DNA from: Penicillus capitatus
Lineage: Eukaryota > Plantae > Chlorophyta
Length of the DNA stretch: 64,000 bases
Direction of reading: 5' to 3'
Assembly: GCA_965649825.1 (NCBI GenBank)
Contig: OZ287701.1
Coordinates: 1,381,539 to 1,445,538, forward strand
Part shown: piece by piece, positions 1 through 64,000 of the stretch
Position numbering within the stretch: position 1 is the first letter of the stretch
How the letters are laid out: every line of letters starts with the position of its first letter
Translations under genes and position numbers: made by a program
Notes under the pieces: generated by a model
Databases searched by the model: none
Seen by the model: only the letters and a program-made list of their open reading frames with translations
What the model was told of the DNA's origin: nothing

Positions 1-400
1 CCGTTGTTCATCGACGCTGATCGTCGGTGTTCAGACGGTGGACGGTGACGAGGAGACGTGCAAACGCTTTCATTCGTCGAAGAGCCATTGTGCGACGCCG
101 CGTCCTTCGAGTCGCGGATGGACAGTGTTTCTGACCCCGACCTAAAACCGACCACAGTGCCGTCGGATGTGACAGAGAGCAAACACGCTTTCCACACCTC
201 ACAGAGCATTTTTCAAGGAGAAACGTTTTCTTTTCTTTTTCGTAAACGAAGAGTGTTTTCCAAGAATCCAGTTTCGTTCGGATGGCACAAACATCGCGCA
301 TAAATTCTTCGACGACGGTCTCAGGCAGAAGCTCCATTGTCTCTTCGAACAGACTATACACATCTGAAAATCTCGAATGCGTAACGAGGAGCGCCGATAT
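1..400 (-). CDS. Partial protein of unknown function (runs off window start)
   Basis: ORF 8..457(-) contains a coding-like helical stretch (YSLFEETMELLPETVVEEFMRDVCAIRTKLDSWKTLF) and a probable GT donor near 225; no family recognised and boundaries uncertain. Confidence 0.3.
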
Positions 401-1149
401 ATGAGAGAACTCCATTGCAATGAAGAGACGTCGAACACAAGTAAAGGGGCTGCACACTTAGGCAGTGGAGTCTACGGAATTCGTAGCACGAATACAAGCC
501 GGTTGGCGGATTATTCAAAAAGCAAAGGGCAGAATGTTTTACAACCGACGGACGGGATGGTGCTGTTCGTACGTTCGATCATTCCGCGCCTCTTGGCCGC
601 TTTGGCGACATCTCCATCGCGAGGCGATGTGGCATGGACAGCGGGGATCGGTGCCGTCCATGCGACCCTGTCATTCAGCTTTGCGAAATGGAGTCGTTTT
701 ATAACGCCGCGTTATGCGAAACTCGGCCCATGGGGTCTCATCGGAGTGGTTGTGAAAACACTGATAACGCCATCGATTATCGAAGAAGCGATCTTTCGAG
801 GCGCTCTCCTGCCACATCCGGCAGTTGACGAGGCAATGACATGGACAGCCTCGTTGGGAATGACAGCCCTTGCCTCGAATCTGCTTTTTGTGATTTATCA
901 TCTCTCCCCCTGGCATCGACCCAAAAAGGTCGCGCTGTGTGTCCAATGCCATTTCAGTGACATGCGTGGACCGCGTGTCAGGTGTTCTCGGATCGTCGGT
1001 TTCTGACATTGGCTGGTATCCTTGGAATGGCATGCACGGCTGTGTACCTGCCGAATGGATGTCTCTGGATGTCCATTGCCGTACATCACATCACAGTGGT
1101 GACCTGGCTGTTGTTTCTTGGTGGATACGATCAACTGGGCAAACCGTAG
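377..1149 (+). CDS. CPBP/Abi (CAAX protease-like) intramembrane metalloprotease
   Basis: EEAIFRG motif, FVIYH motif, GT-AG intron 929..981, then VFSDRRFLTLAGILG...SIAVHHITVVTW (HxxxV motif) and TAG at 1147-1149. Start could be 377 or 557. Confidence 0.85.
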
Positions 1150-1388
1150 ATGAAAGAACAATGACATACCTCTTCCTTTTTACATCATTATCCAAAAACT
1201 TTCCAATCGACGGCACTCTCCTATACCAAAACCGCCTGTGCTGTCGGCGCATGATCCTAGATACACAAAGAGTGTCGTTTAGAGAGTGCGATGATAGAAG
1301 TGCGTGATAAGGGGATGCGGCACTGTGGAGGTGTCCATCAAGCGCCGTCGAGATCCACCCCATCGCAGGAAAGTCACATTTCCTGACC

Positions 1389-3527
1389 TCATGGCAGATG
1401 TGATCCTTGACGATTCGAGAAACGTGGAGAAGATGTGTCTCTTTTCCTGAAAGGACAGGACAGTCAGGGATCGCCGTTTTGCTCTTGGTCGAGAATTGAG
1501 CACCGCTGTCCCTCGTTCACTATGCGCCCGAGACCTGTTCGTTCGTTCTGCAGACGCGTCGCTCTGTCTCTCTCTTCCTGACAAAAAACATACTCCGTGC
1601 GATATGACATCATACAATGAATGACGACCGTGCCTGTATGCGTTTCTGCTGTGTCTGCAACGTATCTTTCTTTGCCTGTTTGTTCAGCTGTGCTGCGGTC
1701 AGTCGTCTCAATCTCTCCTGTGGTGTCTCCTTCTTTTTCTCACTCTATTGCATGTTTAGGGGACACTATGATCGTCGACAGAAAGTGTGACTTGCGACCT
1801 TCAGTTTCTTGCTTTCTTGAAGAAGCTCTCTCGCGGACTCTTCGCTCTTGATCTGCTCCATCCGCGTTCTCTCCTCCTCTTTTCGCTTCCGCGCCGCCGT
1901 CCGTTGCTCGAATCCCAATCGACTCGGATCGAACATTCTAGACAACCATCCATCTTTCTAACCAGTGCGCGTTGGGTAAGAATCGTCGGACTCTGGCTCG
2001 GGTGGGAGGTCTTGAATTGGATTCAGAGATGCTTTTTCCCTGCGGGACGCACGTGTGATGTTCGAGATGACGTAGAGAATGTGTGATGGCCAAATCACGC
2101 GATTCGGCCAAAGGAAAGTTGAATTCCGACCGTGTAGAGTGGATCGCATCGAACACATCCTCTGCTTTCGCAATCTCATCCGCATCGTCACGAAAGACCG
2201 TGATGAACTGAGGCTTTCCCATACTCTCCTCTTCCCTCTCCAATGGCAGCACCCGACGCCTCGGTACTTCTGTCTCTTTGGAGAACGTTGCTTGATAGAG
2301 CGAACTGAAAATAGACACATAACCGTCAGTCACTCTTTGCAGATAGGGTTGGTGTCAGGGAGGCATGACTTGGGCAGAGCGGTCGGTGACTGTCTTCCTC
2401 CCCGTTGGCATCGACGGAGGGTGGCATCTGGATGCAAACCCTGTCCTGCCATGCGCCGTGCCCGTTCGGCATGTTTCTTTCGACTCAATCTCTGTGGTCT
2501 GTTGGCATCCCTCAGCCACAGTGAAGTGACAGGTCGTGTGTGGAACCTGGAGAATCGAAGCTCCTTTAGGGCACTGGTTTCGCCCTCCATCTTCATCACG
2601 CGTTTGAGTTTGTGACAGAAATTGGGCAGTCCGAAGTCCTCTCTGCCAATTCGATCCAGTAGATTACGGTTCAGGGATCGTCCGGGTTTCTTCCCACGGT
2701 GCGTCGGCGTCTCCGATTCCGATTCTTCGCTTTCGGAACTCGGTCCATCCTCCAGCAGCGCCGCCGTTGTCCCATACACCGCCATCAAACCTAATCTCCA
2801 CACACAGCAATGCCAGAACGAATAGGCATTCTGGCATACCAGATGAAATATTGGATGCTGTCTGGGCACCATTGAATTCGGAGTATGGATGTGCGATTGC
2901 CTGAGTCGCCGCAGCTTTGGCGGCCGCACGCATCTCCACGCTTTCTTTTTCTGCCAGCTGCAGCACTTCCCCCTCTGGCAGTTCCAGACTCTTCATCCGG
3001 ATCAAATCGCGATAGGCCTCGAAATCCACCAACTACGCGACACATCATCACTCCTTTCCACTGTGGTGCTGATGTCCAATCACATGCCTCCATCATTTCT
3101 ATATGCTTTTCACCCAGAGATGGTGGTCTCTTGCGTCTAGAAGGATCTTGAATGAAATCCATCAAAGCTCGGCCATCGTAGCGATCGATCATGTTATCCG
3201 GTTCTCCGTTCCACGGAATCATCACTCCTGCAAAGCGACAACAGCGATGGGCTTTCCTGATGGCAAAGCGTATTCCACCCGTTCCGTTCTGGATTTGCTG
3301 ATAGAGGTCATTGTTTTTATGGATAGTGGCGCCGTGGCCTTCGACCATGAGAAAATTGATAGGATGGTCTGTCTGCACGACGATCCCTTCGTCGAGGAAG
3401 GCAAACGAAGGGACTCGACCTGAGACCCGACATGCTCCGCCCGACGTTCGGCGCGTCGTTTGCTGTCATCTGTCAGTGCCTTGAGACGACGCACATGAGC
3501 GCGTGCCTCGTGATAGTAGTTTGCCAT
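1389..3527 (-). CDS. CLASRP: CLASRP/SWAP-family (DRY_EERY domain) splicing regulator, multi-exon
   Basis: N-terminus YYHEARAHVRRLKALTDDSKRRAERR, then IPWNGEPDNMIDRYDGRALMDFI and FEAYRDL, and a C-terminal ETPQERLRRLTAAQLNKQAKKDT segment typical of this family. The 3' end is uncertain. Confidence 0.8.
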
Positions 3528-3613
3528 CGCGGTACACCGCGTTGCGATAACGATGTGACGTTTCTATTCAGATCGCACAGAGAAAGCGACGAGACCTCGT
3601 GCTTTACAGCTGT

Positions 3614-5258
3614 TCATTTTCCTTTGGATGTCACATTGAACTTGAAGAAAATCACATCGCCGTCCTGTCATGTGTCCATGTGATGTGACAGCAGAAAAGT
3701 GTAACCGTATAACCTGAACGACATAGTTCTTTCCTTCCTGTCGATACTTCCCAGCCGCCTTGACTGCCGATTCCGTTTTGAGCTCATGCAATTCATCGAA
3801 CTTCATCACCTCAGCGCAGATGAATCCCCGTTCAAAATCCGAATGAATCGCCCCTGATGCACACAGGCGGCCGCCATCACTATGAGCGCAGTCACGGTTG
3901 TTGGAGAGACCTGCTGCTTGTGGCGCTTTAGAGCCTTTACGAATCTGCCAGCACTTGACTTCATCAGGCCCCGCCGTGAAGAAATAGATCAACTGGATCG
4001 CTCTGTTGACCATAGGGATGAAGATCTGATCGCCTCGAGGACGATATGTCGAGATACTTGAAGCCGGTAGTGATGATTTTTGGTAGGGCGCTATGGATGT
4101 CGTGCTCTTTGCTGTAATTCTGTTCTTCCTCTGGTGACATCTCTTGGAGATTCGTTTCCAAAGCGGCCGAGAATGGAATCAACGGCTCCCCTCCGTGTTC
4201 CTACATCCATGACAGCGACCACCGTCCCCTCCACCGTGCATCAAAGACGGCAGCACTGACGCTGATCCATTGATATGTCTTTGCCAGCCATTTGTTCTTC
4301 TTTCTCTGGTAGTCTTTCTCGCTGAGATTAATGAGATAGACAGCAGGCTTTGCTGTCAGCAGCATCAGGGTGTTGAGAAACTCGATCTCTTTCAGTCCCC
4401 ACGTACCAAACCTACCTCCATCCACTCCATCTTTGATGTGACAGCTCACGAAACGCTACCTGATATCGTTGCCCTCCCGTAGATAGGCAACGATCTTTTC
4501 GCAGTGTTCCATTTCATCTTTTTGATCCTTCGTCGGTTGCCTCACTTTGTTCAAGTCCTGTGTCCAATGCGGTTGGTTGGGTGAAGATACAGGGAGATGA
4601 AAAGGTGCCGTACGCTAAGGTAGTTGTTCACACGTTCGATGTCTTTGGCCCTGAGCTCTGCGTGAATGATCTCGAGATCTTCAACAGGATTCACCCGATC
4701 TTCCACGTGGGTCACATCAGGATCCTCAAATGCTCGGCAGACGTGCATGATGCCATCGACGGCCTGAATGTTGGACAAGAAGGCATTTCCCAGTCCCTCG
4801 CCCTCAGCTGCCCCGCTGTCACATCACCGACCCATCGTGAAACACATCAAGTCTTGTGAAATCGCACCGGACGAGGCCTGCGATATCCACGACCTCCAGA
4901 AAGGCAGGGACGTGACTCTTGGGCTTGTACAAGTCCACCAGCCAGTTGAACCTATCGTCTGGGACATTGACTCGGGCCTACCGCCGTGGGCCTAGCGTCA
5001 TGGATAGTGACCAGCGATATCGGAGGCGATACTTTGTTGGGGTCTATGGTGCAGAAAGGGAAGTTCTCGGCAGGAATGGCCACTTTGCAGATGGCATTAA
5101 AGAGCGAGCTCTTTCCCACGTTTGGCAAACCGACAATCCCGATCTGCCATCGACACTCGACGCCGTGGGAAGACGGGAATCGCGCAGTGGACCTTGAGAT
5201 TCGATTTGAATCGCCCGAGAATGGGCTTCTCCTCAACGGCGTCGTTTTTCTTCGGCAT
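3614..5258 (-). CDS. OLA1: Obg-like ATPase 1 (YchF), multi-exon, intact
   Basis: [12 protein letters not shown]-loop, [74 protein letters not shown]; GT-AG introns join in frame; TGA at 3614-3616. Confidence 0.96.
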
Positions 5259-5409
5259 CGGCGACAGTCGTGATGTGACAAGTCCATCAATCACCCACCA
5301 ACGTCATTACATTCAACTGAGAAATGTTCAACAACAGCAGTAATGGTTTCGAGTGTCCCATTGGCAAAGGGAATGCGATGGATTTTGATTTGAGGATAAA
5401 AAAGATCGT

Positions 5410-5850
5410 CTATTTGATCTCAATGCGGCGCACGCCGCTGTCTTCCTTCACTTCTTTGCGCGGAATCGACACAGAGAGGACACCGCGATCGAGCGACGCT
5501 TCAATGCGATCAGGATCGGCGTCGCGTGGGAGTTGCAACGAACGGGAGAATGTCAACTGCGATCTTTCGTATCGCGTGGAGCCTCCTTCTTCGCCTCGCT
5601 TCTCTTCTTTTCTCTCTCCCGACACGGTCATGCGATTGCCACGCACTTCGATATTGATATCGCCCTTGTCCATCCCGGGAGCGTCGGCTCGGACGACATA
5701 CGCCTCAGGCTTCTCGATAAGATCCATGGGACAGGACCCGACCGTTGACGGAAGGAAAAAGTCACCTGGCATTCGACGCTGGAAACAGCGATCCACTGCT
5801 TCCTCCATTTCGTCAAAAATCGATCTTCCAAAGTAGGGACGCAAAGACAT
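5410..5850 (-). CDS. Small heat shock protein (HSP20/alpha-crystallin domain), intronless
   Basis: PMDLIEKPEAYVVRADAPGMDKGDINIEV...VSGERKEE...RYERSQLTFSRSLQLP...ASLDRGVLSVSIPR; ATG at 5850. Confidence 0.93.
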   Translation of the reverse strand: MSLRPYFGRSIFDEMEEAVDRCFQRRMPGDFFLPSTVGSCPMDLIEKPEAYVVRADAPGMDKGDINIEVRGNRMTVSGERKEEKRGEEGGSTRYERSQLTFSRSLQLPRDADPDRIEASLDRGVLSVSIPRKEVKEDSGVRRIEIK

Positions 5851-5896
5851 GTTGCTGGTCTGACGAATCGTGAACGGTTGAACGAGGAATGCCGAC

Positions 5897-5935
5897 TTAT
5901 ATACGACTGTCGAGCATTCAGGAACTCTCTCGAAT
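5897..5935 (-). promoter_or_regulatory. Heat shock element plus TATA box upstream of HSP20
   Basis: 5916-5935 reads aTTCa-gGAAc-tCTCt-cGAAt: four alternating nGAAn units with one mismatch. TATATAA lies on the minus strand at 5897-5903, between the HSE and the HSP20 ATG. Confidence 0.8.
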
Positions 5936-6137
5936 CTTGGCGCATGTTCATGATGACGTGGATGTGACCGTCGCGTCGAAAAGACGTTGCATCCATGAAA
6001 CGCGCCGCTCCGTCGCCACTGACGTGGCACCGAACAGCGTCATTCGATCGTCGAGAACTTCGATAACATAAGACGCCACAATTAACATTGTCTGAAGATA
6101 ATAACGAACGGGTGTTGCACAAGGGCGAGGGTACACC

Positions 6138-9100
6138 ATGTCCGACGCTATGCTTTCTGCCAGTACACAGTCCGTCAAACACGTCGGTCAGCACAACAGC
6201 AGCCATTGCACCAAGCGTGATATTTATATGAGTGAGATGCTGTGTAGAAGCTGCGGTGCATCGCATGCGTTCTCGATTGAAACGGCGTCCAAGTTTGGTC
6301 TCCGGTTATCTCCGTCCAGAATCGTTTGCCTGGAAAAAATTTATCTCCCTCGATGGAGAAAACAGTGCCTACACAACGGTGCTGCTCATCTGCATGAATC
6401 TTGCCGTGCGTTCTTTCCATTCGCTGTCTCGTATATGACGAGGACGATGTGTTGGTGGCATCTGCAGTTGCTGATTTGGTTCTTCGAAAGAGGGATCCTC
6501 GAAGGACGCGATGAATTTCTGGACAATGTCGATTCTGGCATTGCAGCTAAACGCCTCTTTCGATCGCTCATCCTGATCATCTGTGCCATCTTTAATGGCT
6601 TCTTGGCGTTTCTTCTGTTGGCAATGAATCTACGAGACGTTCGTTTGATGCCGTCCACCGTGGAAACGCGTTGGCTGTTCGCTTCAGGACTGGGATCCCT
6701 CGTTGCCAATGGAAGCGCTGCATACATCATCTACAGCGCTCAGAAAGCGTACGAGTGGCGTATCGATGATGGAAGCTACGAGAAGCCGTTTCCACATTAT
6801 ATGATTATCTCTGTCTTCGCCCTCTTTATGTTTGTCATGAACACAATGTACATAAGGATCGTGTATCTGCCGTTCATCCGATGCAGACCAACGGGATGGA
6901 AGCTTGTCCGAAGAAATCTGTCGCTGATACTGGAGCTAGGCAGACGAGAACGCGGCGAAACCTCCTTTCGCGAAAATGTGAGAATCGCTAGGAGTTCGTC
7001 TCCGTTGGCGAATAGTGTGACCTCAGGTGATGCATCATTTGTTACGGTTGCTACACCGAGTGGCTGGTGTCTACAACTTCTTCGTCTTCTACTACTTCGA
7101 ATTCTATGAAATCATCATCATGCAATGCTACAAGATATACCAGAGGCAGAGATCTTGCGTTCGGATGAAGGCCGCTTCGTGTGTCATCTCTGAAGTGGCA
7201 CTCAGTCCGGCGCGTTTGATACGATGGTCGCCCATCATTCAAATCCCTCTCTATCTCAGTCGCAAAACGAAGACGATGATGGAGGTGAGGAGGAGGCAGA
7301 GAGTGGCACCGAAAACATGAGATGGCGGCGGGTGTGCTTTAGAGAATGTCAGGGATCTTTCAACCATTGCAGGCATTTGCTGATGCCGCACGGATAGCAG
7401 GGGGACATGTCGATGCCCCATGGTATCAACGCGTCTTTCGAGGAGTCCTACAAGTCCTGGATCGTTTCGTCTTCAGCTTCAATCACATCAAACCGGAGGT
7501 CCATCGCTGACTGATGTGACTGCGATCGATCCTTGATGCGTGTTTGATGTGACAGGTTCAGCGGACGGCCGATGATCTATGGGATAGCATCAAAGAGGAC
7601 GAGACCTATTCGCATTCATCCTGGCTTAAGGCTGCTTCCGTCACCGCCGCCATCTTGCTGGTGTACTGGGGCGTCTTCATGGCTAACGAATTTCGAGGCT
7701 ATATGGACGATGTCTATCACCCGACGCGAAACTGCATGATCCACAATCCTGGCGTCTCGAATTTCTTTCTTCGCTTCATCGGATTCTCGCCTTCTGATGA
7801 TACAGTGCCGAAAGAGGAACAGACACAAAATGTCTGCACACTGACTCTGTCCTCACTCGAAATGGACCCGGCCGCTCCGCCAGTCGATCTAACAGATCCA
7901 GCTTTGATCCAGAATGCAACGGCTGCAGCGCCGACCCTTGTGGATAGTGCGACATCGATGGCCGCGAATACGTCGCTTGCTGAGAATGTGACATCGATAA
8001 ATCCGCAGCCAGTGACCGAAACGGGTCAGCAATTCATCCAGGATGCAACATCTGACCCGTCCCAGATCCAGACAGCAATAACAAATTCAAGTGCTGCTCA
8101 AGAAGTGACAGATCGGCTGCCTACCAATCTCACTGACCTGCCAGCCACACCCTTTACGCCGACTGGAGATAACAGAAAACTGCTTCAAGGTGCAGCTGCA
8201 GATCCAGCCCTTGATTTTCTTTCGCCTGCCGTCGAAGCCGTTGCACCAGAATTTGATGCCGCCACGTTAGCGCGGTTTTCTCAATCGCTTGCCACCCGTG
8301 TGTCCCAAAATCGAACAGTAGATCGGCTGTATAACTGTGACAACCGACGTCGGGACAGCGATGTCTGTGTGTCACTCTCGGCCGTCAACATGGCGGAAGA
8401 GATGCTGTCCAACACCACGAACAGCAGTTGGCAGCCAAGCGATGAGTTCTTCAATTCCTTCACGGGAGACATGGTCTATCTCTTCGATGTGTACATGCGG
8501 AATCTGGAGTGGTCTGTCTGGGTCGGATTCGCTGTTGGATTGCTCTTTGGCATCTGGACGTTACTTTCCGTGATGGGCCAGTACAAGCGTCTCAGTCTCG
8601 CCATTCGCTCAGGACTGTTCACAGATTTTGACATCGAACGGCAGTGCGAGCTGTCCAGGACGAAGAGCCAGAAGATGGGACTGCTCAAACGCGTGGACAG
8701 TGTGATCACGACGCATTCCTTTGCCAAAGTGATTGTGCATTACCCTATGAGCACATCGATTTTCTTCTCGGGCATGCTCATCAGCACCGCCATCTTGCAG
8801 TTGGTCGTATTTGGTGGTCTCGTGGCGAGCATCTTCTCACTCATTGCTGCCATGACCGATGATCATGTCTTTGAATTCGTCAAACCGGCGCTCTGGACAT
8901 TGCTGGCCTTCTGCATTACCTGGATGGTTAATGGACCCATTGCCACGTTTGTTTTGGGCGAAGGGCTGCTCGTCTCAAAGTTTCATGTGATCCACGAGAT
9001 CGCGTTTTTCATGTTTCTCTTGGTTTTTACCTCCGTCCATCTGGTGGTGGGCATCTTCTTGGCCTTCTTCAGAATGCTGTGGGTTCTCCTGACGTCGCTC

Positions 9101-9490
9101 GTCACCATTAACCGACTCGACAAAAACCTCTTCAGCATGTACAAGGAGCGCGACATTGGACACAAATCCTTCATGGCTCTGGTTCTGATGCAGCACGTTT
9201 TTCACGTGAATCGGTCTGGAAATGTTGAGGAGATGAGTCGATGGGCTGATGTGCTAAATCAACTGGAGAGCAGTCGTCTTCGCCGGACAGAAGGCAAATC
9301 CACAATCCTGCGACATCAGAGCGAACCGTTTGAGCTTCTCGATGATCAACTCGGTGAAATTCGCGAAGAACGAGATTCGGAGATCATGGAACAGGGACAG
9401 AGCACCTTTGCCCAAAATAGGCAGACGCGACATGAGCAGACAGCTGTCCAAATGCCATCGATGGAAATGCAGCCAAGTCAAAGGGATTAA
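6138..9490 (+). CDS. STRA6/RBP-receptor-like multi-pass membrane protein with large S/T-rich loop, multi-exon
   Basis: Exons 6138-7600 splice in frame into ORF 7655..9490 (...KPE|VQRTADDLWDSIKEDETYSHSSWLKAASVTAAILLVYWG). Many hydrophobic segments, so membrane topology is well supported. C-terminal blocks resemble STRA6/STRA6-like proteins as I recall them; the family call is unsearched. Confidence 0.7.
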
Positions 9491-9808
9491 GTCACTGACT
9501 GGAGCAAGGACACGCTGTTGACTCCGTTGCTCTGCAACGAACGGGATTGCAGATAGGATGCACATCGCTTAGACACTAGTCGTGGCATTTGTCAGGCTAT
9601 TCCTGCAAAAACTCTGTTACCATACACACTTACTGGAAGATATTGTAATATTTCATTCGCGTAGCGAATTGAGCGTGTATTCTTAGTATGGGAACAATCT
9701 CAGTGGAGAATGGATGATAGGAGAGACATATTTGTGACCTGTCATGTGTTTGGAATGTAGACAACGGTATTGAGTGTTGGTACGTGCAGATGAGACATCG
9801 TGCGTTCG

Positions 9809-11475
9809 ATGCTCTTGCGTTTCGTCCGTGCCCTGCGGCCAGCCATTTCGTCGGAGAGCACTCTCAAGATCCGTCTGCGCCACCACTGTCGTATGGCATC
9901 GACCATTCCAAGTGCTCAGAGTGACGAAGTGCGTCCTTGTAGATGCTCCCCTCAGTGATCAACCACTGCCACAGGTCCTCGTGGAGAAGAGAGGCTCTCT
10001 CGTCATCTCCACCCTCAACAGGCATGCCACCCACGATCGATGAGCAAAGAGACGGACGGTCGTGCGATGCATTTAGGCCGCGTGCACTCAATGCTCTGAA
10101 CACCCCGATGGTGTGCACGACGATTGATGCCGTCTTCTTTGACGATCTCTTTCTTCAGATCATTCGACTGTTGGAGCATCTCAAGGAGTGGAATGCCAAT
10201 GAGGGTGACGTCGGAGCGGTGGTTGTCCAAGGGGCAGGAGGCAAAGTGCGTGTTCTCTAATCTATTGTGTCATGACGGATGCGTGTGTGATTGTGACATG
10301 TGTCAGGCGTTCTGTGCTGGAGGAGATGTCAAGCATGTTGTTCAGAGCGAGAGGGTCGAGGAACGGATCGAGTTCTTCAACCATGAGTACCGCATGAACT
10401 ACGCTGTGGCCAAATTCCGCAAGCCGTTGATCTGCCTCATGGATGGAATCGTGATGGGCGGCGGATGCGGCATTGCCATGCACGCGTCTTTCAGAATCGC
10501 CACCGAGAGGTAGGTGTTTGGGACACAGCAACGCCTACCTGTCACATCATTTCTGTCGCAGAACGGTCTGTGCCATGCCAGAATGCGTCATCGGTTTTGT
10601 ACCGGACATCGGATCTTCCTATTTTCTCAACAGATTGCCGGACACCATCGGAGTATATATGGCGCTAACTGGGAAGAGAATCCGAGGTCAAGATTCGGAT
10701 CTTCATCTGTTATGCCTTCTTCAGTATGGAAGCAGGTCTGGAACTCAAAGCTGTGGGATTGGCAACGCACTATATCGCATCGGACCAGATGCCGACCGTC
10801 CTGCAGCATCTGACGGACATGGGAACGACAGTGCGCGATCACAGTGCCGTGAATACAATGCTGAACAAACTAGAAGTGCGCCGCCGCCTCTGTCCCGTGC
10901 CTTTTCGTGATACGCTGGTCGGCGATGTCGTTTCAGGTGCATGGTCACTTAAAAGAGATGCCGTCTCTCTTCGGCCCCCTTTCGCGCATGGGATCCATGT
11001 TTAATCCTTTTGAGTTTTCGCTCGAAGCGCTGATGGCGAGATTGGCATCGGCAGACGACGAGCCTTCTAAAGAGGCGCTCGAAAACATAAACAGGTCTGT
11101 TCTTTTTCCTCGAGATGGACGACGGTATGCGTGCCTTGTACAGTGGCGCACCTCTGTCTGTGTCTCTGGCATATGAGCTGATGAAACGCATGGCAGGACA
11201 ACCGCTGAAGACGTGTTTGCAAACAGAGATGACATTGGCTGCCAATCTGTCAAGAGGCGAGGGCGAGTTCTTTGAAGGAGTGCGTGCGTTGCTCATCGAC
11301 AAAGACAAGACGCCGAAATGGAAGTACCATAGATCACAGGTCCGTCCATAACGACAAGACATCTGCACAGACTAACAACGAGGCTGCCTCTTAGATCACT
11401 CCAGAACTGATCGATCGATTCTTTCAGTCAAGAGAAGGGGATCCTTTACTCTTTGACCCCATCGCAAAACTTTAG
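9809..11475 (+). CDS. HIBCH: 3-hydroxyisobutyryl-CoA hydrolase (crotonase fold; CHY1/HIBCH-like)
   Basis: TLNRPRALNALN, AFCAGGDV, MDGIVMGGGCG, AMPECVIGFVPDIGSSYFLNRL, EFFEGVRALLIDKDKTPKW; last exon ends DPIAKL-TAG (11473-11475). Confidence 0.92.
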
Positions 11476-11617
11476 TGTGATGGTGTCTTTTCTCGGAGAT
11501 CTTTTGCTCAAGTGCTGTCGGCTTTGTCAGGGGTCTTGTCATCGAGAGCGCCACATATAAAGCGTGGGAGATTGGTGATTTTCTCAATGTCGACAGCCGA
11601 GAGCGTCATTCGATGCG

Positions 11618-12723
11618 ATGTTACTTCAAAACAAACTGATCGTGTGCTCCCTCACAGCGAACAACCGAACGGTAACACAAATCGGCGCATGTATTCCACG
11701 TCCCCCCTTCGACGCGGTGCTAATTCTCAACCGTCGATGCCAACGGCTTCATTCACGCCTGTTTTCTTTGCAGCGTCCGTCCGAGGTATCAACATCGAGA
11801 CGGTCCATCCTGACAGCCCTCCCGATCATCGCCTTGCCATCTCTGTGGTCATTTGGACAGCCATCTGTCTCGCATGCGGACACAAAGAAGCAGCTATCGA
11901 GTGAATTCATTGCTGCTTTCAACAAGGCCTTGAGCCAAACGGACGATCCCGCTAAGGCAGACCGGTCCTGGACGGATGTGATCCAACTCGATCCGACAAA
12001 CTCTTATGCCTGGAGCAATCGTGGGACCATCCGTCTACAGCAAGTTTGTCCGTCCTCTTCCTCGATATATATACGGACTAGGCTACAGGGGGAGTGGAAA
12101 GGGGCCAAAGAAGATTTGCTCAAGGCTTACGAACTCGAGACAGCAGACGGCAAAGCGAGTGGCATTTTGCTGAACAATCTAGGCAATGTGTATGGCGCAT
12201 TGGATGACTGGGAGACGGCGATAGAGAAGTTCAGAGCGGCATCACTGGAGCCAGCGATGACGCCCATTGCTTTGGGAAATCTCGCCTTTGCTCTCTTCCA
12301 GGCATCGAAAACCTATTGCCCTTCGGATGCCATCCTCTTTTTGTGCAGTTGGAGAGGACAGACGAGGCAATTCGTCAAGCCAAGGCACTTCTGAGAAAGG
12401 ATCCAAACTTCCTCGACATGCGAGCGGCGCTCACAGGATTTCTGTGGTCGATTGGCGAGGAGGGAGAGGCAGAATCTCAATGGTCGCAGCTGCAGGCGGC
12501 AAACGATGGACTTGGAGGTATGTCTACGCCCCACGATGTATCAAGCGCATTGCTGAATGGCGCAGGCGAGATCTATAAGAAGGAGGTAGCGATAGAGAGA
12601 GTGCAGGGAAGGTGGCCGCCTCGTGCTGTCGCTGCCTTGGACGCTTTCCTGAAGGTATCGCGTCAAGGGGAATCTCTGGACTATGATCAAACCAAGAAGA
12701 CATTTTCATTCACCTTGTCTTAA
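11618..12723 (+). CDS. Plastid-type TPR protein (cyanobacterial-like, RWPP motif)
   Basis: Transit-like N-terminus with RR plus hydrophobic stretch and A-x-A-like site; TPR motifs (AWSNRGTIRLQQ, LLNNLGNVYGAL, LLRKDPNFLDMRAAL); C-terminal GRWPPRAVAALDAFL. Confidence 0.8.
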
Positions 12724-13009
12724 CAGAAACGTACAAACCGAGAAGAAATAGCCAAAGACAAGCGCTATCAGATGTGGACATCTAATTTGATGTGTACATT
12801 ACTCGATTGATGAGGATCTAACCACAGGCAGGACAAGTAGACATGCATTGACCGTTGACAGATGAAACGGTCAAGGAAGCATCGTTCCCAGAGGAGGCAC
12901 ATGCGGCGCAGCAGGTGAGGCTTGAACAGCAGGGCTTATCGTCTGGGAAGTCGTCAGGAAACTGATCCAGAAAGGCATTGCATGTGTCTCCCTATCGAAA
13001 CAGATCGTT

Positions 13010-13750
13010 TCACAAGAACGCAAGGGGCTGAGGGGAGACCTCTTGGAGACAGTCCGTTGGCGGCAGGCTGTCAGGAGAGGAAGGATCTGCGCAGACATGG
13101 ACAGCGCGTCATGCATGGCTCAGATGCATCGTGCATTGTTGAGACGTACCGCAGTTGACGACTCTTCCTTCCGCGACGAACACAGAATCGCATTTCCCAC
13201 ACAAGCTCGGAAAGCACCGAGCATTCGGAAAGGCTGGACACGCAACATCACGGCACGGAGACGGCTGGCATTGCTTCTGCATTTCTGAAGCACAGGGACC
13301 TGTCAACAGAACGCGGATTCAACACCTTCTCGACGACAGTGCATTCGAACAGGGGCACTTTCCGTCGCAGGCGATCGGCATATCTGCACATGCAGCGAAG
13401 CAGCGATTCCTGTAAGAGACGCCATTGACGCCACAGACGAATGCTTTGTTCATAGGACAGGGACAGTCAGCACATGGACACGGTCCCTCGCAGACGACTT
13501 CATATCCCGTGCAGAAGAGTCCACAGCCACTGTTCGGATACTCCATGCCATCCGTCGCGCAGACTTGGACGCCATCCGCGGCACAGGAACAGAGAAGACC
13601 GCCTACCGTACGCGCCTTCAGTACTCCCAATAACGCAAACGTAAGGATTATATGTTCACGTGCAGATATCGTATCAGTGTCCTGGCATAATACGATGGAC
13701 AGACATAGAGCCAGACAAAATGTCTGCTTCACGAGGACGCCGTCTTGCAT
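13010..13750 (-). CDS. Secreted Kazal-type protein K1 (2 Kazal-like units + Cys module)
   Basis: Signal-like LALCLSIVLC; units CSC...VCATDGMEYPNSGC and CPC...VCGVNGVSYRNRC; spliced exon QCQPSPCRDVACPAFPNARCFPSLCGKCDSVFVAEGRVVNC; TGA at 13010-13012. Confidence 0.8.
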
Positions 13751-14280
13751 GGTCTTCGTTTTGAGGAACGATAACAACAACACCGAGTGATTCAGCGATT
13801 CGATGTGCGGTCGAGATAGGTTTCGAACGAGGTGGGTGCATTCACTTTGTCGTCCATTTGTGAAGCCACGACGAAGGCAACGTGGATTCTGTGAAGCGGC
13901 CGCGGTGCGTTGACAACGACAGCCGCAGTTCCTTCGTGCAATGTCGCGTCTCGGCGATCGAGGAGATGGGGCAGATGGACTTCTCAAAAACATGAAACAC
14001 TCGTTTTGTCCTGCTCCCCTCTGGCGGGGCCCTTGATGTGTGTGAAACCTTTCAAGCTATAAAGCTTTCCATTAGGTTGTGTCAATCGGAAATATATAGA
14101 AAACAAAGAATGAATGGGGCGAAACCTCGGATGTCGGTAATCCTATACATTCGAGCAAGCTAAACAAACACTAAGGCCCGGGAACCGCGAAATTCTTTCG
14201 AATAAGCGGAGAAACCTAGTTTTATTAGTAAGCTATGGCTTGAAGCGCCTGCGTGTGTTTACGCGAAGACTCTATCTTTA

Positions 14281-14985
14281 CTAGACTTGTTCGGTGATAG
14301 CTACATCAACAAACCATGAAACGTGTATAGAGTGAGATATGGCGGAGCTTACCGGTATCCACAACTTTTCCTTCGACGATAAAGTGAGCAATGCATCCAC
14401 CGCAATAATCTGCGAAACATTGCGCGTCTGGGTACAATGCTGAGGATGCAATGCTGCATGGGTCTAGATTGCAGATGGCGACCGTCTTCTTACAAGCACC
14501 TGAGGACACACACTTTGCGCACAGGCAAAATGGAGAAGACACGCACATGGACAACGTCCGTAGCATCTTGGTGGCATCCTCTTGCAATTGGCCCAGCAGT
14601 TGTTTCGATAGGTGACATGGTCGACACCGCACACGGGTCGATCGACGTCGGGACAGTCGCAGCTATGGTCACAGGAACAACGACCATGGCATGCTATGTC
14701 GACGCCGGCGCATTTTGCACATTCCTCATTCCAATACGTTCGGTCATTTGTGCCGCAGACGGGATTCCATATAGCCTGGCACGGACATTCGTCAGTAGCA
14801 TTCGCATGACTCTCGTCTCGTCCAGCGGACTCGATGACGACGCTATCCCCATCTCCTGATGGCCATGTTCCTCCAAGTGCCCGATACATCGTAACGAGCG
14901 TACCTCTGTCAAAGGGAGTCCCGGAGACGCGAAGAACGAGTAGACAGACCAGAGTCGCTAGAGAAACGAACTGTGTGTCATACAT
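14281..14985 (-). CDS. Secreted Kazal-type protein K2 (2 Kazal-like units + Cys module)
   Basis: Signal MYDTQFVSLATLVCLLVLRVSG; CPCQAIWNPVCGTNDRTYWNEEC and CDCPDVDRPVCGVDHVTYRNNC; module ICNLDPCSIASSALYPDAQCFADYCGGCIAHFIVEGKVVD. Confidence 0.85.
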
Positions 14986-16483
14986 CCTCCGACGGTGTAT
15001 TCCTTCAGACACCCCACGAATTGGTACACCCCTTGATGCGGCGTTTCTTGGCTGTGATGTGTTTCACCGTCAATCCGTACATTAACGTAAGGCCGTCCTT
15101 CCTGAGCATCATGCGTTCGTCACCTCATCTTGCACAGAACAACGTAAGGATTCGACCCGAAAAGGAACGCGTCCAGAGATCCTCTCCGGAGAGAACCTTT
15201 ATTGGCGTATCCCAGCCGAGCGGCTTTCCTTCCTGGAGATGAAGGCATGCCACACACAGGTGGTTCGGGATGTAGGTAGGGGTGCTTGAAGATAGGGAGT
15301 CAGACCTGTGTGCAAGAATTCGGAGACAGACCAATTGTTGCGTCGACGGTCACCGACATCGCATGGACGATGCGGAACTGAGGTGTCGGGTACACTGCAT
15401 AAGTCGAGATATGAATGAAGACTGTCGGTAGATACGTTTGAGTTTGTCCATGACAGATCTTTTGAATCGTTTCGATTGTTCCCAACCCGTTCGCGATGAC
15501 AAAGCCAGCTGACTGTGGATGAGGGAAGCGTCATTCCTTTCTCTCATTTGGAGTACTCTGTCATCAGAGCTGCAGCGCCAATCGAACTGAGGCTCCCATG
15601 AGAGTAGGGTTCATATCAAAATCACAGACATGACATGGATGGCATCAGTCACCTGCTGCCAGTACCATAATCATCAAGGGAAATGCAGAAACTAGACTCG
15701 GATTGGATGCGAAAGCTCCTGCCTGCTCTGTCTAACATGACACAAAGGAGGAGGGACAAACGATTGGACTGAGCTTTCACATTTCTAGCGTGTCCAAAAA
15801 AGAGAGATAGATCACTTAATCCGATTTCTTCCGACAAGACGATCGTACGATAAACTGCCGAGCTGCTGTAGAAAAAATCTGAAGAAAGTTACTTCTGCGG
15901 CGCACGATTTGTAACTCCCCTGTTGTTTGCTCTGCGAATCGCCTCGTTTAGGACTCTGGATAACGGAGCTCGGTCTCCGCCACCCTCCTGCTCTGGCTTC
16001 TCCAGCATCTAGGCCGCTGCACGAACAAACCCATCATCGGAGGATGGATCGGATGTCGACCATTGCGCCTTCCGCGCAGACAGCCTGTTCGCCCCTCCTC
16101 AGTGGCACGTTTCGCTCCACACAGCACGGCGTTCTCGTGCCTCAGTCGTCTGCCATGGTTTGGCGAATGGCCGAAGCCTGTCGACCAGGGATTCCGCCTG
16201 CCAGCGCAAGTCACATCATCGACTTTCCTTGCATGACAGCGCGACAAGTGCTGGAGAGCTCGGATACAGCTCACAGCCAGCACAGAACCTGTTGTTTTTT
16301 CGCACTGTCCGCGTCAGCAAACAAGGCTAATGGCACCCCTGGACTATCCGCTTTTCGTTTTTGGACGGAAATAGAAACGATGGTTGGACGGCGGGGTATA
16401 AATACGAGCACCGCCTTCTCTGACCACTGACATTTCTTCTTTGTCGTCTTCCCTTTCCGCTTTGTCGGAGTTTTCACCGAGTC

Positions 16484-17067
16484 ATGTCGACCAACGCAGC
16501 CGTGTTGTCCATCCTCGCACTTCTGTGCCTCTCCTCGGCAAGATGTCTTCTACCGTCGGCATCCTTTGCTGATGGACTGTCCTGCTTGCGTCCTCAGGCA
16601 ACTGCCTACCGTAAGGTCTTGGACAAGACCGTCCATGAAGACTGCGACCCTAATGTCACAAACGATTGCTCCTTTGAACCAGGCCACGAACACCATGGTA
16701 ACGTCGTCGTTAAGGATCTCCCGTCCACGATGTCGTTGTTGCATGGTAGTCGTATATGAAGATTCGAGGGGAGACGCCATTCCACTCACAACTCAGACGG
16801 GTTTGACCTGCAGTCGGTGTGATGATCTCTGCTGCCACGCCATGGAAGGAGGTAGGCCGTTCGTAGTGTGAAGCAATACGCACAGTGATGGTTTCAGAAT
16901 GCCATGCGTTCGATTGGAACCCAGCGAACAGAGGAGAATGCAGGTTGTTCCTTGAACCTCCAGCCCCCATACCACAAGTAGGCAGCACATTCGTGGTGTG
17001 CGACGAAGACCACGGCCCCTCGTGCCACGATAGCACGTCAGACTCTGATGCGGTGGTCGTCACATGA
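16484..17067 (+). CDS. Small secreted Cys-rich protein with PAN/apple-like pattern
   Basis: Signal MSTNAAVLSILALLCLSSARC; two phase-1 GT-AG introns give ...TCSRCDDLCCHAMEGECHAFDWNPANRGECRLF..., matching the PAN pattern C-x3-C-x(n)-C-x-AF-x-W-x(n)-C-x-L. Confidence 0.6.
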
Positions 17068-18315
17068 AGAATGTGATATCAGCCATGTTCCTTCCGAATT
17101 GCGGTCTTTGCGAATTTTGTATGACCTCTTGAAGAACGCGTTTGGCAACTGACGATGCTTGATGTAATGAACATGGCAGCTTTTCTTTGAATGCGACTCT
17201 TCGCGAACTCTTCGTTTCGCAAAAACACGGTCGCATGCATCATTCTTCTTTAGCAGGTCCAAATGGACATGACGATGATAACAGAACGGCTTCCGCTTGC
17301 ATGCGACAGCAGACGCCATTCCCACGTTTCATCACGGACACCGTAATAGGCGCTTTAACACAGCCTCCCGGTCATACAAGCTCCTTTGCAAAGATGGGCG
17401 ATTACGTCGATATCCGCCCACCACTACGCAAGCACGTGAGTTCGCCATGCTCCAAGGAGTGTTTGTCTTCAGCAGAGAACAGATCCATCCATCCGTTTCG
17501 CAGAGACGGTACAAGAACGAAGACGTGGTGTTCTTCTTAGACGATGAATAGGAAGATGACGACCAGCAACTTCGTCATTGACAGCGGCATGATGTCGTCC
17601 GCGGCGAAGATTTACATCTCTATGGCTCTCGGACACACCGGGGAAGAATGTCTTTCCGGTCTCCGTCGATTCTCCTTCAGAAGCGGCCGACGTCGATGCA
17701 GAAACCCGATTCAGTGAAATTGACTACTGAGTCGGATGTCAAATCTCAAGAGACTCATTGACAAATAGTGTCGATGATGAGAACACGCAATGATCGGGTT
17801 TGAATTTGATCAGCATTCAGTTGTCCGATCCAGGGATTTTCGAGAACGTCAACTTTTCATCGGATTGAAAGGAAGCATCAGGGTGATGAGATTTCTTGTT
17901 TCTCCTTGCATAGTCTGTAGCTCCATGCAGCCTTCATTGAGTATCGCACAGCTGACTTGCAGCATTGTCAGAGTAAAGCATGTCAGGCTTTTCCATTCTT
18001 TCCCTTTTGTTGATTTCGGTAGATACAGATCTCTCTACCGTATCTGAGGTGTTAAATTGTTTATCGCTAAAGCTCTATCTGTGCCGGTGCATCTGCAATG
18101 GCACGCAACTAGTGCGTATGGCCTAGCAGAAACCTGACAGAAATGCTGCATCCGAAGTTAACTCTTTTGGCGTGCAGATTGTCGCCCACACTGCGTTTCC
18201 GTTTCTCGTCAAAGATCAGCACAACTAAGGACAACTAGCAGAAAGTGCAGAAACCGAGCGGATTGTTGAAGCAAGCAAGTCTTCGAGGAGATGCACTGCT
18301 GGATGATATTTCCGA

Positions 18316-18335
18316 AGAGAGAGAGAGAGAGAGAG
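18316..18335. repeat. (AG)10 microsatellite
   Basis: Directly visible agagagagagagagagagag. Confidence 0.95.
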
Positions 18336-18786
18336 CTCGTCGAAGATGTTTGAATAATAGGTAGCAGAGATCTGTGTGTGGGAGGGCGCAAGCAGAACAA
18401 CTTATTTGCTGCAAACACGAACACGATTTATACTTCAGCCTTTTCAGCGTCTGATCACAGTCGTCCATTCCAGTAGTACTATCAACATAAAGCAGCTTAT
18501 CGCGAGATCTGCTCATTGGCAGAGTCAAAGAAAGAACAAATAAAAACCTTCATTATGCAATCAACAGCCAACAGAAAAATCAGACAATCAAACGCAGAGG
18601 TCGCAGAACAATACACACGAGGTAACTAAAAACACCTGGGGCATGAGCGCCTGCAACTCTTGTTGAAAGAAGATGCAAAATTGGAGCCGTAGCTGCCAAA
18701 GATAGAGTTAGGTTTGGGACACTCTGCACAACACTGAAGTCCAGGGCAGCAGTTGCTTCTCTCGGGTTGATATAGACTAGGATAGG

Positions 18787-19659
18787 TCAAGCATCTCTGG
18801 CCCTGAAACAGAAAGTGGATAGAAACTCACAGCACGGCAGGGTCGCATACTTTATCTTTGCAGAATGGGGGTTGATTGGTATTAAAGGGACGGAGGCTTG
18901 GAGGCGGTAGGCCTACATTTCATTGCATTGGCTATGTTATCACAAAAAAGAAAACGGTCTTACTACAGTCAACAACTTCACAGTTTGCAACGTAGACGGC
19001 AGAACAGCCACATTGTCCTGCTGCGATGCATTGGGCGTCTGGGAATGCGGGACACAAAGGATCGGAGCATGGAGCCTCGCACAGTATACTCTCGCAGGGA
19101 AGGACAGGTTCACCTAGAGAGCAGAGGAAGAAACCATCAAGCTTGAGAAGTCGATGCCGGACGCACGCACATGGACATGCATTGTTGCAGTCGACTTGGA
19201 CGTCAGCTCTCTTGGCTCTGCACGTGTTGAGATAGGTGACACCGTCCACTCCGCAGACAGGATTCGGTTCACAGGAGCATCCTTTTTTGCAGGGGCACTG
19301 TCCCTTGCAATCGACATCTACGCCAGCGCATGCGGCTAGACATGGATTTCCATATTGCTCTCCGTCGACACCACAGACTGGATCTTCAAATGCTGCACAG
19401 CTGCAAAGAGGACAAGGACACTTGCCGTCGCAGGCGACCTCCACACCGGCGCATCCAGCAGCACACGTATTCGAGTATGTCTTGCCATCCACTCCGCACA
19501 CGGGGGCGTAGTTCGCGGGACAAATACAACCTCCCCCTACAACACACACGACGAATTACATGACCGATTAAGTCGACGGTATGCTTTACCCTGCGCATTT
19601 GCGCCTCGGGCGAGGAAGAGACAGAGAAACGCCACAGTGAAGAGCGCCGTTAGCTGCAT
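18787..19659 (-). CDS. Secreted Kazal-type protein K3 (3 Kazal-like units + Cys module)
   Basis: Signal exon MQLTALFTVAFLCLFLARGANAQ; CICPANYAPVCGVDGKTYSNTC, CSCAAFEDPVCGVDGEQYGNPC, CSCEPNPVCGVDGVTYLNTC; module LCEAPCSDPLCPAFPDAQCIAAGQCGCSAVYVANCEVVDC. The 3' end is less certain. Confidence 0.87.
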
Positions 19660-21618
19660 CGTTTTTGATACCGAGGCACACAACTGTCGGTGACGGCGAA
19701 GGATAAGAAGAAGACACGTCTAGTAATCCTTCTGATAAACAACGATCTGCGCTCCGTCAGAGTACTCCTTGGTCTCAGTGCTGTGCGCTTAGAGATGTTT
19801 GGTTGCTTTCTGACAGAGAATCCAATGAAGGATGATGTCTAGGAGCTGGCTGTGTCCATTTATCACCTGTTCACCGCATTAAAACCGTACGACGCGTGCC
19901 TCGTTGACGTTTCAGTAAAATCGAGGCCACATAGACCATCGATTCAGTTTTGTCTCGATGATGACTGAATCGCGTGAAACTAGGCAGGGAGATAATTTTG
20001 TCGGACCGTCTTACCCAGATGGTTAGAGTTACGTCTGATTTTTCTGTGTGGAGGAGAGCTCGTTTTCTTAATGGTGGTTAGACATGCATCCATACGTCTG
20101 CATTGGAGTTTCGAGGCGGGATTAAATTGTGTTTTTGCTGTCATGTCAAACAAAGCAATAGACAGATCCTTTGGCCACTTGCATAGTATCAGTGAGAAGA
20201 GGCTGTTATTTTGGGGTATACGAATAGGGTACACGTGAGGACGGAATCGACAAAGATCTCTTGCAGAATTGAATAGAACTTCCGTGCTTCGCATGAATGC
20301 TGTGATCCATTGTGGATCTCTCAGCAGCATGTATTGTATCGCGGTCGCAGGTCCTGGCAACAGTGGCCAGTACTCGGACAGCCCTACCTTCGTGATTGGG
20401 ACGCAGTGATGGACAGCAAAGCACAGGCGGGATCTCACAGATCAATTTTAAGACGGAGCACCAATGGATGTGAAGACCTTAAGGGGCTGATGTCTGTTGT
20501 CTACGTCTACAGAGCACCTTTGTCTGTCAACTGTCATGACAGGCCGTGTTCCAGGTTGGTTGCAGACCTGATGCGCGTCTTTTGGGAAGAATTCTACCGT
20601 CTCTTCTTTGGACTTTTCATCGGCATTGATAGAAACGATGAAGGTTTTCATGGGGGTTCCTCGATGAGTGACATGTGTAATGTGATGGAGAGGGCAATTG
20701 CAAATCAGACGTTACACAGCCCAGTAGCTAATTCAGTATACCCAGGCTTTGGGCAACACACAATTATCATCATCGGCGTCTTTAGTCAGTCAACCTGGTT
20801 TTCATAACCTTTCACTTCGTCGGGGCGACCAGGGCCTGGTTGGTCGATAAACGGCACAACACTGTATTTCTGAGCAACTGGTCGTTCGAATCGTATACCT
20901 AGTGCAACTGAGTCTTTCAAACAGATTGTCAGTCATGACACAGTTCACAGCATACCAAAGCCACAACTTTCTCACAATCACCGAAGAAGATACGTCTTGG
21001 GTTGGATCATTGTGTAGAAATCGATGGGGAACACAAGGCACCAGAGGAGAACCCCATCGCTAGACAACAAGCAATAAGAAGCACTCGACATCATCACACA
21101 TTGTTTGCTTTCGGGGAATCATCGTCTCTGACGAGAGTGCATGCATCGAACATCGACACTTGTGCAAGAGAGTGGACAGGTGAAGGCAAACCCAGTAAAT
21201 GAAAGGAATGCACAGATCTTACGTTGAATGGAAGAGGACAGACAGTTCATCGAGCGAATGGAGGGAGATCATGGGGTCTTCTTGCGGACTATCTACATCC
21301 TCGAACCTTTTCTGAAGTCGAATACGGCATCACGAGAAGGAAATGCGTCGAATCGTCGCTGGAATCGAACAGTTAAGCACTCATTGGATTACAGATTTCG
21401 TTCTCGTGTTAACTACTTCAGCGTTTTTTTATTCGAAATGGATGGATGACCATGGAAAAGAAAAAACAAAACCTGACAGATTTAACTCAGCTCGTCTGGT
21501 GAGCCACTCCATATGGTGTGTACTGAAAACCCCATCCCGCCACGCAACTGTCTTCGACGGCCAATACAGATAACATTGTAGATACGAAAACGAACAAGGA
21601 GATAGTTATTCTTGCCTC

Positions 21619-22681
21619 TTAGCACTTGGGGCAGGATTTCATGCATCTACCACCTCCATACAACTTTGTATGTCTGTCGTCATCATCATCACTATCACTG
21701 TCGCTATCGCTGTCACTGTCGCTACCGCTACTGCGGTGGCTGCGACGGTCGTCATCACTATCACTGTCGCTGCCGCTGTCGCTGTCATCATCATCGTCCT
21801 CGTCCTTTTTCCCTTTGGATTTGACGCATTTGGGGCAGCAGGTCAAGGAAGGGCAGCAGTCCTTTCCTGCCGGAACGCCTTTGTGTCCACCGCCAGCGGA
21901 ACCACCACACTTCTGTCCCTGTGAACAACCCATGCGCATGAATATACGTTCCGTAATCGCAACTGAGTACCTGTCTCATACAAGCAGGTAAAACGACACT
22001 GGGAGAAGGAGGAGGAAGGTTAATGCTTGGAGACGGGGTTGGAGGTCCTTCATCCATACCGTCCGTCAAAAAAGCTTCGTGAAAGGATCGCCTTACCGCA
22101 ATCGACGATTTCGCAGTTAGACACGTAAACATCCGAGCAACCATGATGACCGGACGAGATGCACTTTGCATGCGGGTGCTTCGGGCACTTATGGGTGGAA
22201 CAAGAGGAGGAGCCATGAGTGTGAGAGCACTTGCCATGAGAATGACCTAGTGTACACGACAGAACTGTGTGAAGATCAACGTTGTTAAGGAGAACGCACA
22301 AGGACATGCGTGGTGACAGGCGACACTGGCACCAGCTATCTTGGCACGACAGGCGTTCAAGTACGTTACACCGTTTGACCCGCAAACGGGTGCCGCGTGA
22401 CAAGAACAGTGCTGCGGCTCATTGCATGAACACTTCTTATCGCAAGCAACATCGGCTCCTGCACAGGAGGCACATTTAGGACCCGAATAGGTTTTGCCTG
22501 CCACCCGTACCACAAACGTTTTTCTTCGCAGCACAGTCGCACAAGATTTTGCCTAAGGATAACGAGAGTTGTAACGAGAGGAACTTAGGGCGATGACGAA
22601 ATCGATACGTTCAGCGACGGATGGAGTGATGACGGCGAATGCGACCGTCAGAGATACGTAAAGAACAGCAGAGCTTCTCAT
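21619..22681 (-). pseudogene. Kazal protein K4 (2 Kazal + Cys module + Pro linker + knottin/CBM1-like domain with Asp/Ser tract), frameshifted
   Basis: Signal exon MRSSAVLYVSLTVAFAVITPSVAE. Frame breaks at GGT GGCA GGCA AAACC (plus 22495-22502); removing one GGCA restores VCGTGGKTYS. Downstream exons splice normally to ...KSCPKC-TAA. The lesion could be an assembly error. Confidence 0.75.
21677..21805 (-). repeat. Low-complexity GAC/GAT/AGC/AGT tract encoding Asp/Ser repeats
   Basis: Encodes DEDDDDDSDSGSDSDSDDDRRSHRSSGSDSDSDSDSDSDDDDD inside K4. Confidence 0.9.
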
Positions 22682-23632
22682 CGAGAAGGAGACTGTGTAT
22701 ATCTCAACTGGGCAATAGTTATTCGCCGTTTGGTGAAAATTACAATGAAGTCGTGTTTCGTCGTCCGAATAAATACTGTTGTGCGGTTATCCCGGCAGCG
22801 TCTCTTCAGAACTTCGAGTTGAACTGCACGTGGATGGACGGATATGAGTAACTAGGCGGAATAGACCAGTTGGCATTTAGAAATAGTACTTCTTCGGTCG
22901 TTCCTGACGGAACTGTCGCGATGACGGCTTGTACAGATGACTGTTCGAACTCAGTTTCACGGAGTTTTCTGGATCAGGTGAAAACAATTGCCTGAGCTTT
23001 ATTCGCTGTCAGTCAATCACGCCATTATTGTCGGACAATAACGCCGCTATGGTATCCGGGTATCTGAACCAGTGTGCTCGTTTGTAGCCTAAACGAAACG
23101 ACGGACAGGCAGAGCTGCTGCCAGGGAAGCAACCTGAAACAACCGTTGATGTGAAAACTTCGAGAGACGCAGAATCGCAGGCGCGGCATACGGTTGCTGA
23201 GATCGCCATGCATTCATAGTAAGTGTATATACTTATCTGAGTGTAACCACCACGTCTTGTCGATGGTTTGACAGCGATAGTTAGTACATTCGACAACCAA
23301 GCAAAGGCAGCTCATCCACTCCTAGCACCCCATTATCGTAACAATGGCCTCATCCTCCATCCCTTCGAAATGCCGCTGACAGACGAATGCAACGAAAACG
23401 CGTAACACTGTGCGTTATTCGAATTAACGATCGACGCTGGACACATGACGAGCAGTAATGGCGAACAGTTTTCAGAGGAGCGACATCGATTCTGCGAATT
23501 CTACGAAGTTGGTCTTGCAAACAAAATCCAAATCGAATGCAGGTTCCTTTCCGTCACGGAAAAGATGGATCAGAACGAGCAGTATCCTCCAAGAAACAAC
23601 GTCACAGGGTGCATGTGCAGTTTGGCAATGTT

Positions 23633-24194
23633 TCAAGTTGTGTCGCCTTCGTCCACTGCAGCGACTGAAGCTTCAGTATCTTCTATCGACACAAGCGAAG
23701 CGACGGCACTTTTCCGAGAACCTATCAAATAGTTGTAACGGAGATGCATTCGAGAGGAGACCTCTTACAGTCGTTTACTATCTCGTCCTTCAGAATCCAT
23801 ACAGCGAATTCATCGCGTTCACGCACGTGACATTCTGCTTGAGGATAGCGCACACACCTTTTGTCTTTACAACTATTGCGCAGGCATTCCGGCGACCTCT
23901 CACTTTCGATTCCTGTGGCAGACAGACATCTTAAGTAAAAATCGAGACAGGTTTGGAGGAGAACGAAACGGAGGTGCGTTTTCGCTGTCAGTACGGGGAT
24001 ATGCCGATTCGTTACGGCGTCGCCATTTAGACGTTTGCGTTCATACGTCGCGGAGACGGGTCGCCAGCTAACGATGTTACGAGATTGATGCGTATATGTT
24101 ACGGACCTTCGGAAATTGAGGTCGAAACCACTTGTGCCGTGACGGCCATTGCTGCCAGAGAGACGACGAAGACAGAGAACAGAGATAGCTTCAT
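23633..24194 (-). CDS. Secreted protein K5 carrying the same Cys module without Kazal units
   Basis: Signal MKLSLFSVFVVSLAAMAVTAQ at 24194; downstream ECLRNSCKDKRCVRYPQAECHVRERDEFAVWILKDEIVNDC parallels the K1-K4 module. Internal splicing is unresolved. Confidence 0.5.
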
Positions 24195-26625
24195 TGCGGT
24201 GACGATAAACTTGATAACAGCAAAGTAACAAGTACTGACGGCAGTCATCCGGTCTACAACGTATATACGTTTTGTGCCCCGAAGCTGTGACGATGGACAC
24301 GCGGGAATATCCTTCCTCTTCATCAGAATTTCGGTATTGTCTGAGCTGGATTGGCTAGACCTTGTCAGAAAATGGCACAGACCAGAAGCTGCAAGAAGAC
24401 GACGCAGAACGTGGGACTGTCCGAACACGCGGAAACGATGGGCTTTGTTCCGGCTGTTGTGTTCATGTCGAATACTGGAGTCCAACGAAGCGCCAGCGAG
24501 ATACTTACGTCCATCCGTCTCCAAAATCTGCTACATAAACAAGATACGGCCGACTTGCCTTTCGTTTTGCAGACGACGATTCATCAAGAGGTTTGTCGTG
24601 GGGGTAGGGGAAACGACAGGGAACGAACTGAGCAGGGCAGATTGCTTGCTTTTGATAAAGATGACAGGTATCCGTATTCGATGCGGTGTGAGTGAATGTC
24701 GAAGGAAATCGACATTCTGGTTTACACATAGAGAGGCACCTCTGTCTTTTTTCAGAATGAGGAGGAAAATCGAAGAAAACAGCATTCGCTAGGGTTTAAA
24801 ACCAAGGCTCACTATTCCACTGTAGTGTTCACGCCCTCAGGAATCTCGAGAGCGTAGACTGTCAGTTTCTTCATGTATCGTGAGAGGCAAGACGGGTGAC
24901 GACGGACTGCACTGTCCAAGGATCGTTCTTGTGTTGGTAATTGGATCGGTGAGACCGTGCTCACCGTTAGCCTCCACCATGATCGCAACTCTTGATCTGC
25001 AATCGGGCAGCGATGTTGAGAGCGCATCTGGTGATTGCAGCCGTACCATCTATGTCTTCTTCCAGCAACTATTGCTTTCATCAGCACTCCGGAACATCAA
25101 GAATCTGAAATTGTGCATCTTACTTCATGTGAGGTTGCTATCACTGAATGCAGCATTCATGCTCGTTCATGAACGTAATCGGTGCATGACAAGACCGGCA
25201 AGTGAATTCAAGCTTGTCAGCAGTGTCTAGTAATCGGGATCCAGACTCGGTCATGTAGATTCCATTCTTTTCGATCCACTTGGCATGAACAGTCTGATCA
25301 TGAATGTCACCTATGCCATGTCAACGACGAACACCTCAAATTTCTTTGTCTCTGTGGCCCGTAAGCTCGATATATGTACACAGGGACGACAGTGTGTCTG
25401 ACAAGATATGGGTAGGTGGTTTCTCTGAAAACAGATGTGTGAGCGAGTCCCGCAGGAAGTGAACAAACACGCTCGCGGCAGTACACCGCCAGTTAATGGT
25501 TTCAATCGGGTCGTCTTCTTTCTTTCGACAAGCCACAGCCGCTTGCTTACCTCTTCAGGTACGTCAGCCATCCGGTCGCCGAGCCCTTTTAGACGAAGCT
25601 GGGTCACATCATGTCGCTCGAATGCGCTATACTTGGTTTCTCCTGCCTCGGAGATGGCAGCACCAGCAAGCTGAACGACTAAAAACTAGACCGGTGCAAC
25701 GACGTGCTGCCGAGTCAATTCGGCAAAGCACTGTCTACAGGTTCGCTCGTTCGCATGCGTCCGAATCCGTCGAAGATCTCAAATTTGGCCTTAGGGTATG
25801 AACATTGTAAACCGGTAGGTGAGGCGTCTTTACGGCCACAGATGAATGCAGAGAGATTTGAACGTGACTAAGAGAGCATACAGCACGACTCTAAAGGCGG
25901 AATCCGCGATTTTTGATGGTGTCTCTTCGCGTTGAGAGAGTGCTCATGAAATGGATCAGTCAGGTCCATTCAAGGTAACTCAGACAGACACTGTGTTTTC
26001 TTCATTCTCTCGCTGTTTCTTCCAGCTGTGCCCGAGCTCTGTGTGAGCAGAGTGCCCCACAAATCTGAACAAGGTCCGTGTACGAGAGACTCGGCGATCA
26101 GACACGATATTCCTCTGGATACGGATGAAGAAGAGGCGGTTTTTATGGACGTTGGGCTAACCACAGACATCTTCCAGATCTTTCAGCCAGAAGGCTGGTT
26201 GGTTGACTACTCGGCACGGGGCACCCTTTAAACCAGCACGGGGCACTTGGTCAATGTACTGCCGTCATGAAGTCCACAGATGACTTCCAATACGCGATCA
26301 AGTGTCCCATCGACAGACTTCAGGGGATGCAAATTCTTTTACCGAAACGACGAGCGATGATCACAAAACAGTACCTCATAGCAGCATCGGTGGTGAGATC
26401 GTTGAGCTATGTCGGTTGGCGGGTTTCTGCGAGTCTTATCTAAGAGACACACACAGCTTACCCTTCCTGTACACTAGTAGTTGATAACTATCCTTGATCC
26501 GTCGGCGAGGTGTGTTTATTTTGGTCCTCACCATCTTATAAATTAGCCAAAATCGTGGCGTTTGTCAGTCGTGAGGGTTTGCGTTTTGTTGTCTTGTTCT
26601 ACGATCTTTGGGCGAAAAAGCTTTC

Positions 26626-27099
26626 ATGGCTTGCCAGATGAAGTTGTGCGTCGTCCTCCTTGCAGGAGTTCTCTTTCTGCACGCTTCGGCAAAGGGTAAG
26701 ATTCTCGCCCCTTGCTGACGGCGATATCCTGGCGCGTATCCGTAGGGTTGAGCAAAGAGATCGACGTAGACGGTAGCCTTTGCAAGGGTGGGGATTGCGG
26801 TTTAAGTTTTCGAAAACTCCTCTACAAGAAATCTCCATTGTACATCAACTTCGAGGGTACCCAAGACGATCGCGCCCTGACCGACGATGAAAAGTGCGCC
26901 GACTATTGACGTCGTACTCGACCAAGTCCCCAACTATAGATTGACAACCGGTCGCAAGCTCAGCGGTGACGTCGAAGATTCCCCTGGAATGGACGACGAC
27001 GACGACGATATCGATTTCGCGTCTGTCAACGAGAACAAGGACGGGATGTCGAAGGATGGAAATGGACATGGTTGCGCACGCACCACCTACGTGACCTAG
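26626..27099 (+). CDS. Small secreted acidic protein with two R-K-L motifs
   Basis: Signal MACQMKLCVVLLAGVLFLHASA, GT-AG intron, GLSKEIDVDGSLCKGGDCGLSFRKLLYKK..., second intron (gtgcgc...ctatag) restores frame into LTTGRKLSGDVEDSPGMDDDDDD...TAG. Confidence 0.6.
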
Positions 27100-29215
27100 G
27101 TCATCAACGACGAGTCAGATTTGGCCACGCCCACAGATTTCGGAGAACGACCATACATCTCCAAGAACACACTCACTGTGCAGCCTGATTTTAAAGATTT
27201 TTTTTTGTTTTCGAGGCATCTCTATTCGTTTTTTGTGTGAAGAACTCTGTCTATCCACTGATGTGACGAGCGTTTTTTCGCCGCCCACGGCGTCAATGAT
27301 GTTCATGGGAATTTTTTGCGGATTCCCATGTCCCCATCAGAAGAGATCTACAACATTTCCAGGGTGTTGTTATTTTCCGGTGACTTGTTAAGAAGCATCG
27401 TTTAAAGCGCCAATGAACCGAAGATGACGGGAGACATCATGTAGGTCGAGGCTCTTGCCTCAACCAACCACTCTTGGCGATTTCTGCTACCGGACGGAAA
27501 CATCAGACTTCATAGTAAGGCAGCAGCAGAACCGTTTTCCGTTGCAAGTTTACAGGGTGTGTGAGGGAGAGGGATGCAGATAAGATGCCCTCTATCTGAG
27601 ACAGCGACTTGTCCCCTCTTCGGCAGGAGGAAACGGATAAGAAATGCGAGAAATCGAATGAGATGCACGTGTTTTGTAATTTTGCAGTTTCAATGAACGC
27701 ATGCATTCGTTGAGGACACACAGAAGTGGATGGCAAAACACGTTATGATCATGCAGATGCTTGGTTCCTTTCACATCCTTGTAGTATTGGTATCGCAGAA
27801 GAGATTCTCGGAGTAGTGCAAATGCAATTTCTCCTCTATTGCGAAATTCAAAACGCATCCAATTGACACACAGGTACGTCGTGTTCTTCGGTATCGGATC
27901 TGCGAGAAGGTGTGGCTGTCAGAAACCAGCAGAAACGCAGTCAATGGCTGTGCTGTGAACATGTGCTGTCTGCCCTGAGCAGGCTGATCGACAGATAAGC
28001 TGGGTGACAGACAGCACGAGCTAAAACAGATCTGGCAGAGTGCGTTACCCAAGTGTCCATGACATTTACGCATTCACAGGATTCTGAAAGACATAGCTCA
28101 GCTCAGTGTACTATCTACCGTCAGCGATACTTGATCCAATCTCGATCCTCACACTATCGATGAATACTGAAGAGTTGCTTCAAGCATTCCAACATAGTGG
28201 CTCTGGATTGCCACGTCCATCGGATCGGCAGACTGTACGACACAGGGGCCGCGAAGATGTCGACACGTCCTCATTCAGTAGCGGCTTCAGTGTCGTTTCG
28301 CGTACAGAAGTGGAGCGTTGTCAGGCGTTCTCGATGGCGCAAGTTAGTAAATTCAGATGAATCAAGTGACAGCGTCGAAGGCGCTTGCCGTTCAAGATGG
28401 AACATAGCATAGAAGATTCGAGTATAACCAAATTGTCATGACTGCCGTCTTCCACGATTATCAGAGAAATATACACTCGGAGAAGAAGCAGACTGTGATG
28501 CATACGGTCTGCTAACGTGCCTTGAATCGACACGGACTCGACAGAAGCCTTCGTGGACAGCACTTGTCCATTTGGTGATCTAATGGGTCATATGACTGCA
28601 ATTCGGTGTATCCACAGCAACTGCGTCAAACATTGGATTCAGGAAGAGCAGGATGATCGAATTTGAGTTCGATCGACTATTTGTCAGTTGGGGACGGGGC
28701 GGGATCCATAGCAATACATTCCTTTCGAGACGTGGTCGTGATGGCATCTGAAAAATGCACAAGAGAATAAAAATCTCTTGTCCTGCAGAAAGCCTTCTGC
28801 ATTATTCATTGCGTTCTCGTTGTCAGAAGGCTTCTCTCATATTTCCATGCCTTAGAGAAGCTTAAGGAGAGAAGATCGCGGCAGAAAGTGTTATCTGCTG
28901 TCTATTTAAAGAGTGAGTGGTATGGCTTGCTTCATGATGGTTGTCCCAGTGGTTGAAGGGATACTCCTCTTCGTCATCTTTTTAGTGTTGCCTAGAATGC
29001 ATGTGTCTAAGTGCCGAGATGTGACGGAAAACAGTCCGACGTGTCAAGATCCTATCTGTCCTTACAACGACGTGGATCGGGCAGCTGAAAGACGTCTGCC
29101 GTCAGAGTTAAGTAATTAAACGCCTCTTCCACGAATAGTCTGTAGTGCGAACAGTGCATTCGGCTTCAAGTGAAAACTGCTCCGTTCAGGACTGTGCTCG
29201 TAAGCAGTCTACAGC

Positions 29216-30973
29216 ATGATGCGTGGAGAATCCTCGGCGCAAACAGCAGCGCCACTACTCCCAATGGCTGGTGGCGATCCTAGAAAGTTGCTAGAAGGAA
29301 ACGGTCGTTACGTCAGAGTGGGAAGTGTTAACTGTTGTGGCTGGCTGTGGCGTGCCGTTTTCCGTAACTGGGGTCGCACGGTGCGCAGCACACCAACGGA
29401 GACGTTTTTTCCAGTCACGAAAGTCGGAGTGCAGAATATCGTTCGCTGGGCCAAAGCAAATGGAAAAAGGGTAAGGGCTGCTGGATACCGACACACATGG
29501 AGTAGTTTTTACGTCGATGACGGCCAAGTGTTTATTTCCATGCTGCCACCCAAGGTCGCCGAGAAAATACCGACGCCTCCCTATCCGTATGATCCAGACA
29601 GAGAACTCGGCCGCATTGAAGAGTTGTCGACCGAAAGAGTCGGAAACAAAACTTACCGTCTCATCAAAGTGGGAACCGCCACGACAAATGAGCAACTCCG
29701 TGTGTGGCTGCTGAAAGAAAAGAATTGGACCATTCCACTAAATGTCATTATGTCTGCCATCACCCTAGGAGGAAGCAATGCACCGATATGTCATGGATCT
29801 GGCTGGGAAACCAAGACCCTCAGCGATTTGGTAACGGAGCTTGAGTATGTGAATGCAAATGGGGATCTGGTGACGGTCAATGATAAGACGTTACTCAGGA
29901 GTGCTGCTGGCTGTTTTGGATTACTGGGCATCGTGGTGTCGCTAACGTTACGCCTGGATACCATGTCTTGCGCAAGAATGCAGCCACGCGCCAGACCAGT
30001 CGTTTTGTCCATCCCTCCGCCTCGTGGATACTGGGTACCGCGTAACGTCGATCTGCGTGGAGTCACGCCAGCCCAGAAGGAAGAAGCATTTCGAGCTATG
30101 GTCGAGAGTTTTGAGAAAAAGTACTACAATGAGTATTTTTGGTTTCCTCTTCAACGTGAATGCTGGATCAACTGTTGGGAGAATGATGGCAACGTGAACA
30201 ATGCCGAGATTTATCCGACGAATTGCGAAAGCATGATGGAAGCATTCTTCCAAGCCGTTCTCAATTTTGCCAACATAAAGATCTTCCGATGGTTGCTGCC
30301 AGTCATATCGACTTCAATCATTGGCTGGGGTGCCATGAAGAACCTTACTCAGAGACAAGACTACGTTGTGTGGCTTCCCGATGCTCTGCACTTCGTCAGA
30401 GGCATTCAGAATCTGCGCTGCTTAGATATGGAATGGGAGATACCGATACCCAGCTTACCAGATGATGAGACCAAGCCCGATTGGTCTATTGTACAAAAGT
30501 GCTGGTGGGATGTCATCACATCCGTGTACTCCAGATACAACAGCTCCAGTAAAGACATGCCATTGCGTCTCGCTCTTGAGCTGCGTGTCACGGGTGATTC
30601 TGACATCATCATGGCTCCTCAACACGGAAACAAACTCGGAACCTTAGCCATCGAGATTCTATCATTCAGCACTGTCGGAAGTGAAGTCTGGTTGAGCTTC
30701 ATGCAGGAGATCACGGATAAATGGAGCAAGTATACAGATGCAAAAGGCATACCCTTGAAGATTCGTCCGCATTGGGCTAAGGAATGGGAAAACCTGACTG
30801 TCAGGGGAGAACCTATCGTGGATTACTTGAAATCTGTGTATGCCGATCAGATTAAGATCTTCAAGCAAGATCTCGAAGACATTGGAAGTAAACAGGGCGT
30901 TTCATTGGAACAGACGAGGTCGATGTTTTCGAACAAACTCCTCGATGAGCTGATCTTCGATACAGCTGCTTAG
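29216..30973 (+). CDS. FAD-linked oxidoreductase (PCMH FAD-binding + ALO-type C-terminal domain), intronless
   Basis: 585-aa ORF; RVRAAGYRHTWS FAD-binding His motif, ITLGGSNAPICHGSG, LSDLVTELEYVNANG, AAGCFGLLGIVVSLTL, LALELRVTG, terminal RPHWAKEW. Confidence 0.88.
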   Translation: MMRGESSAQTAAPLLPMAGGDPRKLLEGNGRYVRVGSVNCCGWLWRAVFRNWGRTVRSTPTETFFPVTKVGVQNIVRWAKANGKRVRAAGYRHTWSSFYVDDGQVFISMLPPKVAEKIPTPPYPYDPDRELGRIEELSTERVGNKTYRLIKVGTATTNEQLRVWLLKEKNWTIPLNVIMSAITLGGSNAPICHGSGWETKTLSDLVTELEYVNANGDLVTVNDKTLLRSAAGCFGLLGIVVSLTLRLDTMSCARMQPRARPVVLSIPPPRGYWVPRNVDLRGVTPAQKEEAFRAMVESFEKKYYNEYFWFPLQRECWINCWENDGNVNNAEIYPTNCESMMEAFFQAVLNFANIKIFRWLLPVISTSIIGWGAMKNLTQRQDYVVWLPDALHFVRGIQNLRCLDMEWEIPIPSLPDDETKPDWSIVQKCWWDVITSVYSRYNSSSKDMPLRLALELRVTGDSDIIMAPQHGNKLGTLAIEILSFSTVGSEVWLSFMQEITDKWSKYTDAKGIPLKIRPHWAKEWENLTVRGEPIVDYLKSVYADQIKIFKQDLEDIGSKQGVSLEQTRSMFSNKLLDELIFDTAA

Positions 30974-31532
30974 AATTCTAGCTACCACTTGTGTGAGTTC
31001 AGGGCCCTCCCTGGCTCTTTTTTATTGCCTAACGCTCTCAAACACTCAAACTGCCAACACGTTATTAAGCACGCCGAGACAATGGATCGGCCGAACACAT
31101 ACTTTTCGATTTCTTTGCTGGATTTGTGGGAACTAAAACGAGCTTCATCAGAATTCTCATCCGTTGCTAGACGCAGACGAGCAAGAACTGAGTGTCATCA
31201 TGTAACGATGTGGAACATCGGAGTGACAAGAACTCTCCAATGACGATGATCGATACTGGTAGAAAAGTATCTATGGTCGATGGTTTACATGACGCTTAGA
31301 TCCTTCATAGGCAGGGCAGCTGGAAAGCTTCATGCAGAGATAATGACGTCGGGATCTGGGCAATAGATCCACAGACGTGCCGTGTTTTGGGAAGCAACAG
31401 AGCTTGATATCTCGTGATGCGGAGGCGCCGATGTTCATAAGACACGTTGGGTGTTTCCTCGACAAGGAACTCGTTTAACACGTTTCTCCTTGTCCAATCT
31501 GTATAATTGACAAAAGAGGAAAAAATAAAGAG

Positions 31533-32882
31533 CTAAAAAGATCCGTTTGGGACGACTGTCGCCAAATCGGACTTCACTGCCACATTGGTTGCACTTACAT
31601 TTGGTTCTTCTGTCACCGGGACCTGGAAATCCAGCTCGACTCCCTTTTCGAAGACCAGGCAGTGTGTCGAACCGCCGAAATGGAACATTCCAAGTTCATC
31701 GCCCTTTTTAACCTCTTGACCTTCCACGACTGTAATCTCGCAACTCGATACTTCTCCCATTCCCACCAAAACAATTGCAATTAAACCAACTGCAGGATTG
31801 TCTGCACGAATAAAAATAATCCCCCGTGTTGCCACGGATGTCATAAATGGCTGAAATTCATTTGGTGCTGCTGGATGCGGATTTTCGCTGTGAATGCTCT
31901 CCGATGGACTTTGAAGATAGAAAGCTCCATCAACGATAGAGGTTTTCTCAATTGCCCCGTCCACTGGACTGTGCCAGCAGTGGTAAGTCAGAGCACTCAA
32001 AAATGCTTGATATACTGTACCGCCAGCAAATTGAACAGCAAGGGGATCGTTGTTAAGCATGGCCTCCAGTGAATACGGTTGGCCCTTTAGCGTAATATCA
32101 GCAGAGAGCATAACACCTTTCTTGTACTGCAGAGGAGCCGATTCACAAACATTGACGATGTCTGCACCGCCGACTGGCCGCTGGCCTTCTCTGAACCTCC
32201 TCGTAAAGAAGGCATCCCAACTTTTGAAACCCAGATACTTTTCATCAGTCACATCTGGCACTTCGAAGATTTCTTCAAATGATAATCTGCGTTTATCAAC
32301 GAACGGCAGTAATGCCACCTCGACCATCTGCTGTTTGACAGGCACACTGAACCATGGGACAGATCGCACAGCACCAGAATCATCGCCTTCGGCAAATACG
32401 TATCTCGATTCCTCCCTGGACAAAAATCCACTCCAATACTGCAAGACATTCTTGAAGCATCGGTTGAACTCAACGTTTGCAAGAGTGTCGTAACCAGACG
32501 GTGTTCTCATGGGCCAGTCAAGCAACGCATTGATTGGAAACCCGACTAGACCGTATGTCTCATCATCTTCTGCATTCACGATGAACTCCGGAGCAATGGT
32601 CATAATAAAGTTCAGCAAATCCAAGAATTCTTTCCACGTTTCGACCGCTGGCGTCGAGGTCGAATCTGCGTCACTGTAGTGCAGGGCTTCGACGAACATG
32701 CCTTGTGTCGAAATGTCCAACAGCGGATTATTGGCGACCATATTGTACAGCTCTCGCACCGGTTTGTGATATTCGGACACTTCGGTGACTGTAACCCTAT
32801 CCTTGAATCCTGAAACCCATTTCTCCAGTAATACATGCTTTTCCAGCCAGTTTCGCTGTCTTCTTTTGGATAGTCGCAACAT
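31533..32882 (-). CDS. Phosphatidylserine decarboxylase-family protein of the PsiD-like type (N-terminal PSDC domain), intronless
   Basis: 449-aa ORF; GLVGFPINALLDWPM, FKSWDAFFTRRFR, NVCESAP, LKGQPYSL, GGTVYQAFLSALTYHCWHSPVDG, VGMGEVSSC, VKKGDELGMFHFGGSTHCLVF with GG|ST pyruvoyl self-cleavage site. Confidence 0.9.
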   Translation of the reverse strand: MLRLSKRRQRNWLEKHVLLEKWVSGFKDRVTVTEVSEYHKPVRELYNMVANNPLLDISTQGMFVEALHYSDADSTSTPAVETWKEFLDLLNFIMTIAPEFIVNAEDDETYGLVGFPINALLDWPMRTPSGYDTLANVEFNRCFKNVLQYWSGFLSREESRYVFAEGDDSGAVRSVPWFSVPVKQQMVEVALLPFVDKRRLSFEEIFEVPDVTDEKYLGFKSWDAFFTRRFREGQRPVGGADIVNVCESAPLQYKKGVMLSADITLKGQPYSLEAMLNNDPLAVQFAGGTVYQAFLSALTYHCWHSPVDGAIEKTSIVDGAFYLQSPSESIHSENPHPAAPNEFQPFMTSVATRGIIFIRADNPAVGLIAIVLVGMGEVSSCEITVVEGQEVKKGDELGMFHFGGSTHCLVFEKGVELDFQVPVTEEPNVSATNVAVKSDLATVVPNGSF

Positions 32883-34934
32883 GGAGACGTCAAAAGCTTC
32901 TTAGAGGCTGAAGAGAGGGCCAGACTTAAAAACGTGCACCAATGGCGGTATGACCGCCGTTCGCAACGGCGGAGCGAACGTTCGTACAAAGGCCGCCCGC
33001 CAGACGGTTCTATTTCCTGCCCGATGTGACTAGACCTTCGTCAGAATGTTTGGCTTGAGATGGTCAGATGTATAAAGGAGTCTGTTAAGTTGATTAATAA
33101 ATAAACAACAACTTTCTTTGCTTAATGCAAACTTTTTTACATTGAATGAAAGCTGGTTTGTTTTCTTATTTGAATAGACAATGACATACATGCACATGTG
33201 TGTGCGGAGTTCATGACTCATGCTCTCGTTATCTGCAGGAAAATGCGTACTGTTCTTGTGACGGATCGTCTCGAAACAATCTGTTCTGTTTGGCTGTTGC
33301 CCGCGTCAATCTCCATTCCTTCCTCTCTTATTCGATTCGCTTCTTCATCCGTTATAGAGTGCATGGAAAGAACTCGTCGATGCCGCAGGCTCTGTCCCTC
33401 GAGTCGTGGGATCCTTAACAACTTGTCACCAGATTTACTCTGTGCTTGTATTCGAGCGAAGGGACAGATCTGTTGCAGTCCTCTGCGACAGTCTCTGAAT
33501 TCTGAAGGATTTGCCATTCGGCATCAAATGTAGTCATGGCATAACTGGATGGAGATTCCAGCAACGTTATGATGAGGAGACATCCCATTGAAGTAGCAAA
33601 TGGAATGAAAAAGGGAAAAGGACGGCGAACCCTGCAGACGGAAGGCAGCAAAAATCTTCAAAGTGGGAGTTCATTGCAAAAAAGTATTCTATGTACCATA
33701 CATGTATGGGCCAGACCACTCTTGCATAACTTCAAGCAAGTCCTTGCGATTTCACTCTCTTGACGCCAAACGCGAAGGTCCACTAAAGTGGTGTTAATGT
33801 TGCATATGTTTCATTAGCGATGATAAGGTTGATGAACGTTTCCCTTGACAAAGACAGCTACGAATGTTCTCCTTTGCACAGATGTTGATGACGCTCTCGA
33901 TTTCGTGTTTAGAGTACAACAGATTACTGGCTACGTGATATCGGTTTTAGCGCTGTGAACGGATAGGAACAGTCGGCCACGAGTTCGAAGAACTTGGTTC
34001 TAATGCGTCTCCCAAGATGGCATTTTCCCGCTGTGCACCATACCGTGAGAAACAGAGAAGTGAACATTAGTCAACAACCAATGAGTGGACAATGAGTCGA
34101 AAACATGAAACGGAATGAAAAACGACTCACAAAGATCACTTCGTTGAATGTTTCCACATCATACACTTGCATGTAGATGACTGCTGTCAGTGGAGGAAAT
34201 CGTTGAGTGCCTGCCCATGAAAACGACTCGGTACGCTGCCTTCTTTTCCAATGGGTGGAAGAAGCAGATCAACACGAGCTCAGCCAACGCGTTCATGAGA
34301 GATTTCACATCAACAAACAGGCGGCTCCGCCTTTGACTTCCTGAGGAAGCCATTAAGCTTCGAGAAGACATCATTGAAATCGCCATTCAAACGAAGGACC
34401 GATGTTACAAATCATGCAGTCCAGACAGCATCGATGCATCGCACTTGGAGAAAGCGGGTGAGTCCTCTGCATCGGGCACGGCTATTGATGAGAGACTTTC
34501 CAGGGATATGGTGGACATGGAGGCTGTGGAGAGGAATGATGGTCGAATGAACAGCTGTCGTTCACTGCCACACGAAGACCTTCGGCGTTCCCTTCGCGTC
34601 TTCTTCCTCTCTCCTGTAGAGCATCGCAAAAAGGAAGTGACGCGAAGAGAACCTTGTTCGCTGCTCGCGTCAACGATTCTCAGACGGCAACCCTACTACG
34701 GTGCTGTCCTCGGCATGGAAGCTGTGCCACGTATCGAATGCGATTCACCAGACAATCATCGCTTCGTTTCGTCTCCATTCTTTTGTGTGGTGGACCAGCT
34801 GCGATCTATTAATTGCCGCGTCTAGGGGCATAAGCAGAACAGAACTCGGCACGTGGCAGCAAAGTTCCTTGTCATCTTCTACGCGCTTTGTTTTGTCTTG
34901 CGTGTCTTCGAATTTGCCGTCCGGTCTATGAAAC

Positions 34935-37900
34935 ATGTCACGACGGGCTGCAGATCTCTTCAAGTGCTTCGTCGTCGCACTCTGTCTTGTCGGCGCTCTG
35001 ACGCTGGTGGGAGAAGCTTCACAAGGTGAACATAAAAACCTCGCTCTGCTTGACGCAACGACGCTAAACACGCCAGAGCCCAGACGCGAAAGCGACATGT
35101 TCGATTCCTTGGCGCGTTTACACGAAAACGAGGGAGCTTCTTTTACGTGTTCGGTTTCCAGATGACGCTTGCAGTTTGCTGCAAGCGAAGGACAACGCAG
35201 CCGGTGGCATGGGGACGACGTGGCACGTCGACGATGCGTTCCTCGACAAACATGGTTTGCAAGACGCTATCAACTGTACTGGCGATGGAGATATCATTTT
35301 GATAAGCGCTTCTAGCACCGTGCAATCGCCGAAGCCACTCAACATTACAAAACGACTTACGATTCGACATGGCCAGTCAGACGAGGCAAGGACGGAGACA
35401 GAGGATGACACGAGAACGACGTTGACATGTCCTTCGAACGACAGGCTTTTGCTCATCGAGTGCGTATTCCACGCAAGGCATTACACAGCCAGCGGACTTG
35501 GCGTGTCTAGGAACGCGAACGTCGTCTTGGAAGATATTGTCATCCGAGACTGCTCGTTCTCTGAGGACGATTCGGTCGACAGCATCATCGACGTCAAGTG
35601 CGATGCATCCGCAGACGAAGCCTTTGTCTTCGAGATGTCGAACGTCGACTTCGTCAACAACAGCAATCCCGGTGGTTCTGTTGGATTCTCTGTCCAGAAC
35701 CGGGCTTGCGTCTCAGTATCGATGGACAGCGTCGTATTCAGCGGAAACACGTTTCTCCACGGCTCGTTGTTTGGCCAGAAGAACGAGCTCAGAGACATAG
35801 GCCTATTTGAGAACGCTCAGATCTGGTCAGGATCTGCGAATGGTGGTCAGGAGCCGGCCAACCAAGAAACCGTGAAACATCCAGAGGGTCGGAAGTGAGT
35901 TGAAAAGGTCGCCACTGGCGCTTCTAACGATCTGCTTCGTTTTTCAGGTACATGCAGAATTCACCTCGTTTTGCAGAGAATCCACTTCTCTACTCTCTTT
36001 TTCGTTTCCCCAAGTCATCGACGACGACATTGGTGAATGTCATGGCCGAGAAGAATAAAGGAGAACTGATATCCGTCGAAGAGGCAAGACTGACGATAAA
36101 GGGCAGATCGAGTTTTCGTCGCAACGTTCTCGACGCAGCAGAAGGCGCGACGATCATTGCCTACGAAAGCGCGGTCCACCTCAGTGGCGTTTCGTTCCAA
36201 TCCAACGAGTACAGAACGGGCTCAGCTTTTTCCTTACACCAAGGATCCAATGGGACACTGGACGGTGTGCGCTTCCTCGATAACACGATCGATTCGGGGT
36301 CTTGTGTTTCTGTCACTAATGTCGCAGAATTGCAGATACACCGCATCCGCCTTTGAGGAAAACAAGGTCACAGACGGTCCTGTCATTTTCGTCAATGGAA
36401 AATGCGATGAGCGAGATCCGCTTCTGAATATTTCCAATACCCGTTTTTCGAAAAACAAGGGGGGAGACTTTTCTTTGACCGCGCTGCGCGTTGGTATCCA
36501 ACTTCTGATTGCAGGATTCGACGGCGGACGCGTGTTATTGCATTCGACCACGTTTTCATTGAATGGAATTGGCTGGGATGCAGACCGCATCTCTTTGAGT
36601 TCGATTCGTACTTTTTCCGGCAGCGGGAGTTTTCTCATGACGTCAAGTGAACACGTGGATTTCGCGATGACGGACTGCACTTTTTTTGCTAACCGTGTTA
36701 TGCAGAGTCTGTCTGAGATGTACTTCGACCAATGCAATGGCGACTTCCTTATCTCAAAATCGAGATTCTCGTCGAATATCGGCGTCGGCAAAGGACGCGT
36801 GATTTACTTTCATGACTCCGCGGGAGAACGCAGCAATCTGAGCATCGCCGATTCCGTTTTTCAAAACAATTGCGGCGATTTGAACAATATTCACATTGAC
36901 GGGGCAAAGAGCGTCCGTGTGGAGCGCAGCAATTTCACTGAAAACTGTGCTCATCTTGAAGGCTTTGCTCTGTTTGTCGATAATGCGGATTCCTTTGAAG
37001 CGCATGATTGCCAGATATTGGACAACATTATACTGTTTGATAGGCTCTATGGTCCAATGCTACTTCTTTCTGCCAGAAGTGGCGCGTTTGTGCTTCACTC
37101 AGTCCGCACCGTTGTTCTTAAGGGATCTGTCTTCTACAACAACACTGGATTCGTCGGCAGTGCAGTGCGATATGAGCCACGAAGCGACAAGACCAAGATG
37201 CTGGTCGAATTCTGCACGTTCCAGAAGAACATTGGGGTCAACGGAGTATTCTATCTCCTTCGTGGCAGAGAAGTGAAGGTCCAGAATTCCTCGTTCATTG
37301 AGAACATTTCGTTTGAAAAGACCGGAACCGTGCACTTGGAGGACACCTATGTCATGCGCGTGCAATCTTGCACGTTCCAGAAGAACGAAGCGGAGACGGG
37401 GGGCGGATTGTCAGTCGGTGGTTACCATACCGCGGAGATTTCGAGTTCCGCTTTCCATAGGAACAAAGCCCATTCTTTCGGCGGCGCCGTATGCATAAAC
37501 AATGGTAAATCCAAAAGCCATGGAGCCAAGATAAGGAATACAACTTTCACTGAGAACACGGCATTCATTGGAGGGGCGATGAGCTCGAGCGAAACAAATA
37601 GTTTTCACCTTCACGAATGCTCCTTTGTCAGAAACAGTGCAACTCTATACGGAGGCGCTGTCGCATTACTGAAAATGCCAGGATGGACAACTTATCTTCC
37701 CTGGCACAAACTTGGTTTCTTGTCATTCGCGGAGAACAGCGCAGCCTATGGAGGTTAGAAGTCAGTTCCTGTCTGTCAACAGATGACAACAGCGTCTTGT
37801 TCTTTGCAGGGGCATTGTTCATGGACACTTCAAAAAGAACCGTTAAATCCGACGACAAGAACAATGTTGTGATGCCGAAAGATGCAGTGCGTAACGATCG

Positions 37901-40498
37901 AGCGCAATGGCGCGATGGAAACTTGACGTTCTCAGGAAATCATGCCGAGATAGCCGGCGGTGCAGTTTTTGCTCAATACCGTGATCACATCGAGCGTTTG
38001 AAGCTGAGATGCACTCCGCCTCTGAATGCGTCGTCTGGAGGAGTCGATTCGAAGATCTCTTTCTCACGCACAGCAGCATGCGAAGAAATGAAAGGCAACA
38101 CAGTGAAAGATGGCGGCTATGGACCAGACATCGCCACTCCTTCGACAGGATTCTTTGCCACGATACTCTTCGAAAACGGCAAAAACCATTCTCTGGCTGA
38201 AGGAGACAGCGGTGACTTTGGAGACTGGAAGAGTGGAAAAGAATTGCCCTTGCTGCAGGTCACGATGTACGACTCCTTTGGACAAGGGCTGGCCCGAACA
38301 CGGTCGCATATCGCGGAAGTCGTGACATTCTTGCCAGATCAAGATCCGATTACATCATACGGTTTTCCAGTTACAGCGCTCCTACACTCAGAAGACAAGC
38401 TGTTTCGAAATGATCTGGTATGTAACTTGAGAGACGGAAAGGATATTCTCGTGATGGGATCGCCACTTGTGAAGCCTGGAAAGTATTCTGCGAAGCTGGG
38501 AGCACATGATGTTTCAGATGGAGACATCACATTCACGGTCACCGCTCGCGAGTGTGTGATCAATGAATACCGACGAGACGACAACAAGGAGTGCATCGAG
38601 TGCGATCACAGGCACTACAACTTCAACCCTGTGGATGGAAGTTGTGCAAACTGTCCAGAGAATGCCAACTGCACGGGGATGTATGTACTTCCTGATCCTG
38701 GGAAGTGGAACTCCTTTCCGTGCTCGCATGAGATTCATCGCTGCCTGTATGAAGACGCTTGTCTTGGAATGAACTTAGAGACTTCCCCCGAGGAAGATCT
38801 GCATGTCGACGAAGAGAAGAAAGACACGTGCGACTTCTCAGATGAAGCGATCGAGAAGTATCGAAAGGCCATGTGCGATGATGGCTACGAAGGTGTTCTC
38901 TGTGGGGCTTGCAATGAGAACTACGCCAAGATCGGACTGAGCCGGTGTCGGAAATGCCAAAATCGTTTTCTGATAGTGCTCGGCATCGCGGCCACCATGG
39001 TTCTTCTGACGTATTCTTCCACAGAACAGATCAGCGGAAATCTGGACAACGTCAGATCGAGATGGGTAGGCCGGATGGAACGGCTTCGAACGATGCCGAC
39101 AGAAGCAGCCATCCTCGAGGTAATCGACCGAGCAGAGGCCGATCAGGAACACGTCGAAGTGGCACAGAAAGCGAAGGAGCGGTTTGTTCTTGTGCTTCAG
39201 GTAAGCACCAGTTCTCCTTCTGATTCTCATGGGTCGAGTCTTCGCTGCAGATCATGCTGAATTTCCTGCAGTCGATCTGTGCGGCGATGTCGATACACTT
39301 CGAATGGTCAACGTACATCGTTCAGCTGTTAACGACATGGAGTAAGAGCGAACACGCCCTTGCGAGTTGCTGACGCCTTTGGCTCTGTGCAGATTGGATC
39401 AGTGGCACCGTGTCCGAAGTATCCACGTTCTCGTTCGAGTGCCTGCTTCCTGCTCGTGGGTCGACTCCTGGATCTGTCATACGAACCGCCCTCACAGTGA
39501 TCGTCCCACTCTTTGTCACCGCCATCATCTGTTCTTTCTGGGCAATCAGGACTATCGGCCGACGCATGCCGTGGAAGTTCTTCGTCAAGAGATGCATCCT
39601 GACCGCCGTCTCCGTTCTGTACGTTTCCTATCTCTCTCTGGCCGAGACGGCCATTAACGTCTTCTACTGCATTGATGTCTTCGACGAAGTCACACTTCAT
39701 GGTATCAGCACTTCTCGTTCCTATTGGGTCGCGGACACGGCTGTCAGATGTTATGCTGGTAGCCACAGAGTCCTTGTCTACGTCGTTGCCGTCCCTCTTC
39801 TCGTATTCGTTCTTGCGTATCCACTTGTGTTGGCCGTCGTAATGGTGATCGCGAATAGAAGAGGAAACTTAAGAACCGACTGGATCCAGTCGACGCTCGG
39901 GGTGCTCATGAATGGCTTCAAGACCGAGTTTGCTTTTTGGGACTGCACCATTTTGCTCAGGAAGGCTTTGATTGCGACAGTCATCGTGTTCGCTTACAAA
40001 TTCGGTGTTGCGCTCCAGGGAAATCTGCTGTGTTGTATTTTTGTCTGCTCGATGTATCTGCACTTGGTTTTCCTTCCTTACCAAACAAACGCCGGACCGC
40101 TGAATTTCCTCGAAGGGCTCAGTCTCTTCGTCTGCGGGACGACGGTCATGTCGGGTGTCATTCTCACTGACCCTAACACGACATCGGAAATCGTTAATCT
40201 GTTTTTGGTGCTCTATGTGTTAGCGAGTAACCTGGTTGCCTTCTCGATCTTCGGTTTCCATCTTCTGACCAACAAGTACACTGAAATCAAGTACACTCTT
40301 CTTTGCGAGGGTGTTGACGTGGGCAGCGGCGACGTCGTTGTCGTTCTGAAGACTTATGTTCGACACAAAACAGAGAAAGTGCGAAACTTGAGCCGAAAGA
40401 TCACGGAGAAGATGTCTCCGTCCAGACGCAATATGGCGGCGGAAGCTGGAGGCTCGGAATCGACAAGGAGCTTGCTCCCCTGTGGCAGCACCAACTAG
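34935..40498 (+). CDS. Large membrane protein: signal peptide, PMP-like GGA/FxxN beta-helix, Cys-rich repeats, multi-TM C-terminus; one apparent +1 frameshift near 36345
   Basis: Signal MSRRAADLFKCFVVALCLVGALTL; repeats FQKNEAETGGGL, FHRNKAHSFGGAV, FTENTAFIGGAM; Cys-rich CIECDHRHY...CANCPENANC...CDDGYEGVLCGAC; several TM helices in ORF 39410..40498. All junctions splice in frame except 36345, where no intron fits. Confidence 0.82.
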
Positions 40499-41345
40499 AT
40501 TCAATGGTGTTCTCCTCCTGAAGCGGACCTATTTCATTGACGTTAAGAGCTTGGTGCTCAAAAGTTCCTGTCTGTCTTCCCGATTCGATTGCGATGAAGG
40601 TGTCGAGTGCGACAAGTCGTCGCCGGTTGATGTTCGAGTGACGATCTTCTGCTTTAATGAGACAGTATCCTGTGGGTTTGGAAATGCGAATGTCACATCG
40701 CGAGCGCACACGAGGTTTCCAAGTAGCCGTCACGTCTACAATAAAAGGTTTGCGAACACAAACGTCGCGTCGTGTTCAACTGGAACGGCAGAACTGCATG
40801 CACAGTTCTGCGTGTTCAGCATGCAGCAAAGCGTCATTCAGACACGCGACATGGACGTCGTCGATCCCACTTTAGATGACATCCGTGATCGGTTATTCGA
40901 CACATCTGGCCAAAAGTGGGGACAGTGTATCGCCAGAAGTGTACTTCTTTCGTCCATGCTCACGCGAACCGGCCCTTCTAGACAAGCAGCATTGGCTGAA
41001 GCGCAAGCGAGATAGACACTCCGCGTACGACAAGGGTGATGATACACAGGCGGCATGCATTTCTTCGCTGAATGATTCAGAATGATTCCTTCTCGACTGC
41101 TGCGGCGATGTAAACCGCGAGAGGAACTCAAGTGCCATCAGTGGGTAATCTCCATTCCGCGAGTTCTCCAGTTCTGCTGGCGTTGATCGAGGCGTGTTCG
41201 CAGTTTCGCCTCGTCGAGCGATGGGCATCGTCGGGGTTCGACGGTACCAGGCAAGATCCACACTGCCAGTACGGCGACTACTCTGTTGAGTCCCTCTAAT
41301 GCACCCTATATCACACGTTTACCAGGATGTCTGTCCGTGTAGGGT

Positions 41346-44300
41346 ATGTTTGGAGTCCAGCAGAGACTCGCACGCGACCCTCGGTTGGAGAATCGGCGAT
41401 GGGCACCACTGTATCACACTCGACGACGTGCCTTTTCTGGAAGAGCTCCTCCGCTGCATGACCAGCGAGCACCGCCAGTGACTGCTGATCATGATCCCAT
41501 CAACACGACGATATCTCGCCTCTCCCTCGAGACCGTCAAAGAGCTTGAAAGAGTTGCTGAGGTTGGAGCTCTTCAGCGAGATGACGTTAAACAGAGCGTA
41601 CGGAACATCCTGGACCTTCTGCGTGCTGTCAGCCGTGAACAGTTCCGTCGAACGGGAGCGGGTGGTGTTGAGCCCAGAAAGAGTATGATAATGCCCACTC
41701 CTTTCCCTGAACGGGATGTTCAGCTGAACAATTCCATCATGTCCATCGCATTGGATGCGAGGAACAGTCTCCAGAATCTGGCAACAAACGCTTCTATCGC
41801 GGAGAAGCGTTCAATCCTCGAAGGCCTCCGGCTCATTAGAAACTGCGACGCTGATGTTCGTTGCGTAGGCGTCTTGCATTCGTATCGCCGACTGTTGGAG
41901 AGCGAAGTGCGTTTGAACTCCGTGCATATCACAACAATGCTTCATCGCACTGTGTCATTGTCGACGCGAATAGGACAGCACACATGGGTCCTTCAGAAGC
42001 ACGATGACTTCATCGGCAGCCTGTTGAGGAAGGTGTGTTTTGGAGTCTGTCAGGAGCATCGTGATCGTGCACTTGATTCAGGCAGAAAAGCATCTGGACC
42101 AGATGAATCCGGCGAGTTATGCAATCATGCTGTGGTCTCTGGGTAAATTCGGTTCCCAACTTCAAATGATCTCCATCGACGGACGCCCGTTTGACAGCTT
42201 TCTTCAAAACTTCATGGAGCATGTCAGCACGCAGTACGGCACCATGACTGCGGAACAACTGGCCTCTGCAACCGCAGGTCTGGCGATCTGTTGTCTTCCT
42301 TCCCTCGAATCGTTTTTCAGGATTCTCCATGTTGGGAGGAGACAGACCACCGTCCACTGGCCGATTTCTCACTTCTCTGTACGACGTCCTGCAGTCCAGG
42401 ATGCCAGAATTCAAGAAAAAGCATCTGATCACTGTCGCATTTGCCTTCAGTCATCTGTCCGTCCCGAAACCTCGAAGACTCGTCGAGCGTTTGTGCGAAG
42501 TCGTGGATCGCGGGATGGATGACTTCGCGCCTGCCGAAATGTTGAACTTTCTTCGATCGTTGCTCGTTCCCTACACTCCGTTGCCTCGACCCTTCTTCCA
42601 GAAGACAGTCGATCTGGTGGAATCCGGCTTGGACACACTTCACGCCGGGCAGCTCCTGAACTACTTTCGTCTCTGTTCTGTAGTACGTCGAAAACCCTCA
42701 GGCACTTGTGTTCCGTATCTCCATGGCAATTGGAAAGCTCTTTGTTGCAGAGAAACTGAAGGAAAGACTGAGTGCAACGTTCGACAATAGACGGAAGATA
42801 GAAGAGCTGAACCCGAGTCACTTGAGTCAGTTCTTGATGACCTGCACACACTTCGATTTCAAGCCAGAAGCTGCGATTCTTGCTTCGAAACAGCGATTTA
42901 TTGCGAATCCTTACGGTTTTGATGTGCCCAGTGCGACGACGATGGTGCAGGCATTGTGTTTGCTGAACGAAATCGACGATGATATCATGGAAGCAGTACG
43001 TCAAAGCAGATTGGCGTTTGTCGGACCAGCAGAGCTCAGCATGACGGAACGCAGACACGTCTGCAGATTGCTCATTGCCATGAAGATTCTCCAGAGCAAG
43101 GCGTGTCCTGAAGATCCTCCTGTGCCCATGACACGATCTCTCCCTTTTTAGGAAGCGACAGGATTTGTGTCGAGAGAGGTGGCAGATGTGTGCTATGCTG
43201 CTCATCGGTCGGCAATAAACGCAACCAGGCCATTCGATGTCGTACCAGAGGTCCTGGTCCTTCTCGGCGAAGCTGGATTCAGATGCAGACACTCGTGGAT
43301 GTTGAAGGAGGTGTCGGCGCTCGCGTTTCAGCTATATGGAGGAGATCGTGCCGTGTACACAGGTCCCGATACATCTGTCGAGCGCTGTGTTGCCGGCATC
43401 TGTGAGCGGAATGGAGAAGGATGTGAACATCGCTTTGGACGTCGTTTCGCCTGGCGTGGAAGACACGAAGGAATCTGTTTCGACACGGTCGCGATTTCGA
43501 CAGAGGATCCTGGGCGCCCTGGTTCGCACCGACGCTTCGTGGCAGTTCCCCGCGACTGTTTGCGTTCAGGGTTGGACGGTGATGACGATGAACATCGCAG
43601 ATTGGAGACAGTGTGTGGATCGACGGAGCAAGTGCAAACTGCTCTTTGATCTGATCAAGGAGCAGGCGGGATATGAATCGGCATTTCTGTGGAATGATGG
43701 CAGAGTGGCCGCGAACAACAAAGGCGATGCTTCAGAAGAGAAAGGGATCTCGGAGGACCAGAGCGCAACGGCCTCAAACCACTCGACAGAGGCAAACGTG
43801 GAGGAAAGAGCGAAGCTGGACATCGAGAGTTCCGCGCCTCCGCCTGAACTCTCCGACGACACAGAGATCACAGACGCCGCCGCCGCCGTGCACGCAGATG
43901 ACCACCACCAGGATGCATCCAGACAAGGTGCATGCACGTTTCGGAGCGCAGGTTGCCACTGAATCCGTCGCAGCATCTTCGACAGACGACGAGGGTCGCC
44001 GGGATGAAGGCTACGATATGTCCGATCTGTTCGGGGCGGACGAGGGGCCTGATCTGGAGGATGACGTTTTCAATCAAGGTGGCATTCCCGTTCTCGTGCA
44101 CTCAGGGCGATCCCATCCTGACTCTAGAGCGAGAGAGTGGCACTGTCATCACCGTTAGTGACAGTGACGCCGAGTCTTCGGATGACGGAAAGCTCGACGA
44201 GAAGGGAGAGAAGAAGACAGACGACGGACATCCGGATCGCGGTGCGCTCACGAACAAGCGTGGAATTTAAGAACCGTCGGTCGAATTCTGCAGAAACGGC

Positions 44301-44351
44301 GGATATGTCTCAAGACGATCCAGATACGGAAAACGTGGATTCCGACGCCTA
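41346..44351 (+). CDS. Helical-repeat (FASTK/OPR-like) protein with C-terminal RAP domain
   Basis: Repeats such as MNPASYAIMLWSLGKF, FKKKHLITVAFAFSHL, FAPAEMLNFLRSL; RAP-like NIALDVVSPG...RFRQRILGAL|GWTVMTMNIADW after removing an in-frame intron. Start uncertain; possible frameshift near 42700. Confidence 0.65.
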
Positions 44352-44479
44352 GAACGAGTTCGACGATCTCTCCGAGAAGGAGGACTCTCCCAGCAGAAGA
44401 GGCAGCGAAAGCAGAGAGTAGATCCGAAGACAGCCTTCTTTTACAACTAAGCGTCCATGCTTCCATTTTGACACAGTTT

Positions 44480-44917
44480 TCATCTCCCTTGAAGTTCACG
44501 CAAACGACGAATTGTACTGCGCACCGTCACCGAATTACCTGACGCGAACATAGACTGAGCATCGACAAGCAGGGAGCAAGAGACAGGAGATGGACCTGTG
44601 TTCAAGGCACAGGCTCCACCCGCTTGGGTCTTGTCTCAGGGCCGGCACTTCCAGATACCCACTGCGACACGCTTGAGCCATATTGCTCCAGAAGTCACCA
44701 CGGGATGAAGAGAATGCTGTGCCGACGAACTTTTCCGCAGAAGGAACAGAGGCACTCGGAGTGCCGATTGATCTCGATCTTCTTGCAGATTTTTGCGCAG
44801 ACTCGCTCCCTACCGTGTGCCGTACTTTCCAACGATGCCGACCTTCTTCGTGCGACGGGCCTGGACCACAGACGCGCATCGACAGCGGCGATCGCAAGAG
44901 TGGTTTCGACCGACCGT
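44480..44917 (-). pseudogene. RPL37A: 60S ribosomal protein L37a (eL43) pseudogene with introns retained
   Basis: ARRTKKVGIVGKYGTR*GASLRK (TAG 44810-44812), +1 in an A-run, CKKIEINRHSECLCSFCGK, AVGIWKCRP*DKTQAGGA (TGA 44636-44638), NSVTVRSTIRRLRELQGR*. The probable initiator exon reads ACG (44915-44917). Confidence 0.92.
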
Positions 44918-45548
44918 CTCGAAGGACTACGACTTCAGGTGGCGGCGTATAATGAGAGGCAGTTCATTGTTGCTTTGCCAGATGCGACGGATGAGAAAGC
45001 GACGATGGTGTCGACACCGGACGTCTTGGTCTCGTTCTCAACTCACTGCAAAGAACGCGTCAGTCGAGAGATCTGAGACAGACAAGCGATAAAGCACTGG
45101 ACAGCAGGATGGGCGCTTGGCCCGGCAAGGCGTCTTGAAATGTTAAACTGCCGCGACCGAGGGCGTTGACGCAGACTTGCTGCGTTCGCGCGAGATTTCT
45201 TTCTCCGAACGGACTGGAACGAACAGACCTGGCTCACGATAGCGGACTGCGCAAGGCAGCCTTGTCGATTGAACATCGGGAGTGTTTGTTTTAGAAATTC
45301 TGACATTGCAGTGAACGCAGCGACGCAGAATGCGATCTATTAGCGAGACGGGACATCTTTCGAAGAAAGAGACCTTCGGGGAGCGATGTGGCGACTTCTA
45401 CGAAGCTTTCTTAGTTTCCGAGATCGTCTTTTCGAAGGACGGATGTGACGCCGAAGATGGCGACGATTGAATAGACGTCTTCCATCGTCGTCAGTCATCC
45501 GTCTCATTCCTCTCGACGCCGCCACTCCGTTCGGCCTGAATCGACACC

Positions 45549-46291
45549 ATGCCGAGGATCCGCTACCACCGTCGACGTAATCTGTTTAGGAATTCTGCGC
45601 GGTGTCCTCTGCTGAGCCGTCTTCTCTCAGGCACCAAAGTATCAAAGCATCCACGTCGTCCATTTGAAAAGGAGAGGCTGGATGCCGAGCTGAAGTTGGT
45701 TGGCGAGCATGGATTGAAAAACAAGCGAGAGCTGTGGCGTGTCCAAGTGGCCTTGTCCAAGATCTGCAATGCTGCTCGGACACTGCTCATGTTGGAGGAG
45801 AATGATCCGAAGCGCATCTTTGATCGATGGTCGGTCAGACATTGATGAGACGCATGTATCAATCGCTATGGTCTTCTCCAAGAGGATCAGGTCAAACTCG
45901 ATTACGTGCTGGAATTGACTCCGAAGAATTTCCCGGAGAGACGTCTGCAGACGTTGGTCTCCAAACAAGGACTGGTGAAATCCATCCATCATGCACGTGT
46001 GTTGATCTTTCAGCGCCACATCCGGTAGGAATCGCGGCATCGATGATTTCTGCCGATGACGATCTGCGGTGTTGGGAAGCAGATTGTGAATAGACCATCC
46101 CTTGTTGTTCGCGTCGACAGCGAGAAGCACATCGATTTCTCCGTGACGAGTCCGTTTGATGGAAATCGCCCTGGCCGTGTGAAGAGGAGATCTGAAAAGT
46201 CTGTCTGTCCACAACTTCGATAAAGATGCATTCCATGTTGTTCAGATCGAAACAAGGAGGCGGCGATGGTGACGACTACGGCGATGATTAG
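45549..46291 (+). pseudogene. RPS9: 40S ribosomal protein S9 (uS4) pseudogene with introns retained
   Basis: [32 protein letters not shown]...; three +4 insertions at 45821-45865 give TGA TGA in frame; LDYVLEL...ERRLQTLV...[16 protein letters not shown]; acceptor reads ctgcgg where ctgcag is expected; [23 protein letters not shown]. Confidence 0.93.
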
Positions 46292-46407
46292 AAGAAAGAT
46301 GCGCACGCGGTGTCGGGGTCCTGTCTGTGGTTATCCCACAAGAGAACAATCGTTTTAAAGCATCGATACTGCAGACACAGAATCTCTCCGTCAAAAGTGA
46401 TCTGGTT

Positions 46408-47531
46408 CTACGCAAAACGCTGGATGTCAAGAGCGACATCCCTGAGCGATGGCATCTCGTCCATTGTCTTCACAACTTCCAACTGATCGAACTGTTGTCT
46501 GTCTCTCTTCAGCACCTGCCAGGGTTCAGGATAGCATCGAAACAATGCCCCTGATCAGCAACACAAGTTTCAGGTGATACCCTTTCTTCGGAAAGGAATG
46601 GACCTGGATACGACCCCTTGAAGTTGTGAATGTAGTAAACCTGGGTGAAGTTTGGAATGAAGCTCTTCGAAATGCGACCGATCTTTGGATAGAGCAAAGA
46701 AGGATAGTATCCAGTCCGAATGCGATCCAGTTCGCCGTTGAACACGATGATCGGGCGTCTGTTCTCCGACATGGATGTCCACAGCTCTTCGACGTAGAGA
46801 ATCTCTGTGCAATCCGCTGTTATCGGCGCGAAGTATCTGGGAAGGCAATGTGCCTACCGTCCACGTTGAAGTGTGGGTAGGCTATCACAAATATCTCATC
46901 GGTCTCTTTGATTTTCTCGCTTATCGGTTTCTTGTTTATGTCGATTCCGATGTCCATCAAAATCGTCGGCTTCATCAAGAAATCCAGCTGAAATCGCGAA
47001 GTCTCAAAGACGGGTGTGAGCTGTGCACTGCCCGCAGCAGGATCCATGGCTCTCCCTTGGATTGCCGTTCTGAGCTCCTACATGTCACTGCTATGACACT
47101 GTTTTATAGTCTGCAGCTGTTTCACAGATTCCTCTGGAAAGAAAATCCTTGTGGCTTCTGCCTTTCCCAAAATTTCGAAGATTCTGCTGTAGCGACGCAG
47201 ATAGTTCATACTGAAGTTCATTTCGTTTGCCCCGTCTGCATCTCCGGAAACGCTGGCAAGGCTGGCAGTCGGAAACTCGACCTCCATCAGTGTACACTCA
47301 TCGTCCATGGCCCGTTGTGTTGCCTCCTGTGCCTGTTGGATGGCCTCTTCGTATGTCCTCGGGAAAAGCTGAAGACGAAAGGCGTGCACAAGATCAACCA
47401 CTCATGCTGGTTACCGATAGAGGCTGTTTGGTAGATGCTGCACACTTCGCATGACATCCTTTTCGGACTGTTCTAGAACTCAGATCTGTCTGTCGCGAAC
47501 AAACGAGCGAAGGCCGCTCTATTACGAGCAT
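46408..47531 (-). CDS. DUF1995 family plastid protein, intact
   Basis: Transit-like N-terminus; FPRTYEEAIQQAQEAT...LMEVEFP, AYPHFNVDE, RPIIVFNGELDRIRTGYYP, GALFRCYPEPWQVL; introns join in frame; TAG at 46408-46410. Confidence 0.85.
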
Positions 47532-47887
47532 TGATGCCGCAGCAACCGCTCGTTAGAGAGTCTCGTCGCGCCGTTTGGCGAATAGAATGCGTCGAACAAA
47601 CCAACCCTCGGGAATGAGTCGCCGCTCGCTTCGGGAGTATGCCCCGAACCTTTTGCAACGTTCTGGCTAGAAGACGCCTTCGTCGCATGGAGTGAAACGC
47701 TGAAGAGTACTCACGTGTGGCTCTTCGTCTGCGAAATGTCTAAGCACACAAGTGACAAGACGGAAGAGACGTATCCATTCCCCTAGAGCGGAAAGGCAGA
47801 AGCGGCTGTAGACGGACGGATCCATACTTGGCATTGGGCATCTGGAACGCTCAAAATTGAATATGATCATGGTTTCGCGCAATCGGT

Positions 47888-49387
47888 ATGAGACCACGAA
47901 ATGCAGACGTTCATGCAGAGGGACCGGAACACGCGGAACCGATAGCGGCTATTCATGTACGCTGCCACTGGACATGAAACACTTCGTCACAAGGTCTACA
48001 TCTAGACGCAAAGCGTGCTGAAATCGACCATTGAGAAGCTGGCGCTCGTCGGCGCTGTAAAATCCGACGCGCAAGTGAAAAAAGAATGCGAAGATCGAAC
48101 GTCGTCGATCACGCCGATGCTTGTTCTCAGGCGGAGGCTGACGAGCTTGTGACGACAGTGGGCGACGGCATTCTCGAGAAGATCCAGAGACAGAAAACGT
48201 TGGAGCGACAATTCCAACAGGAACGGAGTGGTCAGGAAAGCAAAGTTCGCTCTGTTCGCGACGTGAAGAAGAATGCGGTGTTGTCTCCCTTAGGCGCAAC
48301 TCGACAAAACTTCTGATGCCCTGAAACAGAGCACTCGACAGCTGTGCCAGAATCTGCGAGACAATCCGAATATCGCCGACAATCTGGCTAAAGCCGGCCA
48401 CGTTCGACAGGCGCTGCTCAATCTACTCACGAAAGCATTGCACGAAATGCAAGAGACTCGGCAAATGACTTCGATCGAAGACGCTGTCGAGGCTCACCAG
48501 AAAGCTAAGGTACACCGCAGCACTCCTGCAGATCAGCGAGACAGATTCGAGTCGCAGATTCAAGTAAAAGAGACCGTTGCGCGCGAGAAGCTCGTCTCCG
48601 AGGCCGTAAAGGATCTCAAATGCGACACGAACACCGAAAAGTGGCGCCACGCGGCGGAAGTGCGCATCTGCGAGATGGCCAATGTCTACGCCTTTTGTTC
48701 TCCCGCAGATGAGGAAAAAGAAACGAACGGTCAGAGAACTGAAGGAGACGCTGCGAACAACGAAAATCGAAACGGCGCAGAGGACACGCCTTCATGAAAA
48801 GCAATGCGATGCCGCGAATGAAAACAAGAAGCTTGAAGAGCAGAGGGACCTGGAACGGCTGGAGCGCGAAATCCAATCCAAGATCTTCGAAACCGATTCG
48901 GCCAAAAGAACGCACCAGATTCTCGTCGTCCATCTGCGGCAAGCAGTGGAGAAGCGCATGGGCGATCTGGAGTATTGGAAGAACTACACAGTGGAAAGTC
49001 GAAAGGCAAAAGAGGAGTATCTGAGAGTACTCTCTCCGTTCTCTGTCTTCCTTTTTCTGATCGCGTGCCGTTGCTTCGTAGAACCTGGAAGCCGATCGCG
49101 AACACAGCTTTCAACGGTTGCACGAGATTGAAGGCGCAATCAAGGAGGAGCTGTCCTTGAAACACAACAGAGAATCCCAAGAGAACATAGAGAGAGAAAG
49201 AGAGAACCGCCTTGCATCTACGGCCGAGGCTGCGCGACGTGCTGCGATTCGTATCCAGGCACTGTGGAGAGGATGGAAAGTGAGGTCCATCTTCTTTGAG
49301 TGTCTCTTGGAAATCTGTCTCCGTCAGGCTCGAAAACTTACGAGACCAGCAAAATCGTCAGCCAGGCAGAAGCCAAAGAAGAAGTAG
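47888..49387 (+). CDS. DRC10: Dynein regulatory complex subunit 10 / IQCD-like coiled-coil protein
   Basis: VLKSTIEKLALV, STRQLCQNLRDNPNIADNL, long coiled coil, C-terminal IQ motif AAIRIQALWRGWKVR and Lys-rich tail; spliced frame appears intact. Confidence 0.72.
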
Positions 49388-51620
49388 AGTAGACCCGCGC
49401 TTCGTAAGCGGAATCGGACAAACTGCACGGCGACGCATTCGTTCAAGAAACCAGCGTGTCGCGTGGAGAAGAAGAACGTCGCTATTCCTGCGGATCGCTA
49501 AAACTGCACGAACAGGTGGTGGAGTGCACGAACAGTTTGTAGACTTCCCGTTGCCTCTCCATTAAGGAGTTCGACGCGGATCTTGGCGTCGACGGAACAG
49601 GCGACGCGGAAAACCTGTCACTGAACGACGTACCTCAGAGAGAACATCTCACCACCTTCCCAAGCCAGATGTTCGCATCTCCGCGAGGCAGGCAGAAGAA
49701 CTGTTTCCTGCGGAAGACACTTAGGAGGTCGGAAGAATGCTAGTGCAGGCGTCTCCCCTTACAAGCGTAACGAGCAGTCATGCTCATCGTGTCCAGTGTC
49801 GAATAGCGCTCGTTCTTTCCATCGACAACGACGTTCTTTTCGTCAACGCGCTCGGCAGGACACCAAACTGCCTTACAAACAGATCTAACGATGAACATCT
49901 CATAGACAAGTCGAAACAGACTTCATAGGACATGCCCGCACTGCATCGAAATCAAGAGGCGTCCGAGTTCCCACACCAAGCAAACAACCACCAACCTGCC
50001 TCTTGCAAGATTGCATAATCAAAAATGCCAGCCGAATGACAGGCTCAAGGTAGGACTGAAACAGTGATGTCTAGTCCAAGGAGAAAAAGACAGATCTGGC
50101 ATGCCACAATTCCGGCGATCGTGTCGTGATAAGGTCTTCCAGATGTCAAAACTGGTTTAGAAAAAGCAACAGCCTTCACCGAACTCGCACCAAATGACAG
50201 TCGTCGAGAAAGATACAGACTCCCTAGAAACTCCCATATCGAATTCGTCGCAAGACAGCTGACGAATACTCGACGAAGTTCACTCGCGAAGGTCGTCGGC
50301 CAGCGAGACATCACTTGTTGTCATCTGCTTTCTTCTGATCGCAGGAACCGATGAGCGTTTGATTCTGTCCAAAGGATGATAGTCATCGAAACAATCTTGT
50401 TGAGTCGAAAATTGACAAGATATGCAAACACTCGATTCTCTTGCCGGACCACATCCTGTAGCTTCGTAAAGACTCAAGAGGCTAGAGAGCCAACCACGGT
50501 TGTACGAGGTGGCGGTGACGCAATCGCCGACATCAAGCATTTCCCGCATAACGAGTCCTCCTTGCTGAAGTCGACGTTGCGAACAGTTTATGAGCGGCGA
50601 AAGCTTCGATCGCAATGGCTGGCAGAGACAGCCGCAGGAAAGGAGTGGGTGCGACGGAGATGATGGAACTGTCAAATGGTTCAGATAGTGCACATCATCA
50701 TCGAAATTGTTATCCCTGGGATTGTTTGTTTGGATGATGACGCAGTGAAAGACGCTCTGTTCCTCCATCCTTTTCTCACACTTTTCTGACACCGACTGCG
50801 ATTAAGTCGCCGCTCAGTGCGTCACGTAACTGTGACGTAATCCATCGACGAAAGACAGTCAACGGCCAGTCCGCTTTTCACGCTTTTCAATTCGACGTTT
50901 GTCACCGTCACTGATTTCTTTCGACCTGCCGCCGTATGAAAGAAATCAGTTCTCCGTTCTTCTGCCTCACAAGACGTACGAGTTAAAGGACATTGACAGG
51001 AGACTCGTTAGGCAAGGTACCACCGAGGTTGAGTTGTAATCGAATTCACTTCTGTGAAGAAGAGGCGATTCGTTTGTAGAAAGAGGTTCGTTATATCGAT
51101 TCTTCTCATTGGCCGCCCTCGCCATCGGCTGCAGCAGCAGCAGGTGCTTTTCGGTTTTAAGGAAAACTCAATCAATAAGAGGCAAGGAGGATAAGAGGTG
51201 AAATTCAACAGTCGCCATCGCCCTCTCTTTCGAGTACTGCCCTGCAGACTCGGTGTCAAAACTTTTTCAGGATGAAGTCGATGTTGTCAAGTCCTTATGA
51301 ACAACGACCTCCAAAACCCGTTTTCAAGAAATGGAAAACGAGAAGAAAGGAAAGAGACAGAGAGAGGCCTTCAGTGTCATTGACGCGGGTACAACAACAC
51401 CATCAATTGATTGTCATGCTAAAATGAAAGCTACACAGGCAAAGTCAGTTTCTGAGTTTTCGTTACATGTCAGAGAAGCGAAGAATCAGGTGAATCCATT
51501 GAGTGTGACTCTGGACGTCCGGCAGGTGAGCTACCACGATTACGCCCTTTTCTCTGCAAAACTTAGTTGAACATGTGCCAATAGCTAAGAAGAAGCACGG
51601 TTAAAGGTCTGAATGTCGAC

Positions 51621-54080
51621 ATGTCTCGACGAAAACAAACCAAGCATCCAAATCGAATATTCGAAGAGGTTGAAGCCTCGACGTGTCGGAGAAGTCGACT
51701 GAAACACAAAACAGAATACGGTTCGCCGAATGAAACGCGAAGGGCCCGTAGAGCCAATCATGAAAGCAACACGAATGGGCATGGCAGTGATGCAAGTGTT
51801 CGGAAACGATCAAATCTGTCTGGAAGACTTACTTATAGATCAGGCGCATTTGAGAAGCAAGTGAGACAGATCGAAGCACGTTTCAAAGGGGAACGTCTGC
51901 AGAACGATACTGCAAGAACGACTACCGAGCATACAACGACCCCAAACGGGCCCAAATCTTCACGGCGGTCAATTGTAGGGAATGACAATTCTCATGAAAG
52001 ACCCAAATCTTCTCAGAAAGTGGATAACAGGAATGAAACCTATCCAAACGACAGTCACGAAGTCTTGGTGTTGATTCCGTCTAGAATGCATGAATCAATA
52101 AGCGGAGTCAGCGATTCTGGACCTGACCTGATGGGGAATGAAGTCAGCGATTCTGCATCCGATAACCCGACAGACAGCGGAGTCAACGACTCTGGCCCTG
52201 ACGTGATGGGGAATGGAGTCAGCGATTCTGCATCCGATAACCCGACAGACGGCGGAGTCAACGAGTCTGCATCCGATAACCCGACAGACGGCGGAGTCAG
52301 CGACTCTGCATCCGATAACCTGGCAGACAGCGGAGTCAGCGACTCTGGCCCTGACCTGATGGGGAATGAAGTCAGCGATTCTGCATCCGATAACCCGACA
52401 GACGGCGGAGTCAACGACTCTGGCCCTGACGTGATGGGGAATGGAGTCAGCGATTCTGCATCCGATAACCCGACAGACGGCGGAGTCAGCGATTCTGCAT
52501 CCGATAACCCGACAGACGGCGGAGTCAACGATTCTGCATCCGATAACCCGACAGACGGCGGAGTCAACGATTCTGCATCCGATAACCCGACAGACGGCGG
52601 AGTCAACGAGTCTGCATCCGATAACCCGACAGACGGCGGAGTCAACGATTCTGCATCCGATAACCCGACAGACGGCGGAGTCAACGAGTCTGCATCCGAT
52701 AACCCGACAGACGGCGGAGTCAGCGATTCTGCATCCGATAACTCTTTTGTTAGTATTACAGATCTCGTATCGGCAATGAACGAGTGTAGAAGCCCAGAGA
52801 AATTGGAGTTGTTGATAAAATGGGCATATAATTGGATGGAATATTTCTCTGCAGATAAACTTAATTCCTCCACGAAAAAAGAGCTCGGCGACTATTTTGC
52901 ATTTGCTGGCGTCAAGGCAGATGTTGATCATCCCTCGAAAGATGAATTTTCACTTACGTGGTTCAAAAAGATTGCCAAATATGTGACCACAGGCCAAATC
53001 AAGCAGGAGCCTATGCTCGAAGTTTTTGAACGTGCATTGTACCGAATCGATCATCGAGTGTTCGGTGGCAATCCAGCTTCCCTCATCCCTCTCATTCATT
53101 ATTGGATCCACAAAAAATTGTACGAGGAGAGCACTTGCTGGACAGAGGGAACGCATGCGACACATAGAATTATTCTGCGTTGTGCTCGTTCTGCGATGAT
53201 CGTTGCTGGCAAAGTTGAGCCCAAGTCGTGGGACCCAGTCGACGACAATAGTCCTTATCGGATGCTGCAAAAAGATCTTGAAAAATTAAAGCAGAGAGTG
53301 ATTTTCTACCCGACAGTCTTTGAGATTCAGCTGGTGGCAGAGACTATGAAGCAGCTGGTGATATCAGGATTCCAAACAGATTGGAAATTGTTTCTGCGCA
53401 AAACCCAAGCAGGAACGGCGGCATTGTTATGTGCAGTCAGCGTCGTCAAGAATGCCATCACTCTGAGCATTGATCCCGTCAATCTGAGGACTTGTGCGGA
53501 TTATCTCTCCGAAGCTGTCAGGCCAGTTTCCCAAAAGCCCGAAGACTGGTTCATCAGATATCAATCATTAAACGAAGCATACGTTCAGGTGCTCGAAGAC
53601 CCATCAAACTATGCAGTGTTCTTGGAGGAAATCAAGACAAGCACACAGAAAGAACGGAGATGGTACGGAATTTTCGGAAGTCGGTCTAGAGGCGAAAAGG
53701 CATTGGCGTGTGGGATCGTGGATTTGTTAAGTCAGTTGGCTGTCTACTCTGTTGACGATCAGGTCAGGGATAGCAGTGTAGCCGAACTGCGTCGTATGCA
53801 AGAAGATTGGCTTAAAGATAAAGACATTCTCCACCAAATGAGGCGAAGCTTTCGAGTCATTGCAGAGCAAGTGCGAAACGAGAGCTCCAAAAAAGCGCTT
53901 CCCTGGCCCAAGCAATGCCATCGTTTACATGCGTCGATCGATCCCCCTGACGTGGTCGGATCACAGGGCGTTGACAAAACTGTGGAACGTTGGCGTGATC
54001 GTTTTGCGAAGAACAGCTTCGTTAAGTGGATGGATACGTCCAATTCGCAAAGAACTCGGAATCGTTCACTAAGACAATGA
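51621..54080 (+). CDS. Intronless 819-aa protein: basic N-terminus, Asp/Ser tandem repeat, helical ARM-like C-terminal domain
   Basis: Long uninterrupted ORF with a non-repetitive helical C-terminal half (e.g. KALACGIVDLLSQLAVYSVDDQVRDSSVAELRRMQ); family not securely identified. Confidence 0.7.
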   Translation: MSRRKQTKHPNRIFEEVEASTCRRSRLKHKTEYGSPNETRRARRANHESNTNGHGSDASVRKRSNLSGRLTYRSGAFEKQVRQIEARFKGERLQNDTARTTTEHTTTPNGPKSSRRSIVGNDNSHERPKSSQKVDNRNETYPNDSHEVLVLIPSRMHESISGVSDSGPDLMGNEVSDSASDNPTDSGVNDSGPDVMGNGVSDSASDNPTDGGVNESASDNPTDGGVSDSASDNLADSGVSDSGPDLMGNEVSDSASDNPTDGGVNDSGPDVMGNGVSDSASDNPTDGGVSDSASDNPTDGGVNDSASDNPTDGGVNDSASDNPTDGGVNESASDNPTDGGVNDSASDNPTDGGVNESASDNPTDGGVSDSASDNSFVSITDLVSAMNECRSPEKLELLIKWAYNWMEYFSADKLNSSTKKELGDYFAFAGVKADVDHPSKDEFSLTWFKKIAKYVTTGQIKQEPMLEVFERALYRIDHRVFGGNPASLIPLIHYWIHKKLYEESTCWTEGTHATHRIILRCARSAMIVAGKVEPKSWDPVDDNSPYRMLQKDLEKLKQRVIFYPTVFEIQLVAETMKQLVISGFQTDWKLFLRKTQAGTAALLCAVSVVKNAITLSIDPVNLRTCADYLSEAVRPVSQKPEDWFIRYQSLNEAYVQVLEDPSNYAVFLEEIKTSTQKERRWYGIFGSRSRGEKALACGIVDLLSQLAVYSVDDQVRDSSVAELRRMQEDWLKDKDILHQMRRSFRVIAEQVRNESSKKALPWPKQCHRLHASIDPPDVVGSQGVDKTVERWRDRFAKNSFVKWMDTSNSQRTRNRSLRQ
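52110..52742 (+). repeat. Coding minisatellite of two unit types (39 nt and 36 nt)
   Basis: 12 full plus 1 partial copies of [SN][DE]SASDNPTDGGV and 4 copies of [SN]DSGPD[LV]MGN[EG]V; 12x39+4x36+21 = 633 nt. Confidence 0.95.
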
Positions 54081-56230
54081 ACACCGTGGTCAAGAGCACG
54101 AAATGCTTCAAGAAGGTTAAAAAACCTTCCCGGTCGAGATAGGAGAATTTGGCTCTGTCAGTCTGAAGGTCTTCGCATCAAGTCTTGTCACACAAAATCT
54201 GCTTTATCAAATCCACCTAGCATCATGACACTATCTGCATCCATTCGTGAGGATAGCAAGTATGAGCACAGCCAAATTTCCTGCGTGATAGAGCTACTTT
54301 ACAATTCAAACATCTATTATCTGTTGTGGCCTATGTGTGATATTTCGTACCGTTGACACAGGGTCTTGATAAGGACCGACGATGTTTCTCGCTCCATTTC
54401 TTATCCTAGAACTGCGTCATTTGTTAGTTTTCTTTTTTCTTTCTTGGACTACGTTGCTTTCATTGAAACGCATATTTATATCTAATTTAGTTGGATACGT
54501 ATACTGCTTAAGTTGAATGAACGTTGTACACATTATAAGATTACCATCAACGCTCCAATGCGGAACGTCGTCGTCCCCATGTGCACCGATTCGTCATCAT
54601 TCTAATCTTGTTTGACACAACAAGCATTTTTATGCCTATAAGATCTTTTTGTATAGATTTATTTAAGACGTTGCCCTTACAGCTGATATACACCGAATGT
54701 GTGTCTCTTGCGACATTCTTCCATTGCCTCGGGGGCAAAATCTTATGTTCAACCTGGACTGCACAATACTGTAACGTTTGACCGCTGCGTATGCACGGAT
54801 TAGACGCTGTCCGGAGGAAGGAATTCTCGAACGGTTGAACTCCAGGCTTTTACGGGACACTGGTTTCCAAACCTGCTCATTGGCGTGTTGAAGAACACCA
54901 CAGAAAATGGATCTAGGTTTTCCAATGTAATTTCGAAACGGCATTCGCCAATTGTACTGACTTTTAACCCTGATACCGCAATGTAAGGGATCCCCATTTG
55001 TCCATCACACAGTGCAGCACCCTACCTTCTTTCGCCTATGTTCTCCTGCGAACTGATTTGTCAATGGCATTCGCCATGCTTAATGCCTTGCAGAGCGTCT
55101 CCTTTGTGAGCAGGAAATCTGTGCAGAAGCTTGATGCGAAATGTCAACAATCGATTCCAAAAGAGTGAGTCCTGCTCTTTGAGAAAGCAGTAAGTAGGCT
55201 GATTGCCGCGTCATACTTTGGCAGACTGACATTCTTGCTGCCTTTCATGCCGTCATGACACCTCTACTCAATCTTCCAACGTCTCGGGAGGTAGCCTTCC
55301 AATAGAATGCTTCGTCGCGGCGCAATGTCCGACAACGTCTAATCCGAAGCTCTTCGTTTCGATTCTTTTTTAATCTCTCTTGCTGAAACTAAGGCTGTGA
55401 AAGGAAGAGTAGTTGCCAGAGAGTTGCCGTCTATACAACGCAATCGATTGTGCCGGACACCGGCAGGATGGATGGCAGAAAGTCCATGCAGAGCAGTAGA
55501 CATGTCATGTCTCGCCGTGGCTGCGAAGATGGTAGATGAAAGAAGTGGGCAGTAGTCATGCTGTACAGAGAGATGAGATACGCCAACTGTGTACTGCTGG
55601 AGTTGGGATCGACGATCGCCCAATCGACACGACATCACACTGTCGGCAGCTCCAATTGAGTTGATTAGACCTGGAGATCGGCTCTTTGCACTGCACAACG
55701 CAGAACCGAGAGGAGAAAGACTGTGTAAGTACATACATCCTCATGCCTACCTCCTCAGAGCAGACAGCATTAGGTTGATAGTGATCCATCTCATTTCTCT
55801 GCATGCTCATCATGCATTCCTCGCAGATGAGATCAGGAAGAAGGACACCGACGAAACGGCGACTTCCAAGGAAAGTATCCTTTAAAAGATGATGGACGGA
55901 ACTTGAAGTGTCTCGACTTCAACCGCCGCACAGTGGCTTGGAATGTCATGTCCAACGTCGGTAAGTCTGGGGAGAGATGTCGAGAGGACGATGGTCTGTG
56001 AATTAAGGTCGCCTGTATTCCGACAGAGTCGAAGGCATTCTCACACTTTCAATTGCCTCCCAAGTACATTGCGCCGACAAATATTCAACACTTCATTTAG
56101 AAGCCGGTCTGTTTGATTTTACTTTCTTGTGCTCGTACACATATGTATCGATCCAACGAAAGAGATTGCTTGTTTTCTATGGGCCGTCGTTTGTGACTAT
56201 TTTGCTGGAATGACCATCGATTCCCACAAG

Positions 56231-58140
56231 TTAAATCCCTTTCTTCGTGTCTTCGCAGAGCGCCATTTCATCTTTTGCCCTGACGGAGACATCTGGCGCC
56301 GTCGTATCTTCGATTGGGATCACACGATCATCATCCATTTCGGCAGCTTCAGCAGAATCCTCGTCCGTCGATTCCTGAGAAGAGATATCTTCTGTCTCGA
56401 AATACCTCCGCAATTGCCAGGAGGCCGTGCGCTTTATCCAACGCTCATCGTGATCTGCCAACATGATAAGTTTATGTTTGCCTCCGGCGTTGCAGATGCG
56501 TGGGCCACTCCGTATTGAAACAACCGGAACTGATGCGTTGATGCTCGACACGCACACCTTTTTCTCTTTCTTAGAGGACGTATCGGCACGGTAGGACTCG
56601 CCAACCGTCGAGAGGTTGTAAAATTTTTGTGCGCTGGGTCTGCTGCTCACCGTTAAGACCTACATACCGAGCACCATATGATACGCATCATCATTCTCCA
56701 ACGATGTCGGACCTTCTCAAGTGCTTCCGGTACACTGATCACCGTCTTGGTTTCTTGCCTTGTGAACATCGCACAGAGCACGCGGATAGTATCTGCTCCA
56801 ATCAAATCACCCAAACCTACCAGCGGTAGATCACCAGTGGCAGATCTGTAACACAGAACACGTTTATCAGCACAGCGCTGGTTTCGATCTTGGTATTATA
56901 TGTGCCGTAGATGACCGGCTCCATGATCTCGGGTACGATACCAGAGGAGATGATTTTGTTCACCTTTAGTTCACCTGCCACCCGCATGGCACGAAGCAGT
57001 CAACATGGTCGAGTGAGGAAGGATCGGGACAGACCACTCGATATCTGTTGGCTGTGATGTTTTGTAGCGTTTTAAGAATACTGGACATCGTTTTCTTGTT
57101 GATGCGAGACCCGATCAATTTCTCGAGCTTTGGTAGAGTGCCATCCGTCGATACAAACTCTAGTATATAGCTTTCAGGTCCAGACGGCAGTTGGGCACAA
57201 GCTTTGGACATTGAATAGTACAATGTCTGTCGTTCCGTGTAGCTAAACATCAAACGCAACGCCATCTCTTGAGTGATCCACGGAAGGCGAGTGGCATGCG
57301 TACACGAGTGCATCTGCCGGGAGCTTCAGGACACCACACTGTACCGAAATCTGTTTCGTTCGCAGCAGGTTCCACTCCTCCGTCGTGAAAAATGCGATGG
57401 CCCATGCAGCTTCGCTGAGAACTTGACGATATCCATGCTTCATCAGTGTACAGAGCTGCTTGCCGATGCGAGTAATGTAGTCTTAAGATGCACAGGTATC
57501 CGTCCAAACCATTCACAGAACAAAGCGAAGGGTGACAGATGCAAGCCCCGATGGCTTCTGAGCCGTATCTGCAAAAATTCGCCAGTGCCCAAGTCGAAAT
57601 GCGTTTCAAACATAGATCGCCTCTGTTCACCATCTCTAACGCATGCAAAACCATATCGAGTGCTCCTTCCTCCACCAGCGCCTTTAAGAAACTTTTCTAC
57701 TGCCATATTCCCGATCGCCGATAAGGCCTGAAAACAACGGCGACCAAAAAATCTCGCTCTCAGTGGATTGAGCCACAAACACAGACAGACCTTTTCTTTC
57801 AGATCCGCGTTGCTTCTAGAAATCAAGTTCATCAGCAGTGGTAGGGCACCGTTTTCGATGACAACCCGCGTTTCCTGGCACGAACCGGCAGAGATGTTTG
57901 CCAATGCCCAGCCGCCTCCACCTACACAGACCACCCACCTGTCACATCATCTCCTTCGAAAAAACAACGACCCCTCACTTGCAAGCTTTCACTGTCATCT
58001 GCCCTCAGAGCTTACACAAAGTAAGGCACGTGTCCTATGATAATGATGTTCTGCACATGGGGGTTAATATCTGCATCGTCAGTCGCACACCCCGTGCCTC
58101 ATCTGATGAATTTACGAAACGATCCACACATTCACAGCAC
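56231..58140 (-). pseudogene. Divergent importin-alpha (ARM repeat) pseudogene with introns retained
   Basis: FRKF, GHVPYFV*ALRADDSESLQ (TAA 58012-58014), VEA[-1]WALANISAG, ALSAIGNMA[+1]KALVEEGAL, STWALANFCR, LSEAAWAIAF, IISSGIVPEI, GGKHKLIMLADHD...RRYFETED follow importin-alpha ARM order. An IBB-like stretch may extend to ~58480. Confidence 0.75.
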
Positions 58141-58519
58141 AGCTTTCTGTAATACTGTATTCCAATGAGATGTGTTTTCCTGTCGCTACTGTTTTTGGCA
58201 AAGGTCGCGAGGTCGGCCTCTTTTATCGATTTTATTAGTGATCTGTCTTTGACGCAGAGCTAATTCGGCCAGTGATGATGCCTTTCAGACGTATCCGAGC
58301 TGCAATGCGGCACGTACTTGCATTCCGTCGAGTCCCTTAATGCCCGCGCCTCGACCTACACCTCGAGACGCTTCCTTCTGTCTTCGAATTCGCGACACTT
58401 CGGCATAACGACGATGATTGTGAACGCGGAGATAATACGCGGGACGGCAAAGGGCATGCTGCTCAATGTAAAAGATGTCGAGCATGCTTCATGGAATGTG
58501 TCGGAACGCGCGAGGTGTA

Positions 58520-59490
58520 TACGGTTCGGACATTATCCCGATCACACGCCTACATGCGTCCCGTCCGACAGAGATTCGTTTCCACTTCATCGGCAATCGA
58601 CAGCACATTTTATCTCTTCGGCAATGCCGCCACTTTAGCCAGATATCCTTTATCGGGCACCGCGACGTCCGCTTCACCATTGATCGGCTCCAGCATAAAC
58701 GCAGCGATGCGGAGATTCGATTGGAATTTGGCTTCCAGTTATGCGATATCGTTGAAAGGGATGGTTTCGAATCCAGGCATGAAGGGACCTGTCGTGATAT
58801 CCCTGCATCATCCCTAGGCATAGATGGTGGGTGCCATACCGTAGTCCATGTAGCATGTCGGATTCGTTGGGGAACAGATGGCTGAGAGGATACGGTTCCG
58901 GAATCATTTCTCGGCAGAGAGGACCACTGCTTTGTTCGGCGGGATGCCTTTCGCACGGTATCTCATCGCCTGTGCTATTCCGAGTCCACATGTATTGCCT
59001 ACCGTATGCGTCATGTGACAACCGTGCTAGTTTGGCAGCCATCTCGCCTCCTTCGACGCCGGTATTCATCGACGGGAATTTATCATAGTCTGACACGCGA
59101 TGCACGAACTCCTCATACTCTCTCAGTACATTTACGCCGAGTCACATCATGTCACCTCAAAGAGAGACCGAAGGCTGCATTCGTAACATATGTAGAATGC
59201 TTGGGATTGGGAGGTCAGCGTCAGTTTCTGCGCTTGTGGTACCAGTGCCTCGACAATCTGTCAAGCGCTGAAGTGATAGGACAGCTCTCGGAGATGGCAT
59301 CACGTATGAAGTGCACGTACTCTTAAATGACAGTGTCTTTAATGAGGGCCGTGTAGCTGCTCGGACATTCGTCGTACCTCTTTACATCAACAATTCCAGA
59401 CAAAAACACCGCGACCTCTTTCCAGCACGACGGACAGGGGTTCGTAGCCGTGCGCACTGAAAATCTCTTCGCAGTCGATCACCTTCATCC
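58520..59490 (-). pseudogene. OAT: Ornithine aminotransferase pseudogene, 3'-truncated, introns retained
   Basis: SAHGYEPLSVVLERGRGVFVW, QAQKLTLTS(QSQ)AFY, DYDKFPSMNTGVEGGEMAAKLAR, GPFMPGFETIPFNDIA*LE...AAFMLEPINGEADVAVPDKGYL...R*NVLSIADEVETNLCRTGRM*; several in-frame stops; no PLP-lysine exon found downstream. Confidence 0.88.
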
Positions 59491-61038
59491 ACCATCATCC
59501 AACTCCAGGCTCTCCGTCTGTTCAATTTCGCACCTTTTGTGGCGCATCGGACAGTGCCGTGGATATCGAAGGGAGGAGTCGTCTGCCGTAAGAAAGAACG
59601 CAAGGAAGGCGCCTTGATCGTATTAAGCCTTGCGTCTACATCGAAAAGCGAAGTGGTGACTGTCTCTCTGGTGGAGACTTGACTCGACGTGTTGATCAAA
59701 GGAGAGAACGACACAGAACAATCCTGATCTCTTCTTCGCCAAGATGAAATGCCCTCTTCCGTCACAGAAAGCGTGTGGCCTTCTTTATGACTTCGCACGC
59801 CTTTTAGAAAGTCGCATCTGTTTGCGGACGCGGAACAATTGAAAGAGGTCGGCCCTCGGTTTTGTGTAACTGGCCTATCAGGCGGTATCTCTTTTCTGCC
59901 TCGCCGACTAGGTGAGAAGCGATGACTCCACCGACGTCGTCCTCGCAGTTACTAAGAATCGGCGAGCGAAAGGAAACGTCCCTTTCTCCAGTTGGATAGA
60001 GTCGACGGAATAACGTTCATTCCGCTCAGACAGGGCTCAGGATGTGACGGAGAAGGAAACAGCGAAGATCGACCGTACGACGTTGCAGAATGGTATCATC
60101 TAAGCGCCGCCTCTGAGCTGAAAGTCTGGCAGGTTGTTCTGTGAACGTACGCATGCGTTTTGATTCCTGACGCATCGCGTCATGCTTCTCTGCCAAAGAA
60201 AAGATGCTCGAGGGCGTGTTACAAGCTCGAACTCTCTGCTCGTGTCTTGTGTCAAAACCCTCGTACACTTTGAGAAAGCGGCCTAGATCTCGTTCGTTTA
60301 CTGCTAAGTGCCACGGTGCTCGTCTGATTCTGTGATGAGTACAGCCACAAACGACAGCAGAAAGTGAAGTCCGGTAGGAAGCCGAGTGCCTCTCGTGGCG
60401 ACTGCGGTGCCAAGAAAAGACGACATCACAACCACACCGATCATCCAAGTAACTAACTGCCCGATGATGTTCCTTATTGGGAATTGCCGGCTGAAACAAA
60501 TGATGCTAATCCTTGACTGAGGGCCGCCAAGAAAACAGCACTGTGATGAGCATCTCTCTGTCTAATGTGAAAGACGACATACATGTCTTGTTGATTTTGC
60601 ACCTTTGAATCTCTAAGAAGAGCTGAGTGCCGTTCTGCAGTTGCCAGGGGTTTTCAGTCTGAGATGTTATTGTCTGATGACTGTGCATTGTCTGGCATAA
60701 ATGGAGTCTGAATTCGTTGAGATGTCCATGCCCAAAGGCAGTGGACAAATTAGAATTTAGGACATTCATTAGTGGAGATGACGGCAGGAGAATGTGCTTT
60801 CATCGACTGCACCGTTTCCTGTCGTCATGAAAAAGGTTCTGCCAAATGCAGACGGACATGCACGGTTTGCGCGATGTCTTCCGACTTCGCTCTTCCTCAA
60901 ATCCTGCTCAGCACTCATCTTAGCCCTGCTACAGATGCATTTGTTGATGGACTTAAATGACTGTAATGCTTCGAATAGCCTAACTCGCAATAACTGACCC
61001 AGTGTCCGCTTCGCGCCACGAGAGCCTGCTGCGAAACG

Positions 61039-64000
61039 ATGCGCGCCATACTCGCTTTTTCGTGTCTAGCCTTATCTTTGTCCGCAGTATGTCAACCCGA
61101 CCCAATAGACACCGCTGAAGGTGTCCAAGAACACTGCCGAACTACATCCACCCTTTCACTTGCAACGCCTGCCAATGCAGTTCAGCGCGTTCGTCCTGCA
61201 ACTGTACACGACTCCGAAGCCAACGCCAGACAACCTCCCGACAGGTCTGATATTGTCGACCCCTTCAACCGACGGGGCCATCCGTTAAGTCTCGAGGTCC
61301 GTTCTCTTGCCCTTCGTGTTGATTCCACAGAACGAATTCCATTCGAACAGGAAATGACAACGTCGAGAACTCTGCTACAAGAACAGGACGCTTTGGAGCA
61401 ACAAGGTGACAGTTCCATTCACATACATATCCTCTCTCAGAATAAAGGTGTTACGCAGGATCGGGGTGCTTCTTGCCTCGGTCTCAAATCGAAAGCTTCC
61501 TCGATGTGGAGACCCGCGAGTGGAGAGTGGATGAAGCAGTTTTCGACGAAATCGGAAATGACTTACAAACGATCATCGATTGCAGCGATAGAGATGACGC
61601 GATTCTTCTGGACGTGCCAGAGATTCGTCTTAAGAACCGCCTTGTGATCGCGCTCCCAATCACAATCAATGGTTCCACCGAGAATGCAAAGTCCGACGCT
61701 AAAAGAGCTCGATCCATATCTGCCAAGACGGTCTTCAGATGCCCTGAAAATCAGGGGTCTTTTCTGCTGAGGTGAGTGATATCTTACACGATAGCATTCT
61801 CACGCAACCTCTCTGCGACATAGGACGTCGACTGTCCTTCTGGCAAACCTAGAGTTCGTGGATTGCACGCTGGACTCGACCTCTCCGTCACAGGCGATCA
61901 TAGAAGCAGAAGAGTGCCTCTCAGCCGAGCATTCCGGATCGCTCAGTCTACGTCACATCAGTTTCCGTAGGAACATACTCGAAGCATCTGTCGCTGTCAT
62001 GGTGCCTGTTCCTACCTGCTCTTCGTTAGAGATGGTGGACGTGACCTTTGCAAGAAATAGGTGTTTCGGAGATTTCTGTGCAGCATCCCTCGCTACCAAC
62101 AATACCTTACGAGAAGTCATTCTCAGGGGCAATACTCAGACGGTTGATGGAGGAAACACTCCTGCTCTACTTTACGCACCTCGAGGCTCCACAACTGTCA
62201 TGGAGTACGTTGCAGCATCTGAAAACTCTGGATGCTGTTTTCTCGTCCAAGAAGGGTCGCTGGTTCTGACAAATGGATCTTTCTTTCGGAACGATGCGAG
62301 CTCGACGAACAACAGTGCCTGTCTTCACACCATCAGCTCTAATGTGTCCGTCGACAATTGTCAGTTCGAGGAAAACCGAGCGCGATACGGCGCTGCTCTG
62401 TTCGGAACAAACTCAAGTGTACGTTTGGCCAGTTCGGTACTGGAGAAGAACAACGGATCAGACGGTGGTGCTCTGCACCTGAGCACTGGGTCAGCTGTGG
62501 ATATGAAGGAGTGCATCTTCTCGCTCAATCATGCAATGCAGAATGGAGGTGGCATTTGGGCAAGCGCTTCCACCGTTGTCGGAGACACTATCGTCTTCGA
62601 TAACAACACCGCTGATGCTAACGGAGCTGGCTTCTACTGCAAAGAACAAAGCGTTCTGGTGATGAGCAACTGTGAGTTTTCTCTCAACAGAGCTCCATTC
62701 GGCGGTGCTATGGAATTCGAAACGAAGTCAGCGGGTCTCCTCAGAGGCTGTTCGTTTTCGGAGAACAGTGCCGCCAGAAGCGGAGGTGTTAGCTATGTCG
62801 AAGCCTCGACAGTCGTTGCAGTTCATTGCACCTTTGCGGATAACAATGCAACCTTTGGTGCCTCATTCTATTGCACATCCTCTTCACTCGCTGTCAACAG
62901 CTCATCCTTTCAAGGCGGAAGAGCCGCCGAGACTGGAGGAGGTATTCACGCCGAAGTCGACAGCTCTGTGTTGGTCCTCAACACAACGTTTGTGGACAAC
63001 AGTGCTGTATACTACGGCGGAGCTGTTTACCTCGAATCAACGAGTGCGCAAGTTTCTGGATCCATCATCGAATCAAACGAAGCAGGTACAACAGGAGGAG
63101 GACTCTATGCCCGAAGGAGTGATGTCAGACTTTCGGAATCTGGACTTTCAGACAACAGAGCTCGTTGGGGAGCAGCTACGGGATTCGAGAACTCCACGTG
63201 CAATTTAGAAGACTGTATGTTTTCGAGTAACAGTGCAGAGAGAAGTGGAGGGGCGAGCTATATCGAAGAATTGTCGAAAGTGAGCATTGATGGCTCCACA
63301 TTCTCCAAAAACAGCGCATCCTTTGGAGGAGCACTTTACTGTCAAGTCTCAACACTCACCGTCGACGATTCAGTTTTTGAAGACGGAAAAGCGGCCGAAA
63401 CAGGAGGATGTATTCACGCAAGAAGGAAAAGTCGCATAACATTCTTGAACACGAAGATGCTGGAGAACAAGGCCGATGACAGTGGAGGCGCTGTTTTCGC
63501 AACACAGTCCTCTTCCTTCCTTTGCTCTGGCTGTCATTTTGAGAAGAACCGTGCACGTAACTTTGGTGGTGCCGCCAGCCTCGTTTCCCAAGAAAGTCAG
63601 TCACAAGTATTCCAATTTGATCGCTGCACGATCGCCAACAACAATGCTGATTTTGGAGGTAAGGCTAACTGTTAAGAATAGATACCTGCCTCAATGCGTC
63701 TTCGCAGGCGGAATCTATTTCCGGAGTGAAGATGAAACTATTGACTGCGGTCGTCCAAATGCAAACTGTATATCCTTGGCAGTGGTCGAGACGGATATCG
63801 TCAACAACCGAGCTGTGTCCACTGGTGGTGGCATATATACCGGAGATCCCAAGGCAGTGCGTTTCAGCTGCCAGCGTCTGCGAAAACGGAACTCGACAAG
63901 CTACTTTACTCGACAACAGTTTGGTTCGATGGAAACGCTTCGCTCTCTTGATGCTCTATGTCCTGAATGGAAGGGGAATTCAGCTGATGTGTCCGGTAAT
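61039..64000 (+). CDS. Second PMP-like GGA/FxxN beta-helix protein (paralogue of 34935..40498), runs off window end
   Basis: Signal MRAILAFSCLALSLSAVC; N-domain LQTIIDCSDRDDAILL...FRCPENQGSFLLR matches LQDAINCTGDGDIILI...TCPSNDRLLLIE; many FxxNxAxxGGA repeats; introns join in frame. Confidence 0.85.

Follow-up and report, generated by a model that had tools for sequence, protein, structure and literature searches.

A five-exon gene from an ulvophyte alga encodes a membrane protein with a C-terminal core probably homologous to the vitamin-A receptor STRA6

STRA6 is regarded in the literature as an animal, even a vertebrate, invention (PMC5977736, PMC3184775), STRA6-like proteins being known outside vertebrates from amphioxus and Nematostella (PMC3184775), and we found no description of algal STRA6 relatives in the literature searched. 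The 64,000-nt stretch of DNA analysed here (the window) raises the question of whether a green alga nevertheless encodes such a relative and, if so, which parts of the receptor it shares. Our results are best explained if a siphonous-type ulvophyte, probably from the Bryopsidales, carries here a functional nuclear gene with introns, encoding a C-terminal core homologous to STRA6, a reading that we consider probable.

Positions 6138-9490, the span given in the original prediction, do not form a single open reading frame. Five exons on the + strand (6265-9490) form one gene, separated by four introns of 62, 49, 58 and 57 nt, all GT..AG, and the product of the spliced gene has approximately 999 aa. 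The gene is organized as follows:

6138..6264, + strand: likely 5' leader, its ATG (6138) lying upstream of conserved exon 1 and out of frame with it (comparison with locus L001)
6265..6405, + strand: exon 1, encoding the K/R-rich N-terminus, the WKKFISLDGE box, which is conserved, and the first part of TM1 (P0003 and P0006 in tblastn; dN/dS 0.12)
6468..6977, + strand: exon 2, with the remainder of TM1 and then TM2-TM4 (AlphaFold helices; dN/dS 0.19)
7027..7284, + strand: exon 3, coding for part of a helical, K/R-rich region with a predicted cytosolic location (aa 186-376; AlphaFold)
7343..7498, + strand: exon 4, continuing the cytosolic helical region (AlphaFold)
7556..9490, + strand: exon 5, with TM5, the outer loop, the conserved membrane core and the C-terminal tail, the stop codon ending at 9490

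An in-frame ATG at 6265, preceded by an in-frame stop at 6229-6231, is conserved in the related syntenic locus L001. We rejected position 6138 as start codon: the ATG there is out of frame with exon 1, the leader shows a 1-nt indel with respect to L001, and the L001 counterpart of its ORF ends after 32 codons, which makes an upstream ORF or 5' UTR the probable interpretation. Splice sites are kept in L001, where indels come in multiples of 3 within exons but not within introns, and transfer of the exon boundaries to that locus produced an open frame with a stop a few codons earlier. Values of dN/dS against L001 were 0.05-0.35 across every segment of the gene, with 0.045 for the C-terminal membrane core (8435-9196), 0.18 for a disordered insert and 0.35 for the tail. 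These low values indicate that the gene truly codes for protein, as opposed to being a chance ORF, and the comparison with L001 supports both purifying selection on the gene and the gene model. An annotation artefact or decaying pseudogene, with a chance long ORF fused to unrelated upstream ORFs, is hardly credible. The large ORF (7655-9490) is indeed out of frame with the one upstream of it (6138-7109), and prokaryote-style gene callers fragment the gene (P0001, P0011), but full-length proteins of other algae align collinearly with the spliced model (tblastn), and L001 shows the conserved splice sites, open frame and per-segment constraint just described. No RNA families were found within the window (Rfam).

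The A1 profile retrieved 112 relatives at E<=1e-3 from 1.84 billion proteins searched, with named members in Caulerpa, Bryopsis, Ostreobium (three paralogues), Acetabularia, Ulva and Tetraselmis. As predicted, the setting is green algal, the closest named relative being a protein from Caulerpa lentillifera (52-60% identity). Genomes of Bryopsis, Ostreobium and Caulerpa each contain several paralogues and, judged by these matches, the gene is a member of a multi-paralogue family of Ulvophyceae and Tetraselmis. A motif of the form RLD...DxG[HY] occurs in 70 of 132 algal-family sequences.

An AlphaFold model from a 10-sequence alignment was unusable (pLDDT 44) and was superseded by model m4d41b199f163, from an 80-sequence alignment (pLDDT 72.7, pTM 0.71), which contains nine long hydrophobic helices (4+1+1+3). 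From these helices and the distribution of charges, we infer that the N-terminus is cytosolic and leads into a membrane domain of four helices, after which come ~190 aa of cytosolic helical sequence, TM5 and a 238-aa outer loop that is acidic, putatively N-glycosylated and built from a small disulphide-type folded domain and the lineage-specific disordered insert. The strongly constrained C-terminal core would then comprise a single TM helix, a loop in the cytosol and a group of three hydrophobic helices, and would close with an RLD..LF...D.GH motif and two cytosolic helices. Since K/R-rich segments flank the last three hydrophobic helices on both sides, one of these helices presumably does not span the membrane, which would fit an intramembrane helix. 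The features of the predicted protein are listed below, with STRA6 helix boundaries that we assumed in part from the hhalign mapping and secondary sources:

6364-6881, + strand (aa 34-185): N-terminal four-helix membrane domain (AlphaFold H34-54, H72-102, H110-147, H154-185)
7619..7744, + strand (aa 377-418): TM5 with block 1, YSHSSWLKAASVTAAILL (AlphaFold H377-418, pLDDT >90)
7745..8458, + strand (aa 419-656): acidic outer loop with 8 N-x-S/T sequons (K+R 12 vs D+E 30)
7838..8242, + strand (aa 450-584): disordered, T/S/P/A/Q/N-rich lineage-specific insert, including RKLLQ (pLDDT <50; mostly absent from P0003-P0007; dN/dS 0.18)
8243..8458, + strand (aa 585-656): small folded ecto-domain (pLDDT ~90)
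8324-8365, + strand (aa 612-625): two-cysteine beta-hairpin inside the ecto-domain (AlphaFold strands E612-615 and E620-625)
8459..8608, + strand (aa 657-706): TM6 with block 2, equivalent to STRA6 TM7 (hhalign of A4 vs A5; AlphaFold H657-706)
8747..8854, + strand (aa 753-788): hydrophobic helix with block 3, YPMSTSIFFSGMLISTAILQLVVF, equivalent to STRA6 TM8 (hhalign and AlphaFold; Pfam positions from ~382 in relatives)
8861..8971, + strand (aa 791-827): hydrophobic helix, candidate counterpart of the horizontal intramembrane helix in STRA6 (aligns to zebrafish STRA6 ~438-475)
8996..9109, + strand (aa 836-873): last TM helix and start of block 4, equivalent to STRA6 TM9 (core of every match)
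9113..9163, + strand (aa 875-891): signature motif RLDKNLFSMYKERDIGH, of the form R-L-D-x2-L-F-x(5-7)-D-x-G-[H/Y] (regex/alignment)
9155..9295, + strand (aa 889-909 and aa 912-935, with RWADVLNQL in the second): pair of helices with a predicted cytosolic location (AlphaFold)
9296..9487, + strand: disordered, weakly conserved C-terminal tail (pLDDT <50; dN/dS 0.35)

The S/T/P-rich loop with sequons anticipated in the prediction, at ~220 aa, was recovered as 238 aa between two membrane helices, with S+T+P making up 29% of the loop, 33% of the 135-aa disordered insert and 18% of the whole protein. Its sequons (aa 475, 493, 499, 532, 546, 607, 641 and 644) are all kept in P0002 despite residue changes, and the RLY.C...(9)..C pattern of the ecto-domain is conserved throughout the close family. 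Around 110 aa of the loop are an insertion seen only in the window protein and P0002, which are 87% identical. RKLLQ, singled out earlier, is indeed present at 8174-8188 in the same frame as the blocks, but it belongs to this lineage-specific insert, for which reason we dropped it as a functional motif.

Direct searches with the window protein did not retrieve STRA6. The large exon scored only 6.6 bits (E 3.6) against Pfam RBP_receptor (PF14752), below the gathering cutoff of 25 bits, the model was not listed at E<=10 in a Pfam scan of the spliced 999-aa protein, and the best A1 member reached E 4.1. No STRA6 appeared among PDB sequences in phmmer and profile searches with the exon-5 ORF, the spliced protein, and 7- and 38-sequence profiles; a presenilin match to the last of these (E 0.029) covered a short hydrophobic N-terminal stretch and was treated as noise because of its low score, the lack of other support and the absence of a presenilin signal in Pfam. 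The human STRA6 query used here matched 5SY1, the zebrafish STRA6 structure, at E 2.6e-169, and the zebrafish sequence used was taken from that match. Foldseek, queried with the whole-chain monomer of an all-helical protein, returned 38 PDB matches (best E 2.3) without 5SY1, leaving the STRA6 fold unconfirmed for the window protein, and a close-family profile aligned to STRA6 by hhalign with a probability of only 6%. Both the Pfam and the structural checks proposed with the prediction were thus negative for this protein alone. Together with an identity of only ~15% within the core aligned by hhalign, these results would favour an orphan ulvophyte membrane protein, with hydrophobic helices and a short motif resembling those of STRA6 by chance or convergence.

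Searches through the wider family argue strongly against such a coincidence. In hhalign, the 80-sequence family alignment (A4) matched 12 vertebrate STRA6 (A5) with a probability of 95.3% (E 2.1e-8, 256 columns), pairing window aa 671-947 with 331-622 of the 5SY1 sequence, and still reached 93% (score 67) with -M first, whereas 46 decoy runs with reversed, fully shuffled or locally shuffled templates, the local shuffles keeping the hydrophobic pattern, scored 14-32 with probabilities of 3.9% or less. An HMM from vertebrate STRA6 alone matched ~38 algal sequences, always at positions ~410-553, and 0 of 122 reversed decoys. RBP_receptor was the sole Pfam family recurring among the relatives (profile positions ~305/382-527), and four members exceeded its curated threshold: P0090 (31.9 bits), P0097 (25.8), P0076 from Caulerpa (25.7) and P0118 (44.7). 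The same proteins were matched by the window-subfamily profile (E 1.1e-7, 1.0e-6, 9.7e-10 and 6.9e-4, respectively) over residues overlapping the Pfam match. Used as single query, the bridging sequence P0242 matched 121 of 121 fish STRA6 and no decoys, reversed decoys thus remaining unmatched in both HMM tests, and it also matched close relatives of the window protein (P0003, 26.7 bits; P0006, 21.1; P0001, 16.2). Chance or convergent resemblance is therefore very unlikely, and the alignments provide good support for remote homology between the C-terminal core (aa ~670-910) and the TM7-TM8-intramembrane helix-TM9 core in STRA6/STRA6L, as they do for placing the window protein in the STRA6 superfamily as a divergent algal branch.

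The homology covers only part of what had been proposed. All four blocks lie in one + frame (7607-7660, 8489-8614, 8741-8812 and 9038-9205), and blocks 2-4 are collinear with TM7, TM8 and TM9 plus the RLD motif; block 1 (YSHSSWLK...) is collinear with the start of STRA6 TM6, but scored no better than shuffled controls. Similarly, the STRA6/RBP-receptor-like identity holds for the C-terminal membrane core as a remote homologue, but does not extend to the N-terminal half, the outer loop or the CaMBP2 helix. In the N-terminal half there was no detectable similarity to STRA6, alternative hhalign matches scoring like shuffled controls. The RBP4-binding outer loop of STRA6 has no sequence counterpart in the window protein, where the 238-aa loop is unrelated and largely lineage-specific. 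A regex for the CaMBP2 motif (W..L..L.NNP.L) found it in zebrafish STRA6 and P0242/P0118 only, and in 0 of 130 other sequences of the algal set, window protein included. As far as these alignments reach, the two proteins have in common three to four membrane helices at the C-terminal end and the R-L-D...D-x-G-[H/Y] motif. The RWADVLNQL helix (aa 912-935) is present in the C-terminus of the window protein, with no CaMBP2-like motif after it.

Within the shared core, the window protein presents equivalents of the last four hydrophobic helices of STRA6 (TM7, TM8, the intramembrane helix and TM9) in the same order. After TM9 both contain RLD..L(L/F)...D.G(Y/H), with RLDKNLFSMYKERDIGH in the window protein and RLDISLLNRNVEAFDPGY at the equivalent place in zebrafish STRA6, and then a K.F..L.L helix, in which window aa 889-909 align with STRA6 KAFCGLLLQ. 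The C-terminus of the window protein is, in addition, predicted to be cytosolic and helical, as in STRA6. The collinearity of blocks 2-4 also places the large outer loop directly before the TM7 equivalent, so that, as proposed, it occupies the position of the STRA6 ligand-binding loop, since we take the RBP-binding loop of STRA6 to be located directly before TM7. Outside the core the two proteins differ. The N-terminal domain of STRA6 has five TM helices and its N-terminus outside, whereas that of the window protein is predicted to have four, with the N-terminus inside. The window protein also contains the ~190-aa cytosolic helical insert, and its sequon-bearing 238-aa loop contrasts with a short lid in STRA6. 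Each STRA6 protomer contains nine TM helices and a single intramembrane helix (PMC7154012). The CaMBP2 helix described in the same paper is without counterpart in the window protein.

Divergence of this kind is not restricted to algae, given that STRA6 and STRA6L share only ~20% (PMC8951293). STRA6L/RBPR2 and invertebrate Stra6-like proteins, likewise divergent members, match the same Pfam model (PF14752) as several algal relatives; the animal proteins, however, match most of it, whereas the algal ones match only ~305-527, mostly below the cutoff. The bridging P0242/P0118, a 636-aa protein from transcript-like contigs (SRR29482969 and related runs), resembles the algal proteins in its RVD...D.GY motif and large outer loop with sequons, and its core matches both groups. 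Unlike the window protein, it has a clear CaMBP2-like helix, ARNKWCLAVTLMNNPQL, and lies above the Pfam threshold at 42.5 bits.

What such a core does in an alga is a separate question. If the window protein worked as STRA6 does, it would form a dimer with core helices making up a lipid-exposed cleft, and a small hydrophobic molecule would pass, without energy input, between the bilayer and a partner bound to the outer loop; we regard this mode of action as doubtful, although within reach. RBP4-type recognition and STRA6-style calmodulin clamping are not to be expected, because neither the loop nor the CaMBP2 helix is conserved, and any retinoid, sterol or Ca2+/CaM function is speculative. A true homologue could also do an unrelated job, the core serving only as a membrane or dimerisation scaffold while the putatively glycosylated loop would serve a giant-celled alga in sensing at the cell wall or surface, in adhesion or in signalling for wound plugs, or the protein could be a channel or scramblase. 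This would agree with an outer loop and N-terminal domain unlike those of STRA6, with the presence of more than one paralogue in each of the Bryopsis, Ostreobium and Caulerpa genomes, with an acidic loop that conserves its sequons and evolves fast by insertion, and with the missing CaMBP2 helix. Nevertheless, the strongest constraint (dN/dS 0.045) falls on the very region that forms the ligand cleft and dimer core in STRA6, and Pfam revealed no domains typical of adhesion or wall proteins, so that we consider an unrelated job unlikely, though still worth weighing.

Returning to the STRA6-homologous gene that we favour, a conserved and expanded marine green-algal family with the STRA6 ligand-cleft core would imply that the fold originated before animals or was transferred between lineages. 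A bolder proposal, which we consider improbable, is that the STRA6 superfamily is older than animals and that its green-algal multi-paralogue branch passively exchanges retinal, apocarotenoids or carotenoids across the membrane. If true, it could serve chromophore supply to algal rhodopsins or the carotenoid traffic of siphonous algae, and the animal vitamin-A receptor would descend from an ancient hydrophobic-ligand gate common to eukaryotic lineages. Ulva mutabilis and Tetraselmis offer tractable non-animal members in which to probe the core without RBP4 and the calmodulin clamp, and the family provides genome annotation with a lead on large "uncharacterised" membrane proteins of ulvophytes. 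One survey left out matches confined to RBP_receptor positions >400, treated there as a non-TM region (PMC9333335); in the window protein, these positions map onto hydrophobic helices.

The original prediction placed a STRA6-like gene at 6138-9490, and its four quoted peptide blocks and RKLLQ motif are all present, in a single reading frame of the forward strand. This interval contains more than one ORF, and tblastn with the full-length close relatives P0003 (937 aa) and P0006 (915 aa) matched the window collinearly across three frames. These matches and the reading of the junctions delineated five exons separated by four GT..AG introns (62, 49, 58 and 57 nt), with a spliced product of 999 aa:

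5410-6030, minus strand: HSP20 small heat-shock gene, directly upstream
6265-6405, plus strand: exon 1
6468-6977, plus strand: exon 2
7027-7284, plus strand: exon 3
7343-7498, plus strand: exon 4
7556-9490, plus strand: exon 5
7607-7660, plus strand: block 1
8174-8188, plus strand: RKLLQ
8489-8614, plus strand: block 2
8741-8812, plus strand: block 3
9038-9205, plus strand: block 4
~10000-11400, plus strand: multi-exon ECH_2 gene (enoyl-CoA hydratase/3-hydroxyisobutyryl-CoA hydrolase-like), downstream

A metagenome contig from a related alga (L001), whose protein is 87% identical to that of the window, is syntenic, with HSP20 upstream and ECH_2 downstream as in the window, which supports the five-exon model. 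Exons are 84-89% identical between both loci, with indels of only 3 or 6 nt; introns share 67-81% identity, carry indels of 1 and 2 nt and retain the splice sites. The exon boundaries transferred to L001 leave an open frame, ending a few codons earlier than in the window. The proposed start, ATG 6138, is out of frame with the conserved exon 1, and the equivalent ORF of L001 ends after 32 codons, so this ATG probably opens an upstream ORF and not the coding sequence. The in-frame ATG conserved in both loci, at 6265, is the likely start codon, and the 5' end is provisional. The context of the upstream ATG (6138-6264, and the aligned position of L001) is conserved and opens a short reading frame, which may be regulatory; in the window it runs by chance into the frame of exon 2, generating a misleading 323-aa ORF (6138-7109). 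Against L001, dN/dS was 0.045 over 8435-9196 and 0.11-0.20 in exons 1-4; a disordered insert gave 0.18, the folded portion of the outer loop 0.31 and the C-terminal tail 0.35, indicating a constrained gene, which we take as expressed.

A word-indexed search returned just ten close relatives, and an exhaustive HMM search of 1.84 billion proteins with a seven-sequence profile retrieved 112 at E<=1e-3, including 64 at E<=1e-10. The green-alga setting holds, with named members from Caulerpa lentillifera (P0006 and a second protein, P0076), Bryopsis sp. (P0014, P0027), Ostreobium quekettii (P0017, P0034, P0037), Acetabularia acetabulum, Ulva mutabilis and Tetraselmis, all annotated as hypothetical or uncharacterised, and with several paralogues per genome. 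By these affinities the source is most likely related to Caulerpa, among the siphonous Ulvophyceae.

AlphaFold reached a pLDDT of 44 with a shallow alignment, and of 72.7 (pTM 0.71) with an 80-sequence family alignment (A4). The latter model, hydropathy and charge counts suggest the following layout:

N-terminus: K/R-rich, predicted inside
aa 34-185: four TM helices
aa 186-376: K/R-rich helical region
aa 377-418: TM5, carrying block 1
aa 419-656: acidic loop of 238 aa with eight sequons
aa 657-706: TM6, carrying block 2
between TM6 and the aa 753 helix: K/R-rich loop
aa 753-788 (block 3), 791-827 and 836-873: three consecutive hydrophobic helices
after the aa 836-873 helix: motif RLDKNLFSMYKERDIGH (block 4)
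after this motif: two helices, then a disordered tail

The three hydrophobic helices are flanked by two cytosolic-looking segments and, therefore, one of them should not cross the membrane, which would fit a horizontal intramembrane helix like those of STRA6. Residues 450-584 of the loop are predicted to be disordered and are mostly an insertion present only in the window protein and its 87%-identical relative P0002; RKLLQ lies inside it and can hardly be a meaningful motif. Residues 585-656 are confidently modelled as a small domain whose two-cysteine beta-hairpin is conserved throughout the close family, and P0002 keeps eight of eight loop sequons, even where residues changed.

The window protein alone matched Pfam RBP_receptor (PF14752) with only 6.6 bits (E 3.6-4.1; cutoff 25), failing the proposed profile check and falling outside the family by Pfam's own criterion. 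PDB sequence searches with this protein and the family profiles did not find STRA6; the proposed structural comparison, Foldseek of the pLDDT 72.7 model against the PDB, gave a best E of 2.3, with zebrafish STRA6 (5SY1) not among its 38 matches, and the predicted fold is provisional. The close-family profile aligned to vertebrate STRA6 with 6% probability. Positions 23-109 of a 38-sequence profile, in the N-terminal part, weakly matched presenilin-1 TM1-TM2 in the PDB (E 0.029, 16 bits); this is probably hydrophobic noise, yet it is the sole hint on the N-terminal domain.

The relationship to STRA6 is detectable only through intermediate sequences. RBP_receptor was the sole Pfam family recurring among 38 long relatives (eight at E<=0.01, best 6.5e-6), every time at profile positions about 305/382-527. 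Four proteins exceeded the curated threshold and, on overlapping residues, matched the window-subfamily profile (E for the 1.84-billion-protein library): P0118 (44.7 bits; 6.9e-4), P0090 (31.9 bits; 1.1e-7), P0097 (25.8 bits; 1.0e-6) and Caulerpa P0076 (25.7 bits; 9.7e-10). A published survey dropped hits limited to positions >400, considering that stretch non-TM (PMC9333335), a caveat that does not account for our matches because these positions correspond in them to hydrophobic helices.

From the 5SY1 search alignment we extracted the sequence of zebrafish STRA6; we also collected fish STRA6 and built an alignment of 12 vertebrate sequences. Comparison of A4 with it in hhalign yielded 95.3% probability (E 2.1e-8, 256 columns), pairing window aa 671-947 with residues 331-622 of the extracted zebrafish sequence; with -M first, the core match was aa 792-891 versus 438-537 (93%, score 67). 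Controls (reversed templates or query, full column shuffles in 20 runs and, preserving the hydrophobic segment pattern, local block shuffles in 24) scored 14-32, with probabilities <=3.9%. An HMM made solely from vertebrate STRA6 matched ~38 algal sequences, in each case within positions 410-553; the same sequences reversed, used as decoys, gave no matches. The 636-aa RBP_receptor member P0242 (42.5 bits), as a single phmmer query, matched 121 of 121 fish STRA6 sequences and also, on the side of the window protein and its close relatives, P0003 (26.7 bits), P0006 (21.1), P0002 (17.3) and the gene-caller piece P0001 (16.2), with no decoys matched (200 targets). Directly after the last TM helix, 70 of the 132 sequences in the algal family carry the motif R-L-D-x2-L-F-x(5-7)-D-x-G-[H/Y]; the corresponding stretch of zebrafish STRA6 reads RLDISLLNRNVEAFDPGY. 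The C-terminal core is thus very probably a homologue of the STRA6 core spanning TM7-TM9, and through it the window protein appears as a divergent member of the STRA6 superfamily. P0242/P0118, found in transcript-like contigs of SRR29482969, SRR29483000 and SRR29482972 (loci L003-L005), combines a large algal-style outer loop with sequons and a C-terminus in the style of STRA6, where ARNKWCLAVTLMNNPQL is a CaMBP2-like helix, and connects animal STRA6 with the algal family. The STRA6 family has been described as animal-specific (PMC5977736), with Stra6-like genes known from amphioxus and Nematostella and Stra6 proper only from vertebrates (PMC3184775); literature searches returned no relevant account of STRA6-like proteins in algae or plants.

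Unlike the core, the N-terminal half shows no signal above shuffled controls against STRA6, and block 1, quoted as a STRA6 resemblance, aligns to the start of STRA6 TM6 no better than these. The window protein also differs from STRA6 in its predicted count of N-terminal helices and orientation of the N-terminus, and the outer-loop sequences are unrelated. In the algal set searched, the main calmodulin-binding helix of STRA6, CaMBP2 (sequence from PMC7154012), occurs only in P0242/P0118; the window protein lacks it, as do all of the remaining 130 sequences. Overall, the original idea is partly supported: the resemblance and the green-alga source stand, but the gene start and RKLLQ do not, and the calmodulin link and the functional suggestions are speculative.

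In STRA6, retinol released from RBP4 passes via a cleft into the bilayer with no energy input. This lipophilic cleft surrounds two horizontal intramembrane helices at the core of a dimer of two protomers (PMC7154012, PMC8951293). The algal protein conserves the equivalent part, which is also where its constraint is strongest, making a dimeric passive gate the most economical hypothesis: the protein would dimerize and admit some small hydrophobic ligand, and its glycosylated outer loop would serve in docking or specificity. Such a function is tentative and rather unlikely; the main alternative is that the homologous scaffold would have been turned to surface sensing or to a different transport activity.

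Other features of the window were:

377-1006: Rce1-like CAAX protease
11618-12394: TPR protein
29216-30973, minus strand: FAD_binding_4 + ALO protein (L-galactono/arabinono-1,4-lactone oxidase or dehydrogenase type), an ordinary metabolic gene
31533-32882, minus strand: phosphatidylserine decarboxylase, likewise
36157-40498, plus strand: three successive long ORFs (533, 547 and 362 aa), no Pfam match
51621-54080: 819-aa ORF, no Pfam match
61858-63675: 605-aa ORF, repeats of the right-handed beta-helix (Pfam Beta_helix 2.6e-27) and Chlamydia PMP (Chlam_PMP 1.2e-16) types

The three successive ORFs may be exons of one large gene. Within the 819-aa ORF, a 39-nt (13-aa) unit recurs ~15.6 times in tandem (52101-52742) and is additionally arranged as a 228-nt higher-order repeat; the ORF lies in a region (48-54 kb) of strong AT skew, up to 0.235. 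The 605-aa ORF shows a surface-protein architecture of bacterial look, on an algal contig.

Follow-up and report, generated by a model that had tools for sequence, protein, structure and literature searches.

A tail-to-tail oxidase and decarboxylase gene pair in a siphonous green alga: probably two separate, long-resident genes of bacterial type

The close proximity of an intronless oxidase gene and an intronless decarboxylase gene in a green algal nuclear genome raises the question of whether the two were acquired as a biosynthetic unit, or whether independent genes have come to lie side by side. In the window, i.e., the whole 64,000-nucleotide stretch of DNA analyzed here, the oxidase ORF (29216–30973, plus strand; 1758 bp, 585 aa) and the decarboxylase ORF (31533–32882, minus strand; 1350 bp, 449 aa) converge tail-to-tail, with a spacer of 559 bp between both stop codons (30974–31532) onto which two 3' ends face. 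This arrangement had been described correctly in the initial annotation, which went on to propose a laterally acquired two-gene module for the decarboxylation of an aromatic amino acid and flavin oxidation of the resulting amine. We consider another reading probable, namely that two separate, long-resident genes of bacterial type lie tail-to-tail in this lineage and do not represent a transferred or conserved two-gene pathway.

Both frames are free of interruptions and are surrounded by bryopsidalean green algal nuclear genes that are split by introns; the expected chance count of an open frame of at least 449 codons in 64 kb at 50% GC is ~5e-5. The LPA3/DUF1995 profile is split over the segments 47081–47401 (profile positions 1–72) and 46512–46853 (86–159), which lie ~230 bp apart, and further eukaryotic neighbors comprise an RPS9 exon (45540–45842), ARM repeats and an IQ motif. 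The best named matches of the LPA3 gene come from Bryopsis, Ostreobium and Caulerpa (all Bryopsidales), in agreement with the siphonous algal host that had been assumed. The contrast drawn earlier between the pair and its interrupted neighbors applies to the LPA3, RPS9, ARM and IQ genes, but intronlessness is not special to the pair, as the window holds five more uninterrupted ORFs of >500 aa (7655–9490, 36157–37758, 37617–39260, 51621–54080, and 61858–63675). The flanks are indeed gene-poor: no ORF of at least 130 aa is found in ~4.4 kb to the left or ~2.3 kb to the right of the pair, and the only Pfam-recognizable called genes between 12 and 43 kb of the window are the pair itself and one faint Kazal match. 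No flanking repeats were found around the pair.

The decarboxylase, here termed paralogue A, belongs to the PSDC+PSD (Ao-ADC1/PsiD) family, with the domains PF12588 PSDC (110 bits, residues 39–183) and PF02666 PS_Dcarbxylase (127 bits, residues 223–426) both scoring far above the gathering score. Its self-cleavage motif, G403-G404-S405-T406 (31665–31676, minus strand), aligns with G401-G402-S403 of PsiD and with the GGST of Ao-ADC1, and FHFGGS is unchanged in 18/18 aligned homologues; Ser405 is the predicted pyruvoyl precursor. His301 (codon 31980–31982, minus strand) is the equivalent of the catalytic and self-cleavage histidines His296 of PsiD and His332 of Ao-ADC1, and Leu295 and Phe400 are conserved as well. 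The proenzyme would cut its own chain between Gly404 and Ser405, and the pyruvoyl group thereby created at the new N-terminus is predicted to form a Schiff base with the α-amino group of a free amino acid, whereupon CO2 would be released. In a structure model of only moderate quality (pLDDT 71.6), the fold reaches a target-normalized TM score of 0.76 to 9JER and 0.77–0.79 to 8X4Q/8ZIA (E ~3e-22). A canonical phosphatidylserine decarboxylase was rejected: no NCBIfam PSD equivalog exceeds 88 bits, the cut-off being 371, GGST takes the place of LGST, and E. coli PSD is matched only at E ~5e-6, with TM scores of 0.53–0.60.

The closest characterized relative is not PsiD, but the pyruvoyl arginine decarboxylase Ao-ADC1 of Aspergillus oryzae (E=5e-73 over residues 10–405, 34% identity), an enzyme without PSD activity (9JER; PMC12904898). 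Common to both proteins are the architecture of an N-terminal helical PSDC domain and a PSD catalytic domain, GGST and the catalytic histidine (PDB 9JER, 9JF5, 9JFN), as well as the loop-1 motif GFPxN..DWPM and YHCW; 8/11 mapped pocket positions of Ao-ADC1 are identical in the algal protein. Unlike Ao-ADC1, which is fungal, the window decarboxylase has Asn341 in place of an Asp and Gly376 in place of a Ser, and its loop-3 PDP..SQ motif is altered relative to Ao-ADC1 and nearly all bacterial homologues; its activity is a prediction. PsiD, the L-tryptophan decarboxylase of Psilocybe cubensis (PDB 8X4Q, 8ZIA), shares the fold, the predicted pyruvoyl chemistry and equivalents of His296, Leu290, Phe398, and Gly402/Ser403. 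However, this match (E=4e-51, residues 108–404, 30–31% identity) starts only at residue 108, the PsiD motif is GGSS instead of GGST, and just 4/11 PsiD pocket positions are kept (F294, L295, H301, M375). A PsiD-type L-tryptophan decarboxylase was rejected on the indole pocket, for which L112, P114, Y117, F289, V292, Y338, L339, M373, T374, and I376 were compared: the substitutions are L112V, P114F, Y117N (N118 in the algal protein), V292A, L339N (N341), T374G (G376) and I376V, and Y338 is deleted. The decarboxylase thus appears closer to arginine than to tryptophan decarboxylases, and the aromatic amino-acid decarboxylation proposed earlier loses its footing.

Gene context in one bacterial genus points in the same direction. 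In four species of Endozoicomonas, a 56%-identical homologue follows genes for a CN_hydrolase (AguB-type), a PAD_porph protein (AguA-type) and an amino-acid permease on one strand, and the pocket loops of this homologue are nearly identical to those of the window decarboxylase; no agu genes are present in the window. On the 34%-identical fungal enzyme and this bacterial context, from which we infer the substrates, the family most likely descends from an arginine decarboxylase making agmatine. The present substrate of paralogue A may differ, because changes in its pocket loops have been fixed: the protein is altered at 15/142 near-invariant sites, including D336H, S343F, E324Q and A376G. The aguB-aguA-permease context also suggests that bacterial “phosphatidylserine decarboxylase family proteins” are arginine decarboxylases, which would give a large set of such proteins a testable function.

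In neighbor-joining trees, the only type computed for either gene, ten algal decarboxylases, two Caulerpa copies among them, form a clade (bootstrap 81), whose sister is a 25-member clade with Amorphus and a Rhodospirillaceae MAG (bootstrap 91). The two clades are joined with bootstrap 98 and lie within cyanobacterial, gammaproteobacterial and other bacterial sequences. Bacterial PF12588+PF02666 proteins (Amorphus, Rhodospirillaceae, Endozoicomonas, Aeromonas, Photobacterium, Flavobacterium) are 47–64% identical along their entire length, have identical pocket loops and represent the evolutionary source group; they are uncharacterized, with informative context in Endozoicomonas only. Unlike these bacterial genes, the window gene is nuclear, duplicated and host-like in composition (GC3 0.49, compared to 61–66% GC at alphaproteobacterial loci). 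Named eukaryotic matches are restricted to Caulerpa. Bacterial embedding, patchy occurrence in eukaryotes and linkage to host genes all argue for horizontal acquisition. The gene is maintained under purifying selection, with dN/dS of 0.07–0.17 (0.15 against the orthologue on contig L001 of a related alga, which is 86% identical), and all five polymorphisms between assemblies are synonymous. From its sequence relationships, the decarboxylase is bacterial in origin and an old, duplicated and syntenic resident. A common ancestor of some, but not all, Bryopsidales probably gained the gene from a donor resembling an alphaproteobacterium, and duplication followed. The earlier suggestion of lateral acquisition stands as far as the position of the decarboxylase clade inside bacterial diversity is concerned, and the association of both genes with bacteria and fungi holds, their families being mainly bacterial and the characterized members fungal, but a recent or discrete gain finds no support: Caulerpa and a further alga have orthologues, composition is host-like, and paralogue groups A and B are older than speciation. 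PSD-like pyruvoyl amino-acid decarboxylases, a group recognized only recently, whose characterized members have until now been only fungal PsiD and Ao-ADC1, are hereby placed in nuclear genomes of siphonous green algae, as an old bacterial acquisition that has been duplicated and held under selection.

The oxidase is a VAO/PCMH-type FAD enzyme of an uncharacterized ALO-like family, with PF01565 FAD_binding_4 (38 bits) and PF04030 ALO (26.8 bits) both above the gathering score. Its model (pLDDT 87.7) is most similar to galactonolactone dehydrogenase, type-II cholesterol oxidase, alditol oxidase and DprE1, i.e., to alcohol oxidases and dehydrogenases, and cytokinin oxidase is among the lower matches. 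With these VAO enzymes (8QNB, 2VFR, 3JS8, 1I19, 4NCR; target-normalized TM 0.64–0.79) it has in common FAD_binding_4 plus an ALO-type cap, the flavinylation histidine and the C-terminal RPHWAK (here RPHWAKEW); unlike them, at 11–18% identity, it falls into a distinct, uncharacterized group of ~660-aa proteins. The histidine in question, His93 (codon 29492–29494, plus strand; VRAAGYRHTWS), is the predicted site of covalent flavinylation, is unchanged in 80 family members, and aligns with the histidine of the GSGH-S/MMH-NWS motifs of alditol oxidase and type-II cholesterol oxidase, the position that carries covalent FAD in those enzymes. Assignment to the subfamilies of sugar-1,4-lactone oxidase, alditol oxidase, DprE1 and type-II cholesterol oxidase failed: the scores stay far below the curated cut-offs (TIGR01678, 44 vs 397 bits; TIGR01679, 24 vs 292; DprE1, 17 vs 500), the substrate-binding domain PF09129 is not matched, and solved members are only 11–18% identical. 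The protein is predicted to act as a flavin-dependent oxidase or dehydrogenase, and its FAD is probably attached covalently to His93. Its nearest structural relatives act on the C-OH of lactones, polyols, sterols or a ribosyl lipid, which disfavors the oxidation of an amine that had been proposed; since the family is uncharacterized, the oxidase may nonetheless accept amines.

This family is small, with only 211 representative clusters at E<=1e-30 among 1.84 billion proteins, and is common to bacteria, bryopsidalean algae and a diatom. The algal members (the window sequence, P0122, P0123 and Caulerpa g7177) form a clade with bootstrap 100, whose sister consists of the diatom and one unnamed sequence (bootstrap 77); deeper nodes are unresolved. 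With the diatom as sister, the case for horizontal acquisition holds only in part for this gene.

The oxidase copy itself could be a decaying or compromised remnant, placed by accident beside a functional decarboxylase. It lacks the N-terminal helical extension of ~80–100 aa present in most homologues, for which no upstream exon is found in the window, even by profile HMM, and an in-frame stop lies four codons upstream of the ATG. Moreover, E181A and F295M affect positions at which all 79 aligned homologues agree; Ala181 (codon 29756–29758, plus strand), which turns NVIMVEIT into NVIMSAIT, falls into residues 178–190, the sole internal low-confidence segment of the model, which is disordered there. 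In addition, the related alga with the 86%-identical decarboxylase yielded no oxidase orthologue above 62% identity. However, the 585-codon frame is intact, 155/182 highly conserved positions are kept, the same as in algal orthologues, and His93 and RPHWAK are retained. The branch is not accelerated, but the slowest among the algal copies (mean outgroup distance 0.85 vs 0.94–1.00), and some natural members likewise begin directly with the catalytic core (P0342, P0344, P0347, P0349); decay seems improbable. An artifact, i.e., bacterial contamination or a chimeric join within the algal contig, might be suspected from the low contig coverage (8x), a bacterial-type block of 63% GC that replaces window positions 1–11985 in a public contig, and the bacterial majority among the best matches of both genes. 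This is exceedingly improbable: the independent public contig, from the same species, is 99.8% identical over window positions 21533–42886, with zero differences from 21.5 to 32.15 kb, and the discordant junction is 17 kb distant. In addition, synteny of the decarboxylase with RPS9 and LPA3 is preserved on the 192x contig L001, GC and GC3 are host-like, and eukaryotic contigs carry the orthologues in Caulerpa and in two further sources. The linkage of the pair to algal genes is not an assembly artifact.

A functional biosynthetic unit, in which an (aromatic) amine is made and then oxidized by the flavoenzyme to an aldehyde, imine or alkaloid, e.g., an indole metabolite, is unlikely. What speaks for it is the short distance and co-occurrence: both genes are found in the same three algal sources (the window organism, Caulerpa lentillifera, and the SRR3378504x organism) and neither has a named match in Bryopsis or Ostreobium, so that their distribution profiles coincide. 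In its pocket loops, paralogue A has also lost acidic residues (E324Q, D336H) and gained aromatic ones (S343F, L163F, L178F) under purifying selection, which would fit a move to a substrate other than arginine and keeps functional pairing conceivable, and amine oxidation does occur within the VAO superfamily, e.g., by cytokinin oxidase. Nevertheless, adjacency is kept in none of ~165 other loci, viewed from either gene: in 80 bacterial loci, the 10 kb on either side of the decarboxylase hold no oxidase, 79 metagenomic oxidase loci (564 kb) hold no decarboxylase, and the pair is adjacent in none of five algal loci (L002, L004, L006, L087, L088), a count that excludes the orthologous locus L001, whose contig ends 459 bp past the decarboxylase stop. 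No viral contigs carrying the pair or either gene were found, nor was a partner gene of either conserved across genera. Phylogenetic neighbors differ between the two, and convergent genes share no promoter. The poorly kept indole pocket and the alcohol substrates of all best fold matches of the oxidase weigh against the unit as well, and no published literature linking either gene to caulerpin was found; the view that the two genes form an alkaloid module of the caulerpin type, attractive as it is, is unsupported and is corrected here.

The evidence for functional pairing amounts to adjacency and co-occurrence, and we infer that the two genes function independently. The best reading is the juxtaposition of two separately acquired genes, by chance or in a lineage-specific manner. 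Against this reading stands the distance of only 559 bp, which would hardly be expected beforehand for any two given genes. It is quite doubtful that paralogue A switched its substrate after duplication and now forms, with the shortened flavoenzyme, a lineage-specific two-step route to a specialized amine-derived metabolite of siphonous green algae, possibly indole or otherwise aromatic. In the pocket loops, Asp336 and Glu324 have been lost and Phe343 gained. Should the two genes cooperate in such a route, a metabolic gene pair would have been assembled de novo inside a eukaryote from two independent foreign genes.

Around the juxtaposed genes, the alignment to the related alga (window 31471–33558 vs L001 11411–9343) reaches no further into the spacer than roughly 60 bp beyond the end of the decarboxylase frame. 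On the other side, the 5' flank of the decarboxylase (32883–33558, minus strand) is ~83% identical to the orthologous locus at the nucleotide level, and presumably comprises its promoter and 5' UTR.

The FAD-linked oxidase and the decarboxylase that adjoin each other in the window are most likely two independently acquired, long-resident genes, which were juxtaposed in this lineage. Both ORFs were found precisely where the initial annotation had placed them and in the same convergent layout: the oxidase at 29216-30973 (+ strand; 1758 bp, 585 aa) and the decarboxylase at 31533-32882 (- strand; 1350 bp, 449 aa), with a stop-to-stop distance of 559 bp. Recognizable genes are indeed scarce on both sides, as no ORF of at least 130 aa occurs at 24.8-29.2 kb or at 32.9-35.2 kb, and precomputed Pfam assignments for genes called at window 12-43 kb comprise only the pair and a single faint Kazal match. 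The conserved neighbors in the window are eukaryotic and interrupted by introns; they include an RPS9 exon, ARM repeats, an IQ motif, and a DUF1995/LPA3 gene with profile positions 1-72 and 86-159 in separate segments ~230 bp apart. The contrast between the intronless pair and split neighbors is real, but it is not exclusive, since the window contains five further uninterrupted ORFs of more than 500 aa.

The best named matches of the LPA3 neighbor come from Bryopsis sp. KO-2023, Ostreobium quekettii and Caulerpa lentillifera, and land-plant LPA3 ranks next; this identifies the host as a bryopsidalean (siphonous) green alga, as had been assumed. A public contig from the same species (ENA ERZ25074695 ctg340143, 8x) encodes the same proteins as the window, yet differs from it: over window 21533-42886 the identity is 99.8% (39 differences), with zero differences at 21.5-32.15 kb and five in the decarboxylase gene, all of them synonymous. 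Linkage of the pair is thus backed by two independent assemblies. Moreover, contig L001 of a related alga (sample ERZ26696514, ctg279314; 192x) shares collinear stretches with the window at 31.5-33.6 kb and 41.0-48.7 kb (~80% nucleotide identity), and its decarboxylase, 86% identical to that of the window, adjoins the same RPS9 and LPA3 genes. A contaminant or chimeric join at the pair, which would have undermined the proposal, is therefore very unlikely. Left of 11986, the public contig fully diverges from the window; a chimera or rearrangement is present in one assembly or the other at this junction, which lies 17 kb away from the pair.

The decarboxylase carries PSDC and PS_Dcarbxylase Pfam domains, has strong sequence matches among solved structures to PsiD and "PsiD-like" entries, and contains the self-cleavage motif FHFGG|ST (G404|S405), which is invariant across the family. 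Its closest solved structure is 9JER, which bears the UniProt-style name "PsiD-like" and the PDB title Ao-ADC1; this is the pyruvoyl-dependent arginine decarboxylase of Aspergillus oryzae, which has a GGST motif and lacks PSD activity (PMC12904898). Ao-ADC1 aligns over residues 10-405 (E=5e-73, 34% identity), whereas PsiD, the L-tryptophan decarboxylase of Psilocybe cubensis, aligns only from residue 108 (E=4e-51, 30-31% identity). In the alignment, His301, Leu295 and Phe400 correspond to PsiD His296, Leu290 and Phe398, the roles of which have been described (PMC11929908). Among 11 positions that line the PsiD indole pocket or anchor the pyruvoyl group, eight are identical to Ao-ADC1, while only four, the catalytic ones, are shared with PsiD. 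This greater proximity to Ao-ADC1 speaks against the aromatic-amine role that had been envisaged. The predicted fold does not discriminate between arginine and tryptophan, as the model fits Ao-ADC1 and PsiD equally well (TM 0.76-0.79).

Gene context in one bacterial genus points in the direction of arginine as well. A homolog in four Endozoicomonas species is 56% identical, with pocket loops nearly identical to those of the window decarboxylase, and it closes a cluster of genes on one strand (L011, L014, L015, L016) in the order CN_hydrolase (AguB-type), PAD_porph (AguA-type, agmatine deiminase), amino-acid permease, decarboxylase. Since the agmatine-to-putrescine route encoded there needs a source of agmatine, an arginine role fits, which suggests that, in Endozoicomonas, the "phosphatidylserine decarboxylase family proteins" of this cluster act as pyruvoyl arginine decarboxylases and supply an agmatine deiminase pathway. 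Among the genera examined, Endozoicomonas alone was informative, and a conserved bacterial operon partner was dropped as a candidate: clustering of 688 neighboring ORFs from 80 bacterial decarboxylase loci revealed within-genus synteny only, and Pfam searches on the neighbors revealed no theme common to Aeromonas, Photobacterium, Flavobacterium, Methylovulum and alphaproteobacteria. In Photobacterium (L049 and eight other loci), a class-I SAM methyltransferase is kept on the decarboxylase strand, ~1 kb upstream of that gene, with a small opposite-strand gene in between. From the Ao-ADC1 match, the pocket and the Endozoicomonas context, arginine decarboxylation is inferred, with moderate confidence, as the ancestral activity of the clade. 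The window copy (paralog A), however, carries substitutions at 15 of 142 sites where conservation among 123 other members reaches at least 95%; nearly all of these substitutions are common to the L001 ortholog, and those in the pocket loops include S299T, R302C, Y321F, E324Q, D336H, S343F and A376G. With such fixed pocket substitutions, the present substrate may differ from arginine. The decarboxylase is a pyruvoyl enzyme of the Ao-ADC1/PsiD family, probably of arginine-decarboxylase descent, with a specificity that may since have shifted. Literature searches on PsiD-like enzymes in algae and on PSD-like enzymes in gene clusters found nothing relevant.

In a neighbor-joining tree of the decarboxylase family (127 sequences, 441 columns, 100 bootstraps), the window groups with L001 and, at the next node, with the paralog B loci L002 and L006 (bootstrap 100 each). 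The algal clade, which further takes in the two Caulerpa copies plus four sequences found on other contigs of eukaryote type (bootstrap 81), has a sister clade of 25 members, including Amorphus, a Rhodospirillaceae MAG and a bacterial scaffold of 61% GC (bootstrap 91). Jointly, the two clades (bootstrap 98) are nested in cyanobacterial, gammaproteobacterial and other bacterial sequences. The homologs P0040 and P0024 reside on eukaryotic contigs, beside fragmented NNT, PUF, LRR and histone genes, and every algal copy examined is a single ORF. dN/dS is 0.15 between the window and L001 and 0.07 between L002 and L006, and the pattern of this comparison shows that paralog groups A and B are older than the species split. 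GC (0.47) and GC3 (0.49) are host-like. Lateral acquisition, as suggested initially, is therefore upheld by the nesting within bacterial diversity, but it was not recent, given the host-like composition and the duplication before speciation: rather than a recent island, the decarboxylase represents an old transfer from a bacterium to an alga, after which it was inherited vertically and duplicated. A lateral origin and an algal host are both supported.

The oxidase combines FAD_binding_4 and ALO Pfam domains and belongs to a small, uncharacterized family (211 representative clusters at E<=1e-30 among 1.84 billion proteins), missing curated subfamily cut-offs by a wide margin. Its homologs measure ~660 aa and begin with an N-terminal extension of ~80-100 aa that is missing from the window ORF. 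An upstream exon was rejected as an explanation: an in-frame stop precedes the ATG by four codons, tblastn of three algal homologs against the window found nothing, and when a profile HMM built from 73 N-terminal domains was run on its six frames, the best E was 4.7. The 64 kb thus contain no such domain. Natural family members that start at the catalytic core do exist. Of 182 highly conserved positions, the ORF retains 155, as many as its algal orthologs, while E181A and F295M, at sites that are 100% conserved elsewhere, are unique to it; E181 lies in the sole internal low-confidence stretch of a model that is good elsewhere (pLDDT 87.7, pTM 0.90). The motif RPHWAKEW matches the ALO signature, and His93 aligns with the histidine motif at which alditol oxidase and type-II cholesterol oxidase are flavinylated. 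The best structural matches, L-galactono-1,4-lactone dehydrogenase, type-II cholesterol oxidase, alditol oxidase and DprE1 (11-18% identity), all oxidize C-OH groups, while cytokinin oxidase ranks lower; the substrate is probably an alcohol. In the oxidase tree, the window, P0122 and P0123 (both from eukaryotic contigs) and Caulerpa g7177 form a clade (bootstrap 100), the sister of which consists of the diatom Epithemia and one other sequence (bootstrap 77); deeper nodes lack resolution. The window copy has the shortest branch among the algal oxidases, which speaks against decay into a pseudogene.

In favor of the two genes as an aromatic-amine/alkaloid unit are their 559-bp adjacency, the remodeled pocket of paralog A, and the occurrence of both in one set of three algal sources; Bryopsis and Ostreobium, whose proteomes were in the searched database, as their LPA3 matches show, gave no named match to either. 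Yet when co-occurrence and synteny were checked, the adjacency was absent from the bacterial, metagenomic and other algal loci covered, and the proposal is not supported. The oxidase is missing within +/-10 kb of the decarboxylase at 80 loci from named bacterial genomes, and the 79 metagenomic oxidase loci (564 kb covered) contain neither a decarboxylase nor any other conserved partner; the named bacterial taxa with the one family do not overlap with those with the other. Among algae, the pairing is missing at the paralog B loci L002 and L006, at the decarboxylase locus L087 of a second alga and at the oxidase loci L004 and L088, and the Caulerpa gene models are not consecutive (oxidase g7177, decarboxylases g7343 and g6267). 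The L001 contig ends 459 bp after the decarboxylase stop, so that a neighboring oxidase would be outside its reach; no oxidase more than 62% identical to that of the window was returned from the same sample. Since the genes converge, a shared promoter is impossible. A mobile-element signature was rejected, with no direct repeats bounding the pair and one weak 23-nt inverted pair only, and a viral vector was rejected, as IMG/VR contigs hold no relative of either gene. The literature on caulerpin biosynthesis genes yielded nothing relevant. Two separately acquired genes brought together in this lineage therefore remain the preferred reading.

Several further features of the region were recorded. 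Directly beside the pair, window 33558-40972 (7.4 kb) corresponds to 1.9 kb in the syntenic related-alga locus (L001 7476-9343) and is a lineage-specific insertion, presumably the "defence-like island" of the initial annotation; its ORFs of 240-547 aa (35176-40498) have no Pfam match. An uninterrupted 819-aa ORF at 51621-54080 (+), with a sub-threshold Pfam match only, contains a tandem array (52101-52742; period 39 bp, ~15.6 copies, higher-order unit 228 bp) that encodes SDSASDNPTDGGVN-type repeats. The uninterrupted 605-aa ORF at 61858-63675 (+), with right-handed beta-helix and Chlamydia-PMP-type repeats (PF13229, PF02415), is a further bacterial-flavored intronless gene within the window.

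The junction at 11986 falls within a TPR-like ORF (window 11618-12394), and the contigs match to its right. Where the window has 1-11985 (51% GC), the public contig carries a bacterial-type block of 63% GC (L086 12009-20675) with TetR, FUR, MR_MLE, SDR, transketolase_N and CBS genes. Comparison of the window with L003, the other assembly of the species, gives no differences over 21.5-32.15 kb and 39 over 32.15-42.9 kb, a pattern that would fit a boundary between haplotype blocks within the decarboxylase gene (window 32154-32640). Finally, the paralog B locus L006 (OZ245997.1) is labeled "MAG: Putridiphycobacter sp.", a 6.9-Mb "chromosome 1" and GTDB representative. Its ORF density is 0.21, which is eukaryote-like, compared to 0.8-0.9 in real bacteria, its GC is 50.5%, and it is 81% identical in nucleotides to the algal locus L002 and also homologous to window 43.1-44.4 kb; these features suggest a nuclear contig of a bryopsidalean alga that was mislabeled as a Bacteroidota MAG.
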